Shown: one piece after another, positions 1 through 55,309 of the stretch
Layout of the letters: the number at the start of each line of letters is the position of its first letter
Position numbering within the stretch: position 1 is the stretch's first letter
Source: a virus
Taxonomy: Duplodnaviria; Caudoviricetes
Virus record (IMG/VR): IMGVR_UViG_3300030107_002626
Span: 1 to 55,309 of that record
Length of the DNA: 55,309 nucleotides
Direction: 5' to 3' (one strand)
The notes under the pieces: model-generated
Seen by the model: only the letters and a program-made list of their open reading frames with translations
Told to the model about the DNA's origin: nothing
The model's database searches: none
Translations under genes and position numbers: made by a program

Positions 1-26
1 CCTACTAACGTACAGACGTTTGACTG

Positions 27-500
27 ATGCTTGCGGAGTTAACAGCAGCGTTTGCTGCGCTGAAGGCCGTCAATGAAGGCATTCAAAGTCTTCGTGATGC
101 CCACGGGCATGGCCGGGATCTTGGCAGCATTCTTGGCTCTTGGTCTGAAGCTGCAATGGCAGCTAAAGAGTGCGAGAAGGTTCAGGCCGCTGGGAAAATG
201 TCTTATCAAGAAGCTCTTCGACTTGAGAGTGTTACCCGTCAAGTGGCCAATTACGACAGAATGCTGCATGACGTGTGCTTGCTGCAGGGCCAAGGAGATT
301 TATACAAGTCGATCAAAAAGAGAATGGCTGAGGCCGAAGAAAATGCGGCAAAAGAAGTTGCGCGAATAAAAGCCCAGCGAAAACGACGGATTAAATTTTG
401 GAAAGAGATTGGGCAAATATTTTCGATCATGCTGGGCATCTTTTTGATGGCAATGATTTCTCTTTGGATATTTTTTGCTTTCTTTTACGGAGCCGAATAA
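27..500 (+). CDS. Hypothetical membrane-anchored protein
   Basis: 157-aa ORF, coiled-coil then C-terminal hydrophobic helix; directly upstream of the lysis genes. Confidence 0.7.
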   Translation: MLAELTAAFAALKAVNEGIQSLRDAHGHGRDLGSILGSWSEAAMAAKECEKVQAAGKMSYQEALRLESVTRQVANYDRMLHDVCLLQGQGDLYKSIKKRMAEAEENAAKEVARIKAQRKRRIKFWKEIGQIFSIMLGIFLMAMISLWIFFAFFYGAE

Positions 501-818
501 ATGGCAAAAGAATTGGAGCCTAAATCTCAGTACGCTGAGTTTGATTTAGATGGCGATGGAGTTGTCACTGATGACGAGATCCGTCGTTCGCAAGACATGC
601 TTGAACTGGAGATGCGGGAAGAGAAGGCTGATACTCAACGTCGCATGGCGTGGGTGGCAATGTGTTCAATGTGCGGCTTTGCTATTTTACCGCTAATGCC
701 ATTTGTTCCAGAAGCTCGCCTAGCTACGCTCGCAAGTCTTAGTGACATGTTGTTCCTTTCTCAAGCATCTGTCGTTGGTCTTTATTTCGGCGCGACGGCT
801 TATATGGCGAAAAAATAA
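501..818 (+). CDS. Putative holin with N-terminal EF-hand-like loop
   Basis: DLDGDGVVTDDE loop, two hydrophobic segments, basic C-terminus; next to spanins and endolysin. Confidence 0.55.
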   Translation: MAKELEPKSQYAEFDLDGDGVVTDDEIRRSQDMLELEMREEKADTQRRMAWVAMCSMCGFAILPLMPFVPEARLATLASLSDMLFLSQASVVGLYFGATAYMAKK

Positions 819-1222
819 TGTGGCAAATTTCTGGGGTTTTAGGAGCCGCACTGGTTATGGGCGGGGTTTCTTTTAAGGTTTATTACGACCGTGCAGAAGC
901 CGAAAAAGCCTCCTTAAGAACTGAGCTTCAAGTAGCAATAAACAATCAAGCTGTCTTAGAGCGAACGATCAGTTCTCAAAACGAGGAAATCCTTGAGCGA
1001 ATAGAAAAAGAAAAGCAAAACTTTCAAAGGATTAATGAGCTTTCTGACGCAGCAAGGGCAGCAGAAACTCAAGTAACTGACATGAGGAAGACTTTCGCCA
1101 AGCACAATCTGAACATGCTCTCGATAAGAAAGCCGGGTTTAATTCAAAAGGTCATCAACAAAGGAACGTCAAAGGTCAATGAAGAGCTTGCCGCTATTAC
1201 TAATCCTGATCAGTTTAACTAG
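818..1222 (+). CDS. Putative inner-membrane spanin (Rz-like)
   Basis: N-terminal TM helix followed by long coiled coil; overlaps a lipoprotein gene. Confidence 0.65.
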   Translation: MWQISGVLGAALVMGGVSFKVYYDRAEAEKASLRTELQVAINNQAVLERTISSQNEEILERIEKEKQNFQRINELSDAARAAETQVTDMRKTFAKHNLNMLSIRKPGLIQKVINKGTSKVNEELAAITNPDQFN

Positions 1223-1574
1223 CTGTGCATTAGTAAGACCGGCTCCTGTTCCCGATGTAAAGCAGGTCGAGGTTATTACGATTGAAAAACCTGCCCCGGT
1301 GTACCATCCGCCGCTGCCTAATCAAATAGCACCACTTCTTGTTGAGTGGCGAGTTCTGACACCAGAGACGATGCAGGAATACTTAGATGCTCTTGAGGCT
1401 GGAAATGCGCCAGTTGATGCCTATTACGGACTAACCCCAAAAGGTTACGAAAATCTAAGTACAAACATAGCTGAAGTTAAGCGTTACATTAGACAAGCAC
1501 TAAGCATCATTAAGTATTACAGAGACTTGGATAAAGATGAGTTATCGACTGAAGAAGATGTTGAAACGCCATGA
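1179..1574 (+). CDS. Putative outer-membrane spanin lipoprotein (Rz1-like)
   Basis: Signal peptide with LTSC lipobox, Pro-rich segment; overlaps the i-spanin candidate. Confidence 0.7.
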   Translation: MKSLPLLLILISLTSCALVRPAPVPDVKQVEVITIEKPAPVYHPPLPNQIAPLLVEWRVLTPETMQEYLDALEAGNAPVDAYYGLTPKGYENLSTNIAEVKRYIRQALSIIKYYRDLDKDELSTEEDVETP

Positions 1575-1965
1575 AGGCGTAAAGACCCATGCCTACGAGG
1601 ACCATCTTGGTCTGACTACAATTGGTGTTGGGCGGTGTCTTGCTGAGGGCTCTCTTGGTCTTAGCGAAGAAGAGATAGATTTCTTACTGGACAATGATGT
1701 CAGTCGTTGTCGTAAGGAGCTTACTTCTGAATACGAATGGTTTGATGACTTGGATGGCGTAAGGCGTGAAGCTCTTATAGATTTGTCATTCAATATTGGT
1801 CAGACAAGGCTTCGTGGGTTTGTGAAGGCATTAGGCCATATGGCTGACGGCAACTATACTGAGGCCAGTAAAGAATTTTACGACAGCAAATGGGCAACCC
1901 AAGTGGGTGATCGAGCCTTAGAAATATGCCAGATGATTGAGTCTGGCGAATATCAGGAGAGATAG
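1537..1965 (+). CDS. Endolysin, T4-type lysozyme (GH24)
   Basis: HEG-x7-DHLGLTTIGVG catalytic E/D/T motif; FNIG and SKWATQVGDRA motifs. Confidence 0.9.
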   Translation: MSYRLKKMLKRHEGVKTHAYEDHLGLTTIGVGRCLAEGSLGLSEEEIDFLLDNDVSRCRKELTSEYEWFDDLDGVRREALIDLSFNIGQTRLRGFVKALGHMADGNYTEASKEFYDSKWATQVGDRALEICQMIESGEYQER

Positions 1966-1966
1966 C

Positions 1967-3712
1967 ATGTCTCAGTTTCCCGGAGATATAGGCTCGGTTT
2001 ATATGCGAAGGAGGCACGATCCTTTCGCCCAATACGACCCGAGGCGGGACATGACGCCCGGGGTTAATCGGTCCTTGGGCTTTCCAGATCGCATGGCTCG
2101 TCCTCCTGCCGGAAGAAGGACAGTGCCTAATATTCCGGGATACCAACGTAGTCCGGGGAAGGGCAGAGGCCCATCTGGTCCGGGGAAGGGCAGAGGCCGA
2201 TCTCTTCCGGGGAAAGGTGGGGGTTCGCCTCGTCGACAGGATCTGCCCCAGTTGTTGCCCACTGCGCGTGACCTGAGTCCCATGCCGACGACCATGGATA
2301 ATATTGGGAACGTGCCTCCTTCTATGGGCAACTTCAATAGCGCTCTTCAGGAAGCCCTTGAGAACGCTCGGAAGACAGGACAGCCTGTCCCAAGCGATCT
2401 TAAGGACGCAATTCAGCGGCAGCGAGCTGAGGCAGAAGCAAGGGTGCCAGCGAACTCCCCTAGAAGGAACCCGCTATATCAGGGCATGGATAAGCTGCCA
2501 CCGCTTGGGCCTTCGGGTCCACAGTCACCCTTTGATCCGCGCCAACTTCAGCGTTTGCAAGAACAGCAGAGAATGCTTTCGGGACAGGGTGGACCGAGCC
2601 AGAACTACAGGGAAAATCTGTTCCGACAGCCTCCCCCTTCATTTGATCCTCGCGGCTCCGGTGCTATTGCCTCGGGAGAAGTTCAACTTCCCGGTCATCA
2701 GGGTCGAATAGGTCAGAGACCGGGCATGCCGCCGGAGATGCCCATGCCGGGTGGCAGGGGGCCAATGGCAGGGGGGAGTTACTTTGACGAAGGTGGTAAT
2801 AGGGTAGATTTTGGCGGCGGTAACAGGGGTCCAGTAGCAAGTATTCCCACGCCTGTGCCTATGGACCCTCCTTACATGCCGGGTTTTCCGATGCCTATGG
2901 ACCCCCCTTATATGCCGGGTTTCCCTGACCCGGGTAGGGGCAGAGGCCCATCTGGCCCGGGAAAAGGCAGGGGTCCAATAATGGGCTCCCCGGGTGGTCC
3001 GGGTGGTCCGGGGAAAGGTAGGGGACCATCTGGTCCCGGCAAAGGTAGAGGCCCAATAGGGTCTCCGGGATTTCCAAGCCCCGGTAAAGGCAGAGGTCCG
3101 TCTGGTCCCGGTAAAGGCAGAGGACCATCCATGCCCGGTAAAGGAAGGCAGAACATGCCCCAGCCGGGAGGGTATTACCCTCAGCCTCCAAGCTCTCCTT
3201 CATACCCTGATGCAGGGATTCCTCCGTTTTCAGCGCCACCTAGCTATAACGCGCCGGTAATGCCTCCGGGTTACGGGCAAATGCAAAATACCGCTGATAG
3301 GTTTGCTGGCTATGGCATTCCACAGAACATGGGCACCTTTCAGTCCCCGCATTATCAGCCATATGTTCCGCAGCAGCCCCCGGTAGATCAGCCCCCGGGT
3401 GATCAGCCCCCGGAAGATCAGCCTCCGGGCGATCAGCCCCCGGGTGGTCCGGGTGGTCCGGGTAAAGGCAGGGGTTCGTATGAGCAGCAACAGTTTGCTG
3501 GGCCTCAACAGTTTGCCAGTCAATATCAACCTGCTCAGCAGCAACCTGCTGCATATCGCGCACCCGGAAACGCCGCGTATCCTGCTCAGCAGCAACCTCC
3601 CGCTCAGCAACCTGCTTTCCTACAACCTGCTGTTCAACCCAACATAGGATTACCCGGGGGCGGGGGCTTCGGTTTTGATCCCTTTGGCGGTTACAGTGGC
3701 CTTGGTTTTTAG
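1967..3712 (+). CDS. Pro/Gly/Gln-rich low-complexity protein (581 aa)
   Basis: Long open frame; ATG 1967 follows AGGAG (preferred over TTG 1937); PGKGRG and PPGDQ repeats. Confidence 0.75.
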   Translation: MSQFPGDIGSVYMRRRHDPFAQYDPRRDMTPGVNRSLGFPDRMARPPAGRRTVPNIPGYQRSPGKGRGPSGPGKGRGRSLPGKGGGSPRRQDLPQLLPTARDLSPMPTTMDNIGNVPPSMGNFNSALQEALENARKTGQPVPSDLKDAIQRQRAEAEARVPANSPRRNPLYQGMDKLPPLGPSGPQSPFDPRQLQRLQEQQRMLSGQGGPSQNYRENLFRQPPPSFDPRGSGAIASGEVQLPGHQGRIGQRPGMPPEMPMPGGRGPMAGGSYFDEGGNRVDFGGGNRGPVASIPTPVPMDPPYMPGFPMPMDPPYMPGFPDPGRGRGPSGPGKGRGPIMGSPGGPGGPGKGRGPSGPGKGRGPIGSPGFPSPGKGRGPSGPGKGRGPSMPGKGRQNMPQPGGYYPQPPSSPSYPDAGIPPFSAPPSYNAPVMPPGYGQMQNTADRFAGYGIPQNMGTFQSPHYQPYVPQQPPVDQPPGDQPPEDQPPGDQPPGGPGGPGKGRGSYEQQQFAGPQQFASQYQPAQQQPAAYRAPGNAAYPAQQQPPAQQPAFLQPAVQPNIGLPGGGGFGFDPFGGYSGLGF

Positions 3713-3724
3713 TAGGCGCGGTTA

Positions 3725-5575
3725 ATGCCATTAACAAAGATACAGTTTGCCCCGGGCGTCAATAAAGAAGGGACCGAGTACACAGCCGACGCTGGGTGGT
3801 TTGATTCCGATAAGGTTCGGTTCAGGAAAGGTCGCCCTGAAAAAATAGGCGGCTGGCGAAAGTTTGCCGAAGATTCCTTCTTAGGTATTTGCCGGTCAAT
3901 ACATGACTGGGCTTCCTTGGAGTCAATCAAATATATTGCCTTGGGGACGAACCTTAAGTTTTATATTGCTGAGGGCAGCGGCTTCAATGACGTAACTCCG
4001 CTTCGGGCTACGACTTCGGCGGGTGACGTAACGTTTGCGGCAACAAATGGATCTTCAACAATAACTGTGACAGATACAGCGCACGGCGCTGTTGTTGATG
4101 ACTTTGTCACATTTAGTGACGCTGCATCTTTGGGTGGCAATATCATTGCTGCGGTCCTGAATCAGGAATACCAGATTGCTACCGTCCCGACGACCAGCAC
4201 ATACACAATAGAAGCCAAGGATACGAGCGGAGATTCTGTTACCGCAAACGCTTCGGATTCTGGCAATGGTGGTTCTAGTGTAGTTGGTGCCTATCAGATC
4301 AATACAGGTCTGAATACTTTTGTCAGCGGCACTGGCTGGGGTGCTGAGCCTTGGGGCTCGGGAACTTGGGGAAGCTCAAGCTCTGTAGCTTCAGGAAATC
4401 AATTGCGCTTGTGGAGCCAAGATAACTTTGGTGAAGACCTGATCCTCAATGTTCGGGGCGGCGGCGTTTATTACTGGGACGAATCGAGCGGGACCGGAGC
4501 CAGAGCCGTCAATATTACAAGCCTCAGTGGAGCTTCAAATGTCCCAACTATTGCCCTTCAGGTAATGGTTTCGGATACAGATCAGCACGTTATAGCTTTT
4601 GGCGTTAACCCTATTGGGTCATCAACTATAGATCCCTTGTTTGTAAGATTCTCTGATCAGGAAAACGTTGCTGATTGGACTCCTACGGCAACGAACACTG
4701 CCGGGGGTGTGAGAATTAACTCGGGCTCTGAAATTATTGGGGCCGTTCAGACTAGGCAAGAGATACTTATTTGGACTGACGTAAGCCTACATTCCATGAG
4801 GTTTATTGGCGCTCCGTTTATATTTGAATTTACGCGCTTAAGCTCAGACGTATCCATGATTTCCCCGAATGCCGCCGTCAATGCTCGCGGTGTTGTCTAT
4901 TTCATGGACAGAAGAAACTTCTATGTTTACAACGGTTCTGTTCAACCAGTGCCCTGTTCCGTTAAGGAGCATGTGTTTTCCAACCTGAATCAAGATCAGG
5001 CGTTTAAGGTCTTTGCTGCAGAAAATACTGACTACAACGAAGTTAGTTGGTTCTATCCTGTGGGGTCAGGAAATACAGAGATCACTAATTATGTGACGTT
5101 CAATTACGAAGAGAACTTGTGGTCTGTTGGGACGTTAGCTAGGGGCTCTTGGGTAGGCGGCACAACGAGACAATATCCTTTGGCTGCTACAGCGGTAGAC
5201 GGGGGGAGCAATTACCTTTACGAGCATGAAGTCGGCTACGACGCGGACGGAGAAGCCATGACTGCATTCATTGAGTCAGGTGATCTGGAGTTGGCTGAGG
5301 GTGAGTTCTTTATGTTTATGAGCAGGATCGTTCCTGACTTTACATTTAACGGAAGCCAGACAGATGCTTCCGCAAACATAGTCATTAAGGGCAGCGACTT
5401 CCCGCTTGAGACTGAGGCCACGTTATCAACGTCAACCATAACGCCAAGCAGCACCCAATCTTATGTCAGGAACAGAGCAAGACATTCAATCGTTCGGGTG
5501 GAAAGCTCCGGGGCTGGGTATGGCTGGAGGCTTGGTGCTCTTAGATTTGATATGCGGCCTGACGGGAGACGCTGA
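3725..5575 (+). CDS. Tail nozzle / DNA-stabilisation protein (P22 gp10 / tubular protein B-like)
   Basis: 616 aa, beta-rich; VRFSDQE..W and GEDL motifs; lies before the ejection genes. Confidence 0.7.
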   Translation: MPLTKIQFAPGVNKEGTEYTADAGWFDSDKVRFRKGRPEKIGGWRKFAEDSFLGICRSIHDWASLESIKYIALGTNLKFYIAEGSGFNDVTPLRATTSAGDVTFAATNGSSTITVTDTAHGAVVDDFVTFSDAASLGGNIIAAVLNQEYQIATVPTTSTYTIEAKDTSGDSVTANASDSGNGGSSVVGAYQINTGLNTFVSGTGWGAEPWGSGTWGSSSSVASGNQLRLWSQDNFGEDLILNVRGGGVYYWDESSGTGARAVNITSLSGASNVPTIALQVMVSDTDQHVIAFGVNPIGSSTIDPLFVRFSDQENVADWTPTATNTAGGVRINSGSEIIGAVQTRQEILIWTDVSLHSMRFIGAPFIFEFTRLSSDVSMISPNAAVNARGVVYFMDRRNFYVYNGSVQPVPCSVKEHVFSNLNQDQAFKVFAAENTDYNEVSWFYPVGSGNTEITNYVTFNYEENLWSVGTLARGSWVGGTTRQYPLAATAVDGGSNYLYEHEVGYDADGEAMTAFIESGDLELAEGEFFMFMSRIVPDFTFNGSQTDASANIVIKGSDFPLETEATLSTSTITPSSTQSYVRNRARHSIVRVESSGAGYGWRLGALRFDMRPDGRR

Positions 5576-5778
5576 TGGCAACCAGAAGAACAATTCCTTT
5601 GCCATCGCCTTCTCAAGAGTATGCTGAAGAGAATGAGGCGGTCACCAGAAGGACGATAGAATTTACTTTTCAGACATTGGAAAATGACATAGAGCTTGCG
5701 AAGACGCAGGGCGATAAGCCCGGTTCCTTGGCAATGCGTCGATTCCAGTTTCTTTTAATGGGGGCATCAGGTGGCTGA
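5575..5778 (+). CDS. Hypothetical virion protein
   Basis: Translationally coupled 67-aa ORF in the tail module. Confidence 0.65.
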   Translation: MATRRTIPLPSPSQEYAEENEAVTRRTIEFTFQTLENDIELAKTQGDKPGSLAMRRFQFLLMGASGG

Positions 5779-6100
5779 TGTAATCAAGGTTCTCGGGCAG
5801 GTCGATGTAAGCGCGACCACTATAACTACTTTGTATTCAGTCCCGGACCTTACTCAGACTACCTGCAGTTCTCTTGTTGTATGCAACAGAGGCGGATCTG
5901 GAATTACGTTCCGGGTGAGCGTACACGTTAACAATGCCTCAGCAGATGATAAGCAGTTTATTTTTTATGACGAAGACTTGGCAGCTACCACAACAAGAAC
6001 CGTGGTGATTGGCTTGTGCTTGGGTCAGAAGGACGTGGTAAAAGTTTATTCAAGCGCGGCTAATGTCAGCTTTAACCTATTCGGCGTAGAGACAAGTTAG
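5771..6100 (+). CDS. Hypothetical virion protein
   Basis: 109-aa beta-rich ORF with GTG start, coupled. Confidence 0.7.
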   Translation: MADVIKVLGQVDVSATTITTLYSVPDLTQTTCSSLVVCNRGGSGITFRVSVHVNNASADDKQFIFYDEDLAATTTRTVVIGLCLGQKDVVKVYSSAANVSFNLFGVETS

Positions 6101-6102
6101 TT

Positions 6103-8376
6103 ATGAACCAATATCCAGCAAAGCCTTTTATGGACCAGATGGCACAGCATGGACGCTATGGCGATTCAATGCTTGTGCATATGAACCCTGTAGAGGTTCA
6201 GGGAATTGCCGCCTTGTCTCCTACAGGATCTCTGACGACCAACCCGATAACGGGACAGCCTGAAGCTTTCTTACCATTCCTAGCCCCAATACTAGGCAGC
6301 ATGCTTGGATCGTCTGTGTTGCCTGCAATGATTCCTGCCTTGGCCGGGAAGACAGCGTTGGCTTCTGCCATCGGGTCGGGTCTTATGACGACGGCTATGA
6401 CTGGCGACATCAAGAAGGGTCTGTTGTCTGGCATTACGGGCTTTGGTCTTGGCCAAGTTTTGGGTGCTGCAGGAGACGCTCTTAATCCAGCGATAGGAGA
6501 TACATCTGCGGCTCTTGACGCTGCTCAAACGGCAGCTTCTGAAGCAGGAGTAAGTGCCGCTACTGCGGGAGCAGACCTCACAGCTTTGCAGGCTACCCCT
6601 GATGTTGCTTCTGGTGCGTTGGACGCTGCTAAACAGGCAGATGCTGCGGCCCGTCTAACTCAGACGGGTGCAAACACAAGGGTTTCTACTCTAGAAAATA
6701 CTTTAGGTGACTTGAGAGGACAGCAAAGCATTGGAGACCGATTCACCGCTCCCTTTAAGGAACCGGGCGCGTTTGGAAAAGCATTGGTTAAGCCCAGCTC
6801 ATTAGCGGCTATTGGTGTAGGTGAAGGTCAGAAGGCTGCGTTAACTGCTCAAGAGGAATTTGAGGAGGAAGGCCGACGCTTTGAGCGAGAGCGTGAGGAA
6901 GATTATTTAAGAAACGTTGGCATCATGAATCGCTCTTTTGAGCAGCTTGAAAGGGATTACCCGGGATACAAAATTCCTCGTAAGGTGGCGGCAGGGGGCG
7001 GTGTTACCTCTATAGATCCTGCCCATTACGGAAGAAGCCTCAATGGCCTGCAAGACATGATTAAAGGTCAGTCTGTCGTAAGGATGAATAACGGTGGCGA
7101 GTTCAATCCTAACCAGAGGGGCATTAGCAGTTTGCTAAGAAACAACCCAAACGCTTCAATTAACGTAGGTGGAACGACATATCGGTATGGTGATTCGGGA
7201 ATAACATCTTCTAACCCCACGGCTGAGAGTCGGGATGCGGCTGCAGGGGCAATTGATGCATCAGCAGACGGCGGTATTCTCACCCAAGGCGCTCGTGCGG
7301 TTACAGGCAATGGGGCTAATGACGCATATCAGCGAGGGGCTGATGCTGCGGCAAGACAAGCAGGCATTCGTGGCTCAGAAATAATAAGCCGGGAAGAGCT
7401 GGCCGGTTATCGCCCGGGGTTTGATGCCGAGATCTCATACTTCAGGTCACCTTCCCCGGCTGAGCCCCCTCCTTTTACCGGCGGTAATTATCCCCCGGCA
7501 GATGCAGGCGATCTTCCTCCTGAAAATGCAGGAGATGGCGCTATCGACATGGGGGGAGGCCCGGGGTTTGAGGGTATTCCAAAGACAAATGGCACAGGAA
7601 CTACTGGAGGGATAACAAGTCTCCGCACTGAAGATTCCGGGGTGGGAGATTTTACTGCCGAGTCCCGAATGGATGAAACGATTGATCCCGGTTCAGATCC
7701 TGCTCTTGTGGAGAGGGCAATTCTGGACATGAACAATCCAATAACAACCCCGCCGCCTGCATCAGATCCGGCAACTGGTGGAGGAATAACAGACATTCCT
7801 ACAGGGGAATTGACCCCGGAGCAGCAGGCTGAAATAAATATTTTACGCGAAATAATGGGCAGCACAGGGTCTGTGCCAGTATTCGACGGATCTTCAGGAC
7901 CGGGAATGAGGGCAGGAGGTGATACTTCTGACTTCGCTATGAACGATACAATGGAGGCTAATGGTCAGTTGCTAATTGAGCGAGCAGTTATGGCGATCTC
8001 TGGCCGTCTCCCTGAAGAAGAAGCTGAAGTCGTAATTGCTAACTTTGTTGATGAGTTTGGTCCTGAAGCATTCCAGATTCTGCGGGAAAAGGTGTTGCAG
8101 GAGATAGTTCCAAACGCTCAGACTGAGGGAGAAATTGTTGGCTCCGGTGGCGGAATGGATGATCGTATCCCGGGAATGATTGGCGCAGATCAGCCGGTTG
8201 CTGTTAGCCCCGGCGAGTACATTGTTCCTGCTGACGTTGTTTCCGGTATTGGAGACGGCAGCACAGATGCTGGAGTTCAAGAGCTTGATGGGATGTTAGA
8301 TCGAGTCAGGATGGAAAGGACTGGAACCATGAGGCAACCTCAGCCCATGCGTTCCGGGGGAGCAATGCCAGCATGA
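6103..8376 (+). CDS. Putative internal/ejection protein
   Basis: 757 aa; GRYGDSMLVHMNP..TNPITGQPEA motif, Gly/Ala-rich hydrophobic stretch, C-terminal GEYIVPADVVS motif. Confidence 0.65.
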   Translation: MNQYPAKPFMDQMAQHGRYGDSMLVHMNPVEVQGIAALSPTGSLTTNPITGQPEAFLPFLAPILGSMLGSSVLPAMIPALAGKTALASAIGSGLMTTAMTGDIKKGLLSGITGFGLGQVLGAAGDALNPAIGDTSAALDAAQTAASEAGVSAATAGADLTALQATPDVASGALDAAKQADAAARLTQTGANTRVSTLENTLGDLRGQQSIGDRFTAPFKEPGAFGKALVKPSSLAAIGVGEGQKAALTAQEEFEEEGRRFEREREEDYLRNVGIMNRSFEQLERDYPGYKIPRKVAAGGGVTSIDPAHYGRSLNGLQDMIKGQSVVRMNNGGEFNPNQRGISSLLRNNPNASINVGGTTYRYGDSGITSSNPTAESRDAAAGAIDASADGGILTQGARAVTGNGANDAYQRGADAAARQAGIRGSEIISREELAGYRPGFDAEISYFRSPSPAEPPPFTGGNYPPADAGDLPPENAGDGAIDMGGGPGFEGIPKTNGTGTTGGITSLRTEDSGVGDFTAESRMDETIDPGSDPALVERAILDMNNPITTPPPASDPATGGGITDIPTGELTPEQQAEINILREIMGSTGSVPVFDGSSGPGMRAGGDTSDFAMNDTMEANGQLLIERAVMAISGRLPEEEAEVVIANFVDEFGPEAFQILREKVLQEIVPNAQTEGEIVGSGGGMDDRIPGMIGADQPVAVSPGEYIVPADVVSGIGDGSTDAGVQELDGMLDRVRMERTGTMRQPQPMRSGGAMPA

Positions 8377-8888
8377 ATGAACCAGTAAAAGCTGCTGATC
8401 TTTTACACATTAGGGACATATCAAGGGAGCCAAAAGTTAGGCCCCGCTCGGAAAGGGGAGAGCAAACTCACACAATTGCGCTTGTCCCCAGTAATTACTT
8501 AAATACCTTGTGGCCTGATGTGCGGGAGCAATTAGCTAGGGCGGTAGCAAGGTCGAATGGTAGGTGGAGTATGGAGGTTTTGTACTCTGCCATCCTGAAT
8601 GGACATCAGCATCTTTGGGTTGCATTCAACAAAGACAAAGAGATTGAAGGTGTTGGGACAACAGAGCTTGTTGATTACCCACACAAGAGAATGCTCGCGA
8701 TCCAGTTTTTAGGCGGCGATAATTTTAACGATTGGGTCTGGGACATTCTTGACAGATTTGATAGCTGGGCAAAGGACAATGATTGCCAAGGTATTGAGGC
8801 CACCGCCAGAATGGGTTTCTGGCAATGGCTTAAGCAAGATGATTACGACAGGGCTTATGTCGTTTATGAGAAGAGGTTTGACCAATGA
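8373..8888 (+). CDS. GNAT-fold acetyltransferase-like protein
   Basis: 171 aa; LWVAF..LAIQFLGG..WAKDNDCQGIEATARMGF pattern; position between ejection genes. Confidence 0.5.
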   Translation: MNEPVKAADLLHIRDISREPKVRPRSERGEQTHTIALVPSNYLNTLWPDVREQLARAVARSNGRWSMEVLYSAILNGHQHLWVAFNKDKEIEGVGTTELVDYPHKRMLAIQFLGGDNFNDWVWDILDRFDSWAKDNDCQGIEATARMGFWQWLKQDDYDRAYVVYEKRFDQ

Positions 8889-11245
8889 GTAAAGGCGGCA
8901 GCAGCGGTCCATCAGAAGTTACTCAGATAACCACAAATCTCCCGGAATACGCTCGTCCGTATTTTGAGGACATGTTAGGTCGTACAGTCTATGAGACTAC
9001 TCGGCCTTATGAAGCGTACCCGGGGCAAAGAATTGCTGACTTTACGCCCTATGAGCAGATGGGCATGCGGGGCATGTATGACATGGCCGCTGCAGGGGCA
9101 CCGTCTCAATTAGGAATGGCCTCAGATATTGCGTCTCAAATAGGTTACCAAGACAGCAATATGGGGATGAACATTGCTGGTGGGTTTGATCCCCAACAGA
9201 TTCGTTCAGATTATCAAGCTGGTACTTTTGATCCGGGATATGCTGCTGGAAGGTTGGGTCAGGGATACGAAGCGGATCAGCGGCAGTCTGGCTATGACCC
9301 TGCTGAGTTTGATTCAGGGTACGAAGCTGGCAGGGTTGGTCAGTCTTATCGCCCCGGGACACTTACTAGTGATCTCCGTCCCGCAGATTTTTCTATGGAC
9401 TACGAGGCCCAGCAAAGAGATCCAACGTATCGGGCACGGAATTTATTTTCCCGGTATCGGGCTGGCCCCATTGATTCTGGCTACGAGGCGGGAGAATTTT
9501 CCGCCGGAACAATAGATACGCCGGGTGACTCTGAATACAAAGCTGGCACTTTTGACCCGGGATACGTTGCAAAGGATCTTGGTCAGGATTACACGGCTAA
9601 AGAGTTAGAAAGCAAGTATGCAGGTGACCTTGGCCCCGTCAAAGACTTTGAAGCTGGCACGGTTGCTGATGCTGAAACGTTAGAAAAATACATGAATCCG
9701 TACCAGCAGTTGGTTACGGATATAGAAAAGAGAGAGGCTCGTCGCCAGTCTGATATTACTGGGAGCCAAATATCTCAACAGGCAGCATCTGCTGGTGGCT
9801 TAGGTGGTTACAGAGAAGCCATCATGCAGTCGGAAAGGGAAAGAAATCTTGGTGAGCAGCTATCCGATATACAGACAAGAGGCGGTCAGGCAGCTTATCA
9901 GCAGGCCCTTCAGACGTTTGAAGCGGACAGGGCGGCTAGGCTGCAAGAATCTGACTTTGGGCTCAGCAAGGCTCAAGCTCAGGATCAGGCAAAAAGAGAG
10001 GCAGAAGGATTAAGGCAATCTGCTTTTCAGACATCTGAGCAAGCTAGGCAAGAGCAGCAGAACATGGCAATCCGGTCCTACGAGGCTGGAGAAGGTGCTC
10101 GCCAACGGGCTGCTGATTTAGGATTAAGTGCTCAGGAACAAGCAGACGCGGCTCGGCAGGCTCAAGAGCAATTCAGGCAGAGCGCAGAAGGTCAACAGCT
10201 TACAGCTCAGGTAGAGCAAGAAAGAATTGACTTGGATGCATTCAATGCTGGAGAGCAAGCAAAACAAGAAGCTGCTCGCTTAGGGTTGAACGCGCAAGAG
10301 CAGGAAGAAGCAGGGCGCAGGGCTCAGGAAGAGTTCAGGCAGGCGGCTTTCCAGCAAACTGAAGCTGGGCGACAAACGCAAGAGCAATTTCAACAATCGG
10401 CCTTTAACGCTGGAGAAGAGGCGAGGCAAGAAGCGGCAAGGCTTGGGCTTAGCGAGCAAGAGCAAGAGCAAGCTTCAAGGCAGGCCGCTGAGCAATATAA
10501 GCAATCTGCTTTCCAGATTACTGAAGAAGGGCGTCAGCAGTATCAACAGTTTGAGCAACAAAGATTCCAGATACAGGAAGATGCTCGACAGGAAGCTGCG
10601 AGGCTTGGGCTTACTGCTCAAGAGCAAGAGGATTCAGCTAACAGGGCAGCAGAAGAGTTCAGTCAAAGGCAGTTTGCCCAGAACGAAGAACTCAGACTTG
10701 CCCAGCAACGAGAAGAAACAAACGTTTATCAGGCTGCAGAAAATGCCAGACAGGAGGCTGCACGTTTAGGTCTTACTGCCCAACAACAGGAAGACAGGGC
10801 ACGTCAGGCAGCAAATGAAATGCGGATGTCTGCTGATAAGTTCAATGTTAGTTCTGCTGAAACCGGAGCCCGACTTGGTCTTGCTGGCCTTAGTGCTGAC
10901 CAAGCAACCAGAGACCAACAGCTTCGTGCTGCCGGAATGCTTGGCGGCTTAGGTGAGCAAGAGCAAGCAATGGCCTATGAAAGGTTGCGTAACCTGCAAG
11001 CAGCGGGGGAGATCCAGCGAGGGATGAACCAGCGTGGCATGGACATGGGTTATCAAGATTTCCTGAGACAGCAGGCATTCCCGAGAGAGCAATTGTCATT
11101 CTTCAGTAACATTCTCAGGGGTCTGCCTGTTGAGCCGGGGCAAACTAGGGCTGCATATGGCCCCACAGCAAGTCCTGCGTCTCAGGCTTTAGGTGCAGGC
11201 ATAGGTGGCGTTGGCCTTTATAGGGCGCTGAGTGGGGCTGGTTAA
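8885..11245 (+). CDS. Putative DNA ejection protein
   Basis: 786 aa; MSKGG start, YMNPYQ motif, long Q/A/E coiled-coil repeats, Gly-rich hydrophobic C-terminus. Confidence 0.7.
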   Translation: MSKGGSSGPSEVTQITTNLPEYARPYFEDMLGRTVYETTRPYEAYPGQRIADFTPYEQMGMRGMYDMAAAGAPSQLGMASDIASQIGYQDSNMGMNIAGGFDPQQIRSDYQAGTFDPGYAAGRLGQGYEADQRQSGYDPAEFDSGYEAGRVGQSYRPGTLTSDLRPADFSMDYEAQQRDPTYRARNLFSRYRAGPIDSGYEAGEFSAGTIDTPGDSEYKAGTFDPGYVAKDLGQDYTAKELESKYAGDLGPVKDFEAGTVADAETLEKYMNPYQQLVTDIEKREARRQSDITGSQISQQAASAGGLGGYREAIMQSERERNLGEQLSDIQTRGGQAAYQQALQTFEADRAARLQESDFGLSKAQAQDQAKREAEGLRQSAFQTSEQARQEQQNMAIRSYEAGEGARQRAADLGLSAQEQADAARQAQEQFRQSAEGQQLTAQVEQERIDLDAFNAGEQAKQEAARLGLNAQEQEEAGRRAQEEFRQAAFQQTEAGRQTQEQFQQSAFNAGEEARQEAARLGLSEQEQEQASRQAAEQYKQSAFQITEEGRQQYQQFEQQRFQIQEDARQEAARLGLTAQEQEDSANRAAEEFSQRQFAQNEELRLAQQREETNVYQAAENARQEAARLGLTAQQQEDRARQAANEMRMSADKFNVSSAETGARLGLAGLSADQATRDQQLRAAGMLGGLGEQEQAMAYERLRNLQAAGEIQRGMNQRGMDMGYQDFLRQQAFPREQLSFFSNILRGLPVEPGQTRAAYGPTASPASQALGAGIGGVGLYRALSGAG

Positions 11246-13749
11246 TGAATATATTTGAGCAAGAAGACCTTATAAAAGGATTGCCTGATCAGGCTTTAAT
11301 GAAGGAGGCTCAGCAGCCTTCTGGGCAGCTCCCTCAGTATCTGGTCGTTTCTGAAATACAAAGACGACAAGACATGAGGAAAAGGTTTTCTGCTGAGAAC
11401 CAAGAAACGCCGCAAGACACTGTTAAGGATCAAATACTTAGTGGCATAGCGGCTATGGGGGATCAACAGCCTCAACAGCAGCAGCCGCCTCAGCCGGGAG
11501 GGATGCCACCACAACCGGGAGGAATGCCGCCTCAACCCGGGGGAATGCCTCCGGGAGCTATGCCGCCTCAACCGGGAGGGATGCCCCCTATGGGGATGCC
11601 TCCGCAGCAGCCGATGCCAATGCCTCCGGGGCCGCAAGGGCCAATGCCCCCGCAAGGTATGGCCGCTGGGGGTGTTGTTCGTATGCAAAGTGGTAGGCAA
11701 GCGACCTACCCGCCCGGTGCCGTTCCTCAGTCTACGTCAATTATTGGACAAAGAATAAATAACCCCTTAAATGTCAGGCAGTATGGGCAAGGGTTTGAGG
11801 GTGACGTGGGTGAAGAAGATTCTTTTATAAAATTTGAAGACCCGAGGTATGGCGTTCGCGCAGCAGACAAAGTTCTTGGCACCTATGGTAGAGATTACGG
11901 AATCGACACAATCGAGGACGTAATATCTAGGTACGCCCCTCCTTCTGACGATAACCCGACACAAGAATACATAGACTTTGTGTCAGGTCAGGCAGGAATA
12001 GGCCCGTCAGAAGAAATTGATCTTCAAGATCCAGAGCTTAGAGCCAGACTCCTATCGCCTATGGCCATGCTGGAGTCAAGAACAGAGATCAGTCCTCAAG
12101 AGGTATTGGCTCAGATTGCTTCTTTAAGGGAAAAGTCTCCAGAGTTAAACATCAATCCCAATGCCCCGGCCTTGGCGTACACGCCCGATCCTGTTCCAGA
12201 TGACAATCCGTATAAGGATGCAAGAAGGCGGGAGCAGTTAGTAAATATGGCTTCTGGTAATCGTGGTCTGCCTAATGCGGTTAAAGCTGACGCAGAAAAG
12301 GCTGACCCACAGTCAATTGTTGGAGACAGAAGTTTCAATGAGCTAATTAACTCCGTTGTTCCAGAGCTTTCAACTTCTCTTCCTCAAATAAATCTTCCTA
12401 TTGAATCTGTGGATTTTGGACAAAATCAAACTGCCGCCAGTCCTACTCGCATTCCAGAGACAGTCGTTAAGGGAAAGAGAGACGTTGGAAATCTTGACGA
12501 TCTTTTGAGAGAGACTTTCCCAGATTTGGCTGGCGCGGGGGCTCCAGATCAAGACGCATATGTATTTGGCCCCGAGTATTCAAACTACTCTGCGCCTTCG
12601 ATTAATCCTGAAATGCAAATTATTAATCCTCCCTCAGACTTGAGGATTCAGGGGCCTAGACCACAACCGCCCCAGCAGCTTCCTGTTCCTGATATGCAGA
12701 TTCCTGAAACAGTCGTTACCGGGAAGCGAGACAATAGAAGTCTTGATGAATTGCTGCGGCAGATAAACCCTGCCTTGGCAGATCAAGAGGTTAAGAGGGA
12801 AGGTCTGCCTGTAGATCCGGCGAATGTTATCGGGGAGTTTAGGGACGCAAATATACGTGAGCCGCGTCCTGCAATGAACCCAAAAAACTTAGAGCAATTT
12901 CGTTTGATTGAGCATGAGCAAGGGGGCAACCTAGCGCCATCCCTTGGGGACGATGCTAGGCAAGGTATTGAAAGTCTTATTGATAAGGTACTTCGCTATG
13001 CTGAAGAGCGACCACAAAGGGAGCCAGTGCTTATACCTGCACTCCGCAACCTTATGGATAGTAAGACGGGCAACATAACGCCGTACCTTGGGGACAAAGA
13101 TACTTGGCTTCCGTCCGATGCTTCAGATCAGGCTGCAATAGAAAGTGTTGAAAAAGCCAATCAACAGGACAAGGAGCCCGTTACACAGCAGCCTCCTGCT
13201 TCGGTCGCAAAGGCGCCAAAACCTACTCCCACGAAGGAAATTGGTTCTGAGTCTAGAAATCTTGAGCCTATTGCAAGGAAGCCAAAAGGTTTGTTGGCGG
13301 GTATTAAGGAAGGCATATCCGGGATGGATGATGCAGCCGCGTTGGCTTTAATGCAGCTTGGCAAGGGCATAGCTGAGGGAGATGTAGCTGGCGGTATAGC
13401 TAAGGCAGGAGAAGCTGCCTTGAAACAAAGGCAATCTGAAAAGCTCTTAGACCTCAGAGAAAAGCTAACGTCTGCTCAGGCTGCTAGGTATGAGGCTTTG
13501 GCCAGCACCACTCCGCTGGAAATTTTAGAGGCGGTTAATGATCAGATTGCAAACTTAGATCCTAGGGCTAGGCTGGAAATTGTAGAAAAACACGGCTCAA
13601 TAGATAATTACCGAGAAGTTTTAATCCGTCGATATGCTGAGGCGGCAAAAGTACCTCTTTCGGATATGGCCAGCGTAGTGACAATGTCGGGAGATCGTGG
13701 CGGTGGCGGGAATGCAGTCAAAAATTTTATGGACCTCGACCTGCAGTAA
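11245..13749 (+). CDS. Putative ejection protein with lysozyme-like peptidoglycan hydrolase domain
   Basis: RINNPLNVR..FEDPRYGVRA..TIEDVISRYAPPSDDNPTQEY motif (~11750-12110). Confidence 0.65.
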   Translation: MNIFEQEDLIKGLPDQALMKEAQQPSGQLPQYLVVSEIQRRQDMRKRFSAENQETPQDTVKDQILSGIAAMGDQQPQQQQPPQPGGMPPQPGGMPPQPGGMPPGAMPPQPGGMPPMGMPPQQPMPMPPGPQGPMPPQGMAAGGVVRMQSGRQATYPPGAVPQSTSIIGQRINNPLNVRQYGQGFEGDVGEEDSFIKFEDPRYGVRAADKVLGTYGRDYGIDTIEDVISRYAPPSDDNPTQEYIDFVSGQAGIGPSEEIDLQDPELRARLLSPMAMLESRTEISPQEVLAQIASLREKSPELNINPNAPALAYTPDPVPDDNPYKDARRREQLVNMASGNRGLPNAVKADAEKADPQSIVGDRSFNELINSVVPELSTSLPQINLPIESVDFGQNQTAASPTRIPETVVKGKRDVGNLDDLLRETFPDLAGAGAPDQDAYVFGPEYSNYSAPSINPEMQIINPPSDLRIQGPRPQPPQQLPVPDMQIPETVVTGKRDNRSLDELLRQINPALADQEVKREGLPVDPANVIGEFRDANIREPRPAMNPKNLEQFRLIEHEQGGNLAPSLGDDARQGIESLIDKVLRYAEERPQREPVLIPALRNLMDSKTGNITPYLGDKDTWLPSDASDQAAIESVEKANQQDKEPVTQQPPASVAKAPKPTPTKEIGSESRNLEPIARKPKGLLAGIKEGISGMDDAAALALMQLGKGIAEGDVAGGIAKAGEAALKQRQSEKLLDLREKLTSAQAARYEALASTTPLEILEAVNDQIANLDPRARLEIVEKHGSIDNYREVLIRRYAEAAKVPLSDMASVVTMSGDRGGGGNAVKNFMDLDLQ

Positions 13750-13788
13750 CAGGCCGTGGTTACTTTTGACCAGTTAGGATAATCCTCG

Positions 13789-16700
13789 ATGGATGTCAGG
13801 CTTCCGAATGGTGTTCTGGTTACGAATGTTCCAGATGATATTTCTCGCGATGAACTTGCGAGGGTGTCCATAAAGAACAACATTGCTTCAGCGTCAGATT
13901 TTGAAGACTTCTTTGCTGAGCAAAGGACGGTATCTGGTCAAGCGACAGAGTTTCTTAAAGGCGTCCCTAGAGGATTTGCCAACTCATTCTTAACAGCAGG
14001 CGAAGGTATCGCTGAGTTAGCTGATGCCGCGACCAACGCTGTCGGCATGGATGACCTCATTGATTCCGGTGAGGAGAATGAACTTGTAAGAGCTTCCCGA
14101 GAGGGACGCAACTTTATCAATGAACAGCTTGGATCAGATGTTGCCTACAACGATACTTGGACGACCAAGTTTGGTGAAGGCATCGGATCGTTTGCTTCGT
14201 TCTTCACTCCTGCGGGGGCCCTAAGAATTGCTGGCTTGGCCGGGAAAGTAGTCCCCAAGCTGGGTGGGATGGGTGCTACAGAGGCTGCAGTAACAGGAAC
14301 TTTAGCTGTTGGCACTGGGTCTGGAGAGCAGGCACAACGAGTGCAGGCTGCAAAAGATCGAGGACTTGATGTATCTCAAGGTGAAGAGGATCTAGCAATA
14401 TTAGGGGGCGCAGTTGTTGGTTTGTCAGAGCTTGCCCCTGTAAACAGGTTGCTTAGTCGAGTCTCTAAGACAGCAGATGCTCAGTTTAGGAAGAATTTAT
14501 CTGACCAACTTAAGGGTGCGTTGCTGACAGGTGCGGCAGAAGGGACTCAGGAAGTTGTTGCAAGCATTGCTCAGGATGCCATTGAGCGAGGCATCTATAA
14601 CGAAAACCTGCCAAGCAATGAATCTCTACTTGATGACTTTACTGTTGGTGGCGCAATAGGTACGAGTGCGGATCTGGTACTTAATGCTGTTGCTGGAAGA
14701 AGAAAGAATCTTGAAGGCGAGATAACGCTAGAGAAAGAAAGGGAGGCAAGGGCAAGAAGAAGCAAGTTAATAGAAGATTCTGCCCAGAAATTGACTGCGG
14801 CTCAGTCTGCTCAGGCTGCTCAAGCAGAGCCGAGAGTTGAGCCGGAAGTAGGTGCGCGGGTAGACCCTTCTCAGATACTCCCCCCTGATCCAGATCAGAT
14901 CGGCCCTACAGGGCTTGGAGCCCCCAACAGAATAGTTCTGGCTACCGACATGGAAGGCAACTCCTTCCAAGCAGAGGAGCGTACAAAGACTCTTAGATCG
15001 AAGGGGGAGTCTAAAGAAGTTAAGTACATCCTAGCCCCGGAAGAAGATGGCACGTTTGTCGAAAAGGTATTGTCTGTTGATGGGGTTCAAAATCCTCAGT
15101 TAGACCTCTCGATTAATGAGATTCAGGCACCCCCGGAATCGTTCGTTGAGGCAAGACCTACAGACGAGACCGCTGCCTATGGTCGGCATATCGCCAGAAC
15201 GATGGGCGATAACTTTGACTTTGAACCCGGTAGCTTTTCTGTAAAGCAAGAGGGTCTTGATAGAAACGGGATGCCTCAGTTCAGGGTAGTTGATTCCAAG
15301 GGAGACAACTACGGAACAAATCTTCCCTCTTATGAGGAGGCAGTAAAGCTCGCCGGGGTTCTAAACGACGAGATCATAGACAGGAATATTATCAATGGAT
15401 TGGTAACAATTCTGGATATTTCTGATCAGTCCCTGTCTCCAGAAGCCACCAGAACAATGATGCTCTATGGTTTCAGGGCGCTTCATCCAGATGAAAACAC
15501 ATACACCATAGCTGAAGTTAACAGTGCGGCAGGTACGACAATTGCTGAGGGGTTCAGCGAAAACAATTATGACGCCAATGGTAAAAGCGTCTTAAAAGAG
15601 ATGATTGCTCTGGGCACGTCTCCCCGCAAAATGACTGCTGCCCAGAGGATAAATGCTAAGCGTCTTCAGCAAGGTCTACCAGAGACAACAACGTTTACTG
15701 TTCAAGAGGCTAAGTCAGTTCTTGGAAAGAACTTCGGAAAGCTTGCTGACAAACCCAGCGAGATTGAAACAGAGACGTACACAACAAGGAAGCTCAAGAA
15801 GGGCAGAAACAAAGGTAACTTTGTAGTTGTTAGTTCTTCTGGAGAGGTTATCAATTCAAGGCCAGCAACTGCGCTAGAAAAGCAGCAGGCAAGAGAAGCT
15901 GGCAAAAGGGCTCCCTCTAAGATCAAGTTGGTAACTATGGGCGAGGCCCGTAAGTATGCCAACGTTCTCAATAAGAACAAAGACATTGGCCTTGTTGACG
16001 AGTCTGTTTTTTCAGAAAAAGAAGTAAACATTTCTCTAGTTCAAAGCCTGCTGAGAAGCAAGAATATTTCGTCTCCAATAGGTTCTCCTGAAGTCAGGAC
16101 TCTGGCCGAACTATTTACTGGCGTCTCGGCAAAGGGCAGGAAAAAGATTTCAGATTTTTCTCCTGCTGAGCTTAAGGTTTTCTATCAAAAGCTGAGGTCT
16201 CTTCCGAGGTTTGACTCTCCTACAAACCTTGTAGATCTCAAACTAAAGCCTTATTCCAGAGCGCAGTTCCAGCAGGGCGTTGAGTCGGCCAAGATTTCCC
16301 CAGCCGAGGGATCAATAAAAGATTACATTGCCTCTGAAGTAGGGATAGATACTTCCACAGAGCGGGGGCAAAGGAAGCTTGACGCATTGATGTCTGACTT
16401 AGAGAGTCAGGGATCATTCAGGAAAGACGAACAGATTCAGGAGGAGGTCGAGACTCCTGTACTTGCCCTGCCCGGGCCAGATGATTTTCAGGTAAAGCTT
16501 CAAGCTGCTGCTGAAGCGGCTATGGATAAGGTTGGCCTGAAAGATGTCGGCGTAAATATTGGACGCGCATTAAATAATGCTCTCAGGAACGCTGAAGGGG
16601 AGATTGTCTACGGAGTTAGAAGGAGGCTTCCGGGGGATGACCCGGACTCAACCATCTTTTTGGGTGGCGACAGCGATATTGTTGTAGAGACATCTCCTGA

Positions 16701-19700
16701 TCAGTCAGTAGAGGGATTCTATTCTCCGTATGTTGGTCAAATATTTGCAGCGATAGATCGTCTTCCTGCAGGCATGACGCCTGAGCAGCAGCAAGATTAT
16801 TTGATCGGCATTATTAATCATGAACAGATCCATGCAATGCGAGAGCTTGATCTGTTTACTGATAAAGAGTGGAAGCTTTTGTCGGGAATCGTTGCCAAGC
16901 GAAAGAACAGCAACGGAGTCACCTATTTAGATCAAGCTCGCAAAGACTACAGTGGGAGTCTTCCCTCTGTTCAGATCGAAGAGGCCGTTGCTGAATTAAC
17001 CAAAGACGCCAGAAAAGATTCCTCAGTTGTATCGGGCAAACCAAAGAATCTGCTGAACAGAATATCTGATTTCTTTGAGAGGCTTCGTAATTTCCTTCGG
17101 CTTAATGGCTTCCAGAGCTTTAGTGGAATCGTTGAAAGTATTGAGTCAGGTGAGATTGGTGGCCGTGAGCGCGGAGAGACAACTTCTACGACTGTTTACG
17201 CTCCTACACCTACCTCTACAGCGACTCGGACGACCCGTACCGGAGTAATAAGAACGTTCAGGGATGCAGAGCAAGAGGCCGAGTTAAGAGAAAGGATTCA
17301 GGGGGCTGCTGCCCGTGGTCCGTCCGGCGCTCAGCCAGACTTTTATGATCCCAACCGGCAGGCTCAAGATGATGAGCAAGAGACTGCGGTAGCTGATAAG
17401 GCAAGTGTAAGGGAAATAAAGACTAGAGTTCCTCTTCCTGAAGAACCTGCTCCTGTCCTTCCCATTGGGCCTGTTGAACAGGCTCTTATTGATTTGCTTT
17501 CTAAACATAGCTCTCCAACATCTAATCAACTAGGAAAGATTTCGGGTGCCCCTGCTCCCCGAACAAAGAAAACCCGTAGCGGGAGACGCTTAAAGAATAA
17601 GTTAGATGCGGATGTAAGGCCGACATCTATGTCCGAGCTACGAAAAATGGCGAGGATCGGTTTAGAAAGCAGCAATAACCTTAAGTGGTACGATGATTTT
17701 GGGAAGGGGATTCTGAGTATTGTCGGTGACGCCAATATGGCAGAAGCGTCTGTGATATTTGGAATCACATCTCAGCAAAATTCTCCAGAACAAAACCTTG
17801 CCGAAACGCTGCACATCATGGCAGTAGCAAGAGCCTTCAACCCGGTAAAACAAAAAAATGAATTTATATCTGCCTTGCGTAATGGAAGGAGGCCGGGTGG
17901 AAGCAAGCTGAAAATCAGTGGCGATCAAATAAATAGGATCGTCAGACTGTACAACGAAGGGTTTGCTGATGCTGGATTAAAGACATCCACTTATATGCAG
18001 ATGATTCAAGACAGAGCGGCCAATATATTTAATCCTTTCAGCGTTCAAGACGTACACATGGCTAGGGTCTTTGGGTTCAAAAGAAAGAAGGTTGACCCTA
18101 AGACCGGCAACGTAGTTGATGACTCTAAAATTCCTACGGATACAAATTATCGTTACGCTCAGTTCTTAACGAGTAAGCTTGCTGAGGAATTTGACTTAAC
18201 TCCAAATCAAATGCAGGCAGCTTTGTGGTTTTATGCCAAGAAAAATCTTAGCCCAAAGAAAGGTGGAAGCCCGGGAACATGGGAGTCTTCAAGAAGCAAA
18301 TCTCAACCAGAGATAGAACAGCTTTTGAGCTTAGAGAAGGCTGGATACCTCACGAAAGACAGGCCGCTTACTGAACCCCTTCTAAGTCCGGTCAAGGCTG
18401 CAAACAAGATTGCAACAAAGTCAGTAGCGTTTTCAAATACTTTGCAGAATGAAGATTTGTTAGAAGTTGCTAGGTTGCGTGCGCCTAAATCGGTGTTCTC
18501 AGCAAATCCCGGTAACAAAAGAGGTTATGGGTTTCCGAATGAGACAGAGCTTGCGGATGTCATTGAGTTTAATCGTGATGCAGTTGATGTCATCACAGAT
18601 GATGACGGGCAGATTCCATTTATCCGAGAGCTTGGTTTGCCGCATGAGATTCAAGTTGGGTTTGGTACTTATGAGGGGTTGGAACCAAATATCACCGTTC
18701 GCTTAATTGGTGGCACTCCTCGGCAAGCATCCTTCGTTTCTAATATTTTAGGCGATGCCTTATTGCAAGACGCCGCAATCATGGCAACTCCTGCTTTTGG
18801 ATCAGGGTCGCAGGTCGGTGTTGCCTTTCAAAAAGAAGATGGCAGCAATTTTGAAGTAGAAGATTTGGCGATAATTTCTGAGGCAGTAAACCCAGAAAAA
18901 GATGAGTACGGTCTAAACTTTACTCAGGTCACGCCAGATGTAATTGCCTTTATAGACGGCAGAGTCTACGATGAAAAGATAACATACAACGAAAAGCAAA
19001 TGCTTCCTGAGTTTATTGAGTCTCTCAGGAGTAAGATTCCAGAAAGTATTGGCCTCAACATGGGGGCTTTCTACCAAGAGGGTGATTATTTTGAGTCGAA
19101 AGACTACAAGAGAAATATTAAGCAGATTGGGAGTGAAGGAACTGTCCCCGGATCATCCGATATACTCGGCAGGCTCGATGATACGCTTTACAAACCGTTC
19201 TGGGACCACTACACAGCGACAGTCAAAAGGTTCGGATTCGATCCGAAAGAAAAAGAAAGACCCCGACCCGACCTAGATCAAGAAGGCAGAGAAGTAAAGA
19301 TAGAACCTGTTGGCGATGAATACTCTTTACTTGCCAACAGATTCTCTATCAGCGCCTCTCAGGCTAACTACGCAGTAGAGCAGAATGAGTTATCTGCGCT
19401 TGATGCCTCATCAGGCACCATGCCCAGATATAGTTTTACTGCTGCACCAGAATCTCAGTACGTTGCTCAAAATCCCGATCAATCTGACTACGCAGACCCG
19501 GTCCCCCTTGATAGGTATTCAAGGGCAAATACTCCCGACCTAGATCCTGAAGAGCAGTCTTTAATATCCGGCATCGTTACGTCTCCCCCAGAGAATGAGA
19601 CGCCGGGGCAGACGTATATGTCTGTTACGGGTGACAGCAAGCTTAGTTATTTCCTTGGCAAAGCTAAGCAAGGATTTATAAACAGGTACGCTCGTCTTGA

Positions 19701-22164
19701 AAAACTGAATCAAGTTCCTCAGCTTCGTGGAAATCTTGCAGACACTAGTAGTATTGCTGCCGCCCTGATGGCAGACAGGTCTAAAGGAATCCTCGCCTCG
19801 GCAATTAAGTCTGGAGCTATTAGCTATGAAGGGGGCGTAACCAAGGTTCAAGAATTTGTGCATAACGGCAAGTCGTATCGTGGCTTGCTTGAGGTTATGG
19901 CACCCCTATTTGATAACCAATACGGTAAATCTCTTGAAGAGATAGCTCAGGCATATGCAATCTCTATGCGTGCCGAAAGGCTTCGGGCGAAAGGGATACG
20001 CACTCCGGTAGAAGAAGGTGACTTAGATCAGATCAATGAGATCGTTGATCGCTACGTTAATCCTGAGACTGGGGAATCAATAGTTAAAGAATGGTATTCC
20101 GCTTGGCAGGCATACAACAACAACACGATTGAGTTCCTGAGAAACACAGGCGTGTTGGATGAGCAGACCGCAGAAGATTGGCGGGATATGTCTGACTATG
20201 TGCCGTTCTATAAGCAGGCAGAAGGGCAAGAGTTAGGCGGGAGATACCCTAAAATATTTTCTGGCCTTACAGCAGCCGCAGAGTTCAAGGAGTTAACAGG
20301 CGGCGAGAAAGCGATCAACGTTCCTCTCATGGAGGCAATAACCAGAAACCTCTCAATGGCTATTGAGATGGGCATGAAGAATGTTGCCCAGCAAAGAATA
20401 ACCAGAGACATGGTGAAGCTTGGCCTCGCCAGAGAAGCGCCTCGCGGCAGATCTGGATTGCCGACAGTTAAGTTCCGAGTTGATGGAAAGACTCTGGAAT
20501 ACATTATTGCTGACCCGCTGGTTTATGAGTCAATGCAGGCGCTATCGGATGGTGACCTGACCCAGACGATGATTAAGTATCTGGGTATGCCAGCTAATCT
20601 GTTGCGAGAAACTGTGACAAGAGACCCCGGCTTCATGTTAGTCAACATGCTTCGGGATACGTTGTCGGCTTGGACAACATCTGGATCAAGCTTTACTCCA
20701 GTCGTAGATACCCTAAAGGGTTTTGCTGACGGCATGGATGAGCTTGAAAGGTTTGGAGTTGTTGGTGGATACGACTTCACTAATGACCCAAAGGATGTGG
20801 TTAAGTTCTCGGAGAGAGAAGCCGCGAAGAAAGGCATTAAGATGAATGCCGATGGTGGTAGCGCGGCAATATTCAAGCCTTTTACTGCTATCTGGGACGC
20901 TCTTGGTAACGCCACAACTAGGTCGGATGCTGCCACAAGGAATGCTGTATACGAGGATGTCCTTGCCAGAACAGGGAACGAGGCTGAGGCTGCGTTTCAG
21001 GCATTAGAAGTAATTAACTTCTCAAGGCGTGGGACTAACCCGCTCATGCGGGTTATTACTGCTGCGATTCCTTTCTTAAATGCCAGAATGCAGGGTCTTG
21101 ATTTGTTCTACCGTGCCTACACTGGCAACTATACGGCGAACAAGGCTCTCAGTAAGAGCCAAGCTATGCAGTCTGCAGTAGTAAGAAGCAGCATGCTTGC
21201 GGCCCTGACTGGCTTTTACTATATGCTGGTCAGTGATGACGAGCAGTACAAGAACCAGTCGGATGAAGTCAAAGACCTAAACTTTATTATTCCCACGGCA
21301 TCAGGAACGCCGGTCAAGCTGCCAATCCCGTTTGAAGTGGGGCTCTTGTTTAAGACGCTGCCAGAAAGAATCCTAGATGCCACTGTTGGGGACACATCTA
21401 CAAGGGAGGCAAGGGAGAGCGCCCAAAGAGCTATATTGAATACGTTTGAAGTGAACCCCTTGGGGATTCAGGCGTTTGCTCCTTTAATAGAGGCGTCACT
21501 GAATCATAACTTCTACACAGGTAGAGACATTGTTCCTTATTACGTTGATCAAAATACTGTCGCAGGACTACAGTCTAATTTGGGGACATCTGAGGTCGCG
21601 AAGTTCGTAGGCAATGAGCTAAACATTAGCCCCATGAAAGTTGACCATGTCATGTATGGTTATCTTGGAACCATTGGGGCCTACGTTCTTGATGCCGTAG
21701 ATCATGTTATGAAATCTAGTTTGGCTACTGGAACCAAAGAGTCAGTTCTGCCTGCTAAGAAGATCACTGAGTATCCAGTAATTAAGAGGTTCTTTGCACA
21801 AGAGTTTGGCTCTGGCCTGCAAGAGGATTTTTACAGGGTTAACCGAGAGGTTAATAAGATTGTTGGATCTATCAACAAGCTGAGTAGAGAGGGACGGCTT
21901 GATGAATTGGAGGCTATGATCAAAGCCAAAGGTCACCTGTATGACCTAAATAAAGATACCAACTACATTGCGAACCAGTTGTCGAAGCTTAGGAAATACA
22001 GGAAATCAATTGAGTCTGCTGACCTTGATGCCGAAACAAAAAGAGAACTGCTTGATCAGGTCAGGGAAGAAACAAACTACATCTTGGAAGTTGTTCCTGA
22101 GTTAAAACGTCAGGCAGATTTGCCTGCGTTTGGTGGCAGGCTCATGGAGAGGATAAGCCTCTAG
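13789..22164 (+). CDS. Large polyvalent (injected) protein, 2791 aa
   Basis: HEQIH..EEAVAE zincin motif, central WY..SQQ..DVHMAR..QAALW domain, C-terminal LPD38-like region (IPFLNARMQG, PIPFEVG, NFYTGRDIVP). Confidence 0.8.
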   Translation: MDVRLPNGVLVTNVPDDISRDELARVSIKNNIASASDFEDFFAEQRTVSGQATEFLKGVPRGFANSFLTAGEGIAELADAATNAVGMDDLIDSGEENELVRASREGRNFINEQLGSDVAYNDTWTTKFGEGIGSFASFFTPAGALRIAGLAGKVVPKLGGMGATEAAVTGTLAVGTGSGEQAQRVQAAKDRGLDVSQGEEDLAILGGAVVGLSELAPVNRLLSRVSKTADAQFRKNLSDQLKGALLTGAAEGTQEVVASIAQDAIERGIYNENLPSNESLLDDFTVGGAIGTSADLVLNAVAGRRKNLEGEITLEKEREARARRSKLIEDSAQKLTAAQSAQAAQAEPRVEPEVGARVDPSQILPPDPDQIGPTGLGAPNRIVLATDMEGNSFQAEERTKTLRSKGESKEVKYILAPEEDGTFVEKVLSVDGVQNPQLDLSINEIQAPPESFVEARPTDETAAYGRHIARTMGDNFDFEPGSFSVKQEGLDRNGMPQFRVVDSKGDNYGTNLPSYEEAVKLAGVLNDEIIDRNIINGLVTILDISDQSLSPEATRTMMLYGFRALHPDENTYTIAEVNSAAGTTIAEGFSENNYDANGKSVLKEMIALGTSPRKMTAAQRINAKRLQQGLPETTTFTVQEAKSVLGKNFGKLADKPSEIETETYTTRKLKKGRNKGNFVVVSSSGEVINSRPATALEKQQAREAGKRAPSKIKLVTMGEARKYANVLNKNKDIGLVDESVFSEKEVNISLVQSLLRSKNISSPIGSPEVRTLAELFTGVSAKGRKKISDFSPAELKVFYQKLRSLPRFDSPTNLVDLKLKPYSRAQFQQGVESAKISPAEGSIKDYIASEVGIDTSTERGQRKLDALMSDLESQGSFRKDEQIQEEVETPVLALPGPDDFQVKLQAAAEAAMDKVGLKDVGVNIGRALNNALRNAEGEIVYGVRRRLPGDDPDSTIFLGGDSDIVVETSPDQSVEGFYSPYVGQIFAAIDRLPAGMTPEQQQDYLIGIINHEQIHAMRELDLFTDKEWKLLSGIVAKRKNSNGVTYLDQARKDYSGSLPSVQIEEAVAELTKDARKDSSVVSGKPKNLLNRISDFFERLRNFLRLNGFQSFSGIVESIESGEIGGRERGETTSTTVYAPTPTSTATRTTRTGVIRTFRDAEQEAELRERIQGAAARGPSGAQPDFYDPNRQAQDDEQETAVADKASVREIKTRVPLPEEPAPVLPIGPVEQALIDLLSKHSSPTSNQLGKISGAPAPRTKKTRSGRRLKNKLDADVRPTSMSELRKMARIGLESSNNLKWYDDFGKGILSIVGDANMAEASVIFGITSQQNSPEQNLAETLHIMAVARAFNPVKQKNEFISALRNGRRPGGSKLKISGDQINRIVRLYNEGFADAGLKTSTYMQMIQDRAANIFNPFSVQDVHMARVFGFKRKKVDPKTGNVVDDSKIPTDTNYRYAQFLTSKLAEEFDLTPNQMQAALWFYAKKNLSPKKGGSPGTWESSRSKSQPEIEQLLSLEKAGYLTKDRPLTEPLLSPVKAANKIATKSVAFSNTLQNEDLLEVARLRAPKSVFSANPGNKRGYGFPNETELADVIEFNRDAVDVITDDDGQIPFIRELGLPHEIQVGFGTYEGLEPNITVRLIGGTPRQASFVSNILGDALLQDAAIMATPAFGSGSQVGVAFQKEDGSNFEVEDLAIISEAVNPEKDEYGLNFTQVTPDVIAFIDGRVYDEKITYNEKQMLPEFIESLRSKIPESIGLNMGAFYQEGDYFESKDYKRNIKQIGSEGTVPGSSDILGRLDDTLYKPFWDHYTATVKRFGFDPKEKERPRPDLDQEGREVKIEPVGDEYSLLANRFSISASQANYAVEQNELSALDASSGTMPRYSFTAAPESQYVAQNPDQSDYADPVPLDRYSRANTPDLDPEEQSLISGIVTSPPENETPGQTYMSVTGDSKLSYFLGKAKQGFINRYARLEKLNQVPQLRGNLADTSSIAAALMADRSKGILASAIKSGAISYEGGVTKVQEFVHNGKSYRGLLEVMAPLFDNQYGKSLEEIAQAYAISMRAERLRAKGIRTPVEEGDLDQINEIVDRYVNPETGESIVKEWYSAWQAYNNNTIEFLRNTGVLDEQTAEDWRDMSDYVPFYKQAEGQELGGRYPKIFSGLTAAAEFKELTGGEKAINVPLMEAITRNLSMAIEMGMKNVAQQRITRDMVKLGLAREAPRGRSGLPTVKFRVDGKTLEYIIADPLVYESMQALSDGDLTQTMIKYLGMPANLLRETVTRDPGFMLVNMLRDTLSAWTTSGSSFTPVVDTLKGFADGMDELERFGVVGGYDFTNDPKDVVKFSEREAAKKGIKMNADGGSAAIFKPFTAIWDALGNATTRSDAATRNAVYEDVLARTGNEAEAAFQALEVINFSRRGTNPLMRVITAAIPFLNARMQGLDLFYRAYTGNYTANKALSKSQAMQSAVVRSSMLAALTGFYYMLVSDDEQYKNQSDEVKDLNFIIPTASGTPVKLPIPFEVGLLFKTLPERILDATVGDTSTREARESAQRAILNTFEVNPLGIQAFAPLIEASLNHNFYTGRDIVPYYVDQNTVAGLQSNLGTSEVAKFVGNELNISPMKVDHVMYGYLGTIGAYVLDAVDHVMKSSLATGTKESVLPAKKITEYPVIKRFFAQEFGSGLQEDFYRVNREVNKIVGSINKLSREGRLDELEAMIKAKGHLYDLNKDTNYIANQLSKLRKYRKSIESADLDAETKRELLDQVREETNYILEVVPELKRQADLPAFGGRLMERISL

Positions 22165-22454
22165 CTAATAACTATTAGATCTTCAGAGATTAGCTGGCTC
22201 CAAGTCCTTTCAAGTCCTCGCATCTGACAGCGCAAGAGTTCTGCCTTGGGTAAATCAGTGTTCATTCTGCCGTCGATGACATCGTGGCAAGTTGAGCATG
22301 CATAGACGGCAAAGTAGTCTGGACTCTTGATAGCCATTCCCTTCGCCAGACTTGGTAGGTGAGCCAGCACCGTGGTCTCTGGGTTGTTGTTGCAGTATGG
22401 GTGAATCTGCAGGGCGCACATCTTCCCCTTTGCAGACCTCCTAATCCTCGTCAT
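22161..22454 (-). CDS. DUF1364/YbcO-like Zn-binding putative nuclease
   Basis: C-x6-CNNNPETTVLAH..ACSTCHDVIDGR. Confidence 0.8.
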   Translation of the reverse strand: MTRIRRSAKGKMCALQIHPYCNNNPETTVLAHLPSLAKGMAIKSPDYFAVYACSTCHDVIDGRMNTDLPKAELLRCQMRGLERTWSQLISEDLIVIS

Positions 22455-22590
22455 ATAGGTCCGCTACAACTTGATTGAACTGGCGAAACTCCGCAACAAA
22501 CTCATCGAATGATTTTGTCGCTTTGTTGAGAGCTTCTTTCAGTTCATCAAGCTCTCTGCTATCAATGATGACTAACGTTTTGTCGTCCAT
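22441..22590 (-). CDS. Small hypothetical protein (49 aa, not in ORF track)
   Basis: MDDKTLVIIDSRELDELKEALNKATKSFDEFVAEFRQFNQVVADLYDED*; TAATG coupling with the upstream gene fills the gap. Confidence 0.6.
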   Translation of the reverse strand: MDDKTLVIIDSRELDELKEALNKATKSFDEFVAEFRQFNQVVADLYDED

Positions 22591-22898
22591 TATTCAAGCC
22601 AGTCGCCGCGTTCATAAGTTTCCCAGAGGATGCACTTCTTTCCCCACTGCGTTTTACCTCGCAGCCCACTGTCCTGAATCCTCTTCTGATTGCATAGCTC
22701 AGTGATCCGTGGACGAATGCTGATGAATGGTCGGTCGAGAATGTTGGCAACATCGTCGGCGCTCAGCGGTGATGCTGCCTCGTCAATCACCTGAAACGCC
22801 TGCTCTCGGAGGGAGAGCTTGCCCTTCTTGTCAGATATTGCAGCCTCAATGCTGGTGTCCCGGTTTTGGAAACCTATTCCGTCGTCGGTGTATCCCAT
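22590..22898 (-). CDS. Winged-HTH-like DNA-binding protein
   Basis: TSIEAA..LSADDVA..SIRPRITEL..IQDSG.R pattern. Confidence 0.6.
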   Translation of the reverse strand: MGYTDDGIGFQNRDTSIEAAISDKKGKLSLREQAFQVIDEAASPLSADDVANILDRPFISIRPRITELCNQKRIQDSGLRGKTQWGKKCILWETYERGDWLE

Positions 22899-22899
22899 G

Positions 22900-23403
22900 T
22901 CACTTTACCCTCCAGACCCGTATGCCATACGGCCTACCCTTCGGCCAGCGTCGAGTTGATATACCAAATTCATCTTTGGATAGCCTTTGAGCAAGCCTGT
23001 AGTAGGCGACGGAGGAGAACATGCTGTTCTGCCTCTTAACCATTGGCATCTCTTCGGTCGCTTCAACAAAGAAACTGTCACCGATTTCCATCTCACCCCA
23101 CGGATAGGTGGTAGATAGGTTTACGGTCCTGCTTGGCATGGGCACGTCTTTTTCTATTTTCACTTTGCCTTCCTCTTTTTCTTCCATGGTTTCGACAGCC
23201 AAGTCTGTAGCTGCGCTGCCGCAAACATCTCGGGGTCTCCCGATTTTTTTTTCAGCTTCGGCTGACACTCTCTGCACGCTTTTGTTCGGATCTTGATCAG
23301 CTTCCCGCACACGCAGGCTTTCATTTTCATCGCCCCATCCCTCAAAAATCTCCATCCATTTCTGGAATGCGTCATTCCCCGTCATTCGGTTCGGGGATTG
23401 CAA
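22900..23403 (-). CDS. Hypothetical phage protein
   Basis: IEKDVPMP..YPWGEMEIGDSFFV..GIRVWR motif, common in phage small proteins. Confidence 0.7.
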   Translation of the reverse strand: MQSPNRMTGNDAFQKWMEIFEGWGDENESLRVREADQDPNKSVQRVSAEAEKKIGRPRDVCGSAATDLAVETMEEKEEGKVKIEKDVPMPSRTVNLSTTYPWGEMEIGDSFFVEATEEMPMVKRQNSMFSSVAYYRLAQRLSKDEFGISTRRWPKGRPYGIRVWRVK

Positions 23404-23800
23404 ACCCCATCTCTGCGGCTGTGATGATGAGTGTATCTATAAGTTCAGAGTACTTCTCTCGATTGGCCTCGCTGGACCGTTTAATAGGTCGCCGCTTAAA
23501 ACCAAACTTCGTGTTGATTTCCTCGCTGCCATACGCACGGCAGAGCAACTCCTCGTGCATTTCGTCAGGAGTTAGGCCGCACCATTTCGCAAACTCATTG
23601 ACCCACTTTCGGTAATAATTTTCTTGTTGCCGTGATCGAGATCGCTTCACCTTGTCCACGGTCAGCTTCACGCCGAGTTCAGCACTCTTCAACAAATGCT
23701 TAACTTCATCCGTCCGTGAGCTGTCGACTTTATCCAAGAGCCTGATCAAGTCGATGACCTGATCGTGGCTCAAGGTGTGAATGGTGAATCTCAAATCCAA
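23372..23800 (-). CDS. NinB/Orf-like recombination protein
   Basis: RSRQQENYY..EMHEELL..SSEANREKYSELID pattern. Confidence 0.65.
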   Translation of the reverse strand: MDLRFTIHTLSHDQVIDLIRLLDKVDSSRTDEVKHLLKSAELGVKLTVDKVKRSRSRQQENYYRKWVNEFAKWCGLTPDEMHEELLCRAYGSEEINTKFGFKRRPIKRSSEANREKYSELIDTLIITAAEMGFAIPEPNDGE

Positions 23801-24105
23801 TCGCTGCTGTCCTTTCGGGACTGCTTGGGACCGGGCGCTTTGCGTGGACCAGTGTAAACCTCGTGCCGCATGTAGAGGTATGGTGTGCCGTCCCTCTTCG
23901 ATGTGCCCTTCCAGCCAGACAAATCAATTTGTAGCAACGGCTCCCGATTGCCCTCAGTGTCGCGCTCATGGATCTCAATCAGGCCGCGAAGCTCATCGGT
24001 TGACAAGACCAGTCGCCCAACAAAGTCCGGGTGATTGTCTGCACTCTTCCTCTCATTGTTGTTCAGATAAAAAGCTTCACCTGTTTCAACGTTTTCTCTG
24101 CTCAT
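23791..24105 (-). CDS. Putative ssDNA-binding protein (DUF736-like)
   Basis: NNERKSADNHPDFVG..LSGW motif, short acidic/aromatic tail; follows the annealase. Confidence 0.55.
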   Translation of the reverse strand: MSRENVETGEAFYLNNNERKSADNHPDFVGRLVLSTDELRGLIEIHERDTEGNREPLLQIDLSGWKGTSKRDGTPYLYMRHEVYTGPRKAPGPKQSRKDSSDWI

Positions 24106-24812
24106 TTACCTTCCTCTTGCTTGGTTGCACGAATTGATTTGAGTTCTTCGACGTATGCGTCGTAGACATTGGGGTACAGTTCTTTGATCTTGTCGAGATT
24201 AGCCTTGTTCTCGACATGCAGGCTCTTGAGTCCTTCAAGCGGTGTCAGCTTGGCGATGTTGATAACCAGTTCGCACACGTCAGTGCAAAACTTTTCATCC
24301 CATTCGCCGTCGCCTTCGACCATGTTGGCTAGACTTTTCTCAAAGTCCTGAAAGATCCCTTGCTGCAGAGCTTGAGTCTTCTCCTCCACGGGCTTGGGTT
24401 TGGCTTTGGCTTTTTGCTTAGGCTCATCGTCCTCGGGGAGATCCTCACCTGCATATATATAGTGGCCCAACCCAAACATTGCCATACACTTGGTGAGGCA
24501 CCGCATCCGTGTGTTGGCGACTTGTGTCGCTGAAGGGTTTTCCACTGGTGCATTCTTGTAGCCACTCATAACGGCTAACCACATGCTGCGCTCAAGCTCT
24601 CCTATATTGATCGTGCAATGTGTAATAACGGTGTCATCTGATAGCACCTCGTTGTCGCCAAACGAGTACGTCGCCTCCGGGTACTCGCGCATGAGCGTTG
24701 CCCACGCCCACGCCCACGACAGGTAGGTCAGACCGTTCTTTTTTTCTGTGTGTTCGTTGACGTTGATTGCTGACAACGTCGTCCACACTTCTCCATATGT
24801 TGTCATGTTCAC
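24102..24812 (-). CDS. Sak3/DUF1071-like single-strand annealing protein
   Basis: EKKNGLTYLSWAWAW and RCLTKCMAMFGLGHYIYAGEDLP. Confidence 0.85.
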   Translation of the reverse strand: MNMTTYGEVWTTLSAINVNEHTEKKNGLTYLSWAWAWATLMREYPEATYSFGDNEVLSDDTVITHCTINIGELERSMWLAVMSGYKNAPVENPSATQVANTRMRCLTKCMAMFGLGHYIYAGEDLPEDDEPKQKAKAKPKPVEEKTQALQQGIFQDFEKSLANMVEGDGEWDEKFCTDVCELVINIAKLTPLEGLKSLHVENKANLDKIKELYPNVYDAYVEELKSIRATKQEEGK

Positions 24813-25078
24813 TCCAAAGGATTCTTGGTGAAGTGTCGAAAATCATTGCGCCACTGTCTGACGGGCGCGCCCTCGACCGAAAGATGTCGCTCTAGCAACT
24901 GCAAGATTTCGATTGGTTCAAGTTGCTCGATTAAATGTCGGGGCAGCGACGTGATTAGTCTGTCGTTGCCCCACGAGAAAACCACCTGATCGTTTTCAAA
25001 TCTTGCCTTGAGGTTGGGTATCTCGCTCATTTGCCAGATACCCAGCATCTTTACAGCAAAAGTTGGATCTTCAATCAT
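24809..25078 (-). CDS. Hypothetical protein
   Basis: 89-aa ORF coupled on both sides. Confidence 0.65.
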   Translation of the reverse strand: MIEDPTFAVKMLGIWQMSEIPNLKARFENDQVVFSWGNDRLITSLPRHLIEQLEPIEILQLLERHLSVEGAPVRQWRNDFRHFTKNPLE

Positions 25079-25338
25079 GCCGTCCTCTTGACGAGGAGCA
25101 CGCCGTCTTTCGTATTAGACATCGCGTCTTTTTTTGGATTAGCTTTCTTCCACTGATAAAAGTAAGTGCGGTCGTTGATAGCAATGATCGCGACTTGATT
25201 GACCTCCATCTTGTCCAGCGTCCGCATGACCTCAGCGCGACGGCTACGTCGCTGGAAAAACTCTTCATCTACTCCCGCGATCTTGGACTTCACTTGGTAC
25301 AACATGCTTTTCAAGTCTGCACTTTTTTTCTTAGCCAT
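25075..25338 (-). CDS. Hypothetical protein
   Basis: 87-aa basic ORF with GGAGG RBS, coupled. Confidence 0.65.
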   Translation of the reverse strand: MAKKKSADLKSMLYQVKSKIAGVDEEFFQRRSRRAEVMRTLDKMEVNQVAIIAINDRTYFYQWKKANPKKDAMSNTKDGVLLVKRTA

Positions 25339-26209
25339 TGTTGGCCTCCTTCCATTGTGAGCACCACCTATTCACACGACACCAGTTCTGCGTGCAGCGG
25401 GTGCTCTCACCCACACGCTTTTCGACAAAGTGCGCTTCTCCTAATCTTTCGGCGTGATCCTGTGCCTCCTCCTCGACATTGTGGACCTTGATTGCCCTGA
25501 CTCTGTTCTTCTTTTTCACGGCGTAGGTTGTCGCTTTTTCCCAGCGCTCCTCTGAACTGCAGTCGGGAAGCACGCCGCCCGTCTCATGCTCATAGTCCGC
25601 TGCCTGATGGAGTTGCACGCGCTCCTCGACGTACCTGTCTTGCTCGGCATCAGACCACATGGGAATGTCGATCACTTGAATCGGGGAGTCAGGGTAGTCG
25701 CCGCCATCCTGCGCCCTGCGGCGAGCCCAATCACGTAGCACAGCAATGATTCTTAGCTGTTTTACGTTCAATGCCTTAGCTTGTCTCACCAACCATGCAT
25801 AGCAGTTCAACTGCTTGTGCCATTCCGACTTATCGAATATCACCGACCACGCCGACGTGACCTTGTAATCGCTGACAATCACCCCACCCTCGACCATTTC
25901 TTGCAGGTCGATTGCGCCAGAGATTCGCCAGCCGTTCACTTCCGCAAACAGTCGCTCCTCGCTGATGGTTTCAGCGCGGCCTTCGGCGGCTCTCTCAAAC
26001 ATCTGGTGCACGGACGTTCCCATCCGAGACCAAATCAAATCAGAGACATCTTGTTCAATGTCATCGTCATGCCGTCTCTGCAACAATGACACGCGAGGAC
26101 TGTCTATCAACTGCGTGACAGACAAGAGACTGTCGCCCTTGGTGTAGTCGTTGTATGACAATGCATCCGCGACAACGCTAGGCAGGTTATGGTTGTTCGT
26201 AAGCCTCAC
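25331..26209 (-). CDS. PD-(D/E)XK exonuclease
   Basis: GTSVH, ISGAID, SDYKVT, QLNCY motifs; C-terminal Cys cluster. Confidence 0.85.
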   Translation of the reverse strand: MRLTNNHNLPSVVADALSYNDYTKGDSLLSVTQLIDSPRVSLLQRRHDDDIEQDVSDLIWSRMGTSVHQMFERAAEGRAETISEERLFAEVNGWRISGAIDLQEMVEGGVIVSDYKVTSAWSVIFDKSEWHKQLNCYAWLVRQAKALNVKQLRIIAVLRDWARRRAQDGGDYPDSPIQVIDIPMWSDAEQDRYVEERVQLHQAADYEHETGGVLPDCSSEERWEKATTYAVKKKNRVRAIKVHNVEEEAQDHAERLGEAHFVEKRVGESTRCTQNWCRVNRWCSQWKEANNG

Positions 26210-26508
26210 AGTCGGTAAATTCTGAATCCTTGACGACCGTTTTCCTCGCGCTTGTGCAACGTAAATCTTTTGTCGCTCCCGCCCTTTTTCATGCGAGACA
26301 AACGCTGCCTCAGAGCAGCCATCCGGCGCTGGGTATGGTCCTCGTCATTGGTGCCCACAAAGAATGACTGAGTTGGTTCCAGACGCTCGATGGCCTCGAT
26401 TATCTCTGGGCGCGTCTCTTCCCGCTCCCGCATCTCGGGGAGCGGAATGTTCTCGATAACAATAGGTTCCTGTTCGGTCGTCATACTGGAGCCGTCCTTC
26501 CTCTTCAA
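26206..26508 (-). CDS. Hypothetical protein (related to 22900..23403)
   Basis: IENIPLP..LEPTQSFFV..GFRIYR; start may be ATG 26484. Confidence 0.65.
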   Translation of the reverse strand: MKRKDGSSMTTEQEPIVIENIPLPEMREREETRPEIIEAIERLEPTQSFFVGTNDEDHTQRRMAALRQRLSRMKKGGSDKRFTLHKREENGRQGFRIYRL

Positions 26509-26593
26509 GTTTGATGATGTGCTGTCCCGTCTTGCTCATAGCGTTTGGGTCAGTTGTGAGTTAGAATGTCGAATATACCGCAAGGGTTGACCG

Positions 26594-26971
26594 ATGACAA
26601 GCATACACTTCACCATATTCGGTGAACCGGCTAGTAAGAGCAATAGTCGGAAGATTGTGACGATCAAGGGGCGTCCCGCCGTCATAAAAAGTAAGAAGGC
26701 CCGTGAGTATGTCGCGTCTTTTGCGAAGCAGTGCCCTCAGTTCGCAGACGACCTGCTGTTTGAAGACGACGTTGAGGTTCGCGCAAAGATTTACTACGCA
26801 TCGAGGCGACCGGACCTAGATGAATCCGTTATTCTCGATTGCATGCAGGGATATGTGTACAAGAACGACAGACAGGTGAAAAGGAAAATTATTGAATGGG
26901 GACTGGATCGGGAGAACCCACGGGCAGAGATCGTGGTGCGCTTGCTGGAACCATCGGTGGACGAGTCCTGA
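26594..26971 (+). CDS. rusA: RusA-like Holliday junction resolvase
   Basis: GEPASKSN, RPDLD, ILDCMQ..YKNDRQV motifs. Confidence 0.85.
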   Translation: MTSIHFTIFGEPASKSNSRKIVTIKGRPAVIKSKKAREYVASFAKQCPQFADDLLFEDDVEVRAKIYYASRRPDLDESVILDCMQGYVYKNDRQVKRKIIEWGLDRENPRAEIVVRLLEPSVDES

Positions 26972-27186
26972 AGCAGGCCCTGCTAGACGTGTGCAGTCAG
27001 AGCCAATCTGAGCGTCTTTCTGCGTTGATGTACTTCACGCAGTATGGTCATGAGGGTTTTTGCATCGACGCTGAGATCGATCCAGAGGAGCTGTTCGGCA
27101 AGGTGATGAATGCCTGCCGATGGAACGAAGGCGGGGAGAGGAAGAAGGCAATCAAAAAGATTTTAAAAGACTTAGAAGTCTACTAA
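26896..27186 (+). CDS. Hypothetical protein
   Basis: 96-aa ORF between rusA and the primase; start uncertain. Confidence 0.5.
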   Translation: MGTGSGEPTGRDRGALAGTIGGRVLKQALLDVCSQSQSERLSALMYFTQYGHEGFCIDAEIDPEELFGKVMNACRWNEGGERKKAIKKILKDLEVY

Positions 27187-27250
27187 GACTTAGGAGTCTC
27201 TTAATATTAATAAATAAGAGATCACTAAGTTAAGGAGACTACTAAGTCTC
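27169..27250. repeat. AT-rich cluster of CTAAG/CTTAG and GAGACT/AGTCTC motifs
   Basis: gacttag x2, actaag x3, gagact..agtctc flanking ttaatattaataaat. Confidence 0.5.
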
Positions 27251-27275
27251 ATTGTAACCATAGGAGAAGTGTGCA

Positions 27276-29069
27276 GTGCAAGATGTGCTAGACGATTTTT
27301 TGCAATCAATCACGCAGGAGGGGCGCTACATCTGCCCAGTCTGCACCCCGGGCAGGCAGAAGAAACACCAAACCGAGAGGACGCTGGCGGTGTCGTTCAC
27401 TCCAGATGGAGGCACCATCTTCAAGTGCCACCACTGTGACATAGGTGGTCGAGCGAGCGACAAGAAGCCGACAATCATTGAACAGCCGCGCAAGGTCACC
27501 GCTATCTCGGTTCCAAAGACATCGGATCTTGGGTTGATTGGCGAATACCTAACGTCGAGGGGGATTGATGAGTCGCGAGTTGAGGGCTACGAGATCGTCA
27601 CGGGCAAGAGATATTTCAATGGGCGCGGCGAGACACCAGCGGGGGAGGTTCCTGCCATAGGGTTCGTCTACGGGGACAGGGAAGCGGTCAAGTGGCGACC
27701 ACTGAACACCAGCGACAAGAGATTCACGCAGGATGGCGCGGCCAGAATCTTATGGAACATTGAGCATGCGCGGAGGTCTGAGCCAGAAACGCTCGTAATC
27801 ACAGAGGGGGAGGTCGACGCACTGTCTGTAGCGTCATCTATCATTGATGATCAAATAGTTGTAGTGTCTGTTCCGAACGGCGCTCCACAAAAGGTGTCGA
27901 ACAAGAGGCTTGATCCGTCTGAAGACGGTAAGTTCGCTTACATCTGGGACGCCAAGGATGTCATTAAAAAGGTAAAGAGAATTGTCCTTGCCGTTGATCG
28001 CGATGAGGCAGGGGAAGCCCTGAGAGAGGAGCTTGCCAGACGGATAGGTCGAGCCAAATGTTACTCGGTTGAGTACTTAGATGGGTGTAAGGATTCCAAT
28101 GATGTCTTGCAGAAGCATGGTGCTGAAGCAGTCGCGAGGATTATTGCGACGGCTACGCCAATGCCCTTGGAAGGCGTCTACTCTGCGGAGGATTACATGA
28201 GCGAAGTCGCACACCTTTACGACAACGGAGTGGTCGGCGGTCTGTCCACTGGGATTGCCCCGGTGGATGACCTGTTCACTATCGTCCCGGGTCAGCTATC
28301 AGTGGTCACTGGTGTCCCCGGTTCTGGAAAGTCTGAGTTCATTGACCAGATCATGGTGAACCTAGCCCGTCAGCATGACTGGAAGTTTGCCGTTGCTTCC
28401 TTTGAGAATCCTCCTCCACTTCACATCGCTAAGCTGGCTGAGAAAATTGTTGGCGCACCGTTTTTCGCTGGCTCATCGGGACGCATGAGCAGGGAGGACG
28501 CCGACAACGCGCTGGCCTATATACATAAGCACTGGATGTTCTTGGAACAACGAAGCGGCGAGTTGGTCACGATTGACTCGATACTCGACCGTGCCCAGCA
28601 AGCGGTCATGCGGATGGGTGTCAGGGGTCTGGTCATCGACCCATATAACTACATTGCCCAGCAAACAGCCGCTGACAACGAACACCAATCAATCAACGAA
28701 CTGTTAACCCGACTGGTGGCCTTCGCTCGGGCGAACGACGTTCACATCTGGTTCATCGCGCACCCATCGAAGATGCCGACTGATCAGGCTGGAACGACTG
28801 CAGTGCCAAAGGGCATGAACATCTCGGGCTCGGCAAGCTTTTTTGCCAAGGCGGACCTTGGTGTCACCGTCCACCAAAATAAAAACAGAGAGGTCGAGAT
28901 CCATTGCTGGAAGGTTCGCTTCAAGTGGGTTGGGTCGGTCGGCAAGTGCACTCTCGACTACGACGTTTTGTCCGGCAGGTACAGCGCCCACGTACACAAG
29001 CCATTGGTTGTGCCCACGAGTTTGGCACCAGTCAAGGCGCATCACGAAACGGATGACGATTGGCTGTAG
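27276..29069 (+). CDS. Primase-helicase (T7 gp4/Twinkle-like)
   Basis: CPVC..CHHC Zn finger, TOPRIM ITEGEVDALS and DRDEAG, Walker A GVPGSGKS, VIDPYN. Confidence 0.93.
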   Translation: MQDVLDDFLQSITQEGRYICPVCTPGRQKKHQTERTLAVSFTPDGGTIFKCHHCDIGGRASDKKPTIIEQPRKVTAISVPKTSDLGLIGEYLTSRGIDESRVEGYEIVTGKRYFNGRGETPAGEVPAIGFVYGDREAVKWRPLNTSDKRFTQDGAARILWNIEHARRSEPETLVITEGEVDALSVASSIIDDQIVVVSVPNGAPQKVSNKRLDPSEDGKFAYIWDAKDVIKKVKRIVLAVDRDEAGEALREELARRIGRAKCYSVEYLDGCKDSNDVLQKHGAEAVARIIATATPMPLEGVYSAEDYMSEVAHLYDNGVVGGLSTGIAPVDDLFTIVPGQLSVVTGVPGSGKSEFIDQIMVNLARQHDWKFAVASFENPPPLHIAKLAEKIVGAPFFAGSSGRMSREDADNALAYIHKHWMFLEQRSGELVTIDSILDRAQQAVMRMGVRGLVIDPYNYIAQQTAADNEHQSINELLTRLVAFARANDVHIWFIAHPSKMPTDQAGTTAVPKGMNISGSASFFAKADLGVTVHQNKNREVEIHCWKVRFKWVGSVGKCTLDYDVLSGRYSAHVHKPLVVPTSLAPVKAHHETDDDWL

Positions 29070-29118
29070 CCACTAGATGTAGTGGGTCAAGGGGGCAGAG
29101 GGGCACTAGATGTAGCCC
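29070..29118. promoter_or_regulatory. Tandem NrdR-box-like palindromes
   Basis: ccactagatgtagtgg (29070-29085) and gcactagatgtagccc (29103-29118), 33-bp offset. Confidence 0.45.
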
Positions 29119-29594
29119 CCTACCCCCATCTATAAGTGCTCTAAGTGCCCTAAGTTGGGCACTGGAATTTAACCCCCCCTAGTTTTTTTCCATCCCATAA
29201 GTAAGTGACCACTAACCATGCTACCTATGGGGTGTCCCATATCTAAAGGGCTGGCGAGAGAAAAAGGGGGTGTGATAGAAAAGGGCAGAAAAATTTTGGA
29301 GTTGGTCCCGCCAACGACGCGGACGGGTGCGCGTGACCAAGAGCTTGGCTCTTGTGTCGAGGCAGGAATTAGGAGAGGTGGCCCCTGCCTCGCAGGGATG
29401 CGCGGGGTGGAGGCAGGGGCCGGAAGGCGAGGGTGTGCAGTCCCTCGTGAAAGGGATTCTGCACAAAGGGAAAGGGTGGTGCAAGTGCCGCAGTGCCCTG
29501 CTCTCGTTCAAACCCAATGGAGCTTGGGTGCCAACCAAAGAGCAAGGCTTAACCGGGACGCGGCCTACCGTCTAGGAGGGTTGGCTTTTTTAGT

Positions 29595-29762
29595 CTAACA
29601 CTGTGGTGATCGAGACTCGTAGTCTGGCCAGTGCCCGGAGCAAACCATGTCCCGATACTGATCAGCGACTGCGACTTCAGCCTCATGGTCCAAAGTGCTG
29701 GCGATCAGGATGAGGATTACTAGTAGCCCCAGACCGATCCGTCTTAACCATTGAGCGTTCAA
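29595..29762 (-). CDS. Small membrane protein (55 aa, not in ORF track)
   Basis: TTG start overlapping the upstream TGA, GGAG RBS; MNAQWLRRIGLGLLVILILIASTLD..MVCSGHWPDYESRSPQC*. Confidence 0.6.
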   Translation of the reverse strand: MNAQWLRRIGLGLLVILILIASTLDHEAEVAVADQYRDMVCSGHWPDYESRSPQC

Positions 29763-29977
29763 TGTAATTCTCCCTCTGCGTTGCCGTCCACCTCATCGAG
29801 GAAGTCGGCGTACTTTGATGCAGCCTCCACACAGAGAAATGAAGCCCGGCCAATGTTGTCGACTTGGTTGGCCGCGAGGAATGCCACGAGCACGAACACG
29901 ATCTCCTCGTCTTCGGCATTTTTCGGCATGATCTTTTGAATTTTTCTGAACCATTTTTCGTTGAGCAATGTTTTCAT
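29759..29977 (-). CDS. Hypothetical protein
   Basis: 72-aa ORF directly after the 347-aa gene. Confidence 0.6.
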   Translation of the reverse strand: MKTLLNEKWFRKIQKIMPKNAEDEEIVFVLVAFLAANQVDNIGRASFLCVEAASKYADFLDEVDGNAEGELH

Positions 29978-29978
29978 T

Positions 29979-31022
29979 TTATTGATCCTTATTGTCCCGT
30001 AGGACGAGGTCGGTTTTTAGGATGCCAATTTCGGCGTTACCGGGTGCACAATCCTGCACCCATGTGCGGGTCTTGCCTTTGTTGGGGCCTGACTTGAGTG
30101 GCTTTGCGAAGTGTCGCCAATGCCCTGCTCGGAAGTGCTTACGCACCGTGCCGGGTGCCCGGGCAGTTGATTCGCCGCGAGGATCAGGCTCCGGGCTAAG
30201 GTCGCGCTCGATCACAACGTGTTCAAACTTTGGATACTTGTGCCCGTGAACAGGCTTAATCTTCCGCTCGGATGAGGGCTTCAGTCCCCGGTAGGTGGTG
30301 GTCTTCGCCGTGCGGCTGTTAATCATCTCCCACCAACTGAGAAACATATCCACGAGACTAGGGAGCAATTTTCCTGCGTCATCTAAGGGATTGCCTAGCC
30401 ACGCTGAAATGTAGGTCGGCTCGATGTCATCTGTGATTTTGAAGTGCACCTCGACTGGTAGCGGCCAAATGTCTGGCGACTGATACACGTAGTAGTTGAC
30501 GGAGATGAATTGCTCATCGGGCTCGACGCTCAGTTCTGGATAGCCTTCTTCGACAGTCCGATACTCCGCGAACATCAAGACCGTGGTTTCGCCATTCTCG
30601 CTGTGGAGGGTGGTGCTGATCGTGACCCACGGAAATGGCAAGCGCAGCGGCGTGGTTGGGATCGTGCTTGGGTCTCTATCCCAGCAATGATCTTTCGACA
30701 GGCTTGGAGTTGTGTACTTCATCCCGCTTCGGACGGCGCAGGCAACAGCGTCTTCAGTCTGAAAGCTCATCCACTTGATTGCCTCAGATTCGGCATGGCC
30801 TCTGTCTCGATGTGAAACAAACTTCATGTGAACCCAATAGTCTGTGATGCTTTTAAGCATCCGGCCAAAGGGCGTTGCGTCATCCACAATGATTGTTTCG
30901 ATGTCGCCATCGCTGGCAGTGATGGCCTTGATCTCAAACTCTGCCATCTTCGCGATCTGGTCATGCAGTCTCATCAGCGAATGGAACTCTCGCCCCAGAC
31001 CGACATCTTTTTTCCTGCTCAT
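29979..31022 (-). CDS. Hypothetical phage protein with C-terminal HxRxGHWR motif
   Basis: 347 aa; RKHFRAGHWRHF..TWV; CTAGGAGG RBS. Confidence 0.8.
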   Translation of the reverse strand: MSRKKDVGLGREFHSLMRLHDQIAKMAEFEIKAITASDGDIETIIVDDATPFGRMLKSITDYWVHMKFVSHRDRGHAESEAIKWMSFQTEDAVACAVRSGMKYTTPSLSKDHCWDRDPSTIPTTPLRLPFPWVTISTTLHSENGETTVLMFAEYRTVEEGYPELSVEPDEQFISVNYYVYQSPDIWPLPVEVHFKITDDIEPTYISAWLGNPLDDAGKLLPSLVDMFLSWWEMINSRTAKTTTYRGLKPSSERKIKPVHGHKYPKFEHVVIERDLSPEPDPRGESTARAPGTVRKHFRAGHWRHFAKPLKSGPNKGKTRTWVQDCAPGNAEIGILKTDLVLRDNKDQ

Positions 31023-31042
31023 TTTGAACCTCCTAGTTGGTT

Positions 31043-31109
31043 GGATTCCACGGAACCCACCGTAGCGGTGGGTTTTCGCCCGGTTTCCCTCCGGGTCTCG
31101 TCAGCGTGG
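31043..31109 (-). ncRNA. Hammerhead ribozyme, type I (HHR5)
   Basis: ccacg CUGACGA g-a-cccgg agggaaa ccggg-c GAAA acccaccg cua cggugggu UC^ cgugg aaucc; cleavage 31053/31052. Confidence 0.9.
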
Positions 31110-31110
31110 T

Positions 31111-31254
31111 TCATGCTTCGATGATTTGAAAATCAAAGATCTCCCGAATCTTTTGAACTGCCTCCAAGCACTCGCTGTAGCTGCCTTGAATGTCTGACTC
31201 AAACCATTCTGAGTGCAAGTAGTCCCGCTCGCGAAGGTTAACGACGTAATACAT
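31111..31254 (-). CDS. Small hypothetical protein (47 aa, not in ORF track)
   Basis: GGAG RBS; MYYVVNLRERDYLHSEWFESDIQGSYSECLEAVQKIREIFDFQIIEA*; stop 1 nt before HHR5. Confidence 0.6.
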   Translation of the reverse strand: MYYVVNLRERDYLHSEWFESDIQGSYSECLEAVQKIREIFDFQIIEA

Positions 31255-31335
31255 ATTTGATGCTCCATATTTATGGGGGGGTTGCCCCCCCAGTAAGTGA
31301 TAGAAAAGTTTTCTGCAAGGCTTTGGGAAAATCTA

Positions 31336-32745
31336 TCAGTCGACGTGAATGATCTCCCCGAACTGCTCGCACCCGTAAAAATACGGATCGCTGAGATTGG
31401 TAACCCAAAACACAGGATAATCCGGTGTCTCAAAGTCCCTTCCTCCTGCGGGATCATTGGGGCCGACCCAACCCTCGCCGTCTGTAAAGTAGATCAGCGC
31501 ATGCAGGTCGATCTCTTCCGCATCAACCCAGTTGAACACTGGGGTGAAGGACGTGCCGCCGCCACCGTAGAACGCAATCTCGACATCCTCGCCGCGCTCG
31601 TACTCTTGAGTGTGCTGCACCGAGTCGTCGCAATAGACAACATGCGTTTTAATCGGATCGATCTCCGCAACAATGTCGTTGATGTGAGAAGCGTAGACGG
31701 CTAACTCATCATCGGTGAGTGACATAGATGTATCCACGGCAACGACCAGCACGCCGTTAGGCTCCTGCTGAGAGTCCGGCAGGATCAGACCCTGATGAAT
31801 CAGGCGTCGATCTGGCGTCGAGTAGCATTCCTCGCCGGGCACGGTATCGTGCAAGGCACCGGCCAGAATCTCATGCCAAGGCTGCGGGTCACGGCGTTGT
31901 GCGTCGAGAACGTTGCGTAACCATCCTCCGCTGCCATGACCCTGATGCTTGTCATGTTGGCGCTGGACCTGTGCTGCCTGTTGATTGAGCGAATCAATCT
32001 CGACCTGCTCGATGATCTGCTCGTCCTCGCTGAGCGCATTGCCGTCATCGTTGACTCCGTCGAGGACTTCACCCCAACCACCTGAGCCGCTCGGCGTATC
32101 ACCGGAACCATTGTTCGGCTCGCCATCGGGATCGCCTGAACCGTCGACTGGATACCCTCCGGGATACCCTCCGGGGCCACGGGGCTTGCCCTCGCCATCA
32201 TCGTTACCCGATTGGCCGTCAGACGGATCGCCTTCAGACTGCTCGGAATCAGCGCCAGACTGCTCGGTCTCGACGGGGTGATGGGCCTGCTCATTACCCG
32301 GTTGGTTGCCGGGCTGATCGCCGGGCTGGTTACCGGGCTCATCTTCCGCAGCCTTTTGATTGGCCGCGAAGTGACGCTCGGCGGACCAGTTATCCTGCCC
32401 GGGCTCAGGGTACACGCCATCTGCAGGCAGCACGAATCCGGCCTTGCGTAAGAGACCATTGATCGCCTGATCGCAAGCGATGTTCCACGCCTTTTGGTCT
32501 CGGGTGCCACGGCGCAGGTGGTGCCCGTTGTTGACGTGCATGCATTCATGAGCCAGCACGCCAGCAGTCTCGGCAACGCTCAGGGTCTCGACCCATGCCG
32601 GATTGAAAAACAACGACTTGCCGTCAGTCGCCATAGTCTGGGTGACCGTCTCATCAGCCCGGAACGCGAACCGATGCAGTCGGACTGCGAAGTAGGGATG
32701 GTCAGTGACCATGCGCTTTTTGGCTTTGGCGATTTTGTTATCCAT
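31336..32745 (-). CDS. Metallopeptidase-VWA protein (DUF2201-like)
   Basis: TMATDG, HECMH zincin motif, WNIACD..IN, acidic linker, VAVDTSMS MIDAS, GGGGT, YFTDG. Confidence 0.9.
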   Translation of the reverse strand: MDNKIAKAKKRMVTDHPYFAVRLHRFAFRADETVTQTMATDGKSLFFNPAWVETLSVAETAGVLAHECMHVNNGHHLRRGTRDQKAWNIACDQAINGLLRKAGFVLPADGVYPEPGQDNWSAERHFAANQKAAEDEPGNQPGDQPGNQPGNEQAHHPVETEQSGADSEQSEGDPSDGQSGNDDGEGKPRGPGGYPGGYPVDGSGDPDGEPNNGSGDTPSGSGGWGEVLDGVNDDGNALSEDEQIIEQVEIDSLNQQAAQVQRQHDKHQGHGSGGWLRNVLDAQRRDPQPWHEILAGALHDTVPGEECYSTPDRRLIHQGLILPDSQQEPNGVLVVAVDTSMSLTDDELAVYASHINDIVAEIDPIKTHVVYCDDSVQHTQEYERGEDVEIAFYGGGGTSFTPVFNWVDAEEIDLHALIYFTDGEGWVGPNDPAGGRDFETPDYPVFWVTNLSDPYFYGCEQFGEIIHVD

Positions 32746-32763
32746 TTGATGTCTCCTAGTTGT

Positions 32764-32831
32764 TGGATTCCGCAGAGGCCCACCTCCCGGGGCCTTTCAC
32801 GCTGGGGTCCACCCAGCACTCATCAGTGCGG
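32764..32831 (-). ncRNA. Hammerhead ribozyme, type I (HHR4)
   Basis: ccgca CUGAUGA gugcuggg uggac cccagcgu GAAA ggccc cgggaggu gggcc UC^ ugcgg aaucca; cleavage 32775/32774. Confidence 0.87.
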
Positions 32832-33707
32832 TTAGTCGAAGAAACCCGAAAGCTTGCTCACGATCTCCTTGGCCGTGTCAGCGGCCTGCTGGCGCTTGCC
32901 CTCGTCTTCGCGCAGCACCTGCGGGTCCAGATCGCGAAGCTTAAGAAACAGGTCGTTCGACACTGCAGTCAACGCCGGGTCACCCGTCAGGTTGAGGCCG
33001 GGCAGTGCTTCAGCGAGCCGCTCGATTGCCTCGACCGTACTGTCAGCGAACTTGCTCGCACGCTTAGCGCCGTCAGCCTTCGTGCCGTGCCGTTCCATGC
33101 CCTCGATGAACGTGGTCAGCACCTCCGCAACACGCTCACTGACGACCTTGGCCCCGGCTTCGACCTTGGCTGCAACATCCCGCTCGACCTGCTGCCGGAT
33201 CGCGTTCACGCGCTGCTGCGGCAGGTTTACGCGAATGTCATCGCCAGAGGGCAGCGGCATCAACTTATAGCTGATGCTGTAGCGGTTGACGATCTCGGTA
33301 ACGGACGGGTAGTCGTTCTCATCGAAGGCGGCACCCAATCGAATCCTGTCCGCTTCGATGACGGCAGGCCATGTGTCCTGCAGTTCAGACTTCAGTTCCT
33401 CAAGACGGTCAGCTTTTTTCCGCAGAGCAGCCTCAAAACGGTCGAGATTGTCGACGGTGATGAGGTGAACGCCGTCATCCCAAGGCACGGTCCAAAGTCG
33501 CAAAACCGTGTTCCCAACTTGTCCGATGATCTTGTTCAACTCTTTAACCACGGCCTGTTTCGCTAGGCGTTTGGTGACGCGCAGATAACCATCTGCCGCA
33601 GACTTGTCGAAGGTCACCTGATCAGTGATCTCACGGTCGGTGATGCTGTTGTTCCATTTGGTGCAGCGCACCTTGACGAGCATCGCGTTGGTTTGAATCT
33701 TATCCAT
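32832..33707 (-). CDS. DUF3150-like protein (291 aa)
   Basis: Start reset to ATG 33707 after CTAGGAG; TVPWDDG, DYPS, PLP motifs; between the AAA and VWA genes. Confidence 0.7.
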   Translation of the reverse strand: MDKIQTNAMLVKVRCTKWNNSITDREITDQVTFDKSAADGYLRVTKRLAKQAVVKELNKIIGQVGNTVLRLWTVPWDDGVHLITVDNLDRFEAALRKKADRLEELKSELQDTWPAVIEADRIRLGAAFDENDYPSVTEIVNRYSISYKLMPLPSGDDIRVNLPQQRVNAIRQQVERDVAAKVEAGAKVVSERVAEVLTTFIEGMERHGTKADGAKRASKFADSTVEAIERLAEALPGLNLTGDPALTAVSNDLFLKLRDLDPQVLREDEGKRQQAADTAKEIVSKLSGFFD

Positions 33708-33718
33708 TGTTGTTTCTC

Positions 33719-34816
33719 CTAGATTGTTAAATGTTGAGTGTCGAGTTTGAACTGCACGAAGGACTCGCACGCCTTCAGGTCGCTGTCACGATTGCCTGCG
33801 ATCATGAAGAACACTGACAGCAGTTCCTCGTTGATCCGCTTCAGGTAGCTGGCTGCGTTGTCGATGTTTCCGATGTCGCAACGCTGCGCGAGGATCATGG
33901 TGATGGCGTAATGCGTCGCCAGTTCCCGCTCACCCGGCACGTCAACGCTGTCGGGGTCTGAGAGGATCAGCCCAGCGTCCGGGAGTGCCCTGACGATGCT
34001 CAGGAACCCGGCGAACTCACTGCCAGCACCAACGCCCACTGCACCGTTGATCGCGATCTGCTCAAGCAATCGAGGCAGACCGGATCGAAGGATCTCGCTC
34101 ACTGCCTCCCAAGTCCTAGGCGTTGCCGCCGTGACGTGACCCTTTGGTATGCCGCCGTCCGGGTATTCGTGGAGCATGCCTGCCTGATCAACCTCGCCGT
34201 TGCCGTCGAGGACAGGACGGCCACGCGCTGCTAGGAAGGCGATGACTTCAGGTGCCCAACCTGCAGATGTGGCGTACTCGATGAACGGCGTGAGCGCCGG
34301 AACGATGTTCAGGTGCGTGCCAAAGCGCGTCAGCAGGGCCGCATCCTGTCGTCCGTGTACACCTGCCCCATCGCATGGGCGATTGCTCGCGACGATCACT
34401 CGCCACCCGGGAGGCAGGATGTAGTCACCGAGGCAACCATCATTGACCAGTTGGTAGCACGCCGCTTGCGACTGCTGAGCGCCGAGCAGCATCTCATCCA
34501 TGAGGAGCAGACCAAACTCACCGTCACGCTCGACGCGAGGTAGCCACCCCGGTAGCTTGAACTCGGTGAAATCGCCGACGATGTCGGGAATGCCGCGAGT
34601 GTCTACTGCTTGGAGTTGAGACAAACGGGCATCGATCAGGCCCCACTGCTGCCCGGTCTGCTCGCTCAGGCTCGCAACCACGGACCGAACGATGCTGGAC
34701 TTGCCGACCCCAAACGGGCCCCACAGGAACACGGGGCGTATGTCGCGAGGCACAAGTGCCTCGATGATTGTCGCGGCCTGTTCAAGGGTCGCGTCAGGAA
34801 TGTTTGAAAATGACAT
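33719..34816 (-). CDS. MoxR-like AAA+ ATPase (365 aa)
   Basis: Start reset to ATG 34816 after CTAGGAG; Walker A GPFGVGKS, Walker B LLLMDE, VASNR, ALLTRF, TPRTW. Confidence 0.9.
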   Translation of the reverse strand: MSFSNIPDATLEQAATIIEALVPRDIRPVFLWGPFGVGKSSIVRSVVASLSEQTGQQWGLIDARLSQLQAVDTRGIPDIVGDFTEFKLPGWLPRVERDGEFGLLLMDEMLLGAQQSQAACYQLVNDGCLGDYILPPGWRVIVASNRPCDGAGVHGRQDAALLTRFGTHLNIVPALTPFIEYATSAGWAPEVIAFLAARGRPVLDGNGEVDQAGMLHEYPDGGIPKGHVTAATPRTWEAVSEILRSGLPRLLEQIAINGAVGVGAGSEFAGFLSIVRALPDAGLILSDPDSVDVPGERELATHYAITMILAQRCDIGNIDNAASYLKRINEELLSVFFMIAGNRDSDLKACESFVQFKLDTQHLTI

Positions 34817-34836
34817 ATGAATCTCTCCTAGTTTTT

Positions 34837-34898
34837 GGATTCCACAGACGCCCGTCAGGGCGTTTCGGCCAGTGTCCCGCTGGCACTCATCAGTGTGG
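34837..34898 (-). ncRNA. Hammerhead ribozyme, type I (HHR3)
   Basis: ccaca CUGAUGA g-u-gccag cgggaca cuggc-c GAAA cgccc ugac gggcg UC^ ugugg aaucc; cleavage 34847/34846. Confidence 0.92.
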
Positions 34899-34907
34899 CT
34901 CAACCCG

Positions 34908-35336
34908 TCAATACCAGCGATTAAATCCTGAGAGAGCGGCGTTGATTGGGTAGTCTTCCTGCTTGTTGCTGGGGGCGACCTTGCGGAGGATCGCGTTGAT
35001 GCGACGTGGATCGCCCAGCACCACGTTGTCGCAGCGCGGGTGCTTCGCGAAAAACTCAGCGTGCCGCCGTTCCATCGCGGCATTAGTCAGGCTGGTGCTG
35101 CCAAATGTGTAGCCGTTGATCGTCTCAGGTTGCGGCAGATGCTTGCGTGCCTCGACAATCCCCAGCGCCGCACGGCGCTCAGCGGTGCGCGGCACAATGA
35201 ATTTTTCCCAGCGGCGAGGCCCCTCAATAAACTCGCTGCGCTTCGCCGCGAAGCCTTCGCGCTTCAAGATCTCCAGCGCTCGCTGCTCGGCTGCCGTGAC
35301 CTTTAAGGTCCGCCCGTTCAGTGTGATGGTCTTCAT
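34908..35336 (-). CDS. Hypothetical protein
   Basis: 142 aa; ACTAGGAG RBS; flanked by HHR2 and HHR3. Confidence 0.8.
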   Translation of the reverse strand: MKTITLNGRTLKVTAAEQRALEILKREGFAAKRSEFIEGPRRWEKFIVPRTAERRAALGIVEARKHLPQPETINGYTFGSTSLTNAAMERRHAEFFAKHPRCDNVVLGDPRRINAILRKVAPSNKQEDYPINAALSGFNRWY

Positions 35337-35354
35337 GATGTTCTCCTAGTTTTC

Positions 35355-35417
35355 GGATTCCACAGACGCCCCGGGTGGGGCGTTTCGACTGGTGTCCATC
35401 CAGTCTCATCAGTGTGG
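35355..35417 (-). ncRNA. Hammerhead ribozyme, type I (HHR2)
   Basis: ccaca CUGAUGA gacugg auggaca ccaguc GAAA cgcccc accc ggggcg UC^ ugugg aaucc; cleavage 35365/35364. Confidence 0.93.
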
Positions 35418-35418
35418 G

Positions 35419-35961
35419 TTAGATTGCGGCATACGCCGGGAAGCTTTGCTCTTCTCTGAGAAGGTCTTCCCAGACCGAGTCGATCAAGCGATGCCCCAGC
35501 GCAGCGTTGAAAAAGTCGAGCAGTTCACGAGCGTTTCCGCCGTGTCTCTCGGCGATGATGTCAAATGCTCTGACGACTCCTCTCTGAGCAGTGCTCCGTG
35601 AACAGTTGTACTCACTGGCAGTGAGCGCCGTGAACTGCTCAATGACGAACGAATTGAGTTGCCGGTACGCCAGCAGTGAATCATTGGGCCGACCTTTGTA
35701 GATAAGTTTGGCAAGCACCTGCAGCCTGCGGCGGTTCCGCTCGTAGGTGGCCTGACCGTCGTTCTCATAGCTGCCCTCGACCCACAGGCTGAGGCAGTCG
35801 GCTGCGCGGGTCGTCTGAGCCGCTTGGGTGAGTGCACTGAACCCGACCAGTTCACGCTCGGGCCGGGTGGCACCTGCACTCTTCAGATCGGCAGTGTGAG
35901 AGGCATGCGCCCATTCGATGTCTAGTACCAGATCGTTGGCGATGGTTTGGGTGACGTTCAT
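35419..35961 (-). CDS. Hypothetical protein (first gene of the operon)
   Basis: 180 aa; ACTAGGAG RBS; flanked by HHR1 and HHR2. Confidence 0.8.
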   Translation of the reverse strand: MNVTQTIANDLVLDIEWAHASHTADLKSAGATRPERELVGFSALTQAAQTTRAADCLSLWVEGSYENDGQATYERNRRRLQVLAKLIYKGRPNDSLLAYRQLNSFVIEQFTALTASEYNCSRSTAQRGVVRAFDIIAERHGGNARELLDFFNAALGHRLIDSVWEDLLREEQSFPAYAAI

Positions 35962-35980
35962 GATGTTCTCCTAGTGGTTT

Positions 35981-36033
35981 GCGTTTCGGCCTGCCGTGGC
36001 CCTCGTCAGTGCATCGGCATTAGATGCATACGC
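35981..36033 (-). ncRNA. Hammerhead ribozyme, type III (HHR1)
   Basis: gcg UA^ ugcauc uaaugcc gaugca CUGACGA g-ggcc acggca ggcc GAAA cgc; loop I UGCC complementary to loop II GGCA; cleavage 36029/36028. Confidence 0.88.
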
Positions 36034-36221
36034 TGTACATGCTCTCGCATGTACCGGGGCACTCTGGGTGACATGAGGTCACGCCCCGCGACGGTGTGTA
36101 CGCTTTACGCCTCTCCGGCATTCTTACCGGGTCAAAGGGTGCGCCGGATTCAAACCGGAGGGCCGAGGCCCCATCAAATAGCAGTGATTAAGTAAGTGAG
36201 TAAGTAATGAATGAGATTCGA

Positions 36222-36250
36222 AAGATACACACCAATCACCCTACATGCAA
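36222..36250 (-). promoter_or_regulatory. Putative sigma70-type promoter of the ribozyme operon
   Basis: TTGCAT-17 bp-TATCTT on the minus strand. Confidence 0.55.
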
Positions 36251-36607
36251 CACCTGTACAACAAATAGTTAACAGTCACGGTATGCCGTGCGATTGGTCA
36301 GGATCAGAGCGAATAAATTTGCCTATATATGTAGTAAGACTTAGGGCGTCCGTAAGTTGTTGATTCATAAGGCGTATTGCGTGTAAGGCGTTTTCTGTCA
36401 CTCCAGATACCAGTGCAAGGGTGATGGCTAAAACCGCTTAGAACGGCTCTGAGTGCGTCTGTGGCGTGTCAAGTGTTTGGCGAAAATATCTGCATCTTGA
36501 GTGCATGTCCTGCGTTGTATGTCAACGTTGACCCGTCTCATGTTTCTATGCTGGGGCCTTGGTGCTGGATAGAATCCCGGCATTAGCTATTGCCGGACCA
36601 ATGACCA

Positions 36608-37063
36608 ATGCCGACCAGTGAACTGACACCCAAGATGCTGCACTTCGCCCGATGCGTTGCGGGTGGAATGACCCAAGCGGACGCCTATCGAGAGGCATAT
36701 GACCCCAGCGACTCAACCACTGCCGCGAGCATCCACACGTTGGCGTCTAGGCTGATGTCACGGGTTGAGATCAGGTCAAGGGTAGATGTGCTGATAGCTG
36801 CTAGAGAGAGAGCAGTTGCAGCCTCAGCGGTCTCCGACCGAGAGCGAGTCCTAGGCCAACTCCGAGACTGGATGGACTCAGCAGAGCCCACCGACAGCAA
36901 CCGGCTCCGTGCCGCTGAACTGCTGGGACGTGCATCGGGGCTGTTCGCCACCGAGGTGAACGTGACGAACCGAGAGAGAGACGCAACAGAGGTAGCTGCA
37001 GAGTTGGAGCAGCGGCTGGCAGGCATCCTCTCTGCAGTCGAGCCAGAGGCAGATGTTCACTGA
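36608..37063 (+). CDS. terS: Terminase small subunit
   Basis: LTPKM..FA..GMTQADAYREAY..ASRLM..RLRAAELLGR; upstream of terL. Confidence 0.8.
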   Translation: MPTSELTPKMLHFARCVAGGMTQADAYREAYDPSDSTTAASIHTLASRLMSRVEIRSRVDVLIAARERAVAASAVSDRERVLGQLRDWMDSAEPTDSNRLRAAELLGRASGLFATEVNVTNRERDATEVAAELEQRLAGILSAVEPEADVH

Positions 37064-37533
37064 TGGCAGTGTGATGTCCTGATGTCATAGCAATGGCGTA
37101 GTATCGTTGCAGTACCATGATGGCCTGACGATGTTGCCGAGGGGAAGGACCGCATGTGACGAGGGGGCACCCCCCTGTACGCGAGGCGTGCGTGTCCGTC
37201 TGTATACATAGTATTCCACGCAAACAATTAGCAACTTTTCCTGCCATATAGCATGTCTTATGTAGGCTGCTTCCCCTTTTTGTTTCAGCTTTTGCTCTAG
37301 GAGTCCCATACCCAAAAAATTTTTTGCCAATTTTTGGGGTGTAGATATTTGCTCATCAATATTTGATTGCAAATCTTGTCAAGGGGTCTAATATGCTAAG
37401 CTCAAGGCAAAGCTAAGACTAAGGCGTCACCTGAGCTTAAGGAGTCTCATGTCGCTGCCCGAGAGGGCGCGACACCTAGATAGCATGAGGTAGGAGTCAA
37501 CTTAGTCTAAGGGGACTACTTAGGTTTGAGTTC

Positions 37534-39045
37534 ATGCCGTTACAAGACCGGATAGATCCCAATCTTCTAAAGAACATTAACCTTCTACCTGTTGCAGAGC
37601 AGGAGGAGATTCTTGGTCTCTTAGAGGAACTGGAGTCTGCTGAAGAGAAAGAGCGAGCCAGAGATACCTTTATCGGTTTTGTTAATAGTGTTTGGCCTGC
37701 CTTCATTGAAGGCCGACATCACAAAATAATGGCCCGGGCGTTTGAGCGGGTTGCCAATGGTGAGTTAAAGAGACTCATCGTTAATATGCCTCCCCGGCAT
37801 ACTAAGTCTGAATTTGCTTCCTACCTGTTACCTGCTTGGTTCTTGGGCAAGTACCCGGAAAAGAAAATCATTCAGACGGCTCACACTGCTGAGCTTTCTG
37901 TTGGTTTCGGGCGCAAGGTTCGGAACCTAGTGGACAGTGATGACTATAAGTCCATATTTCCCCAAGTTGCACTGAGGTCTGATTCCAAGGCCGCAGGACG
38001 CTGGAGTACCAACAAAGGCGGGGAATACTTTGCTATTGGTGTAGGCGGTGCCGTTACAGGTAAAGGTGCTGACTTATTAGTTATTGATGATCCACACAGT
38101 GAACAGGAGGGGCAGAGTGCGGACCCATCAGTCTTTGATCGGGTCTATGACTGGTACACCTCTGGTCCAAGGCAGCGTCTTCAACCCGGCGGGGCCATCA
38201 TTGTTGTAATGACCCGATGGCATAAAAGAGATCTGACCGGGCAGATACTTAAATCCTCCCTGCAAAGATCAGGCTCTGATGAATGGGAGCTGATCGAGTT
38301 CCCGGCACTTATGCCTTCTGATGAGCCACTGTGGCCCGAGTTCTGGCCCAAAGATGAGCTTGAAGCTCTGCGGAATGAACTTCCGGCCCCGAAGTGGAAT
38401 GCCCAGTATCAACAGAACCCGACCTCGGAAGAGGGCGCTCTGGTTAAAAGAGAATGGTGGCGCGTCTGGGAAAAAGACAATCCTCCTGCTTGTGAGTTTG
38501 TCATTCAGTCATGGGACACGGCCTTTCTTAAGACCCAACGTGCTGACTACTCTGCTTGTACGACGTGGGGTGTTTTCTATCACCCTGACGAGTCAGGCAT
38601 AGAGCAGCCCAACATTATCCTCTTAGATGCCTATAAAGAGCGGCTGGAGTTCCCGGAACTCAAGAAGAAAGCCTATGACTACTGGGTAGACTGGCAACCG
38701 GATGCATTTATCGTTGAGGCCAAGGCAGCAGGTACACCATTGATATTTGAACTCAGGGCAATGGGTATTCCTGTTTCTGAGTACACTCCATCCAGAGGTA
38801 ACGACAAGATAGCTAGGGTCAATGCTGTCGCAGATTTGTTTGCCTCCGGGATTGTTTGGGCACCTGAACTTAGATTTGCGGAAGAGGTTATCGAAGAGTT
38901 TGCGGCTTTCCCTTCAGGGGAGCATGACGACTTGGTTGACTCCTCAACTCAGGCATTGCTCAGATTCAGGCAAGGCGGCTTCCTGAAACTGAACAGTGAC
39001 GAAGAAGACGAGCCTATTTCCATCAGGAAGGCAAACTACTATTGA
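37534..39045 (+). CDS. terL: Terminase large subunit
   Basis: Walker A MPPRHTKS, Walker B LLVIDDP, MTRWH, SWDTA, HDDLVDS. Confidence 0.95.
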   Translation: MPLQDRIDPNLLKNINLLPVAEQEEILGLLEELESAEEKERARDTFIGFVNSVWPAFIEGRHHKIMARAFERVANGELKRLIVNMPPRHTKSEFASYLLPAWFLGKYPEKKIIQTAHTAELSVGFGRKVRNLVDSDDYKSIFPQVALRSDSKAAGRWSTNKGGEYFAIGVGGAVTGKGADLLVIDDPHSEQEGQSADPSVFDRVYDWYTSGPRQRLQPGGAIIVVMTRWHKRDLTGQILKSSLQRSGSDEWELIEFPALMPSDEPLWPEFWPKDELEALRNELPAPKWNAQYQQNPTSEEGALVKREWWRVWEKDNPPACEFVIQSWDTAFLKTQRADYSACTTWGVFYHPDESGIEQPNIILLDAYKERLEFPELKKKAYDYWVDWQPDAFIVEAKAAGTPLIFELRAMGIPVSEYTPSRGNDKIARVNAVADLFASGIVWAPELRFAEEVIEEFAAFPSGEHDDLVDSSTQALLRFRQGGFLKLNSDEEDEPISIRKANYY

Positions 39046-39767
39046 TTGAAATAAACGGCTGGCTAATTGAGAAATCTTTCAGACCCATCTTCAGAAGATT
39101 TTCCGTTCTGGGGAATCGGGTCTTTTTTAACAAGGCAGACTTTCCAGTCGCTGCAGTGCTGGAAGATAACTACGATGTCATCAAGCTTGAGTTTGAAAAG
39201 ATCCGCCGCCGGATAAAAGAGCTTCCTTCTTTTCAGGACATCAGCCCCGACCAGATCTACATATCGCAGGATGATAAGTGGAAGATGTTTTTCCTCAAGA
39301 CGGGGAAGCTGCGGTTTGATCGCAATTGTCAGGAATTTCCTGAAACGATGAAGATCATTGATTCAGACCCTAACTTGGTTTCTGCTTATTTTTCAGTCAT
39401 CGGCCCAAACAAAATGCTCATGCCACATGAGGGGCCGTGGTGCGGAATACTCAGAATGCATCTGGGAATAGATATTCCCACTGATGGAAAGGGCTGTGTC
39501 TTGGTGGCAAACAAAGAAGAATATCGCTGGGAAGAGGGCAAAGTCGTTGTCTTTGATGACACCTACGAGCACTTCGCGGTCAATTTGACGGACCATGACA
39601 GGGTGGTCTTATTCCTCGATTACATGAGGCCGCTGCCTTGGCCCCTCAATTGGTTGAACCACTTTGTAGTTTATATGGCGAGGTACATGAGGTATTTCAA
39701 AGAGCCCGTTAAACGTCACAAGGTTTGGGAAGAAAGCTTCTACAAGCAAATGAATAAGGCGGCTTAA
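39042..39767 (+). CDS. Aspartyl/asparaginyl beta-hydroxylase family (2OG-Fe(II)) oxygenase
   Basis: AYFS..LMPHEG..LRMHLG..WEEG..FDDTYEH..RVVLFLD. Confidence 0.88.
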   Translation: MIEINGWLIEKSFRPIFRRFSVLGNRVFFNKADFPVAAVLEDNYDVIKLEFEKIRRRIKELPSFQDISPDQIYISQDDKWKMFFLKTGKLRFDRNCQEFPETMKIIDSDPNLVSAYFSVIGPNKMLMPHEGPWCGILRMHLGIDIPTDGKGCVLVANKEEYRWEEGKVVVFDDTYEHFAVNLTDHDRVVLFLDYMRPLPWPLNWLNHFVVYMARYMRYFKEPVKRHKVWEESFYKQMNKAA

Positions 39768-40460
39768 TTGGCTTTTTTGCAGAGCAACATTCCTCACTTT
39801 AAGTGCTGGGTTAGAAAGGAATACACCCACAACCATGTCAAGTATCACGGGGAGTTTCTCCATGCGATGGCGATTGCGGTAACAAGCATTCCCTGCCGGT
39901 CATTAAGTTTTCAGATTATTTTTACTGGCGCTGAAACTTATGATTCGGACGAGCCCAATATTCATGGTGGCGCTATGTGGGCTAGGATGCCTATCACAGC
40001 CTTGGTTGGGGACACGCCGTTTGATGAGTGGCCCGAGCCTATGCCGACTTGGGCTGCTCAACCTTGGGATTGTTCTTCAAGAACTCATTCCGTGTATGTA
40101 ATGGACCGCTGTACTCCGTGTCCTTGGCTTGCAAAAATAGACGGTGACTTCTACCCTGCAAAGTATTACTTCACAGTGGATTACACTGATTCTGAAATTG
40201 CAGATGATCCTGCCCAGCATAAGCAGGCCCATGTTTTGGAATTGCTGGACGCGGGGCAGTGGACAGGGAATATCGTGGCGCTACCTAATAACCGGGTCAG
40301 GGTCACTCATCCGGCTTGGTTTGAGGTTGGCGAAGGGGCACCAGATTTTAGGCCTTCACAGCATGTCCATTACAGCAAATCAGATTTAGACTACACATTG
40401 GACGTTAACCAAGTATTCAACAATCTTTACTCGGAGGATTCAGGTGAAGAAGAAAACTAA
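39768..40460 (+). CDS. Hypothetical phage protein
   Basis: 230 aa with TTG start; GGAMWARMP, QPWDC, ALPNNR. Confidence 0.75.
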   Translation: MAFLQSNIPHFKCWVRKEYTHNHVKYHGEFLHAMAIAVTSIPCRSLSFQIIFTGAETYDSDEPNIHGGAMWARMPITALVGDTPFDEWPEPMPTWAAQPWDCSSRTHSVYVMDRCTPCPWLAKIDGDFYPAKYYFTVDYTDSEIADDPAQHKQAHVLELLDAGQWTGNIVALPNNRVRVTHPAWFEVGEGAPDFRPSQHVHYSKSDLDYTLDVNQVFNNLYSEDSGEEEN

Positions 40461-40647
40461 GATGGGCTACGCTGGTGGCGGGAAGATGAAAACCAAAGGC
40501 TACGCTGGCGGTGGCAAAATTCGCATGAGTCCCAAGATGATGGCGAGCGGTGGTCCGACAGGTGCGGTCAAGCGTGACAATACTAAGTCAAATGTTGCGC
40601 GTGGCAGCGGTGCAGCAAGGCCCCAACCTTTTAGAAAGAATGGCTGA
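40444..40647 (+). CDS. Small basic protein with YAGGGK repeats
   Basis: 67 aa, GTG start, coupled to the portal. Confidence 0.65.
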   Translation: MKKKTKMGYAGGGKMKTKGYAGGGKIRMSPKMMASGGPTGAVKRDNTKSNVARGSGAARPQPFRKNG

Positions 40648-43118
40648 TGGCTATTGACCAAACCATGCGTTCCAATCCTTTGGTTGGAAACGGCCCGGGC
40701 GTCGAGGTTGAAATTGAAAACCCCGAATCTGTCTCAATAGAAACAGAAGACGGCGGGGTAATTATTGATTTTGACCCGGACGCAAGCACGCTGGCTTCGT
40801 TAGGGATGCTCCCGCATGACGCTAACCTTGCAGAGGTGGTTGATGAGAGCGAACTAAATATCATCGCGTCTGAGTTGGTGGGCCTCTTCAAGTCTGACAA
40901 GGAAAGTCGCGCAGACTGGGAACGCGCTTATGTCGATGGTTTGGATTTGCTTGGCCTCAAGCATGAGGACAGGACCACGCCTTGGGACGGAGCTTGCGGT
41001 GTTTTCCACCCACTCTTGTCCGAGTCAGTAATTAAGTTTCAGTCTCAAGCTATTCAGGAGCTGTTTCCTGCCAGTGGCCCAGTTAAAACGTCTGTTGTCG
41101 GCAAGCTGACTGATGAAAAAGAAGGGCAGGCCCATAGGGTTCAGGATTACCTGAACTATCTCCTGACGGAGAAAATGACTGAGTATCGGTCAGAGACAGA
41201 AAAGATGTTGTTCTCCCTGCCGTTGGCAGGCAGTGCTTTCAGGAAAGTCTACTTTGATCCCAACATGGGACGCCCGTGCAGCATGTTCGTACCGGCAGAA
41301 GACTTTGTTGTGAGTTATGGGGCGTCTGATTTGACGACCTGTGAGCGTGCAACGCACATCATGAAGCGCACCACTAATGATGTTCGCAAGCTTCAGGTGT
41401 CTGGTTTCTACCGGGACATAGAGCTTGGCGCTCCATCTTCAGATGTTGACCGGGTAGAAGAGAAGTACAACCGGCTGACTGGGGACAGCGCAAGCTATGA
41501 GCTTGATTCCCGGCATACGATTTTAGAGGTGCAAGTTAATTTAGACCTTCCGGGGTTTGAGGACGAAGAGGGTGGTGAGCCAACAGGCATTGCGCTGCCC
41601 TACGTGGTGTCTATTGACCTTGGCTCTAGGGAAGTTTTGTCGATTCGGCGGAACTGGTATGAAGGGGACAGCCTGCAAACCAAGCGTGAGCACTTCGTTC
41701 ACTATCAATATATCCCCGGGTTGGGCTTTTACGGCTTTGGATTGATCCACATGATTGGTGGATTGGCTAAATCTGCCACGTCATTGCTGCGACAACTGGT
41801 CGATGCAGGCACATTGTCCAATCTTCCGGGTGGTTTGAAGTCGAGAGGGCTACGAATTAAGGGGGATGACACCCCAATCATGCCCGGGGAGTTCCGGGAC
41901 GTGGATGTTCCGGGCGGTGCAATACGGGACAACATTAGTTTCTTGCCCTACAAAGAGCCAAGCAACGTTTTGTATCAGTTGATGGGCGATATTGTAGAGG
42001 AAGGGCGTCGATTTGCTTCTGCGGCAGACGTAAAAGCTGCAGATATGAACGCTGAGGCCCCGGTTGGGACCACGTTGGCCATACTTGAGCGGTCAATGAA
42101 GGTCATGAGCGCCATTCAGGCCCGGTTACACGCCTCTATGCGCGTTGAATTGCGGATATTAAGCAACTTAGTTCGCGATTTTGGGCCTGAAAAGTACCCA
42201 TACCTTGAAGATAGCAAGGATTTGGTGGCTGAAGACTTCGATGATCGCGTTGACATCATCCCAGTTAGTGATCCGAACGCTGGAACGATGTCTCAGCGCA
42301 TCATGCAGTACCAAGCAGCCCTGCAATTGGCGGCACAGGCCCCAGAAATGTACGACATGCCCCTTTTACACCGGCAAATGCTGGATGTTTTGGGCATTCA
42401 GGACGCAGATCAGATTGTTCCTACTGAAAAGGACATGAAACCGACTGATCCTGTCAGTGAAAACATGGACATTATCAATGGTAAGCCGATTAAGGCGTTT
42501 ATTTACCAAGATCATGAGGCTCATATCCAAACTCACATGTCGGTTACCCAGAATCCGAAGATTATGGAGATTTTGGGCAAGAGTCCCAATGCTCAGAAGG
42601 CTCAGGCGGAATTAGCAGCGCATGTTCAGGAGCATTTAGCGTTCAAGTACCGCCAAGAGATAGAAAAAGAGCTTGGCATGGAGCTTCCTGCGCCTAATGA
42701 GTCATTGCCAGAGGATATTGAGTTTAGGATTTCCAAACTTGTTGCTCCTGCGGCGGCTCAGGTAACAGGTAAGGCGGCTCAAGAGCAGCAAGCCCAACAA
42801 GCCCAGCAGCAAATGCAAGATCCTGTCATTCAGATGCAACAGCAAGAGCTTCAGCTCAAGCAGCAAGAAGCTCAGCAGAAAGCTCAGGCAGAGATGGCGA
42901 AGATTCAGTTTGATATGCAGAAGCTTGCTGCCAAATCAGAGCTGGATAGGGAGAAGTTGGAGCAACAAGAAAGGATTGAGCAGGCCAAGCTAGGTGTTAA
43001 GGTTGCTGAGACCAATACAAAGGAAGAACTGGAGAGTGCACGCATAGCATCTCAAGACCAATTAGAAGGGGCTAAGCTAGGGATAGAGATCGCGAAAGAG
43101 ATAATGAAAGACAAGTGA
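40647..43118 (+). CDS. Portal protein
   Basis: 823 aa after terL; HPLLSESV, GSAFRKVYFD, GFYGFG, C-terminal Q-rich coiled-coil barrel. Confidence 0.88.
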   Translation: MAIDQTMRSNPLVGNGPGVEVEIENPESVSIETEDGGVIIDFDPDASTLASLGMLPHDANLAEVVDESELNIIASELVGLFKSDKESRADWERAYVDGLDLLGLKHEDRTTPWDGACGVFHPLLSESVIKFQSQAIQELFPASGPVKTSVVGKLTDEKEGQAHRVQDYLNYLLTEKMTEYRSETEKMLFSLPLAGSAFRKVYFDPNMGRPCSMFVPAEDFVVSYGASDLTTCERATHIMKRTTNDVRKLQVSGFYRDIELGAPSSDVDRVEEKYNRLTGDSASYELDSRHTILEVQVNLDLPGFEDEEGGEPTGIALPYVVSIDLGSREVLSIRRNWYEGDSLQTKREHFVHYQYIPGLGFYGFGLIHMIGGLAKSATSLLRQLVDAGTLSNLPGGLKSRGLRIKGDDTPIMPGEFRDVDVPGGAIRDNISFLPYKEPSNVLYQLMGDIVEEGRRFASAADVKAADMNAEAPVGTTLAILERSMKVMSAIQARLHASMRVELRILSNLVRDFGPEKYPYLEDSKDLVAEDFDDRVDIIPVSDPNAGTMSQRIMQYQAALQLAAQAPEMYDMPLLHRQMLDVLGIQDADQIVPTEKDMKPTDPVSENMDIINGKPIKAFIYQDHEAHIQTHMSVTQNPKIMEILGKSPNAQKAQAELAAHVQEHLAFKYRQEIEKELGMELPAPNESLPEDIEFRISKLVAPAAAQVTGKAAQEQQAQQAQQQMQDPVIQMQQQELQLKQQEAQQKAQAEMAKIQFDMQKLAAKSELDREKLEQQERIEQAKLGVKVAETNTKEELESARIASQDQLEGAKLGIEIAKEIMKDK

Positions 43119-43312
43119 CCAAAGAACTAGACATCTTTAACTATTTGCGATCCAATATAATGGACCAAATGAATGACGCTGTTGACCACCTTAGCGGCGG
43201 CGGATGTAAAGATTACGCAGAATACACAAAGTGTTGTGGAGTAATTCAGGGTCTGGCTCAAGCAGAGCGAGAAATCCTTGACGCCAAAGCTCGATATGAG
43301 CAGGCGCAGTGA
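43115..43312 (+). CDS. Hypothetical protein
   Basis: 65 aa between portal and groES. Confidence 0.7.
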   Translation: MTKELDIFNYLRSNIMDQMNDAVDHLSGGGCKDYAEYTKCCGVIQGLAQAEREILDAKARYEQAQ

Positions 43313-43330
43313 AGTAGTGTAAGAGGCAAG

Positions 43331-43384
43331 CGACTCTGGGCGTTACCCAGTGCAAAACGACTTCGGGCGTTATCCCGATGCAAA
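43331..43384 (+). promoter_or_regulatory. Tandem hairpin repeat in the groES leader
   Basis: cgact-ctggg-cgtta-cccag-tgcaaa and cgact-tcggg-cgttat-cccga-tgcaaa; compensatory stem changes. Confidence 0.6.
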
Positions 43385-43393
43385 GGAGAAATA

Positions 43394-43774
43394 ATGAGCG
43401 AAGCTGCTCAGCAACTAAAAGAGACTGAAGAGTCTCGCAACGCAAATCAACTTCCTGACCCCAAGGGGTACAAGATATTGATTGCGCTCCCTAATCCTGA
43501 CTCGGAATACGATGGCGGGATTATTAAGTCGAAAAAAACCATTGAAGAGGAAGAGCTTGGCTCGATCTGTGCAATGGTTCTGAAGATGGGTCCAGATTGC
43601 TACAAAGACCCTAATAGGTTCCCGTCCGGTTCTTTTTGCAAGGAAGGTGATTGGATCGTTATGAGGTCTTACTCAGGCACTCGATTCAAAGTTCATGGCA
43701 AAGAGTTTCGCTTAATCAACGACGACAGCGTAGAAGCTGTGGTTGAAGACCCACGGGGAATTGTTAAGGCATGA
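43394..43774 (+). CDS. groES: Co-chaperonin GroES-like
   Basis: PKGYKILI..GGII..KEGDWIV..YSGT..EFRLINDDSVEAVV. Confidence 0.85.
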   Translation: MSEAAQQLKETEESRNANQLPDPKGYKILIALPNPDSEYDGGIIKSKKTIEEEELGSICAMVLKMGPDCYKDPNRFPSGSFCKEGDWIVMRSYSGTRFKVHGKEFRLINDDSVEAVVEDPRGIVKA

Positions 43775-44835
43775 GTGAAGCAACTGACGCAGTCTTTGAA
43801 GATGTACCCGCTTCTGCGGAAGAAAAGTTCTTTGGCGTAAAAACTACGCATACAAAGAATAAGAATGCCGAAGGGGGCTCCGAGTCTGACGAGTACGAGT
43901 TTGAAATAATTGATGACCGTCCTCCCGAAGACAGGAGACCCGCTAAGGCTGTTGAATCATCCGATAATGATAATGATGAAGAGCTTGGCCAGTATTCTGA
44001 GAAAGTTCAGAAGAGGCTAAATAAGCTCAAGTTTGACTATCATGAAGAGCGCAGGCAGCGCGAGTCCGCAGAGCGAATGCGGGAAGAAGCTGTCAAGGTT
44101 GCTCAGCAGTATGCCGCTAAAAATCAGGAACAAGAGTCTCTGATCTCTAGGGGCGAAGCTGCTTTGGTTGATCAGATCAAGGAGCGTGCTCAGGCACACC
44201 TTGATGCCGCAAAGCAAGGTTATCGGAAAGCCTACGAAGAAGGCGATACCGATGGCGTGGTAAATACTCAAGAGCAGATGGTAAGAGCGCAAGCTGAACT
44301 ATCTGAGATAGAGCGTTATCACAACAATCTGCAGTCGCAGAATCAGCAAGCCTTAGCCTATCAGCAACAGGCTTACCAGCAAGATGTTGCAAGACGTGCT
44401 GCACATGATGTAGCTGCCCAGCGTTCGCAACAAGTTCAGCAGCCTCAAGTTGAAGTTACACCGGAGGCAAAAGAATGGGCAGGACATAATCCGTGGTTCA
44501 TGGCAGAAGGTCACGAAAGAATGACCGGAGCCGCTTACGGAGCACATGAAGAAGCTGTCCGTAATGGCGTTGACGTTAGGTCAAGTGAATACTTTGACTA
44601 CATCGACTCTGCCATGAGAGAACAATTTCCTAATTATGATTGGCAGGATCAAGGCGGTACATATAGCCGTAGCGCGTCCGTGACTGCCAGTAAGCCCTCG
44701 ACGGTGGTGGCACCTTCCGCAAGGAACAATGGTGCCAAACCGCGCAAAGTACGGTTAACGGCTACCCAAGTTGCCCTCGCCAAGCGGCTTGGATTGACAA
44801 ATGAACAGTATGCCCAACATGCCGAAATGCTCTAA
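43771..44835 (+). CDS. Putative scaffolding protein
   Basis: Acidic N-terminus, coiled coil, NPWF, C-terminal ALAKRLGLT.EQYA; upstream of the capsid gene. Confidence 0.65.
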   Translation: MSEATDAVFEDVPASAEEKFFGVKTTHTKNKNAEGGSESDEYEFEIIDDRPPEDRRPAKAVESSDNDNDEELGQYSEKVQKRLNKLKFDYHEERRQRESAERMREEAVKVAQQYAAKNQEQESLISRGEAALVDQIKERAQAHLDAAKQGYRKAYEEGDTDGVVNTQEQMVRAQAELSEIERYHNNLQSQNQQALAYQQQAYQQDVARRAAHDVAAQRSQQVQQPQVEVTPEAKEWAGHNPWFMAEGHERMTGAAYGAHEEAVRNGVDVRSSEYFDYIDSAMREQFPNYDWQDQGGTYSRSASVTASKPSTVVAPSARNNGAKPRKVRLTATQVALAKRLGLTNEQYAQHAEML

Positions 44836-44847
44836 AGGAGACAGGTA

Positions 44848-45303
44848 ATGGCAACAGAGCGCACCCCGAGAGAAAGTGAAACGCGAGAAGAAGAACATTT
44901 CAGGCAGAATGATAGTTGGAATCCGGCATCTATATTGCCGACTCCCAAACCTCAAGATGGCTGGGTGTTCCGTTGGATTCGGACAAGCATTTTAGGTCAG
45001 TCTGACAACACAAACGTTTCCAGATCTATGCGGGAAGGTTGGATACCTGTAAAGGCGGAAGACCACCCTGAGCTGGAAATCCAGTCAGATTATGACTCTA
45101 GGTTTCAAGGCAACGTCGAGGTCGGCGGTTTGTTGCTCTGTAAAGCTCCCGAGGAGAAGATCAGATCACGAACCGAGCATTTCCAAAGAGTTTCCTCAAA
45201 CCAGATGGAATCCGTTGACAACAACTTCATGCGCGAAAATGACCCTCGTATGCCCCTTTCGGCACCCGAAAGGAATACGAGAACAACATTCGGCAGAAGT
45301 TAA
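44848..45303 (+). CDS. Hypothetical head-module protein
   Basis: 151 aa; FRWIR..REGW..GGLLLCK. Confidence 0.75.
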   Translation: MATERTPRESETREEEHFRQNDSWNPASILPTPKPQDGWVFRWIRTSILGQSDNTNVSRSMREGWIPVKAEDHPELEIQSDYDSRFQGNVEVGGLLLCKAPEEKIRSRTEHFQRVSSNQMESVDNNFMRENDPRMPLSAPERNTRTTFGRS

Positions 45304-45343
45304 ACCCAGAAGGGTTGGCTTCTAATTAGTAAGGAGGCCACTA

Positions 45344-45931
45344 ATGGCTACATCTGCAACCCCTATGGGGGCAGAACCTACTGATACTCTGAGTGCCAGC
45401 GGCTCTTTTACGGGCAAAGTTCGGCATATTAAGATTGCCAGTGGGTACGGCACAGCTATTTTTTACGGTGATTTCGTAAAACTAGTTGCTGCTGGTACGT
45501 TGGAAAAAGCTGCAGTGACGACGGCTGTCGTTGCAGGCACTGTTGGTATCTTTGTGGGCTGCGCCTACACAGACCCCAGCACCAACCAAAAGACTTTCAA
45601 CCAGCAATTCCCGGCATCTACCGCTGCAAGCGATATTGTCGGTTATGTGGTTGATGATCCTAAGTTGTTGTTCCGCATGCAGGCCGATGAGGCTATTGCT
45701 CAAACCGGGCTTGGAAACAACGTCTCTGCGGTTAACACCGCCGGATCAACCTCTATCGGTCGAAGCAAGAACGCCCTAGATGGCGGCTCCATTGCTACGA
45801 CCAACTCACTACCACTGCGTGTCGTTGATTTCGTAGACGGGCCAAGCAGCACTGTAGGTGACACATACACAGATTGTATCGTCACTTATTTGCCGCTAAG
45901 CCATGCTTATGAAACCAAGCTCGGCGTTTAA
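45344..45931 (+). CDS. Putative capsid decoration/cement protein
   Basis: 195 aa, beta-rich, immediately upstream of the major capsid gene. Confidence 0.55.
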   Translation: MATSATPMGAEPTDTLSASGSFTGKVRHIKIASGYGTAIFYGDFVKLVAAGTLEKAAVTTAVVAGTVGIFVGCAYTDPSTNQKTFNQQFPASTAASDIVGYVVDDPKLLFRMQADEAIAQTGLGNNVSAVNTAGSTSIGRSKNALDGGSIATTNSLPLRVVDFVDGPSSTVGDTYTDCIVTYLPLSHAYETKLGV

Positions 45932-45944
45932 GGAGAATTAAGCA

Positions 45945-46883
45945 ATGGCAATTTCAAGAGCGCAAATGCTCAAAGAACTCCTGCCGGGGCTTAACGCTCT
46001 TTTTGGTTTGGAGTATGAAAAGTACGAAGATGAGCACACTCTCCTTTATGAGACTGAAAGCTCTGATCGTTCTTTCGAGGAAGAGGTGAAGCTGTCAGGG
46101 TTTGCTGCTGCGCCGGTTAAAGCTGAAGGTGCTGCCATCAGCTATGACTCCGCACAGGAATCTTTCACGGCTCGTTACAATCATGAAACCATCGCTATGG
46201 GTTTCGCCATTACCGAAGAGGCTATGGAAGATAACTTGTATGACTCTTTGTCTGCTCGTTACACCAAGGCTCTTGCTCGGGCTATGGCCTACACCAAGCA
46301 AGTTAAGGCGGTTAACCCGCTTAACAATGGCTTCACCAATAGTTACCAGTCAGGTGACGGGGTAAACCTGTTTACTGCATCTGGTGACGGTGTAACTGGT
46401 GGTGACGGTCACCCTCTCGTCAATGGCGGGAAAAACAGCAATCGGCCTTCTACGGCTGCTGACCTAAACGAAACGTCTCTGGAGAATGCAATTATTGATA
46501 TTGCAGCCTTCACTGACGAACGTGGTCTGTTGATTGCTGCTCGTCCTCGTCGCCTGATCGTTCCTCCCGCTTTGATGTTTACGGCAGATCGACTGCTTGA
46601 AACAACTCAGCGTGTTGGCACGGCAGACAATGATCTCAACGCTATCCGCAACATGGGTGCAATCCCCGAGGGATACAGCGTTAATCATTACCTGACGGAC
46701 AGCAATGCTTTCTTCCTGATTACGGACGTACCTAACGGTATGAAGCATTTTGAGAGGACCGAACTGGAAACCTCAATGGACGGAGACTTCGACACTGGCA
46801 ACGTGCGCTACAAAGCTCGCGCTCGTTACAGCTTCGGTGTGTCTGACCCGCTGGGCATCTACGGATCACCCGGCGCAAGCTAA
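45945..46883 (+). CDS. Major capsid protein
   Basis: 312 aa; MAISRAQMLKELLPGLNALFG..DGVNLF..LIVPP..RYSFG.SD; strong RBS and downstream terminator. Confidence 0.88.
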   Translation: MAISRAQMLKELLPGLNALFGLEYEKYEDEHTLLYETESSDRSFEEEVKLSGFAAAPVKAEGAAISYDSAQESFTARYNHETIAMGFAITEEAMEDNLYDSLSARYTKALARAMAYTKQVKAVNPLNNGFTNSYQSGDGVNLFTASGDGVTGGDGHPLVNGGKNSNRPSTAADLNETSLENAIIDIAAFTDERGLLIAARPRRLIVPPALMFTADRLLETTQRVGTADNDLNAIRNMGAIPEGYSVNHYLTDSNAFFLITDVPNGMKHFERTELETSMDGDFDTGNVRYKARARYSFGVSDPLGIYGSPGAS

Positions 46884-46888
46884 GACTG

Positions 46889-46915
46889 AAAGGGGGCGAA
46901 AGCCCCCTTTTTGTT
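46889..46915 (+). terminator. Rho-independent terminator
   Basis: aaagggggc-gaaa-gcccccttt followed by ttgtt. Confidence 0.85.
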
Positions 46916-46936
46916 GTAATCTTTCTTTTGGTCAAG

Positions 46937-46952
46937 TGTTCCATGTGAAACA
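46937..46952. promoter_or_regulatory. parS-like site
   Basis: TGTTCCATGTGAAACA; 15/16 match to TGTTNCACGTGAAACA. Confidence 0.6.
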
Positions 46953-47040
46953 TTGACCGCTTGTTCTTTTAATATCTTTCCCCTGACTGTAATGTTCCAA
47001 CTAGAGCATTAGCAGACACTAGCCAAGACAGGAGAAACAC

Positions 47041-47565
47041 ATGGCTAATACCACCTTCACCGGAGCAGTCCGGTCTGAAAACGGCTTTGATGTCGTTTCA
47101 AAAAACAGCACAACCGGAGCGTTTACCACATCCTTTACCCTTGACGGGTCTGGTATGCAGGTTACCCCGGTCTCTCTGGCCGACGCTGCCTCCACAACAT
47201 TGACCGCTGCTGTAAATGGTGGCCGTATAAATCTGGTTGGCGACAACAGCCAAGACAGCACTTATACGCTGCCAGCTCCTGCTGCCGGGGTCTTTTATCG
47301 TTTTGTTTATGCAGGCGCTGCGGCAGATGCTACTGATGCGCTTATTGTTACCCCCGGTAACACAAACTTTTACAAAGGCGGCGTAACCTTTTTGGATACG
47401 GACAACGAAGTAAGTGTTGTGTTCTCCGATGGGAACTCTAATAGCAGCATTCAGATTAATGTTCCTGCAGCTTTCGACATCACGATCATTGGTTTGGATA
47501 CTACCAATTACCAAATCTTTGGGACCGTGACTGGCGCAACTGCTCCCGCGTTTGCTGATCAGTAA
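47041..47565 (+). CDS. Hypothetical structural protein
   Basis: 174 aa; MANTTFTGAVRSENGF, TLPA; beta-rich. Confidence 0.75.
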   Translation: MANTTFTGAVRSENGFDVVSKNSTTGAFTTSFTLDGSGMQVTPVSLADAASTTLTAAVNGGRINLVGDNSQDSTYTLPAPAAGVFYRFVYAGAAADATDALIVTPGNTNFYKGGVTFLDTDNEVSVVFSDGNSNSSIQINVPAAFDITIIGLDTTNYQIFGTVTGATAPAFADQ

Positions 47566-47577
47566 TAGGAGGCATGC

Positions 47578-47985
47578 ATGGCTGATGCAGTAGCTACTCA
47601 AACAATTCAGGATGATGGTCGCACAGCCATATTTCGCTTTACGAATGTAAGCGATGGCACGGGAGAATCGGCGGTTGTGAAGATCGACGTTTCTGCTTTG
47701 TCGGCAGATCCTGTAACGAAGGCATCTTGCACCTCAGTAACCATTCGGAAGATCTATTACTCAACCATTGGTATGGGAGTAAAGATTTTCTTTGATGCGA
47801 CTACTGATGTACTTGCATGGCAATTGAATGCTGACTGGAGCGACACCTTAGACTTTTCTGATTTCTCTGGTGTCCCGAATAACTCGGGATCTGGGAAAAC
47901 GGGAGACGTTGCCTTTACAACTGTAGGGCATAGTAGTGGCGATGTTTACAACATCGTCATGGAAGTGTCGAAAAGCTACGGTTAA
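47578..47985 (+). CDS. Hypothetical structural protein
   Basis: 135 aa, AGGAGG RBS. Confidence 0.75.
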   Translation: MADAVATQTIQDDGRTAIFRFTNVSDGTGESAVVKIDVSALSADPVTKASCTSVTIRKIYYSTIGMGVKIFFDATTDVLAWQLNADWSDTLDFSDFSGVPNNSGSGKTGDVAFTTVGHSSGDVYNIVMEVSKSYG

Positions 47986-48188
47986 TGGCAGCAAAAAAGA
48001 AAGCCAAGAAAAAGGCTAAATCTCGTGTAAATGAGGCTGGTAACTATACGAAGCCAGCCTTACGCAAGAGGCTCTTTAGCGAGATAAAGTCGGGCGGCAA
48101 GGGCGGCAAGCCCGGGCAGTGGTCTGCTCGTAAAGCCCAGATGTTGGCTAAGCGTTACAAGGATGCTGGAGGGGGTTATAAAGACTAA
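47985..48188 (+). CDS. Small Lys-rich protein
   Basis: NYTKP..GQWSARKAQMLAKRYK.AGGGY. Confidence 0.75.
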   Translation: MAAKKKAKKKAKSRVNEAGNYTKPALRKRLFSEIKSGGKGGKPGQWSARKAQMLAKRYKDAGGGYKD

Positions 48189-48442
48189 TGGCCCTCAAGA
48201 AATCCCAGAAGTCTCTTAAGAAATGGACTAAGCAGAAATGGGGGACTAAGTCGGGCAAGCCTTCTACTCAGGGCAAAAAAGCTACTGGGGAAAGGTACTT
48301 GCCAAAGAAGGCTAGAGAAGCCCTTAGCGATAAAGAGTATGCAGCGACCTCAAAGAAAAAGAGGGCTGATACTAAGAAAGGAAAGCAGCATTCCAAGCAG
48401 CCAAAGAAGATAGCCAAGAAAACGGCGAGGCATCGTAAATGA
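48188..48442 (+). CDS. Small Lys-rich protein
   Basis: SLKKWTKQKW..GERYLPK; coupled. Confidence 0.75.
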   Translation: MALKKSQKSLKKWTKQKWGTKSGKPSTQGKKATGERYLPKKAREALSDKEYAATSKKKRADTKKGKQHSKQPKKIAKKTARHRK

Positions 48443-48774
48443 GCTTGACTGACGCTGAAAAGAATAGGCTAAAGAAGGCTGGTCTTAGCGGCCTGAACAA
48501 GCCTAAAAGAACGCCTAAGCATCCCACTAAAAAAGGTGTGGTGGCTGTAAGGGATGATGGCAAGGTAAGGATCATCCGGTTTGGTGACCAAAAGATGGGC
48601 CACAATTATTCGGCGGAAGCTCGTAAGTCCTTTAAGGCGAGGCATGCCAAGAATATAAAGAAAGGCCCTAGTTCTGCTGCGTATTGGGCGAACAAGGTTT
48701 TCTGGTCAGGGAAAGGCGGAAGCAAGAAAAGTCCGCCAAAAAGTCAAAAACAAAAGTTTGGAAAGAGGTCTTAG
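48439..48774 (+). CDS. Small Lys-rich protein
   Basis: NKPKRTP.HP..IRFG..RKSFKARH..AAYWA. Confidence 0.75.
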   Translation: MSLTDAEKNRLKKAGLSGLNKPKRTPKHPTKKGVVAVRDDGKVRIIRFGDQKMGHNYSAEARKSFKARHAKNIKKGPSSAAYWANKVFWSGKGGSKKSPPKSQKQKFGKRS

Positions 48775-48776
48775 TA

Positions 48777-49055
48777 ATGAAGCTTAAAGATATTTTTGGT
48801 GGAGGCGCTCTCTCTCTAGTTGCAAAAAATCCCGAGGTTCTTACCAAAGGTCTTATCCCGGCGATAGTAGACAAAAAAAGAGCAGACAGAAGTGCCGAAA
48901 AAGAAAAGCGACTGGAAGAAGAAGACGCTAGGCGGGTACAGCGACAGATTGATATGGCTGGTGTTGAGCGAATGTTTGGGGGAGGAAAGACCTCCCGTAA
49001 GAGACCGATAGATGGGGCTGCAGTTAAAGGTAAAACCAAGGGGCGCATTGTTTAA
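48777..49055 (+). CDS. Small basic protein with GKTKGRIV tail
   Basis: Start reset to ATG 48777 (GAGG RBS); 92 aa. Confidence 0.7.
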   Translation: MKLKDIFGGGALSLVAKNPEVLTKGLIPAIVDKKRADRSAEKEKRLEEEDARRVQRQIDMAGVERMFGGGKTSRKRPIDGAAVKGKTKGRIV

Positions 49056-49064
49056 GAGGCAATA

Positions 49065-49418
49065 ATGAGCAGGCTAAAGTCAATTGGTAGAAAAGCAAGA
49101 CAAGGCGCTAAGAAGGCAGCAAAAGTCGCCGGAAGAGTTAATCGGATGGCTGCTGACCGTATAGCAAAGCCAGCGTTAGAAGCTCTTGCTAATCCCGGGG
49201 GCTCGGCTCGTGATTTATCACGAGACGTTTCTGACTTGATTAAAGATCAGATGGAGCGCAGGCGTTTCAAGGAAAAGCGCAGGAATTTTGAAAAGGCGTT
49301 AAAAGGCCCTTTAGGTCCAGCAGATGCAATTGATTTTTCTGCGGGAGGAAAAACGTCTAGGCGCAAGCCGATAGATGGCATAGCTATTAGAGGGAAAACC
49401 AAGGGGCGCATTGTTTAG
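49065..49418 (+). CDS. Small basic protein with GKTKGRIV tail
   Basis: 117 aa; C-terminus paralogous to the previous gene. Confidence 0.7.
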   Translation: MSRLKSIGRKARQGAKKAAKVAGRVNRMAADRIAKPALEALANPGGSARDLSRDVSDLIKDQMERRRFKEKRRNFEKALKGPLGPADAIDFSAGGKTSRRKPIDGIAIRGKTKGRIV

Positions 49419-50111
49419 ATGGCTACCAGCGGAACATTCACATTTAACTTGGATCTAGGCGATGCTATAGAGGAGGCGTTTGAACGCGCTGGCTTAGAGC
49501 TTCGCAGTGGTTACGATTACAAGACGGCCAGAAGAAGCATCGACCTGTTGATGCTGGAATGGCAAAACCGTGGATTAAACCTCTGGACTGTTAAGTTTGG
49601 CACCCAAGCTTTAACTGCTGGGACTAGTGCGTATACGTTGGACGGCAAGATCTTTGACATCGTAGAAGCTTTTCTGCGTACAGATGCTGGAGACACAGAC
49701 AGTCAGTTTGACCAGAGCATGACCCGTATTTCGGTTAGCCAGTATGCTCATCTATCCAACAAGCTGACTCAATCAAAGCCCCTTGAATACTATGTAGAAA
49801 GAACTCCCACTGGCATAGTAATTAACCTCTGGCCTTCTCCTGATAGCCAAGAAACATATACCTTTGGTTATTACTACATGGAAAGGATAGAGGACGCAGG
49901 CAAACCTGCCAGCAATAACATGGATGTCCCGGCAAGATATTTGCCGTGTCTGGTTGCGGGATTGGCTTACAACCTTTCTGTGAAATATCCAGAAGTATCC
50001 GACAGGTCAACTTTGCTCAAGAGTGAATATGAAGAGCATTGGAACTTGGCGGCTGACGCTTCCAGAGAAAAGGCATCATTGTTTGTGACGCCCGGAGGGT
50101 ATCGGCTTTGA
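49419..50111 (+). CDS. Putative head-tail adaptor
   Basis: IEEAFER..ARRS..EWQNRGLNLW..LWPSPD..CLVAGLAY. Confidence 0.65.
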   Translation: MATSGTFTFNLDLGDAIEEAFERAGLELRSGYDYKTARRSIDLLMLEWQNRGLNLWTVKFGTQALTAGTSAYTLDGKIFDIVEAFLRTDAGDTDSQFDQSMTRISVSQYAHLSNKLTQSKPLEYYVERTPTGIVINLWPSPDSQETYTFGYYYMERIEDAGKPASNNMDVPARYLPCLVAGLAYNLSVKYPEVSDRSTLLKSEYEEHWNLAADASREKASLFVTPGGYRL

Positions 50112-50446
50112 GTTACGCAAGTGGTAAATATGCTTTTGGGTACTGCGACCGAACTGGGTTTCGGTATCCTAAAAAGGATCTCGTCCCGCAAATTGTTAAT
50201 CAGAAGCCAACTGGCTTGTTGGTCGGCAAGGATGTGGTTGACGAAGATCAGCCTCAATTGCAGTTAGGCAAGGTTAGAGTTGATGACCCTGAAGCCTTAA
50301 GGAACCCGAGACCAGACCAGTCTATGGAAGAAAGCAGACAGTTCTTTGCTTGGAATCCTGTTGGCGGCGGCATCACTGCACTTGGCAGTCGGACTGTCGG
50401 GCTAGACATGACGGGTAAGGTCGGAACAGTAACGGTTGTAACCTAA
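50108..50446 (+). CDS. Hypothetical protein
   Basis: 112 aa; CDRTGFRY..PQL..ALRNPRPD. Confidence 0.7.
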   Translation: MSYASGKYAFGYCDRTGFRYPKKDLVPQIVNQKPTGLLVGKDVVDEDQPQLQLGKVRVDDPEALRNPRPDQSMEESRQFFAWNPVGGGITALGSRTVGLDMTGKVGTVTVVT

Positions 50447-51087
50447 TGGCTTGGACATTTACAACGCTCAAGGAAGCGATTAAAGATTACACGCAAAATA
50501 GCGAAACAACTTTCGTTAACAATTTGTCGGTAATCATTAAACAGGCTGAGGACAGAATCCTTAAGTCTGTTCAATTGCCTGACTTCAGGAAGAACTCGAC
50601 CGGCACAACAACAAGTGGCAATAAGTATTTGTCGATGCCTGATGATTTTCTAGCGCCGTACTCTTTGGCGGTAGATAACTCGGGCTATGAGTATTTGTTG
50701 TTCAAGGACGTTAACTTAATTAGGGAAGCCTATCCTGCTGCTTCTACTCAAGCGGTTCCCAAGTATTACGCAATATTTACCGACTCGTCTTTTTTGCTAG
50801 GCCCCACACCAAACAGTAATTACTCGGTTGAACTTCACTACTTTTATAAGCCTGAGTCTATTACTGCAGCTTCTTCCGGGACTAGTTGGCTGGGAACAAA
50901 TGCAGAAAGCACTTTGCTGTATGGCTGTCTTTATGAGGCGTATACCTTTATGAAGGGTGACGCTGACATGTTGCAACTTTACGCCGGAAGGTACGAGGAT
51001 GCCTTGGCTAAGTTGAATGCCCTTGGTGAAGGTTACAGCACTACAGACAGTTATCGTTCCGGTGCTGTTCTGGCGGCGAGGCAATAA
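50446..51087 (+). CDS. Putative adaptor / tail tubular protein A-like
   Basis: AEDRI..PKYYA..GPTP..LLYGCLYEAY. Confidence 0.65.
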   Translation: MAWTFTTLKEAIKDYTQNSETTFVNNLSVIIKQAEDRILKSVQLPDFRKNSTGTTTSGNKYLSMPDDFLAPYSLAVDNSGYEYLLFKDVNLIREAYPAASTQAVPKYYAIFTDSSFLLGPTPNSNYSVELHYFYKPESITAASSGTSWLGTNAESTLLYGCLYEAYTFMKGDADMLQLYAGRYEDALAKLNALGEGYSTTDSYRSGAVLAARQ

Positions 51088-51368
51088 TGGGAATGACAGG
51101 TATTGTTGGATCTGTTTCTGTTCAGACTACAGAAGATGGCGGCTTGTCTGTTGACCACTGGGCCGACAGAGCTACGAATACCATCGTTTCTGTTGGCCGC
51201 AACAGTCATCCGCTTGTGGCAGAACAAGCCGAAGCGTTCAAGGACGATGTTAGAAACGTTGTTAGGTATTACATGGCTCAAGCTGTTGAAAGCAGTAAAT
51301 CCAGTTTAATAGCTGAGTTAGTGTTTGCTGGAGAAACTGAACTAGCTGAAATTTTGAGGAAGATGTAG
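51087..51368 (+). CDS. Hypothetical protein
   Basis: 93-aa coupled ORF. Confidence 0.7.
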   Translation: MGMTGIVGSVSVQTTEDGGLSVDHWADRATNTIVSVGRNSHPLVAEQAEAFKDDVRNVVRYYMAQAVESSKSSLIAELVFAGETELAEILRKM

Positions 51369-51800
51369 ATGGCTATTACGCAAGCTATGGCTACTAGCTT
51401 TAAGAAAGAGCTTCTTGAGGCGGTGCATAATTTCAAAAACTCCGGCGGGAGCACATTCAACATTGCTCTGTATACCAGCAGCGCCTCTCTTGGAGCGGCA
51501 ACAACGGCGTATACGACAAGCAATGAAGTTAGTGGAACCAACTATACGGCAAAGGGAAATAGTCTTACCCGTGTTGATCCTAGTTCTTCTGGAACTACTG
51601 GCTTTACAGACTTTGCCGATACGACGTGGAGCAGTGCCACGATTACTGCGCGAGGCGCAATGATCTTTAATGATTCCGCCAGCGGAGACCCGGCTGTTGC
51701 CATACTGGATTTTGGAGCAGACAAGACATCTACTGCTGGCGATTTTACAATTCAGTTTCCAACGGCAGATGCTTCTAACGCAATCATAAGAATTGCTTAG
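51369..51800 (+). CDS. Tail-associated structural protein
   Basis: TSFKKELL..IALYT..NEVSG..LDFG.DK..FTIQFP. Confidence 0.7.
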   Translation: MAITQAMATSFKKELLEAVHNFKNSGGSTFNIALYTSSASLGAATTAYTTSNEVSGTNYTAKGNSLTRVDPSSSGTTGFTDFADTTWSSATITARGAMIFNDSASGDPAVAILDFGADKTSTAGDFTIQFPTADASNAIIRIA

Positions 51801-51808
51801 GAGGAGCG

Positions 51809-52447
51809 TTGGCTAATGTTTCGGGCTGGGGCAGAGGTACTTGGGATCAGGGCACTTGGGGCTCGCCAATACCTGTCGAGGTCACTGGCGTTGCCGGAAC
51901 AGGTAGTGTTGGGTCTGAAACAGTTACTGCAGGCGCAGATGTCTCAGTATCCGGTATCGCTGCAACTGGAGCAGTCGGCTCAGTTACAGTTACAGCAGGG
52001 ACAGGGGTTACTGTCTCGGTTACTGGAGCAGCAGGTACTGCCTCTGTTGGCTCGGTTACGGCTACGGGTGCGGCAATTGTCTCCGAAACTGGTCTTAGTG
52101 CTAGTGGCGCTGTTGGGTCTGTTTCTGTGTCTGGTGTCGCTACTTTGGAGGCGACTGGCTCCTCTGGTACAGGATCTGTCGGAAGTGTTTCAGTTGTCGC
52201 TAATGCAGTTGTCTCTGTCACTGGACTGGCGGCAGAAGGTCAGACATCTCCCGCGTTGGTTTGGTCACAAGTCGATGACAGTCAAACACCAAATTGGTCG
52301 CAAATATCTAGCAGTCAAACCCCGTCTTGGACGGCAGTTAATGAATCTCAAACACCATCTTGGGTTAGCGTTTCAACTAGTCAAACGCCGGGGTGGTCTG
52401 AAATTAGTAGCTCTCAAGTTGCTACTTGGGAAGAAGAGGTAGTTTAG
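51809..52447 (+). CDS. Ser/Thr/Val/Gly-rich tail protein
   Basis: TTG start after AGGAGG; G.VGSV.V repeats and SQTP.W repeats. Confidence 0.7.
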   Translation: MANVSGWGRGTWDQGTWGSPIPVEVTGVAGTGSVGSETVTAGADVSVSGIAATGAVGSVTVTAGTGVTVSVTGAAGTASVGSVTATGAAIVSETGLSASGAVGSVSVSGVATLEATGSSGTGSVGSVSVVANAVVSVTGLAAEGQTSPALVWSQVDDSQTPNWSQISSSQTPSWTAVNESQTPSWVSVSTSQTPGWSEISSSQVATWEEEVV

Positions 52448-52449
52448 AA

Positions 52450-54636
52450 ATGGCAACTTATGTAAATGATCTCCGACTCAAAGAAATTGCCACTGGTGAC
52501 GAAAGCGGAACTTGGGGAACGAGCACTAATACTAACCTTGAGCTTATTGGTGAGGCTCTAGGGTACGGAACGCAAAACTGTTTTAGCTCTGATGCAAATG
52601 CCACGACCACGGTGGCGGATGGTGCGACGGACCCTGCCCGGGCCATGTACTTCAAGGTGACCTCCTCCGCAACGTTGAGTGCAACTCGTGAGCTAACTAT
52701 TGCTCCTAATACTGTTAGTCGCGTCATGATCATTGAGAACGCAACTACTGGGTCTCAAATAATTACGATCAAGCAGGGTTCGGGCAATACGGTCAATGTA
52801 GGCAATGGGGCCGTGAAGGTTCTCTATCTTGATGGAGCTGGATCAGGTGCCGCTGTTCAGGATGCATTGGTTGACCTTGATCTGACAGGCACAACTACTG
52901 CGGTCACGGTGACGGCTTCCGGCGTCATTACGGGCCTAACAGTTGAGGCGACTGGAGATACTGCGGCTGGCGACAATGCTGCAATGGGCTATACCAGTAC
53001 AGAAGGTTTGATCCTTACGGGACAGGGAAGTACAAACGATGTCACGATCAAGAACGATGCTGACGCTGATGTTCTTGAGATCCCAACCGGGACAACAAAT
53101 GTAACAGTTGTCGGGGATATTATTACTGCAAGTACGTTGCAAGCCACTGGTGATACCGCTGCCGGGGATGATGCCGCTATCGGCTACACCAGCGCAGAAG
53201 GTCTTATCCTTACGGGCCAAGGCAGCACAAATGATGTGACGATTAAGAACGACGCTGATGCCGATGTTCTTGAGATACCTACAGGGACAACGAATGTAAC
53301 AGTTGTCGGTGACATTATTACTGCAAGTACGTTACAGGCTACAGGAGATACCGCTGCCGGAGACGACGCTGCAATTGGGTACACCAGCGCGGAAGGCATC
53401 ATTATTACAGGCCAAGGCAGTAGTACTGACGTAACCGTTAAAAATGACGCTGACGCAACGGTTATGTCTATCGCAACTGGAACGACTCAGGCCACGTTTG
53501 CGGGAGAAGTTGTAGCGGCTTCGCTAGACATAAGCGGCAATATCGACGTAGACGGCACCAGCAACTTAGATGCTGTAGACATTGACGGTGCTGTCCAGAT
53601 TGATAGCACAGTAACTGTAGGCGTAGATGACACGGGCTACGACGTTAAATTCTTTGGTGCTACTTCAGGCGCATACATGCTCTGGGACGAGAGTGCTGAT
53701 GACTTGAAGCTAGTAGGAGCCGCAGGATTAACTGTTGCTGGTGATATTGACGTTGACGGAACAACCAACTTAGATGCTGTCGATATTGACGGTGCCGTTC
53801 AGATTGATAGCACGGTCACGGTAGGTGCAGACGACACTGGTTATGACGTTAAGTTTTTCGGGGCCACCGCTAGTGCTTACATGCATTGGGATGAATCTGA
53901 GGATGATCTTATCCTCGCCGGTGCAGCAAAACTCGGTGTAGGCACGGCACCAGACGTGCGGTTGCACGTTCAGGAGAATGGCGAACCTCCAGCAGAAGGG
54001 ATGCTGATCTTAGAGGCAAATTCTGCCAGCCGTCAGCTACGCATTCAGCCCCCCACAAATTCAGATAATGGCTTCATAGACTATCGCGGCGGGAACCTGA
54101 CCTTCCTTGACGATGGTACTGAGGTAGCGAGGTTTCAAGGGTCTGATTCCTTCGATTTGAAAGGTCCAAAGCTCAAAATATACACGAGCGATGATCAGGT
54201 AAATTATTACGCGTTTTATACGCACACTGACGACACGCTACGCATCAATTACAACAATGCCGGCAATGATGAGTGGATGATGAACTCGGACGGTGATGTG
54301 TCAATCAGGGGTGACCTGACACAAAATGCGTCGACATCCGACATCCGCTTGAAGGAAGAAATTTCAGTCATCCCTGACGCGGTAGAAAAGGTCGAATCTC
54401 TTCGCGGCGTCGTATTCAAATTCAAAGAGACGGGAAAAGCTGGGACCGGACTTATCGCGCAAGAGGTGCAGAAGGTTTTACCGGAAGCCGTGTATACCGC
54501 GCCCCCGAGGGATGAAGGCGACGACCTTCTTGCGCTTCACTATGGAAACATTGTTGGTCTGCTGGTCGAAGCAATTAAAGAGCAGAGTGTCCAGATTCAA
54601 GCTCTGACAAAACGTGTCGAGGAATTGGAGAATTAG
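52450..54636 (+). CDS. Tail fibre with C-terminal intramolecular chaperone (peptidase S74-like)
   Basis: GDESGTWG N-terminus, internal repeats, SDIRLKEEI..GLIAQEV..YGNIVGLLVEAIKE; start reset to ATG 52450. Confidence 0.88.
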   Translation: MATYVNDLRLKEIATGDESGTWGTSTNTNLELIGEALGYGTQNCFSSDANATTTVADGATDPARAMYFKVTSSATLSATRELTIAPNTVSRVMIIENATTGSQIITIKQGSGNTVNVGNGAVKVLYLDGAGSGAAVQDALVDLDLTGTTTAVTVTASGVITGLTVEATGDTAAGDNAAMGYTSTEGLILTGQGSTNDVTIKNDADADVLEIPTGTTNVTVVGDIITASTLQATGDTAAGDDAAIGYTSAEGLILTGQGSTNDVTIKNDADADVLEIPTGTTNVTVVGDIITASTLQATGDTAAGDDAAIGYTSAEGIIITGQGSSTDVTVKNDADATVMSIATGTTQATFAGEVVAASLDISGNIDVDGTSNLDAVDIDGAVQIDSTVTVGVDDTGYDVKFFGATSGAYMLWDESADDLKLVGAAGLTVAGDIDVDGTTNLDAVDIDGAVQIDSTVTVGADDTGYDVKFFGATASAYMHWDESEDDLILAGAAKLGVGTAPDVRLHVQENGEPPAEGMLILEANSASRQLRIQPPTNSDNGFIDYRGGNLTFLDDGTEVARFQGSDSFDLKGPKLKIYTSDDQVNYYAFYTHTDDTLRINYNNAGNDEWMMNSDGDVSIRGDLTQNASTSDIRLKEEISVIPDAVEKVESLRGVVFKFKETGKAGTGLIAQEVQKVLPEAVYTAPPRDEGDDLLALHYGNIVGLLVEAIKEQSVQIQALTKRVEELEN
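52948..53930 (+). repeat. Intragenic tandem repeats in the tail fibre
   Basis: 195-nt (65-aa) units at 52948, 53143, 53338; 204-nt (68-aa) units at 53536, 53740. Confidence 0.85.
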
Positions 54637-54965
54637 TGATGGCTACGTGGCAAATTGAAACGTTGAAGCACCAAAACAACGCCGACAAGATCGTCACGCA
54701 AGCTCATTGGCGATGCTTCGACGCAACAGAAGTAGATGGGAATTTACACACAGCAGACGAGCATGGTTCTATCGCGCTTGACGGGATAACAGCCGATGCG
54801 GCTGGCTTTATCGCTTATTCTGATTTGAGTGAATCGAAGTGTCTTGAATGGGTGTATGCAAAACTAAACAAAAATGAGATCGAAACGAAGGTGGCAGATG
54901 CGCTCACTGCATTAGTAAGTCCACCCATTAAATCTGGCACACCTTGGATAACCGAAGCGAATTAA
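54636..54965 (+). CDS. Putative tail-fibre-associated protein
   Basis: TWQI..HWRC..FIAYSDL..WV..GTPW; follows the fibre gene. Confidence 0.7.
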   Translation: MMATWQIETLKHQNNADKIVTQAHWRCFDATEVDGNLHTADEHGSIALDGITADAAGFIAYSDLSESKCLEWVYAKLNKNEIETKVADALTALVSPPIKSGTPWITEAN

Positions 54966-54966
54966 G

Positions 54967-55170
54967 ATGAGCGAGCTAGACCCTGCAAATAAAGCTCTTG
55001 CTGAAATCGAGGCCCACGAACGAGAGTGTCGTCTGAGATACGAAGCGATTGAAGCGAGCCTTAAACGCGGGGAAAAGCGTTTTGACAAGCTGGATAACAT
55101 GATCTGGGGAATTTACGCAGCCCTTATCGCGGTAGTTATTTTCCCACAGGTCTTAAAACTTGTGACTTAA
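54967..55170 (+). CDS. Small coiled-coil + TM protein (XhlA-like)
   Basis: HERECRLRY..RFDKLD followed by a hydrophobic C-terminus. Confidence 0.65.
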   Translation: MSELDPANKALAEIEAHERECRLRYEAIEASLKRGEKRFDKLDNMIWGIYAALIAVVIFPQVLKLVT

Positions 55171-55171
55171 C

Positions 55172-55309
55172 ATGGCTATTAACAGCATCGACCAGACAAC
55201 CGGGAACCCTCCAGTGATTGCTTGGAGGCGGGTGGCTAATCGTCAGATGCAAGAGTTGGTCATGGCGTCTGATGGCGCTCCTGTCAAAAAGGTAACCGAA
55301 GTTTCCGAG
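55172..55309 (+). CDS. Hypothetical protein, truncated by window end
   Basis: ATG 55172, 46 open codons to the end. Confidence 0.55.
   Translation, partial: MAINSIDQTTGNPPVIAWRRVANRQMQELVMASDGAPVKKVTEVSE

Follow-up and report, generated by a model that had tools for sequence, protein, structure and literature searches.

Why should several genes of one phage operon begin at almost the same short distance behind a self-cleaving ribozyme? The question arises in the window, namely the whole 55,309-nt stretch of marine phage DNA analyzed here (IMG/VR record IMGVR_UViG_3300030107_002626), in which an operon of eight ORFs runs on the minus strand from about 36030 to 29760. A sequence-only reading had proposed that hammerhead cleavage would give each gene a standardised 28-30 nt leader serving as a natural insulator. 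We consider it rather probable that the operon RNA is split by five hammerheads, and that the uniform leader reflects a ribozyme packed tightly against a standard ribosome-binding site.

Hammerhead ribozymes of the operon

The search of the whole window with the core pattern CTGANGAG-N6-36-GAAA returned seven matches against 1.68 expected, a number reached by none of 100 shuffled sequences. Six of the seven lie on the minus strand within the operon and represent five sites, the one at 31104 being counted twice. The remaining match is at 43886 on the plus strand.

Four elements on the minus strand, HH1 to HH4, have the type I topology, with stem I open and stems II and III closed. HH1 (35355..35417; cut 35365/35364; 77 bits; z -3.6) has its stem I strands at 35417-35413 (5') and 35364-35360 (3') and its pseudoknot partner AAUCC at 35359-35355. 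HH2 (34837..34898; cut 34847/34846; 75.7 bits) has the pseudoknot partner at 34841-34837 and a single bulged U in stem II. In HH3 (32765..32831; cut 32775/32774; 72.9 bits), stem I is directly abutted by the stop codon of the upstream gene, and in HH4 (31043..31109; cut 31053/31052; 66.6 bits), the stop codon of a 54-aa ORF (31265..31101) is the UGA within the CUGA core; overall, stop codons are found 0-9 nt from stem I or, at HH4, inside the core.

The invariant core, CUGA(U/C)GA ... GAAA ... U(C)| with cleavage after C17, is complete in all four elements, as judged by C3 U4 G5 A6 N7 G8 A9, G12 A13 A14, the A15.1-U16.1 pair, and H17 at the cut. The 10.1-11.1 pair is G-C in HH1, HH2, and HH4 and G-U in HH3 and in 10 of 35 relatives, and N1.1-N2.1 is paired in 4/4 elements; the main text of Perreault 2011 (PMC3088659) uses as a criterion that no mispair directly adjoins the core. 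The three-way junction is the MFE or the centroid structure at each site, and both for HH1. Judged by their sequences, the four sites are bona fide type I hammerheads, so that their cleavage would produce short leaders beginning with a 5'-OH.

Neither the window nor 12 related loci contained a hit to any Rfam hammerhead model at or above the gathering score of that model. The best Rfam match was RF03152 (RAGATH-1-hammerhead), to which HH1 and HH4 scored a sub-threshold 29 and 26.4 bits, respectively, against a gathering score of 56.3, and the best sub-threshold score for RF00008 was 20.8 bits. The window elements have the type I topology of RF03152 and align with it across the whole model at the core and stem III, but in this alignment they do not form the additional 5' hairpin of the family. 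These data show that a marine-phage hammerhead subgroup is missed by the current Rfam models at gathering scores.

At the head of the operon, HH0 (35981..36033, minus strand; cut 36029/36028 after GUA) combines the core with hairpins closing stems I and II and an open stem III, as in type III hammerheads; its stem III has only 4 bp, compared with 5-8 bp in relatives. A pairing of loop I with loop II is possible through UGCC/GGCA, and the counterpart in L123 has UGCU/AGCA. The predicted product keeps the ribozyme on the downstream mRNA within a 67-nt leader up to the ATG at 35961. The HH0 sequence is identical in L270, and type III homologues directly before an SD were found in L121, L123, L124, L125, L128, L131, L134, and L135.

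Leaders of the operon genes

The first cistron, a 180-aa gene (35419..35961, minus strand; SD CUAGGAG at 35974-35968), is preceded by HH0, has no Pfam or PHROG match, and shares 51% identity with a 200-aa ORF in L270. The type I elements precede four further genes on the same strand: a 142-aa gene (35336..34908; leader 35337..35364, 28 nt; ATG 35336); a 365-aa MoxR-like AAA+ ATPase gene (34816..33719; phrog_1297, 2.6e-55; leader 34817..34846, 30 nt; ATG 34816); a DUF2201 gene with a metallopeptidase-like N-terminal domain and a VWA-like domain (32745..31336; PF13203, 1.6e-41; PF09967, 4.7e-18; leader 32746..32774, 29 nt; ATG 32745); and a 347-aa gene (31022..29979; leader 31023..31052, 30 nt; ATG 31022). 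Therefore, the lengths of 28, 30, 29, and 30 nt in the earlier reading are exact when the cuts and ATG coordinates are read on the minus strand, but its extension to each gene fails, since only 4/8 ORFs carry such a leader and the first gene has the 67-nt type III leader instead. No hammerhead was found before the 54-aa ORF, a 72-aa ORF, or a 291-aa gene (32832..33707, minus strand; SD CUAGGAG at 33722-33716) located 11 nt from the ATPase gene, although homologues of the 291-aa gene in L164 and L167 have a type I hammerhead.

The four leaders follow the layout YGYGG-AAUCC-(A-rich linker)-CUAGGAG-N6-8-AUG, that is, 5 nt of stem I, AAUCC, a nearly G-free linker of 5-6 nt, the SD, and 6-8 nt to the AUG; the earlier reading gave the last spacer as N6-9. 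Ribozyme sequence makes up the first 10 nt of every leader, namely the stem I strand and the loop II pseudoknot partner, because the UCC of AAUCC pairs with GGA in loop II and this pairing covaries in relatives. The SD, in turn, belongs to the operon: all six occurrences of CTAGGAG on the minus strand are the SDs of the six large operon genes, one each, and neither of the two on the plus strand precedes an ORF. CUAGGAG and its spacing recur throughout the operon, including at two large genes without a type I hammerhead.

Structural conservation among relatives

Among 36 distinct sequences, pairing reached 100% in stem I, 96% in stem II, and 97% in stem III, and changes on both sides occurred in 15 of 17 stem pairs, five in each stem. 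Paired cells amounted to 93.9%, compared with 73.0% in shuffles (0/500 reached the observed value) and 30-41% in slid controls; the alignment was fitted to the nested structure and hence favours it, and a MAFFT alignment gave 91.6% paired overall. Pairing in the four-pair loop II-tail pseudoknot reached 94.7% and fell to 10-62% in slid controls. At pair 30-72, 21 sequences carry UA and 11 carry AU, a covariation that few independent events underlie. Examples in which the pseudoknot is out of register also pair (UGCC/GGCA, GCCA/UGGC, GCAA/UUGC, and AACUA/UAGUU), and two relatives, L169 and L164, have altered hammerhead cores.

Of the 52 loci L121-L172, 35 have a type I hammerhead ending 24-41 nt before the ATPase start; none of L173-L199 (27 loci, more distantly related) does. 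The ribozyme at the ATPase junction is kept across homologues of 44% to 94% identity. In all 34 distinct junctions the start codon lies 24-41 nt past the cut, 33 of them have a recognisable SD and one lacks it, and the G content of the linker is 3%, compared with 29% on the operon strand. In the close relatives L270 (ATPase identity 94%) and L271 (85%), the leaders measure 30, 28, 28, 29, 30, and 30 nt, some of them before genes without a homologue in the window. Together with the window this gives 28-30 nt in 10/10 junctions before at least seven different genes, and the standardised length claimed earlier holds to this extent. It breaks down in the more distant relatives, where 24 junctions have leaders of 24-41 nt, and lengths differ by up to 17 nt within one phage (24 and 41, or 26 and 36). 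What is conserved, as far as the sequences indicate, is the order of ribozyme, G-poor linker, and SD, and not a fixed length; the uniform 28-30 nt is specific to the window phage and its closest relatives.

Proposed mechanism and alternative explanations

We infer that cleavage occurs in vivo, as we infer any effect that it has on stability or translation. According to the explanation that we favour, the minus-strand operon would be transcribed into one long RNA, which the five hammerheads would cut during synthesis. HH0 would strip off the upstream untranslated RNA and remain as the structured 5' end of the first cistron, and HH1 to HH4 would occupy the spacers from a stop codon to the next ribosome-binding site. 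After type I cleavage, stems II and III and a 2',3'-cyclic phosphate would stay on the upstream message and the downstream message would start with a 5'-OH, its leader of 28-30 nt being what remains of a ribozyme maximally packed against the ribosome-binding site. The likely use of such cleavage would be to split the operon into messages of one or two genes, whose ends, decay, and translation would be independent of the variable neighbouring cassettes.

The insulator idea goes further, holding that 28-30 nt has been selected for equal translation and that the 5'-OH shields the message from 5'-end-dependent decay by RNase E, which would make the element a natural RiboJ-type insulator. The ten uniform junctions of the window, L270, and L271 speak for it, since a random set of four from the other relatives falls within a 2-nt span with P=0.033; however, the junctions of this sublineage share ancestry and are not independent draws. 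The same junction sequence also stands before non-homologous genes, the 142-aa gene in the window and a 204-aa ORF in L270. Still, the variable lengths beyond the closest relatives, the ten ribozyme nucleotides in each leader, and the occurrence of the same SD at genes without a type I hammerhead all weigh against selection of a length as such. Folding gave no support either: predicted SD accessibility with 250 nt of upstream RNA and after cleavage was 0.40/0.40, 0.30/0.26, 0.62/0.56, and 0.67/0.61 in a model that leaves out the pseudoknot, so that thermodynamics gives no sign of translation needing cleavage. The leaders are no less folded than shuffled versions of themselves and, with loop II gone, the freed UCC is predicted to be able to form a weak pairing with GGA in the SD. 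As for the 5'-OH, described earlier as a poor RNase E substrate, RNase E indeed cuts monomeric 5'-hydroxylated oligonucleotides poorly (as reported in PMC2948425), and in an E. coli model uncleaved RiboJ mRNA decays 2-fold faster than cleaved mRNA (as described in PMC7536230), but direct entry of RNase E bypasses the 5' end, whatever its state (according to PMC2948425 and PMC4191395). If the host had an RNase J-type enzyme, the 5'-OH could instead mark the message for decay. Selection for insulation is, in our judgment, possible but rather doubtful.

It is quite improbable that cleavage lowers or conditionally tunes downstream expression in a glmS-like manner, either by RNase J-type attack on the 5'-OH or by a cleavage speed that responds to conditions or to the ribosome completing the upstream gene. 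A terminating ribosome would melt an uncut ribozyme, given the close stop codons, and regulated cleavage of phage hammerheads was raised in the main text of Perreault 2011 (PMC3088659); however, the same text ties this pseudoknot type to fast constitutive cleavage, the window hammerheads show neither a ligand-binding nor any additional domain, and G-poor linkers with strong SDs point toward high, not low, expression. We give very little credence to a cut-and-rejoin scheme in which the end of an excised segment rebuilds a ribozyme with another hammerhead and yields circular or spliced RNAs. Stem I and the tail are near-identical among the four window and five L270 elements, with stems II and III differing, and the ends of HH1/HH2 are fully compatible and those of HH2/HH3 compatible via one G-U pair, but an A-C mismatch separates the HH3/HH4 ends, the hammerheads of L125 and L167 have incompatible stems I, and duplication alone predicts likeness within a genome; in addition, spliced or circular products were sought and not found, as stated in the main text of Perreault 2011 (PMC3088659). 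That the hammerheads are passengers or relics without a role in expression is likewise very unlikely. Their presence does vary in close relatives, the 347-aa gene having one in the window and its ortholog in L270 (73% identity) having none, which indicates that this junction can manage without the ribozyme, and the altered cores of L169 and L164 point the same way. Nevertheless, the elements are all sense-oriented and always lie between a stop codon and an SD, compensatory changes preserve their structure, and the ATPase junction has retained its ribozyme.

Relation to known systems and significance

A ribozyme before an SD is an arrangement of an already known kind. The main text of Perreault 2011 (PMC3088659) describes clustered hammerheads flanking genes in prophages, with an inferred role in processing long phage transcripts, and pseudoknots in all three hammerhead types. 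These clusters resemble the present one in having types I and III around single genes or short blocks, loop-to-tail or loop-to-loop pseudoknots, and a proposed cutting of phage transcripts into gene-length mRNAs. The window phage differs in the fixed short distance to a standardised SD and in an order traced in 34 junctions of one clade; that main text, supplements aside, mentions no SD, ribosome binding, or ATPase/DUF2201 module. It also describes HHphage of the haloviruses HF1/HF2, a hammerhead in a polycistronic transcript whose cut site lies 13 nt upstream of an early-gene start codon, with a mapped transcript 5' end at most 3 nt from that site; unlike the present elements, HHphage is a core-variant ribozyme of an archaeal virus, at a single site and with no repeated junction.

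RiboJ consists of a hammerhead and a 23-nt hairpin upstream of the RBS, and trims variable upstream RNA to a defined 5'-OH end (as described in PMC7536230). The analogy with RiboJ drawn earlier applies to HH0, which has the same topology, with the ribozyme retained on the mRNA before the RBS, but not to HH1 to HH4, whose bodies leave with the upstream fragment so that 10 nt remain, with no added hairpin. Another self-cleaving ribozyme in a bacterial 5' leader is glmS, where the 5'-OH product decides the fate of the mRNA; unlike the hammerheads here, it has a different fold, is ligand-dependent, and destabilises its message.

PMC6155905 and PMC6765202 still describe the role of bacterial and phage hammerheads as an open question. 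This phage clade offers a natural series in which the same ATPase gene occurs with and without the ribozyme, leaders vary in length (24-41 nt) and in whether they carry a 5' hairpin, and internal type I elements can be compared with type III at the operon head, making the idea of processing or insulation directly testable by reporters. The clade could also supply compact natural ribozyme-RBS parts.

We also considered, as an unlikely proposal, that the type I hammerhead, fixed leader, and CUAGGAG SD together form a portable junction for swapping gene cassettes, with the shared 25-30 nt as a recombination site. If so, the ribozyme would free a conserved downstream gene from its upstream cassette, and the junction would be an evolved standard part, beyond RNA processing. 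The hints come from the junctions shared with L270, from the different small genes between hammerheads in the window and L270, whose core genes are 73-94% identical, and from contigs of related phages that lose their match to the window inside hammerheads, at 35379, 32791, and 34870.

Results

The hammerheads of the window, a whole IMG/VR virus record of 55,309 bases, lie in a minus-strand operon that leads away from the genes for the terminase and structural proteins. The operon comprises a 180-aa gene (35961..35419), a 142-aa gene (35336..34908), a MoxR-like AAA+ ATPase gene (34816..33719; phrog_1297, 2.6e-55), a 291-aa gene (33707..32832), a DUF2201 gene (32745..31336) encoding metallopeptidase-like and VWA-like domains, a 54-aa ORF (31265..31101), a 347-aa gene (31022..29979), and finally a 72-aa ORF. 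Across 29000-37000, the promoter scan returned no promoter-like site and the terminator scan returned terminator-like sites no more often than chance. The window is estimated to be 97% complete, the DNA runs containing its sequence carry a marine habitat label, and its terminase shares 55% identity with the counterpart in Pelagibacter phage HTVC027P. A look-up of RNA runs covering 29900-36100 found none.

The anatomy of these hammerheads is real and well supported. The window contains seven matches to the core pattern where 1.68 were expected, none of 100 shuffles reached seven, and six of the seven matches fell on five minus-strand sites, all in the operon. Four of these sites carry complete type I hammerheads in the order stem I 5' strand, CUGA(U/C)GA, stem II hairpin, GAAA, stem III hairpin, U-C at the cut, and stem I 3' strand; folding prediction gave the three-way junction as the minimum free energy or centroid fold at every one. 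The predicted minus-strand cuts lie at 35365/35364 (HH1, before the 142-aa gene), 34847/34846 (HH2, before the ATPase gene), 32775/32774 (HH3, before the DUF2201 gene), and 31053/31052 (HH4, before the 347-aa gene). No hammerhead family reached the Rfam gathering score in the window or 12 related loci, the best sub-threshold matches being to RAGATH-1-hammerhead (29 and 26 bits; cut-off 56.3).

Single-protein searches of viral_contigs and genome_contigs gave no close relatives. A protein search found ATPase homologs ranging from 94% to 46% identity, an alignment of 26 of them retrieved 80 viral loci, and the closest relatives, L270 (ATPase 94% identical) and L271 (85%), came from one metagenome scan. 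Thirty-seven distinct type I elements were used to build a covariance model, which gave 65 matches in the 830 kb searched and, within the window, no site beyond the four already known. Of the 52 loci L121-L172, 35 had a hammerhead ending 24-41 nt 5' of the ATPase start, and the same model placed none before the ATPase in the 27 loci whose ATPases are more distant. The genome_contigs loci (identity at most 36%) showed no type I hammerhead by the strict script, the sole scan used there.

Across 36 distinct sequences, 93.9% of cells were paired against 73.0% in shuffles (matched by 0 of 500), a value flattered by an alignment fitted to the nested structure; a plain MAFFT alignment of type I elements gave 91.6%. 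Slid controls reached 30-41%, and five pairs had changed on both sides in each of the three stems.

Individual elements depart from this picture. The ATPase-junction hammerheads L169:5914-5983 and L164:5918-5986 have the cores UUGAUAAG and CCGAUGAG instead of CUGAUGAG and may be inactive or variant, and in L126 and L167 U lies opposite U at 10.1-11.1. A loose pattern scan of viral_contigs (L005-L120) yielded chance matches for the most part; a filter kept a type I hammerhead in nine loci, and that of L061, judged spurious, was removed from all later counts.

The operon had no match at the DNA level among GenBank phages, ATPase homologs were all below 33% identity, and HTVC027P, the nearest cultured phage by terminase, had no match to the covariance model. 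A short hammerhead query gave weak matches there, in gut phages only. One unannotated intergenic stretch of Faecalibacterium phage FP_Brigit (MG711465.1, 52979-53023), 83% identical to the HH2 core and stem II, is probably another phage hammerhead.

The leader, the RNA from the cut site to the AUG, is mostly made of ribozyme parts and an operon-wide ribosome-binding site in tight packing. The AAUCC directly 3' of stem I belongs to the ribozyme, its UCC pairing with an invariant loop II GGA. The two sides change jointly within the ATPase-linked family (AUCC/GGAU, ACCA/UGGU, AACUA/UAGUU) and, as tail and loop II, in other elements (UGCC/GGCA, GCCA/UGGC, GCAA/UUGC). Scored on the model alignment, which is blind to this pairing, the four pseudoknot pairs were 94.7% paired against 10-62% when slid, a result of few independent events; at one pair, 21 sequences have UA and 11 have AU. 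A 2011 study describes such pseudoknots in hammerheads of all three types and shows, with a type II construct, that fast cleavage requires them (PMC3088659).

The Shine-Dalgarno sequence (SD), CTAGGAG in the DNA, is not tied to the ribozyme. On the minus strand it is found at six places, always 6-8 nt 5' of the ATG of a large operon gene (six genes), including the 180-aa and 291-aa genes, both without a type I hammerhead; its two plus-strand occurrences are never at an ORF. What remains of the leader is a linker of 5-6 nt, whose G content in the sublineage of the window and other relatives is 3%, against 29% on the operon strand. Folding prediction found leaders no less structured than shuffles, and the G-poor linker is the sole basis for the idea of a specially unstructured leader.

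In eight loci (L121, L123, L125 at the ATPase leader, L126, L132, L025, L046, and L088), the stem I 5' strand is repeated a few nt past the pseudoknot partner, so that the cleaved RNA could fold a 5'-terminal hairpin. The forms UGUGG/CCACA, UGCAG/CUGCA, UACGG/CCGUA, and CGGG/CCCG indicate that this helix covaries. The window leaders lack the repeat.

The sequence-only reading had proposed that cleavage gives each gene a standardised leader of 28-30 nt. The lengths themselves were confirmed, at 28, 30, 29, and 30 nt for HH1 to HH4. "Each gene" is too strong, since short leaders serve four of the eight ORFs, one ORF has a long leader, and three have no ribozyme. The standard length likewise holds within the sublineage, at 10 of 10 junctions of the window, L270 (one element of type III and five of type I, with type I leaders of 30, 28, 28, 29, and 30 nt), and L271 (one leader, 30 nt), but not beyond it. 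These ten junctions precede at least seven different genes, several without a homolog in the other phage. Outside the sublineage, 24 distinct junctions ranged from 24 to 41 nt (standard deviation 5.1 versus 0.9), and pairs from the same phage measured 24 and 41, 26 and 36, and 29 and 32 nt. Four random draws from these 24 span at most 2 nt with P = 0.033, although common descent means that the sublineage junctions are not independent draws. The conserved rule is the order of ribozyme, G-poor linker, SD, and AUG, and a fixed length is no part of it.

Discussion

The elements of the window belong to the clustered phage hammerheads, an already known kind. On cleavage, the transcript would become a set of messages with one or two genes apiece, each beginning with a 5'-OH and all except the last terminating in both hairpins of the following ribozyme and a cyclic phosphate. 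Transcript splitting was proposed in 2011, in the same study, for clustered prophage hammerheads (PMC3088659), and reviews still term a hammerhead processing role unproven (PMC6765202; PMC6155905). Among the matches listed in a literature search, no paper joined DUF2201 with hammerhead and twister.

Whether the leaders would additionally stabilise and insulate the messages, as the sequence-only reading proposed in likening them to the synthetic RiboJ insulator, is a plausible addition with evidence on both sides. Monomeric 5'-hydroxylated substrates are described as poor for RNase E (PMC2948425), and RiboJ-cleaved mRNA was modelled as twice as stable (PMC7536230); however, direct RNase E entry independent of the 5' end is also described (PMC2948425; PMC4191395). 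Further against both functions, predicted SD accessibility was unchanged by 250 nt of upstream RNA, and the released UCC could pair weakly with the SD; moreover, the L270 ortholog of the 347-aa gene has no ribozyme. The likeness to RiboJ fails for HH1-HH4, whose ribozyme body leaves on the upstream message, but it holds for HH0, the type III hammerhead at the operon head.

HH0 lies 5' of the first gene, with a predicted cut at 36029/36028, after GUA. Since its stems I and II both form closed hairpins, the ribozyme would stay on the downstream RNA, giving the first gene a structured leader of 67 nt. L270 carries an identical element. In eight related loci, type III homologs stand immediately 5' of an SD, and the pairing between their loops I and II changes from UGCC/GGCA to UGCU/AGCA.

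The non-coding stretch 5' of HH0 (36034-36300, minus strand) shares about 85% identity with L270 across some 390 nt and has a fold z-score of -2.3, with a hairpin immediately 5' of the cut site whose loop sequence differs between the two phages. Scans for tRNAs, Rfam families, and promoter-like sites found nothing in this stretch, which may be either a small RNA freed by the ribozyme or a 5' UTR under conservation.

The repeated junction might double as a linker for cassette exchange. Between the window and L270, the ATPase (94%), 291-aa (92%), DUF2201 (84%), 347-aa (73%), and 180-aa (51%) genes are shared, the small genes between hammerheads differ, and the junction of the 142-aa gene is the same up to the SD as that of a non-homologous 204-aa ORF in L270. 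Four DNA runs compared with the window gave variants and break points: contigs of other marine runs match it until inside HH1, HH2, or HH3 (35379, 34870, 32791), past which the hammerhead tail and leader differ, one tail reading AAUUC versus AAUCC. Shared core genes, differing neighbours, a common junction, and break points in ribozymes therefore make this role possible, though we consider it rather unlikely.

Several smaller features accompany these elements. The UGA within the CUGA of the HH4 core (31101-31104) is the stop codon of the 54-aa ORF, so a terminating ribosome would sit on the ribozyme. Between the DUF2201 gene and this ORF, in the position held by a hammerhead at other junctions, lies a G7-CAA-C7 hairpin (31271-31290), retained in L270 (about 8510-8532) despite a different downstream gene. 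The tRNA scan found no tRNA. Elsewhere in the window, the sole Rfam match at the gathering score is a Mu-gpT-DE RNA (50.6 bits; 46981-47043, plus strand) that ends at the ATG of a 174-aa gene at 47041. The tail-gene region contains a single ORF of 2791 aa (13789-22164, plus strand).

Follow-up and report, generated by a model that had tools for sequence, protein, structure and literature searches.

Type I hammerhead motifs in an operon of a marine tailed phage, with a proposed loop II/3' tail pseudoknot that covaries among relatives

Four elements that lie between the genes of a minus-strand (leftward) operon in a ~55-kb marine tailed phage carry the motif and the paired stems of type I hammerhead ribozymes, and among related phage hammerheads loop II and the strand 3' of stem I change together in a way that preserves their pairing. 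The elements were found in a single stretch of 55,309 nucleotides of viral DNA, here referred to as the window. We consider it probable that the four are functional type I hammerheads, braced by a pseudoknot between loop II and the 3' tail, whose cleavage would split the operon transcript and thereby affect expression.

Four hammerhead motifs in one operon

All four elements lie on the minus strand and were identified by both a sequence pattern and a covariance model. HH_35k (35360..35417) consists of stem I CCACA/UGUGG, the core CUGAUGA, a stem II of 6 bp with loop II AUGGACA, GAAA, and a stem III of 7 bp, with C17 at position 35365. HH_34k (34842..34898) has the same stem I, loop II CGGGACA, C17 at 34847, and a stem II in which a bulged U adjoins the G10.1-C11.1 pair. 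In HH_32k (32770..32831) stem I is CCGCA/UGCGG, loop II is UGGAC and C17 is located at 32775, while stem II opens with two G-U wobbles (10.1-11.1 and 10.2-11.2). HH_31k (31048..31109) combines stem I CCACG/CGUGG with the core variant CUGACGA, a stem II with a bulged A, loop II AGGGAAA, a stem III of 9 bp, and C17 at 31053. Cleavage is predicted 3' of C17 in every copy.

The core CUGANGA...GAAA...UC is intact in 4/4 copies (CUGAUGA in three, CUGACGA in one), as are the A15.1-U16.1 pair closing stem III and the C17 cleavage-site nucleotide. The topology is that of type I in each case, with stem I open and stems II and III closed by loops. The 1.1-2.1 and 15.1-16.1 pairs are Watson–Crick in all four copies, and the 10.1-11.1 pair is G-C in three and a G-U wobble in HH_32k. 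No copy has a mispair next to the core, a criterion applied by Perreault et al. (2011, PLoS Comput Biol; PMC3088659), if bulges and wobbles are counted as deviations and not as mispairs; the bulged nucleotide of HH_31k and HH_34k is at 10.2. Stem II departs from the textbook form in three copies, two of which have a bulge beside 10.1-11.1 and one the G-U wobbles.

The covariance model (R1) was built from 73 other phage hammerheads and zero sequences from the window. It assigned 73.5 bits to HH_35k, 72.7 to HH_34k, 52.3 to HH_32k and 55.3 to HH_31k (rough E values from 5e-21 to 3e-14), compared to 13.8 bits for the next best match in the rest of the 55 kb. The loose IUPAC pattern alone did not discriminate significantly, yielding 27 overlapping matches with 15.3 expected and 27 reached in 12 of 100 shuffles. 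The three-way junction was reproduced by the minimum free energy (MFE) or centroid folds of the copies, and for HH_35k the MFE fold is the hammerhead fold itself (z = -2.83).

None of the Rfam hammerhead families reached its gathering score on the four copies, a consequence of the make-up of the Rfam models, given that the copies score 52–74 bits against R1, whose source is 73 phage hammerheads of type I. The best sub-threshold match was RF03152 (RAGATH-1-hammerhead), with 29.0 and 26.4 bits on two copies and a gathering score of 56.3, whereas Hammerhead_3 scored 20.8 bits against a gathering score of 48.5 and in the wrong register. RAGATH-1 shares with the window copies the type I core and stem II and III hairpins of similar size; it differs in an extra conserved hairpin 5' of stem I, which is non-canonical or deleted when the family is aligned to the window copies. 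Membership in RAGATH-1 was rejected on both the scores and the unmatched hairpin.

The placement of the four copies is regular. They start 0–9 nt after the upstream stop codon, HH_32k directly adjoining that of a 291-aa gene (32832-32834), and end 28–30 nt before the next ATG. In each copy the pentamer AAUCC directly follows stem I (minus strand; 35355..35359 in HH_35k, 34837..34841 in HH_34k, 32765..32769 in HH_32k and 31043..31047 in HH_31k), and is separated by 5–6 nt from the Shine-Dalgarno sequence CUAGGAG. In HH_35k the tail is followed by GAAAA, CUAGGAG (35343-35349) and the ATG (35334-35336) of a 142-aa gene; in HH_34k by AAAAA, CUAGGAG (34825-34831) and the ATG (34814-34816) of a 365-aa ATPase gene; in HH_32k by AACAA, CUAGGAG (32753-32759) and the ATG (32743-32745) of a 469-aa DUF2201 gene; and in HH_31k by AACCAA, CUAGGAG (31030-31036) and the ATG (31020-31022) of a 347-aa gene. 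The same phage transcription unit contains one type III hammerhead in addition to the four of type I.

Covariation of the stems and of the loop II/tail pairing

A first-pass annotation of this DNA had described compensatory changes in stem I, stems II and III that vary in sequence and stay paired, and a GGA in loop II of every copy matched by AAUCC after stem I. All of these descriptions agree with the model-guided alignment of the four copies (A5), which comprises 15 nested pairs, or 19 pairs with the pseudoknot. The A15.1-U16.1 pair occupies columns 37 and 68 of A5. Every cell of the nested pairs is paired (60/60), and 7 of the 15 pairs are changed on both sides between copies (two in stem I, three in stem II and two in stem III) with none broken. 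The full 19-pair structure is 97.3% paired in register and 22–38% paired in slid registers. Given a pairwise identity of 50–75% among the copies, the seven compensated pairs argue that the four have been maintained by selection and are not recent duplicates, and the annotation's suggestion to this effect holds.

The GGA of loop II, the 5' partner of the proposed pseudoknot, was located on the minus strand by the four-copy alignment, in which columns 21-24 face columns 77-80, at 35395..35397 (HH_35k), 34875..34877 (HH_34k), 32808..32810 (HH_32k) and 31086..31088 (HH_31k); the UCC of the tail is the 3' partner. The three GGA:UCC pairs are invariant across the four copies, so that the window alone provides evidence of conservation, not of covariation, and support for the pairing comes from relatives only.

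The comparative set comprises 189 type I hammerheads, all distinct and all taken from viral contigs. GGA is present in loop II of 41 of the 42 distinct phage hammerheads whose tail is AAUCC, the exception being L144, compared with 5 of 103 hammerheads with other tails. Other tails are matched by other loops: GGU accompanies ACC in 20/23 cases, GGC accompanies GCC in 26/34, GAC accompanies GUC in 5/6, and GAA accompanies UUC in 3/4. Both partners also vary between paralogues of a single contig, L149, L163, L207 and L271 being examples. The GGA:UCC pseudoknot proposed in the first-pass annotation is thus supported by homologues in which both partners change together.

The pairing was further assessed in an alignment (A3) of 77 rows, consisting of 76 phage hammerheads, all distinct and each having a loop II of 7 nt, and the window's fourth copy. 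The five-pair helix between columns 25-29 and 81-85 is 74.5% paired (25.5% of its cells being unpaired), compared to 58.6±1.4% in shuffled controls, none of which reached the observed value (0/500); this control leaves shared ancestry in place. Cells changed on both sides number 66 versus 23.4±3.7 in the shuffles (0/500), slid registers are 23.9–48.3% paired, and the central pair occurs as A-U in 31 rows, U-A in 16, G-C in 11 and C-G in 7. For the 51 rows that originate from scans with the tail unspecified, 184 of 255 cells are paired versus 138.2±4.7 after shuffling (maximum 154 in 2000). In a separate, alignment-free test of 103 hammerheads from tail-unbiased scans, we determined the longest Watson–Crick run that loop II can form with the tail's first 8 nt. 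The mean run was 3.53 bp compared to 2.55±0.08 (maximum 2.81 in 2000) when the tails were permuted, and runs of at least 4 bp were found in 54 of the 103 hammerheads versus 13.6 expected (maximum 24). No loop II/tail pairing was seen in some type I hammerheads with tetraloops or UGAAAAUU loops. These comparisons show that the predicted loop II/3' tail pseudoknot recurs and covaries among phage type I hammerheads with a loop II of at least 5 nt; as judged from sequence, it is more than one genome's peculiarity.

Proposed mode of action and alternative explanations

We propose that stems I, II and III fold around the conserved core, after which the GGA of loop II would pair with the UCC located two nucleotides 3' of stem I, forming a helix of 3–4 bp. 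The pseudoknot would set stems I and II side by side and serve as the tertiary brace for fast cleavage at cellular Mg2+, a role that we infer by analogy with mutational work on other pseudoknotted hammerheads (PMC3088659). The cut 3' of C17, expected to leave 2',3'-cyclic phosphate and 5'-OH ends, would divide the polycistronic transcript into mRNAs of one or two genes. A listing of sequencing runs that contain this sequence gave no RNA run. Each downstream mRNA would then begin with a 5'-OH and a uniform leader made of the stem I strand, AAUCC, the A-rich spacer and CUAGGAG.

One could object that the elements are real hammerheads in which a 3-bp GGA:UCC helix is too weak, being the decayed remnant of the longer helix of relatives, and that the ribozymes are slow or use some other contact. 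The window helices are indeed at the short end of the family: three copies have 3 Watson–Crick bp, with HH_35k able to add a U-G pair (U 35398 with G 35354), and HH_32k has 4 bp owing to a U-A pair (U 32811 with A 32764), whereas the 38 other members of the AAUCC class have 3 bp in 3 cases, 4 bp in 19 and 5 bp in 16, that is, 4–5 bp in 35/38. Moreover, all four window copies have C or A after GGA, where relatives have a U that pairs with the tail's second A. On the other hand, GGA and AAUCC are invariant despite the 50–75% identity and the differing neighboring positions of the loop, which argues for continued constraint, and three other family members also make do with 3 bp. We regard decay of the contact as unlikely. 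It is very unlikely, in our assessment, that AAUCC is instead kept for another role, such as in the translation leader (for example, as a weak anti-Shine-Dalgarno sequence) or as the target of a protein or RNase, the GGA of the loop being inherited by descent. Such a role would fit the spacing of 5–6 nt between AAUCC and CUAGGAG in all four copies, and when 23–25 nt of downstream sequence are added the MFE fold pairs UCC with the Shine-Dalgarno GGA in 3/4 copies, HH_31k pairing the spacer AACC with a GGUU that overlaps the Shine-Dalgarno sequence. However, the UCC:GGA helix with the Shine-Dalgarno sequence has just 3 bp, an 8-nt loop and no extension on either flank, and the tail triplets of homologues change with loop II (ACC/GGU, GCC/GGC, GUC/GAC and UUC/GAA) while the ribosome-binding sites listed downstream of them stay GGAG-like, sit at different distances or are absent.

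The elements could also be non-functional relics or recombination scars where cassettes of a mosaic phage genome meet, in which case their likeness to hammerheads would persist through recent spread only. In contigs of related marine phages the similarity to the window is one-sided and breaks off within a hammerhead or at its edge, with loose ends at 35378/35379 (three runs), 35413 (two runs), and 34835 and 34898 (one run). A location at mosaic junctions is compatible with function, however, and the intact cores together with compensated and nowhere disruptive stem changes are the pattern of purifying selection, not of decay; we find this explanation highly improbable. Functional, pseudoknot-braced hammerheads remain our preferred reading of the four elements.

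Relation to known hammerheads and possible significance

Extended hammerheads with non-Watson–Crick contacts, between loop I and loop II or through bulges, include those of Schistosoma and of satellite RNAs. The window copies have the same catalytic core as these classical examples but differ from them in a stem I of just 5 bp with no loop or bulge, and in a predicted brace that takes the form of a canonical base-paired pseudoknot. The need of classical extended hammerheads for a tertiary brace between stems I and II at low Mg2+, which the window copies would share, is set out in the introduction of Perreault et al. (PMC3088659). According to the same paper, stem I-II pseudoknots are possible in all three hammerhead types and in ~40% of representatives, and when one was disrupted in a type II ribozyme, k_obs at 0.5 mM Mg2+ fell by a factor of 20 to more than 100 and was rescued by compensatory mutation. 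Like the type II pseudoknot, the one proposed here is a short Watson–Crick helix between a hairpin loop and the strand directly 3' of the open stem, and replaces a loop-loop contact. The arrangement is permuted, as the type II motif pairs loop I with the 3' tail after stem II (PMC3088659) whereas the window copies pair loop II with the strand 3' of the open stem I, following an A-rich linker of 1–2 nt. The helix of 3–4 bp compares with "four or more" in most type II motifs, and the mutational proof described in the paper concerns type II and a few others, not the AAUCC/GGA subfamily.

Perreault et al. also describe prophage genes flanked by clustered hammerheads, which cleave in vitro, with examples from Agrobacterium tumefaciens, Azorhizobium caulinodans and Clostridium scindens. 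Those clusters and the window share closely spaced hammerheads of mixed types among the genes of a single phage transcription unit, flanked genes that are not constant, and a proposed role in converting long phage transcripts to mRNAs of single-gene or operon length. In contrast to the prophages of named bacteria in that study (PMC3088659), the window is a contig of an uncultured marine phage, and the placement of its hammerheads between stop codon and ATG is very regular. No new question arises from the finding: this class of hammerheads, the pseudoknots within it and its clusters in phage operons have been in print since 2011. The four copies are a well-supported example of the pseudoknotted design first described in that year.

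The elements sit at mosaic junctions where relatives carry different genes, and we speculate that the hammerhead, AAUCC tail and leader could form a portable "cistron-insulator" module of marine phages, although we consider this rather doubtful. If it were so, whichever gene comes next would receive a uniform leader of 28–30 nt, and the tail would be used twice, first in the pseudoknot, as the strand that activates cleavage, and later at the 5' end of the released mRNA, of which it would form a part. In 31 of 40 AAUCC-class relatives this end can refold into a 5'-terminal hairpin, in which the 3' strand of stem I pairs with a repeat of the 5' strand located downstream; under the same assumption the hairpin would block re-ligation and could stabilize the mRNA. 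The four window copies have no such repeat; their tail leads straight to the Shine-Dalgarno sequence, whose GGA can pair with UCC.

As the curated Rfam thresholds miss all four copies, elements of this kind are probably under-annotated in viral metagenomes. The operon is a clean case, taken from nature, of a way in which phages may split polycistronic RNA into messages that can be controlled separately, with no protein involved.

Type I hammerheads in the leftward gene block

The window record is a complete IMG/VR virus entry of 55,309 bases, with a completeness estimate of 97%. PHROGs matches identify it as a tailed phage; they are to a large and a small terminase, a portal, a major head protein, a tail fibre, a primase/helicase, an exonuclease and an annealing protein of the Sak-like kind. 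The DNA is present in marine metagenome runs; no RNA run is among the sequencing runs listed with it. The hammerhead-bearing block consists of minus-strand genes and occupies, read leftward, positions from about 36,000 to about 29,700. It is headed by a 180-aa gene, followed in order by genes for a protein of 142 aa, an ATPase of 365 aa (phrog_1297), a protein of 291 aa, a DUF2201 metallopeptidase/VWA-like protein of 469 aa (PF13203, PF09967) and a protein of 347 aa.

Four complete type I hammerheads lie on the minus strand in intergenic gaps of this block, namely HH_35k (35360–35417), HH_34k (34842–34898), HH_32k (32770–32831) and HH_31k (31048–31109). Each copy consists, in this order, of a 5-nt stem I strand, CUGAUGA (CUGACGA in one), the hairpin of stem II, GAAA, the hairpin of stem III with A15.1-U16.1 as its closing pair, C17 and the second, complementary strand of stem I. 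The sequences that the first-pass annotation gave for stem I, its four versions of loop II (AUGGACA, CGGGACA, UGGAC and AGGGAAA) and the AAUCC after stem I all match the sequence exactly, and the observation of four type I copies with a conserved loop and tail is confirmed. The elements have every sequence and structure feature of a type I hammerhead, with minor deviations in stem II, and fall short only of the Rfam score thresholds. Two copies, HH_31k and HH_34k, have a bulged nucleotide right after G10.1. At many phage type I loci an extra nucleotide, usually U, separates A9 from the G-C pair with which stem II starts (CUGAUGA-U-GGC...).

The same annotation had read the stem differences as compensatory, and the copies as selected for function rather than recently duplicated. 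Both readings hold in A5, an alignment of the four window copies to an independent model, where 7 of 15 nested pairs are altered on both sides while all 60 cells are paired. For the whole structure of 19 pairs, pseudoknot included, 97.3% are paired in register compared with 22–38% in slid registers. The copies have diverged to a mutual identity of 50–75%, yet the structure is kept.

At gathering thresholds Rfam reports no hammerhead in the window, and its sole match is a Mu-gpT-DE RNA motif on the plus strand (46981–47043; 50.6 bits, gathering score 49). That motif ends at the start codon of a 174-aa gene (47041–47565), which is situated a short way downstream of the gene for the major head protein. 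In E-value mode the hammerhead copies give sub-threshold matches only, the best being to RAGATH-1-hammerhead at 29.0 and 26.4 bits. Membership in that family was rejected, as these scores are below its gathering score of 56.3 and an extra 5' hairpin is left unmatched. Because the curated thresholds report no hammerhead, we constructed our own covariance model, R1, using 73 type I hammerheads, all taken from viral contigs other than the window. With the whole window searched and filters off, the four copies score 73.5, 72.7, 55.3 and 52.3 bits with R1, and the next-best match, at 13.8 bits, falls on the core of another hammerhead, the fifth, which belongs to type III. A simple IUPAC hammerhead pattern is not enriched in the window; only structure-aware tests are informative.

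The type III hammerhead (35981–36033, minus strand) is found upstream of the block's first gene, the one of 180 aa, and is not reported by Rfam. It has a stem III of 4 bp (GCGU/ACGC), a stem I of 6 bp and a stem II of 4 bp, with A17 at 36029, and its computed fold is as expected. Loop I UGCC (36016–36019) is complementary to loop II GGCA (35992–35995), which may provide a base-paired contact linking stem I with stem II.

Loop II and the 3' tail in homologous hammerheads

A blastn search of positions 30900–36100 against GenBank phages gave no match, and a search of viral contigs for related loci, started from the 365-aa ATPase, confirmed no relative. Since neither protein synteny nor blastn yielded a close relative, homologues were gathered by three motif scans of IMG/VR. 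One fixed the core and part of stem I and left the tail free (at least 117 stretches), another fixed the tail GGAAUCC and left loop II free (57 stretches), and a third fixed a common stem III and left stem I, loop II and the tail free (at least 119 stretches). The resulting sets are samples rather than a census, the first and third scans covering the matches listed. A structure filter required the core, at least 4 bp in stem I, at least 3 bp in stem III and a stable stem II hairpin. Applied to the window and 290 loci, it retained at least 221 type I hammerheads, at least 189 of them distinct, and several hammerheads per contig are common among the filtered viral loci. A scan of genome contigs with the family pattern gave at least 120 stretches, and 0 of 120 pass the filter.

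One window copy compared with GenBank phages by blastn gave 8 weak partial matches. Those inspected, in Rhodovulum phage RS1 (JF974307.1, locus L415, about 5996–6055) and Alteromonadaceae phage B23 (KY939598.1, locus L416, about 5953–6012), are unannotated intergenic type II hammerheads and not members of this family; R1 finds no convincing type I element at these loci (best 16.2 bits). Both are Mu-like marine phages, the matches are to the stem III region of the window copy, and the type II order is GAAAC, stem III hairpin, GUC, stem I hairpin and then CUGAUGA or CUGACGA.

The first-pass annotation had further proposed that GGA in loop II pairs with UCC of the AAUCC tail. The three GGA:UCC pairs do not vary among the four window copies, and the window alone therefore demonstrates conservation of the pseudoknot, not covariation. 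It is in the homologues that the pairing finds support, as tail and loop covary by class, in an alignment-free test and in alignment columns. Among the matches listed, loop II contains GGA in 41 of 42 distinct hammerheads with an AAUCC tail (the lone exception, L144, has an 11-bp GC-rich stem II), and in only 5 of the 103 whose tail begins differently and whose loop is 5 nt or longer. Likewise among the matches listed, tail ACC occurs with loop GGU in 20 of 23 cases, GCC with GGC in 26 of 34, GUC with GAC in 5 of 6, UUC with GAA in 3 of 4 and CCC with GGG in 4 of 6; agreement is weaker for AUC with GAU (1 of 5) and ACU with AGU (2 of 6).

The alignment-free test took 103 hammerheads, all from the two scans that were unbiased for the tail, and compared loop II with the first eight tail nucleotides. 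The mean longest Watson–Crick run was 3.53, compared with 2.55 ± 0.08 when tails were permuted (maximum 2.81 in 2000 permutations), and runs of at least 4 bp occurred in 54 of 103 versus 13.6 expected (maximum 24). Three controls, using the tail in reverse order, 8 nt from upstream of stem I or positions 13–20 of the tail, were lower as well when G-U pairs were allowed.

The column test used A3, an alignment of 77 rows comprising 76 distinct hammerheads in which loop II has 7 nt, stem I 4–6 bp and the tail at least 12 nt, together with the window copy whose loop has 5 nt; 113 further distinct sequences, with loops of different length, are not part of A3. The pseudoknot is represented by five pairs, columns 25–29 with columns 81–85. 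In A3, with relatedness left in by the shuffle control, 74.5% of pseudoknot cells are paired versus 58.6 ± 1.4% in shuffled alignments (reached by 0 of 500), 66 cells are altered on both sides versus 23.4 ± 3.7 (0 of 500), and the covariation score is 0.434 versus 0.159 ± 0.018. Slid registers give 23.9–48.3% paired. The central variable pair is A-U in 31 rows, U-A in 16, G-C in 11 and C-G in 7. Of the five measures, two discriminate less well, namely the count of pairs with changes on both sides (reached by 227 of 500 shuffles) and further pair types (12 of 500). In the 51 tail-unbiased rows, 184 of 255 cells are paired versus 138.2 ± 4.7 after shuffling (maximum 154 in 2000 shuffles). Some true pairs are scored as broken because MAFFT sets members whose linker differs in length one column off register. 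Paralogues within single contigs (e.g., L149, L163, L207 and L271) differ in both pairing partners, which points to repeated independent changes.

A separate subclass of the hammerheads, defined by the loop II sequence UGAAAAUU, has no complementarity to the tail and must use another contact.

Leaders and alternative pairings

Cleavage is predicted 3' of the C at 35365 in HH_35k, 34847 in HH_34k, 32775 in HH_32k and 31053 in HH_31k. The predicted cleavage sites of the four copies lie 28, 30, 29 and 30 nt from the next ATG. The leader in between is made up of the stem I strand, AAUCC, an A-rich spacer of 5–6 nt, CUAGGAG and a short spacer. On the other side, HH_32k begins 0 nt, HH_35k 1 nt and HH_34k 9 nt after the upstream stop codon; for HH_31k the distance is 1 nt, provided that a possible 47-aa ORF (31111–31254, minus strand, GGAG 9 nt upstream of its ATG) is real, as its stop codon is 1 nt before the hammerhead. 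This ORF and a G7/C7 hairpin (31275–31291, minus strand) are two features read from the sequence alone at 31111–31335, between the DUF2201 gene and HH_31k.

The tail UCC is also complementary to GGA of the downstream Shine–Dalgarno sequence CUAGGAG (31018–31047, 32742–32769, 34813–34841 and 35333–35359, minus strand), and an anti-Shine–Dalgarno role could be envisaged. When 23–25 nt of downstream sequence are added, the minimum free energy fold pairs the two in 3 of 4 copies, as a 3-bp helix with an 8-nt loop; in HH_31k the spacer AACC pairs instead with a GGUU that overlaps the Shine–Dalgarno sequence. As the main explanation for UCC this role is rejected on the covariation of homologue tails with loop II among the matches listed. 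Because the tail of the relatives tracks loop II and not the ribosome-binding site, we regard the Shine–Dalgarno pairing as a weak alternative.

A different and less likely possibility is that the loop–tail contact exists in the family and is weakened in the window phage. The main ground for it is that the relatives' usual extra pair, between the U after GGA and the second A of the tail, is missing in all four window copies. The Watson–Crick run is 3 bp in three of them and 4 bp in HH_32k, and HH_35k can gain a U-G pair; among the matches listed, the run is 3 bp in 3 of 38 other members of the AAUCC class, 4 bp in 19 and 5 bp in 16. Overall, the comparative data support the pseudoknot as the probable partner arrangement of loop II and tail in the window copies.

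The tails of many relatives show another regularity. Among the matches listed, 55 of 188 type I hammerheads from phages repeat the 5' strand of stem I in the tail, 3–9 nt after stem I. The repeat is present in 31 of 40 distinct hammerheads from loci of the AAUCC-tail scan, 32 of these 40 having an AAUCC tail. Permuting the tails gave a mean of 15.8 and a maximum of 27. An example is CCGUA...UACGG-AAUCCA-CCGUA, and loci with the repeat include L088 (5978–6050), L126, L133 and L140. Such a repeat could let the 3' product released by cleavage fold into a 5'-terminal hairpin. The repeat is absent from all four window copies.

Possible cassette junctions and relation to known hammerheads

DNA contigs of four marine runs were compared with the window. 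Contigs of related marine phages agree with it on one side and part from it inside hammerheads or at a hammerhead edge (34835–34898 and 35336–35413). The loose ends fall at 35378/35379 in runs X2, X3 and X5, with others at 35413 in X2 and in X5, while those of X4 are at 34835 and 34898. In X5, 187 other letters stand in place of window positions 35337–35404. Where the contigs diverge, the sequence again resembles a stem I strand followed by an AAUUC or UAACC tail. That contig matches end at hammerheads suggests that the elements are located at mosaic junctions between gene cassettes.

Hammerheads have been reported in thousands, many of them near prophage genes, and gene-flanking clusters cleave in vitro (PMC3088659). 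The same paper gives mutational and compensatory proof of a type II pseudoknot at 0.5 mM Mg2+. Going by its account, the window elements show a tertiary pseudoknot of the kind it describes, in the type I permutation. In the open-access literature we found no description of the AAUCC/GGA subfamily beyond that paper, whose figures and supplements may include type I examples, nor of a 5'-terminal hairpin made from a tail repeat or of regular hammerhead placement upstream of Shine–Dalgarno sequences.

Predicted cleavage at the four sites would split a long phage transcript into mRNAs of one or two genes. By analogy, the most likely role is the same cutting of transcripts that PMC3088659 proposes for prophage hammerhead clusters, and a 5'-OH leader or a structured 3' end may alter stability or translation. 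We consider the biology of the window real and already known in kind, with cleavage and the kinetic role of the contact predicted. We class the four elements as new members of the published class of pseudoknotted hammerheads, and the loop–tail pairing read by the first-pass annotation is backed by independent comparative evidence.

Follow-up and report, generated by a model that had tools for sequence, protein, structure and literature searches.

Can the operon of an uncultured phage cut its own messenger RNA into gene-length pieces? We addressed this question in a 55-kb stretch of phage DNA (the window, that is, the whole stretch analysed), whose virus record is 97% complete and whose annotation includes terminase, portal, major head, primase/helicase, Sak and RusA genes. 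The ORFs from 35961 to ~29600 have the same orientation and are closely spaced (Table 1). The original prediction placed five hammerhead ribozymes with a full core and three stems on the minus strand of this operon, and proposed that they process its mRNA.

Table 1. Hammerhead elements and ORFs of the operon, in order of decreasing coordinate
Feature	Position	Strand	Description	Evidence	Cleavage triplet	Predicted new 5' end	Downstream ATG (distance)
Hammerhead 1	35981-36033	-	Type III (stem III open), operon leader	Descriptor; model R2, 59.8 bits, E 9e-18	GUA	36028	
Cistron 1	35419-35961	-	180 aa	No family			
Hammerhead 2	35354-35417	-	Type I, 35360-35417 plus 3' tail	Descriptor; 73.2 bits	GUC	35364	35336 (28-nt leader)
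Cistron 2	34908-35336	-	142 aa	No family			
Hammerhead 3	34837-34898	-	Type I, 34842-34898 plus tail AAUCC	Descriptor; 70.1 bits	GUC	34846	34816, ATPase (30 nt)
AAA+ (MoxR-like) ATPase	33719-34816	-	365 aa	phrog_1297, E 2.6e-55			
291-aa ORF	32832-33707	-	RBS overlaps stop codon of ATPase gene	No family			
Hammerhead 4	32765-32831	-	Type I, 32770-32831 plus tail AAUCC	Descriptor; 50.2 bits	CUC	32774	32745 (29 nt)
469-aa protein	31336-32745	-	Putative metallopeptidase domain and VWA-like domain	Pfam DUF2201_N, E 1.6e-41; DUF2201, E 4.7e-18; phrog_1314			
47-aa ORF	31111-31254	-	G7-CAA-C7 hairpin upstream (31275-31291)				
Hammerhead 5	31043-31109	-	Type I, 31048-31109 plus tail AAUCC	Descriptor; 47.2 bits	UUC	31052	31022 (30 nt)
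347-aa ORF	29979-31022	-	First gene of distal unit	No family			

We found exactly five matches, all on the minus strand and all at the places claimed, when the 59 CUGANGA cores on both strands of the 55 kb were checked against a descriptor (CUGANGA; GAAA including A15.1-U16.1; H17; three stems of 4 bp or more, one defect at most being tolerated). The chance level, taken from 300 dinucleotide-preserving shuffles, is a mean of 0.073 matches with a maximum of 2, and at least one match occurred in 20 of the 300. The catalytic core is exact in all five elements (C3 U4 G5 A6 N7 G8 A9, G12 A13 A14, A15.1-U16.1 and H17). A stricter descriptor with perfect stems recovered two of the five, and the pattern CTGANGA..GAAA..GGAATCC has four matches in the window and none in any of 100 shuffles. 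Folded alone, every element forms the three-way junction; with 30 nt of context on either side four of the five do, and the minimum-free-energy fold of hammerhead 3 in this context is a competing pairing with the upstream ORF sequence. The new 5' ends given by the descriptor are identical to those predicted earlier. As had also been claimed, the elements lie in the sense of the genes and just 5' of a ribosome-binding site (RBS), with CTAGGAG following all five, and elements 2-5 begin 0-9 nt past the upstream stop codon (gaps of 1, 9, 0 and 1 nt). The earlier ranges of elements 2-5 extend 5-6 nt further in the 3' direction and take in the conserved AAUCC tail.

The Rfam gathering score is a curation cut-off and not a biochemical criterion. 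At this threshold, no hammerhead was reported in the window. The Rfam models, named as a check in the original prediction, gave weak matches in E-value mode: RAGATH-1-hammerhead leads with 29.0 and 26.4 bits, where its gathering score is 56.3, and Hammerhead_3 (RF00008) scores 20.8 bits against 48.5. The families RF00163, RF00008, RF02276 and RF03152 have the same catalytic core and three-way junction as our elements, and in the alignment to RF03152 (RAGATH-1-hammerhead) elements 2 and 5 agree with the family in the core and in stems I and III. They differ in that our elements stay at 20.8-29.0 bits, far short of the 48.5-56.3 bits set for gathering. A longer stem II with a longer loop accounts for most of this shortfall, owing to which the five elements would escape standard annotation.

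A search of related phages bore out the expectation of a shared arrangement, in that metagenomic relatives have the elements in the same operon and in the same orientation. The type I model gave 66 matches (E <= 0.01) in 81 sources, every one of them on the gene-sense strand, and the type III model gave 14 true matches. A Shine-Dalgarno sequence and start codon lie 13-77 nt after 46 of 48 unique elements, with a median of 30 nt for type I. In the type I stems, 97.4% of the cells are paired, against 29.7-42.0% with slid partners, and changes on both sides are seen in 15 of 17 pairs, a value reached by none of 500 shuffles. The type III stems are paired in 97.1% of cells, with changes on both sides in 12 of 15 pairs among 12 distinct rows, two of which are cross-hits on type I elements. 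Across 43 distinct sequences the core is invariant and the stems and pseudoknot covary; in L051, a covariation within the core replaces C3-G8 with U3-A8. The G-U at pair 10.1-11.1 of hammerhead 4 recurs in 11 of 42 distinct relatives.

In the type I elements, a pseudoknot joins loop II to the tail 3' of stem I, and 81.0% of its helix cells are paired. At pair 26-86, 21 distinct sequences have U-A, 18 have A-U and none is unpaired; pair 25-87 is G-C in 41 sequences, and 39 of 42 form pair 24-88. The helix has at least 4 bp in 31 of 36 elements, and the observed mean was reached by none of 1000 partner permutations. In hammerhead 2, for example, the tail UCCG (35357-35354) pairs with loop II UGGA. 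The type III hammerhead 1, whose stem III is just 4 bp, has a loop I (UGCC, 36019-36016) that can pair with its loop II (GGCA, 35995-35992). By eye, this UGCC/GGCA combination becomes UGCU/AGCA in L003, L005 and L009, and no such loop pairing was evident in L014, L016, L049 and L050. The core, stems, tertiary pairing and covariation together strongly support the five elements as genuine hammerhead ribozymes, for which self-cleavage is predicted from sequence.

We consider it likely that these are five functional self-cleaving hammerheads that turn one transcript of a minus-strand operon (~36.1 to 29.6 kb) into five units. We infer that the genes are co-transcribed, that cleavage occurs in vivo and that stability and translation are affected. 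Element 1 would trim the 5' leader and remain at the head of the first mRNA as a structured cap. Each of elements 2-5 takes up the entire gap from the stop codon to the next Shine-Dalgarno sequence. A cut in one of them would leave the ribozyme body (stems II and III) on the upstream RNA as a structured 3' end with a 2',3'-cyclic phosphate, and the downstream RNA would begin with a 5'-hydroxyl and a near-identical 28-30-nt RBS leader. The pseudoknot between loop II and the tail would provide the docking of stems I and II on which natural hammerheads depend at the magnesium levels of cells. The resulting units would be gene 1, gene 2, the ATPase gene with the 291-aa gene (a junction without a hammerhead), the DUF2201 gene with the 47-aa ORF, and the distal genes; the predicted pieces of 664, 518, 2072 and 1722 nt plus a distal piece are arithmetically correct. 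Conversion into units would be independent of protein, and the stability and translation of each unit would be uncoupled from those of its neighbours. Our scan called no promoter-like site upstream of element 1 (36034-36607), so that the single transcript is assumed. Between 21.5 and 37.6 kb, 4 promoter-like sites were found against 9.0 expected; terminator-like sites are not enriched (14 against 14.7 expected), and the terminator scan gave no convincing terminator inside the operon. As the stop codon lies 0-9 nt before the type I elements, ribozyme folding could be hindered by a terminating ribosome, which would sit over the core and stem I. The sign of any effect on RNA stability depends on the host RNases.

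We also compared the gene order around the ATPase gene, which has 239 homologues (E <= 0.001). A hammerhead of type I, II or III lies directly 5' of this gene in 46 of 52 relatives (38 of type I or III, 5 of type II at the Rfam gathering score and 3 of type II by eye), and type II elements of the relatives pass RF02276. Six elements are present in L151 (94% ATPase identity), which has no counterpart of hammerhead 5, and two in a 3.1-kb fragment, L152 (85% ATPase identity). Homologues of cistron 1 (51-60% identity) sit in a cassette of each of these relatives; cistron 2 is missing in L152, and an unrelated ORF takes its place in L151. Genes appear, from these alignments, to be gained and lost in units of one ORF and one hammerhead/RBS module. 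Such modules might chiefly be DNA-level borders of exchangeable cassettes, where ~90-nt repeats allow swaps by recombination, each gene carries its own ribozyme and RBS, and RNA cleavage has the supporting role of insulating expression. This would fit the 69-78% mutual identity of the four type I cassettes of the window over ~91 nt, and the varying number of cassettes upstream of the ATPase gene (one in L152, two in the window and four in L151). It would also fit the homology to L151, which ends at 35343 (the RBS after hammerhead 2) and restarts at base 1 of hammerhead 3 (34898), with a second replacement at 31275-31037, and the fact that one of the hammerheads of L152 is the counterpart of both hammerheads 2 and 3 of the window. 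However, the coincidence of breakpoints with modules is partly trivial, because the modules fill the intergenic space and surviving replacements must break there. No recombinase is linked to the modules. The RNA function is itself selected, as the compensatory changes and the strong purifying selection acting on the core show, and we regard a chiefly DNA-level role as quite unlikely. A combination of both levels is a tentative and rather doubtful extension: the hammerhead/RBS module would be a portable unit of phage architecture, in which cassettes of ORF, ribozyme and RBS are exchanged by recombination between ~90-nt modules, each gene is insulated at the RNA level from what lies upstream, and types I, II and III can replace one another at a junction without loss of function. 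If this is true, ribozyme arrays would be the phage counterpart of cassette arrays, with RNA- and DNA-level functions in one element.

Cleavage could alternatively serve decay or timing, either by exposing 5'-OH and unprotected ends to host RNases for a rapid shut-off, or by being conditional on magnesium, folding or a ribosome at the adjacent stop codon. Stop codons 0-9 nt ahead of stem I put ribozyme folding in competition with translation, and the alternative fold of element 3 points the same way. In Bacillus, RNase J1 breaks down the glmS ribozyme product that carries a 5'-OH, which also counts for decay. Regulated cleavage of phage hammerheads is raised in the text of Perreault et al. (PMC3088659). 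Against this, canonical cores with conserved tertiary pairing are typical of ribozymes that act fast and constitutively, none of the 43 distinct type I sequences has an additional domain of a ligand-binding or switch-like kind, and the ribozyme body remaining on the upstream RNA is computed to fold into a stable 3' structure (-21 to -28 kcal/mol). A decay or timing device is therefore unlikely in our judgement. Much less probable is cleavage followed by ribozyme-catalysed ligation into circular or spliced RNAs from excised units. The 5' end that hammerhead 2 would leave is indeed a perfect match to hammerhead 3 in both the stem I strand and loop II, and full cross-compatibility is seen in 7 of the 12 distinct consecutive pairs of type I, but the other 5, including pairs in L005, L045 and L049, are incompatible, and cross-compatibility is therefore not conserved. 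Such products were sought by Perreault et al., whose text reports none (PMC3088659). The idea that the motifs occur by chance or are relics without activity, for which the missed Rfam thresholds could be cited, is effectively refuted by the comparative data, namely the invariant core and the covarying stems and pseudoknot, together with five observed matches against 0.073 expected. The self-processing transcript remains our preferred reading.

The early polycistronic RNA of phage T7 is cut by RNase III at structured intercistronic sites into mRNAs that are stabilised by 3' hairpins. RNase III is a host protein that acts on double-stranded stems and leaves a 5'-phosphate and a 3'-OH. The likeness to our operon is one of function only (intercistronic cutting of a polycistronic RNA) and not of the kind of element, since the RNA here would cut itself and leave a 5'-OH and a 2',3'-cyclic phosphate. 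A further comparison is with the hammerheads of fungal RNA viruses, where, according to the text of PMC13725137, a type I element extends across a small intergenic UTR, cleavage takes place a few nucleotides before the next ORF and the 5' end was confirmed in vivo. The type I elements of the phage likewise span small intergenic regions. The fungal elements as described there belong to eukaryotic RNA genomes, have a proposed role in cap-independent translation and lack the usual loop-loop contacts, whereas the phage array lies in a DNA genome, has a Shine-Dalgarno sequence after each ribozyme and conserves the tertiary pseudoknot.

Similar hammerheads are also known from other prokaryotic viruses and from prophages. 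HHphage, the hammerhead of haloviruses HF1/HF2, is located, in the account of PMC3088659, a few nucleotides ahead of the opening ORF in an early polycistronic transcript, with a mapped 5' end at most 3 nt from the cleavage site. This leader position parallels that of element 1. HHphage differs in being a single, variant, high-salt-dependent ribozyme of an archaeal virus, whereas the core of element 1 is canonical and four further ribozymes come after it. In Desulfovibrio vulgaris cells, cleavage by three prophage-associated type II hammerheads is described in PMC8782182. Perreault et al. 2011 describe prophages in which multiple hammerheads flank single genes or short gene blocks, with tandem arrangements in Clostridium scindens, Azorhizobium caulinodans and Agrobacterium tumefaciens (the last a triple arrangement); the three cleave in vitro and one in E. 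coli (PMC3088659). Those clusters share with ours several gene-sense hammerheads of mixed types, pseudoknots that dock stems I and II, and the proposed role of turning a long phage transcript into gene-length mRNAs. Self-processing of a polycistronic mRNA is thus a plausible idea that had already been proposed for clustered prophage hammerheads; of the original prediction, the hammerhead identity is upheld by the comparative evidence and the orientation and stop-RBS position fit the cuts, but the implied novelty is not sustained (PMC3088659). Our array differs in belonging to an uncultured, near-complete 55-kb phage record and not to prophages of cultured bacteria, and in the genes concerned, an AAA+ ATPase gene and a DUF2201 gene in place of the flanked ardA. 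The text of PMC3088659 describes a triple arrangement, and larger arrays or these very sequences may be in its Figure 3 or supplement; here there are five elements, and six in L151. With five gene-strand elements bounding units of 1, 1, 2 and 2 ORFs and a distal block, the array clearly exemplifies an arrangement that was first reported, for prophages, in 2011, and it is unusually large when measured against that text (PMC3088659).

Scanning the window, which spans an entire virus record (completeness figure 97%), with a structural descriptor for hammerhead ribozymes gave exactly five matches among 59 CUGANGA cores in 55,309 bases on both strands. The descriptor comprised CUGANGA, GAAA with A15.1-U16.1, H17 and three stems of 4 bp or more, allowing no more than one bulge or mismatch. 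The five minus-strand elements of the original prediction are thus borne out by reading that strand and by the descriptor, and all five predicted cleavage ends agree. Dinucleotide-preserving shuffles of the window (n = 300) gave a mean of 0.073 matches and a maximum of 2. When perfect stems were required, two of the five elements passed, the remaining ones carrying a one-base bulge in stem II. Rfam hammerhead models, which had been proposed as a check, called nothing in the window at gathering score: the best sub-threshold scores came from RAGATH-1-hammerhead (29.0 and 26.4 bits, cut-off 56.3) and Hammerhead_3 (20.8 bits, cut-off 48.5). Our own type I model recovered elements 2–5 at 47–73 bits and no further copy in the window (next best match 13.8 bits, E 0.15), and the only other window match of the type III model was a cross-hit on element 2. 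We also noticed a weak type III-like alternative register overlapping hammerhead 2 (35379-35437, minus strand), scoring 24.6–24.7 bits with R2, our type III model, and 20.8 bits with Rfam Hammerhead_3, in which the 3′ strand of stem III could find a partner in GGCGUA from the end of cistron 1. This register is probably coincidental.

Hammerhead elements and genes of the operon in the window, and type II hammerheads at RF02276 gathering score in related loci
Feature	Type or product	Coordinates	Strand	Predicted new 5′ end	Basis or remark
Element 1	type III	35981-36033	minus	36028	descriptor
Cistron 1	180 aa, no family	35419-35961	minus
Element 2	type I	35360-35417	minus	35364	descriptor
Cistron 2	142 aa, no family	34908-35336	minus
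Element 3	type I	34842-34898	minus	34846	descriptor
ATPase	AAA+ ATPase (phrog_1297)	33719-34816	minus
291-aa ORF	no family	32832-33707	minus		RBS overlaps ATPase stop
Element 4	type I	32770-32831	minus	32774	descriptor
DUF2201 gene	DUF2201_N/DUF2201 metallopeptidase-VWA protein	31336-32745	minus
47-aa ORF	no annotation	31111-31254	minus
Element 5	type I	31048-31109	minus	31052	descriptor
347-aa ORF	no family	29979-31022	minus
L007	type II	3403-3470			RF02276
L008	type II	1377-1443			RF02276
L009	type II	5911-5980; 3006-3075			RF02276
L017	type II	5904-5972			RF02276
L050	type II	5916-5981			RF02276
L053	type II	4277-4343			RF02276

A blastn search at a distant setting with the 5.3-kb region found no match in the phage collection, and the AAA+ ATPase of the operon was therefore used to gather homologues. 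Single-protein scans with this ATPase in viral and genome contigs found no relative; a 31-sequence profile built from its homologues yielded 80 viral and 70 cellular loci. The descriptor matched 62 times in 42 of these 150 loci (1.5 Mb), where about 2 matches are expected by extrapolation from the shuffle rate of the window. All but one of the 62 lie on the ATPase strand, in loci with an ATPase of 40% identity or more (L001–L052). The related phages that the original prediction suggested searching thus carry elements in the gene sense within the same operon. In the 70 bacterial and archaeal loci (ATPase homologues of 29–41% identity), the sole match was an opposite-strand type II match in L133, which we took as chance.

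In 81 sources the type I model gave 66 matches at E ≤ 0.01, without exception in the gene sense. In 35 distinct type I sequences, 97.4% of the stem cells are standard pairs, compared with 29.7–42.0% when the partners are slid by 1–3 columns, and 15 of the 17 pairs change on both sides; the observed values were reached in none of 500 shuffles. The type III model gave 14 true matches plus 2 cross-hits on type I elements, with 97.1% of the stem cells paired and changes on both sides in 12 of 15 pairs. Both alignments were fitted to the models, which biases them towards the structure; given how the slid controls behave and how many pair types occur, we judge that the covariation signal is no artefact. 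The catalytic core is invariant among the relatives except for known tolerated variants. L051:5916-5981 has U3-A8 instead of the C3-G8 core pair, a covariation also described by Perreault et al. 2011 (PMC3088659); core position 4 is C in L045:5920-5984, and position 10.1 is U rather than G, with UGAAA on the opposite side, in L049:7053-7117 and L006:5914-5976. The hammerhead fold is predicted for all five window elements alone and is the MFE structure with ±30 nt of context for four, element 3 meeting a competing pairing in its context. Homogenisation of stem I within a genome was considered and dropped as weak (identity 0.86 within a source versus 0.73 between sources). The covarying stems and conserved core argue, with high confidence, that the five elements are true hammerhead ribozymes.

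The operon starts on the minus strand at a 570-nt intergenic region (36034-36607), beyond which lies a divergent small-terminase gene, and ends at about 29.6 kb, where primase/helicase, RusA, exonuclease and Sak genes adjoin it. Elements 2, 3, 4 and 5 begin 1, 9, 0 and 1 nt after the preceding stop codon and are followed by AAUCC, 4–5 nt, ACUAGGAG and a start codon. The predicted post-cleavage leaders of the RNAs downstream of these elements measure 28, 30, 29 and 30 nt and are almost identical. Across all sources, a Shine–Dalgarno sequence and a start codon lie within 13–77 nt after 46 of 48 unique elements. A sigma-70 promoter scan found no site upstream of element 1; a weak TTGCAT-17-TATCTT, seen by eye near 36250-36222, has no supporting evidence. 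The 570-nt region also contains two TTGACA hexamers with a spacing of 53 nt (36525-36520 and 36472-36467, minus strand), which are candidates for −35 boxes or operator parts; the scan called a −10 partner for neither. Terminator-like sites are at chance level (14 found versus 14.7 expected). An 8-bp hairpin, GUACAUGC-GAGA-GCAUGUAC (36035-36054, minus strand), ends 1 nt before stem III of hammerhead 1; the leader fragment that is discarded would carry it at its 3′ end. Elsewhere in the window, a Mu-gpT-DE RNA motif (RF03012; 46981-47043, plus strand; 50.6 bits, gathering score 49; E 8.5e-09) is flanked by the major head protein gene (45945-46883, phrog_371) and by the next ORF (47041-47565), whose start codon is included in the 3′ end of the motif, and a single 2791-aa ORF (13789-22164, plus strand) is found within the structural gene block.

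The type I elements carry a nearly invariant (U/G)GG in loop II, the partner of which is a tail beginning 1–2 nt after stem I. In the window and its nearest relatives, loop II GGA pairs with tail UCC; another clade has UGGU with ACCA, L048 has GGG with CCC, L045 has UUGC with GCAA, and L026 has the longest match, UUGGUUA with UAACCAA. We counted the pseudoknot columns on 43 distinct sequences with a third model that includes the tail. Pair 26-86 is U-A in 21 and A-U in 18 sequences and unpaired in none, and pair 25-87 is G-C in 41; pairs 24-88 and 23-89 are formed in 39 of 42 and 33 of 41, and the optional pair 27-85 in 14 of 42. Differing matched loop II–tail pairs occur within one phage in L005, L045 and L010; the match therefore belongs to each element and not to ancestry alone. 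In the type III element 1, a pairing of UGCC in loop I with GGCA in loop II is possible, and L003, L005 and L009 have UGCU with AGCA at these positions; the remaining type III relatives show no obvious loop I–loop II pairing. Such pseudoknots are on record for hammerheads of all three types (PMC3088659).

Of the 52 relatives, 46 have a hammerhead immediately 5′ of the ATPase gene. It is of type I in 36 loci and of type III in two by our models, and of type II in five at the Rfam gathering score (L008, L009, L017, L050 and L053) and in three more (L014–L016) that are below threshold and whose core and stems look canonical on inspection by eye. This orthologous junction is therefore served by all three permutations, and it holds five of the seven type II elements at gathering score. 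The remaining six loci comprise four without a hammerhead and two, L028 (~5020-5149) and L042 (~3475-3603), with a possible variant core, in which the ATPase gene is preceded by GAAA, hairpins and CUGAACGA or CUGAAUGA, perhaps a hammerhead with one extra base in its core, perhaps something else. By type I and type III model matches, the window has five elements, L049 and L052 four each, L005 three, 21 sources two each and 22 sources one each; most of the loci span only ±6 kb or less. Five whole related records have 3, 1, 2, 2 and 0 type I matches, all within the same operon. Two close relatives came from one metagenome scan: L151, whose ATPase is 94% identical, carries one type III and five type I elements, six in all, with four type I elements upstream of the ATPase and none at the position of element 5, and L152 (85% identical, a 3.1-kb fragment) has two.

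The comparison with L151 shows where homology breaks relative to the modules, each a hammerhead with its RBS. Homology ends at 35343, the RBS after element 2, and returns with the opening base of element 3 at 34898; the ORFs in between are unrelated in the two phages, with a blastp match of 16 residues only. A second segment is replaced at 31275-31037. In L152, one hammerhead corresponds in alignment to elements 2 and 3 alike, so that gene 2 together with one module counts as an additional unit of the window. Across about 91 nt, the window's four type I cassettes share 69–78% identity. These breakpoints are consistent with gene gain and loss in module-bounded units. Surviving breakpoints would land in modules anyway, because the modules occupy the whole intergenic space. 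Within the literature searched, nothing in print beyond the papers cited here addresses cassette boundaries; if true, cassette exchange would tie ribozyme function to phage genome mosaicism. One edge of the second replaced segment is a perfect G7-CAA-C7 hairpin (31275-31291, minus strand) between the DUF2201 gene and the 47-aa ORF. It has no U-tract after it and may be RNA-stabilising; L151 keeps a similar G7/C-run hairpin directly before a CTAGGAG RBS.

Hammerhead cleavage leaves 2′,3′-cyclic phosphate and 5′-OH ends. A cut in a type I element would leave the upstream RNA with the ribozyme body at its 3′ end, a stable structure (−21 to −28 kcal/mol by folding), and a cut in the type III leader element would leave the body with the downstream RNA. 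The presumed single transcript would be cut, protein-free, into five units, each having its own stability and translation, with its neighbours no longer decisive. Circularisation of the excised units was set aside, only 7 of 12 consecutive pairs being compatible. The operon offers a compact test bed for the role of bacterial and phage hammerheads, with five canonical ribozymes in two topologies, near-identical post-cleavage leaders, a covariation-supported pseudoknot to mutate and restore, and natural relatives with 2 to 6 elements.

The self-processing operon of the original prediction is a reasonable interpretation; as an idea it is not new, having been published in 2011 (PMC3088659). The text of that paper describes three tandem phage arrangements that cleaved as expected in vitro, the Agrobacterium tumefaciens triple arrangement cleaving in E. 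coli too, and variable genes between clustered hammerheads; spliced or circular products were sought there and none detected. A 2019 review repeats the processing idea with its purpose still to be defined, and describes what hammerheads do for bacteria and phages as largely elusive (PMC6765202). By cyPhyRNA-seq, three type II hammerheads close to phage-like genes of D. vulgaris were seen to cleave in vivo (PMC8782182). Within the literature searched, no more recent in vivo study of phage hammerhead arrays turned up beyond the cited papers. A 2026 paper treats DNA phage hammerheads as already described and reports fungal RNA viruses with type I hammerheads filling the intergenic UTR (PMC13725137). 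An entire clade of type I and type III phage hammerheads escapes the curated Rfam thresholds, and such arrays are therefore probably under-counted in viral metagenomes. Compared with the text of PMC3088659, the window array is large (five elements, and six in a close relative). Besides this clade, what is added here is a leader element of type III ahead of intercistronic elements of type I, a loop II–tail pseudoknot established by covariation, the exchange of all three topologies for one another at an orthologous junction, and gene turnover in what appear to be module-bounded units.

Follow-up and report, generated by a model that had tools for sequence, protein, structure and literature searches.

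A candidate type III hammerhead ribozyme and its structured leader at the head of a phage gene cassette

The cassette and its hammerhead elements

The window, by which we mean the whole stretch of DNA analysed, is a whole viral record of 55,309 bases with a completeness estimate of 97%, and its large terminase has its nearest cultured relatives in phage 023Pt_psg01 (58% identity) and Pelagibacter phage HTVC027P (55%). Divergent from the plus-strand terminase genes (36608-37063 and 37534-39045), a cassette of minus-strand genes runs from about 36,000 to 29,900 and encodes two small proteins of no known family, an AAA ATPase (phrog_1297), an unknown protein of 312 aa, a DUF2201 metallopeptidase/VWA protein (phrog_1314) and an unknown protein of 347 aa. 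The GC content of the cassette (54-60%) is higher than that of the remainder of the window (45-52%), which gives it as a whole the look of an accessory module. The first gene (180 aa) had no match in Pfam, PHROGs, NCBIfam or PADLOC, and none of the six operon proteins matched PADLOC or NCBIfam. Among cultured phages, a blastn search with 35350-36250 gave no match; in the records of HTVC027P and 023Pt_psg01 the covariance model R1, described below, found no type III hammerhead, and the 21 kb around their terminase genes hold neither the ATPase nor the VWA gene.

A scan of both strands for the hammerhead core returned 16 matches, five of which, all on the minus strand, fall in non-coding gaps of the cassette (Table 1). 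Four of them, HHR2 to HHR5, are type I candidates: stem I, CCACA...UGUGG or closely similar, is open, stems II and III are closed, and the cut is predicted after GUC, CUC or UUC. The fifth, HHR1, lies at the head of the cassette. There is no ribozyme between the ATPase gene and the gene for the 312-aa protein.

Table 1. Coordinates of the features at the cassette head and of the internal hammerhead candidates
Feature	Position in window	Strand	Remarks
-35-like hexamer TTGCAT, putative operon promoter	36245-36250	-	Within the conserved box GGTGTTGCATGT; putative
-10-like hexamer TATCTT	36222-36227	-	17 nt after the -35-like box; putative
5' leader, ~189 nt	36029-36217	-	Predicted start, +/- a few nt; would be released by the cut
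8-bp hairpin, GAGA loop	36035-36054	-	One base upstream of stem III
HHR1, type III candidate	36033-35981	-
Stem III 5' strand GCGU	36033-36030	-	U16.1 = 36030; pairs with 35984-35981
Cleavage-site nucleotide A17	36029	-	Predicted cut between 36029 and 36028, from RF00008 and R1 alignments
Stem I hairpin, 6 bp	36028-36023 with 36015-36010	-	All 6 pairs covary in the family
Loop I, UAAUGCC, 7 nt	36022-36016	-
Loop I bases UGCC, loop-loop partner	36019-36016	-	Pairs with GGCA; same in all relatives' contigs
Core CUGACGA (C3-A9)	36009-36003	-	From sequence; invariant in all relatives' contigs
Stem II and loop II region, short GC hairpin	36002-35988	-	Two registers possible
Loop II bases GGCA, loop-loop partner	35995-35992	-	Pairs with loop I UGCC
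Core GAA (G12 A13 A14)	35987-35985	-	From sequence
Stem III 3' strand ACGC	35984-35981	-	From sequence, RF00008 and R1 alignments
Shine-Dalgarno block ACUAGGAGAACAUC and AUG (35961-35959), first gene	35959-35975	-	Matches the block after HHR2
HHR2, type I candidate	35360-35417	-	Core start 35412; predicted cut after 35365; RAGATH-1-hammerhead 29.0 bits, below the 56.3 cut-off
HHR3, type I candidate	34842-34898	-	Core start 34893; predicted cut after 34847
HHR4, type I candidate	32770-32831	-	Core start 32826; predicted cut after 32775
HHR5, type I candidate	31048-31109	-	Core start 31104; predicted cut after 31053; RAGATH-1-hammerhead 26.4 bits

HHR1 had been described as promoter-proximal, and the sequence is consistent with this: a conserved pair of -35/-10-like boxes stands about 190 nt upstream, and then only antisense terminase sequence. 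The box GGTGTTGCATGT is conserved in the window and in the related loci L004, L006-L008, L010, L012 and L013, with variants in L003 and L015, and the spacer sequence varies; TATCTT or TATTGT is found at the same 17-nt spacing in L003, L004 and L006-L008. A consensus promoter scan did not call these boxes, so the putative promoter is proposed on account of their conservation.

The anatomy of HHR1 corresponds to the type III topology, with stems I and II closed by loops and stem III open and built from the 5' and 3' ends. All bases of the invariant hammerhead core (C3 U4 G5 A6 N7 G8 A9 and G12 A13 A14) are present, as is the A15.1-U16.1 pair (A35984 with U36030). By the NUH rule, the base at a hammerhead cleavage site is not G; position 17 of HHR1 is A36029, in a GUA site.

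Much of what the preliminary description had said about the element held. The GUA triplet lies on its 5' side, with the cut predicted after A36029; it is circularly permuted with respect to the other four elements, because in those stem I is open, as in type I; stem III does have 4 bp (GCGU/ACGC); and the ribosome-binding block is the same after HHR1 and HHR2, with 35975-35957 identical over 19 nt to 35350-35332, a stretch made up of the Shine-Dalgarno block, the AUG and two further bases. The claim of closed stems I and II stood in part: stem I is a closed 6-bp hairpin, and stem II is closed but forms no clean helix. That description left out the irregularity of stem II, the 8-bp hairpin adjoining stem III and the conserved structured leader.

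Comparative evidence for the fold and the loop-loop contact

The first gene has only five relatives in a large protein collection. Neither the first gene nor the ATPase, used both as single proteins and as alignments, found anything in viral_contigs or genome_contigs, and a metagenome scan gave two loci, L003 and L004, with homologues of the first protein that are 60% and 51% identical, respectively; the homologue in L004 is not the first gene of its cassette. The window, L003 and L004 carry the same 53-nt sequence, letter for letter, at the cassette head, just before the first ribosome-binding site. A near-exact HHR1 pattern matched 0 stretches in viral_contigs and 0 in genome_contigs.

Of the 20 runs listed as holding the stretch, none is recorded as RNA. 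Natural variants were read from contigs of four further public DNA runs with at least 80% likeness to the window. Within the element, these contigs carry A36021 to G in loop I, C35996 to A in loop II and two repairs of stem II; outside it, the loop of the upstream hairpin varies and four bases are deleted between stem III and the ribosome-binding site. Zero changes were seen in the core, stem I, stem III, UGCC and GGCA, and the core strands CUGACGA and GAA are unchanged in L003 and L004 as well. Since stems I and III never vary among the close relatives, these sequences are neutral with regard to both helices, and the support for the helices comes from distant members of the family.

A pattern made for the type I copies led to 11 viral loci; in most of these, the type I copies are preceded by a type III element whose stems differ. 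Searching viral contigs with a generic pattern (core, 9-17 bases, CGAAAC, 2-9 bases, AGGAG) gave 102 stretches, and a strict type III parse was obtained at 40 of the 101 pattern sites that had sufficient sequence upstream, against 0.94 when the upstream 60 nt were shuffled. Run over all loci and the window, the same parser returned 51 type III elements, 34 of them distinct. We built the covariance model R1 from 33 distinct viral type III elements, leaving HHR1 out, and on the 55,309-base window it gave HHR1 as the best of two matches (49.0 bits, rough E ~1e-13), which bears out the type III assignment made in the preliminary description.

Over 98 of 109 sources (L100-L110 left out), R1 found 81 matches, 54 of them distinct. 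In the alignment of the 54, 94.0% of the cells are paired, 11 of 14 pairs change on both sides, and sliding the pairing partners lowers pairing to 30-44%. Shuffling lowers the covariation score from 0.760 to 0.148, and 0 of 500 shuffles come as high; the covariation figures lean high because the sequences are related and the alignment is model-fitted, and the margin is large. At the level of sequence, this comparative evidence settles that chance is excluded, the case made by HHR1 alone being modest.

The two loops had been called complementary, and this is true of four contiguous Watson-Crick pairs, UGCC:GGCA, but not of the entire loops. For HHR1 alone, a 4-bp run between the loops has a chance of 0.03 when the loops are shuffled and 0.04 when they are random. 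Six of the 33 distinct elements have at least four consecutive Watson-Crick pairs, against 0.9 with loop II shuffled, and 12 have at least three, against 6.05. When the last four bases of loop I are set against the last four of loop II in a fixed register, the outermost pair in the 14 elements with a 7-nt loop I is C:G in three (the window type, L070 and L084), U:A in eight and a non-pair in three, with neither C:A nor U:G occurring. The window and L008 have the same stem I and differ by exactly the double change from UGCC:GGCA to UGCU:AGCA.

Bacterial and archaeal genomes were also searched by loop I and core only, blind to loop II. Three of the 13 stretches with loop I UGAUGCC were type III, and in all three loop II ends in GGCA; two of the 13 with UGAUGCU were type III, and in both it ends in AGCA. 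The five examples come from Planctomycetaceae, Oscillospiraceae, Planctomycetota, Rhizobiales and Pseudomonadota assemblies and have unrelated stems. In a 19-sequence alignment with the pseudoknot written in, the loop-loop helix reaches 78.5% pairing, and the outer pair is CG in six sequences, UA in two, other in one and a gap in ten, the gaps being 5-nt loops that MAFFT aligned elsewhere.

All members of the subclass have a stem I of 6 bp and a stem II of 4 bp, and HHR1 shows the two marks of a pseudoknotted type III hammerhead, namely at least four Watson-Crick loop-loop pairs and a stem I two pairs longer than stem II. In this subclass stem I carries a loop of 7 nt and stem II a loop of 6-7 nt, and a Watson-Crick pseudoknot between the last four bases of the two loops would hold stems I and II parallel. 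We judge that the loop-loop contact is probably real, and the comparative data add support, across bacterial phyla, for a Watson-Crick contact of this kind in one type III subclass. It is in our view quite probable that HHR1 works as a type III hammerhead, belonging to a subclass often met in phages and prophages, and would cut the leader off the operon mRNA.

Predicted products, the leader and competing readings

In the mechanism that we propose, the operon would be transcribed from the putative promoter about 190 nt upstream, and the RNA would cut itself after A36029 once the 3' strand of stem III has emerged. The structured leader released in this way would end in the 8-bp hairpin and AGCGUA with a 2',3'-cyclic phosphate, retaining only six ribozyme bases behind the conserved hairpin, and the operon mRNA would start with a 5'-hydroxyl and with the hairpin of stem I, 67 nt before the first AUG. 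With a type III topology, almost all of the ribozyme would stay on the downstream product; the earlier proposal of a cut that takes off the 5' leader and makes stems I and II the new 5' end of the mRNA follows from this topology, and in the predicted post-cut fold stem I forms from base 1 and the Shine-Dalgarno region is mostly unpaired. 5'-Hydroxyl ends and 5'-terminal hairpins slow 5'-end-dependent decay, and cutting may affect both stability and translation of the message. The type I cuts would act the other way round, with the ribozyme body remaining as a structure at the 3' end of the upstream mRNA and the next mRNA starting with a near-bare 5' end. From one transcript, the five cuts together would yield a leader and five mRNAs (four single-gene, one two-gene), each with a similar ribosome-binding block.

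The leader is AU-rich over its first ~45 nt, the remainder (the 3' two-thirds) being GC-rich and structured. From about 36170 onward it is near-identical in L003 and L004, save for an insertion of two hairpins. It contains one covarying hairpin (CCGG to CCAG/CUGG), and its fold beats shuffles (z = -2.4; 3 of 200 shuffles as stable). The stem of the 8-bp hairpin is kept while its loop changes (GAAA in L003; one additional pair and a 5-nt loop in L004), and the loop, 36043-36046, holds the most variable positions in the relatives' contigs. Of the 34 distinct type III elements, 13 have a hairpin adjoining stem III; shuffles give 3.8 and shifted positions 1-4. The L006-L015 group likewise has a leader, in part homologous to this one, ahead of its type III element. 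In other phages, the hairpin at this place often follows the stop codon of the upstream gene.

Against Rfam at E <= 10, the leader matched no family and gave no second ribozyme, and a leader pattern matched 0 stretches in viral_contigs; three stretches that another leader pattern matched in genome_contigs carry no tRNA and were taken as chance, the one examined, L113, lying in GC-rich sequence with a coding look. A tRNA-like nature, suggested by the T-arm-like hairpin CCGG-UUUGAAU-CCGG, was rejected, as ARAGORN finds no tRNA or tmRNA in the window. The motif GGCGACGAG was discarded as a signal common to the leaders: of its 45 occurrences in the loci, against 7.5 expected, most fall within genes and encode Gly-Asp-Glu. 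A second copy of the substrate strand, GCGUA, within the leader is not kept in L003 or L004.

The structured part of the leader is far better conserved than the adjacent protein, which raises the question of whether the ribozyme cuts mainly for the sake of the upstream product, a stable non-coding RNA of ~190 nt whose 3' end (hairpin plus 6 nt, with the cyclic phosphate) the cut would define precisely, the effect on the mRNA being secondary. The covarying hairpin and stable fold would fit such an RNA, as would the related leader of the L006-L015 group, and a type III cut would leave almost no ribozyme upstream and place the conserved hairpin exactly at the new 3' end, where the family as a whole has an excess of hairpins. 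Yet the leader is known only from three close copies and one diverged group, its lack of an Rfam family goes together with the lack of a further copy in viral or genome collections, and a hairpin that follows an upstream stop codon in many other phages may just protect the upstream mRNA. We therefore regard this reading as possible, though on balance unlikely. Less likely again, in our view, is that leader and type III hammerhead form one device, serving either the maturation of a non-coding RNA with a hairpin-protected cyclic-phosphate 3' end or a gating of stem III by the leader that would make expression of the cassette conditional.

Another reading is that HHR1 does not cut, being an inactive relic or a structure-only element of the 5' UTR kept for translation or stability of the first gene. 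The preliminary description had proposed the Rfam type III score as a check, and HHR1 falls short of it: RF00008 gives 23.1 bits (E = 0.0046, 141 nt searched), below the cut-off of 48.5, which none of four phage-relative loci reached either. At gathering thresholds Rfam gave no hammerhead match, and in a 15-kb search at E <= 10 the RF00008 match to HHR1 was absent. The minimum-free-energy fold of a 66-nt stretch is the expected three-way junction, and it is no more stable than shuffles (z = -0.66; 42 of 200 as good).

A relic would also account for a stem II that is irregular next to the core, in the window as in L003 and L004. Two registers can be drawn. In register A, G36002 is unpaired between A9 and a 4-bp stem with the loop ACGGCA, and the RF00008 alignment inserts an extra G after CUGACGA; in register B, that of the R1 alignment, the helix starts from G36002-C35988, with G36001-C35989 paired and a G36000xG35990 mismatch. 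According to the methods of Perreault et al. 2011 (PMC3088659), candidates were rejected for a mispair adjacent to the core, where a G10.1-C11.1 pair is required. By this rule, the G36002-C35988 pair is possible in HHR1 and is followed by the G-G mismatch two pairs in, and register A leaves G36002 unpaired. The variant G35990 to C (runs X3 and X5) makes the mismatch a Watson-Crick pair; G36000 to C (run X8) does so from the opposite side, and may be an error because it stands on a single contig at depth 4.9.

A short stem III and a low Rfam score suit a relic too, and a passage of PMC3088659 allows that some clustered hammerheads may be non-functional. All copies and contigs, however, retain every catalytic base, with variation in the loops and at the mismatch; the loop-loop bases, which only fast catalysis requires, are retained and covary; and a stem III of 4 bp is not unusual, being found in six of the 34 distinct family members. 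We consider it improbable that HHR1 is a relic. Slightly more improbable still is conditional cleavage, with the leader, acting as sensor or as a switch between folds, in competition for the stem III 5' strand, as in an allosteric-like hammerhead: stem III has just 4 bp, its 5' strand comes directly after the leader domain and consensus folds have a closing helix that uses it (3 bp CGC:GCG in the window group; GACG:UGUC and GAGC:GCUC in the L008 group), but these alternative helices are short, lack covariation and are maybe artefacts of the folding programme, the hammerhead is intact in the predicted minimum-free-energy fold of the full 261-nt leader context, and no ligand-binding motif was recognised (Rfam, E <= 10).

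Origin, precedents and meaning

The preliminary description had proposed that HHR1 was recruited separately. HHR1 and the type I copies of the operon, which are weak matches to RAGATH-1-hammerhead (RF03152), share the catalytic core and the downstream Shine-Dalgarno block. The type I copies have the stem I CCACA/UGUGG and an AAUCC tail, both absent from HHR1, and their ribozyme body would stay on the upstream RNA, opposite to HHR1. The stem I of HHR1 is common to the head elements of the L008 and L015 phages. As HHR1 shares only the core and the ribosome-binding block with the copies of its own operon and its stem I with the heads of other phages, the head and internal ribozymes belong to different sequence lineages. 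The combination of a type III head and type I internal copies recurs in related viral records, which argues that the arrangement is inherited as a unit and is not a recent addition here.

Data on a rule of type III at the head and type I between cistrons are mixed. In each of three viral records searched whole (those of the window, L009 and L012), R1 gives one type III element at the strength of an operon head; L086, counter to a head-only rule, has four type III elements between genes, and L009 has a type II element that passes the Rfam cut-off. Because types I and III would leave the ribozyme body on opposite products, the locus could be used to test whether topology is chosen by position.

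Each feature of HHR1 has published precedent, and in this respect nothing in the find changes what is known of hammerheads. According to PMC3088659, each of the three permuted types occurs commonly in bacteria, ~40% of hammerheads, type III included, appear to use a pseudoknot between stems I and II, and mutation of the pseudoknot in a type II hammerhead slows the rate, which a compensatory mutation restores. The same paper describes multiple hammerheads of mixed type flanking single prophage genes, implying processing of long phage transcripts, and a supplementary figure legend notes that a stem I 2 bp longer than stem II is commonly linked to the type III pseudoknot. The pseudoknotted type III hammerheads of bacteria and prophages in that source (RF00008, clan CL00010) resemble HHR1 in their core, open stem III and Watson-Crick loop-loop contact, and HHR1 likewise has a stem I 2 bp longer and sits in a cluster of mixed types. 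It differs from RF00008 in its score and in the extra G or G-G mismatch of stem II. The subclass of HHR1 may already be present in the supplementary lists of PMC3088659.

Two systems are closer in position. HHphage of haloviruses HF1/HF2, described in PMC3088659, belongs to a polycistronic transcript and lies 13 nt ahead of the start codon of its first ORF; the mapped 5' end of the halovirus transcript coincides with the HHphage cleavage site. Like HHR1, it is thus near the start codon of the first ORF in a series of phage genes; unlike HHR1, which has a canonical core and is known from the sequence of a marine virus record, it is a core variant from an archaeal virus with a mapped 5' end. RiboJ, a synthetic insulator made of the sTRSV type III hammerhead plus a hairpin, raised transcript levels about twofold and protein two- to tenfold in E. 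coli (PMC6206723). In both RiboJ and HHR1 a hammerhead stands between promoter and ribosome-binding site, where it removes, or in HHR1 would remove, the promoter-derived leader and leave a structured 5' end; RiboJ is engineered and has its extra hairpin downstream of the ribozyme, whereas the hairpin of HHR1 is upstream, on the leader that would be released. The likeness is a functional analogy only, not shared descent, and in that sense RiboJ is a working model for HHR1.

The conserved leader is the only part of the find that could change the knowledge of hammerheads. In the open-access literature we found nothing on a conserved leader, a recurrent abutting hairpin or a rule of topology and position in phage operons, and a natural regulated hammerhead, or a phage small RNA matured by a ribozyme, would be new if the leader and HHR1 did form one device. 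On the reading that we prefer, in which HHR1 cuts the leader off the operon mRNA, the element would by analogy be a clean natural example of a RiboJ-type design that standardises the 5' end of an mRNA, and with the type I hammerheads between cistrons nearly every gene of the cassette would get its own message.

Elements flanking and within the type III hammerhead

HHR1, the type III hammerhead at the head of the cassette, is preceded by a structured 5' leader that we also found in the two metagenome loci carrying an identical 53-nt element (L003 and L004; coordinates are given in the table), and across these three sequences the leader is far more strongly conserved than the neighbouring protein. 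It contains a T-arm-like hairpin (CCGG-UUUGAAU-CCGG) and one covarying hairpin, and it returned no match to Rfam or from ARAGORN. A partly homologous leader lies upstream of the type III element in the related viral loci L006-L015, the parts common to both being CGGUAAGA..CCGGAG and CGGGGCG. Read on the plus strand, the AU-rich start of the leader (36186-36213) forms a run of TAA/TGA triplets, apparently in more than one frame, directly after a spurious plus-strand ORF (35947-36195).

Between this leader's upstream part and the ribozyme lies a short hairpin abutting stem III, whose stem is kept in the relatives while its loop is hypervariable. Such an abutting hairpin occurs in 13 of the 34 phage type III hammerheads, against 3.8 expected, and is a recurrent accessory of these ribozymes; its possible roles are protection of the upstream product's 3' end or stacking on the short stem III. 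Within the ribozyme itself, the irregularity in stem II is common to the window, L003 and L004, and a similar extra G is present in two further loci with type III elements (L084 and L089). In contigs of other runs the stem II pair is restored by single changes on either side.

Features of the window and of related loci
Feature	Position	Strand	Remark
Structured 5' leader, ~190 nt	window 36029-36217	minus	conservation compared with adjacent protein
Leader copies	L003 574-753; L004 3050-3231		
Hairpin, 8 bp	window 36035-36054	minus	one base 5' of HHR1 stem III
HHR1 stem II	window 35988-36002	minus	extra G or G-G mismatch
Longest ATPase ORF, 454 aa	window 33719-35083	minus	extends back through HHR3
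Primase-helicase gene	window 27276-29069	plus	
Long AT-rich inverted repeat, 31% GC	window 27169-27257		just 5' of primase-helicase gene
Mu-gpT-DE RNA	window 46981-47043	plus	Rfam 50.6 bits (gathering threshold 49)
Type II hammerhead	L009 5683-5747	minus	Rfam 46.3 bits (cut-off 37)

Hammerhead topologies and the ATPase start

The region of HHR2, the type I copy that follows, gave weak type III matches on the minus strand (35379-35437; 24.4 bits with R1, the covariance model from 33 other phage type III hammerheads, and 20.8 bits with RF00008), because GGCGUAUGCCGC, which codes for the conserved C-terminus of gene 1, is similar to the substrate strand of HHR1 and is able to pair with GAAACGCC of HHR2. 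A second, type III topology at this site would leave its stem I unpaired, and we therefore read the signal as an echo, not as a second topology. All three hammerhead topologies occur together in the operon of the related viral record L009, where a type II hammerhead accompanies the type III head and the type I copies.

For the ATPase, an alternative AUG (34816-34814) directly 3' of the HHR3 RBS block would give a protein of 365 aa, the length of the homologue in L004, and this shorter form is more likely than the longer ORF.

Other elements of the phage and the origin of the cassette

Outside the cassette, the Mu-gpT-DE RNA, which lies in the region of the head genes and has an AUG at its 3' end, is the sole Rfam match at the gathering threshold in the window. 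The inverted repeat, which gives spurious microRNA matches on both strands, could serve as an origin or as a bidirectional terminator.

The closest cultured relatives used for comparison were HTVC027P and 023Pt_psg01; their records gave no match in the R1 search, and the annotations of the 21-kb stretches that surround their terminase genes list neither an ATPase nor a VWA gene. None of the cassette's six proteins matched PADLOC or NCBIfam. With a GC content of 54-60% over 29900-36000, against 45-52% elsewhere in the phage, the ribozyme-punctuated cassette looks like an acquired accessory module.
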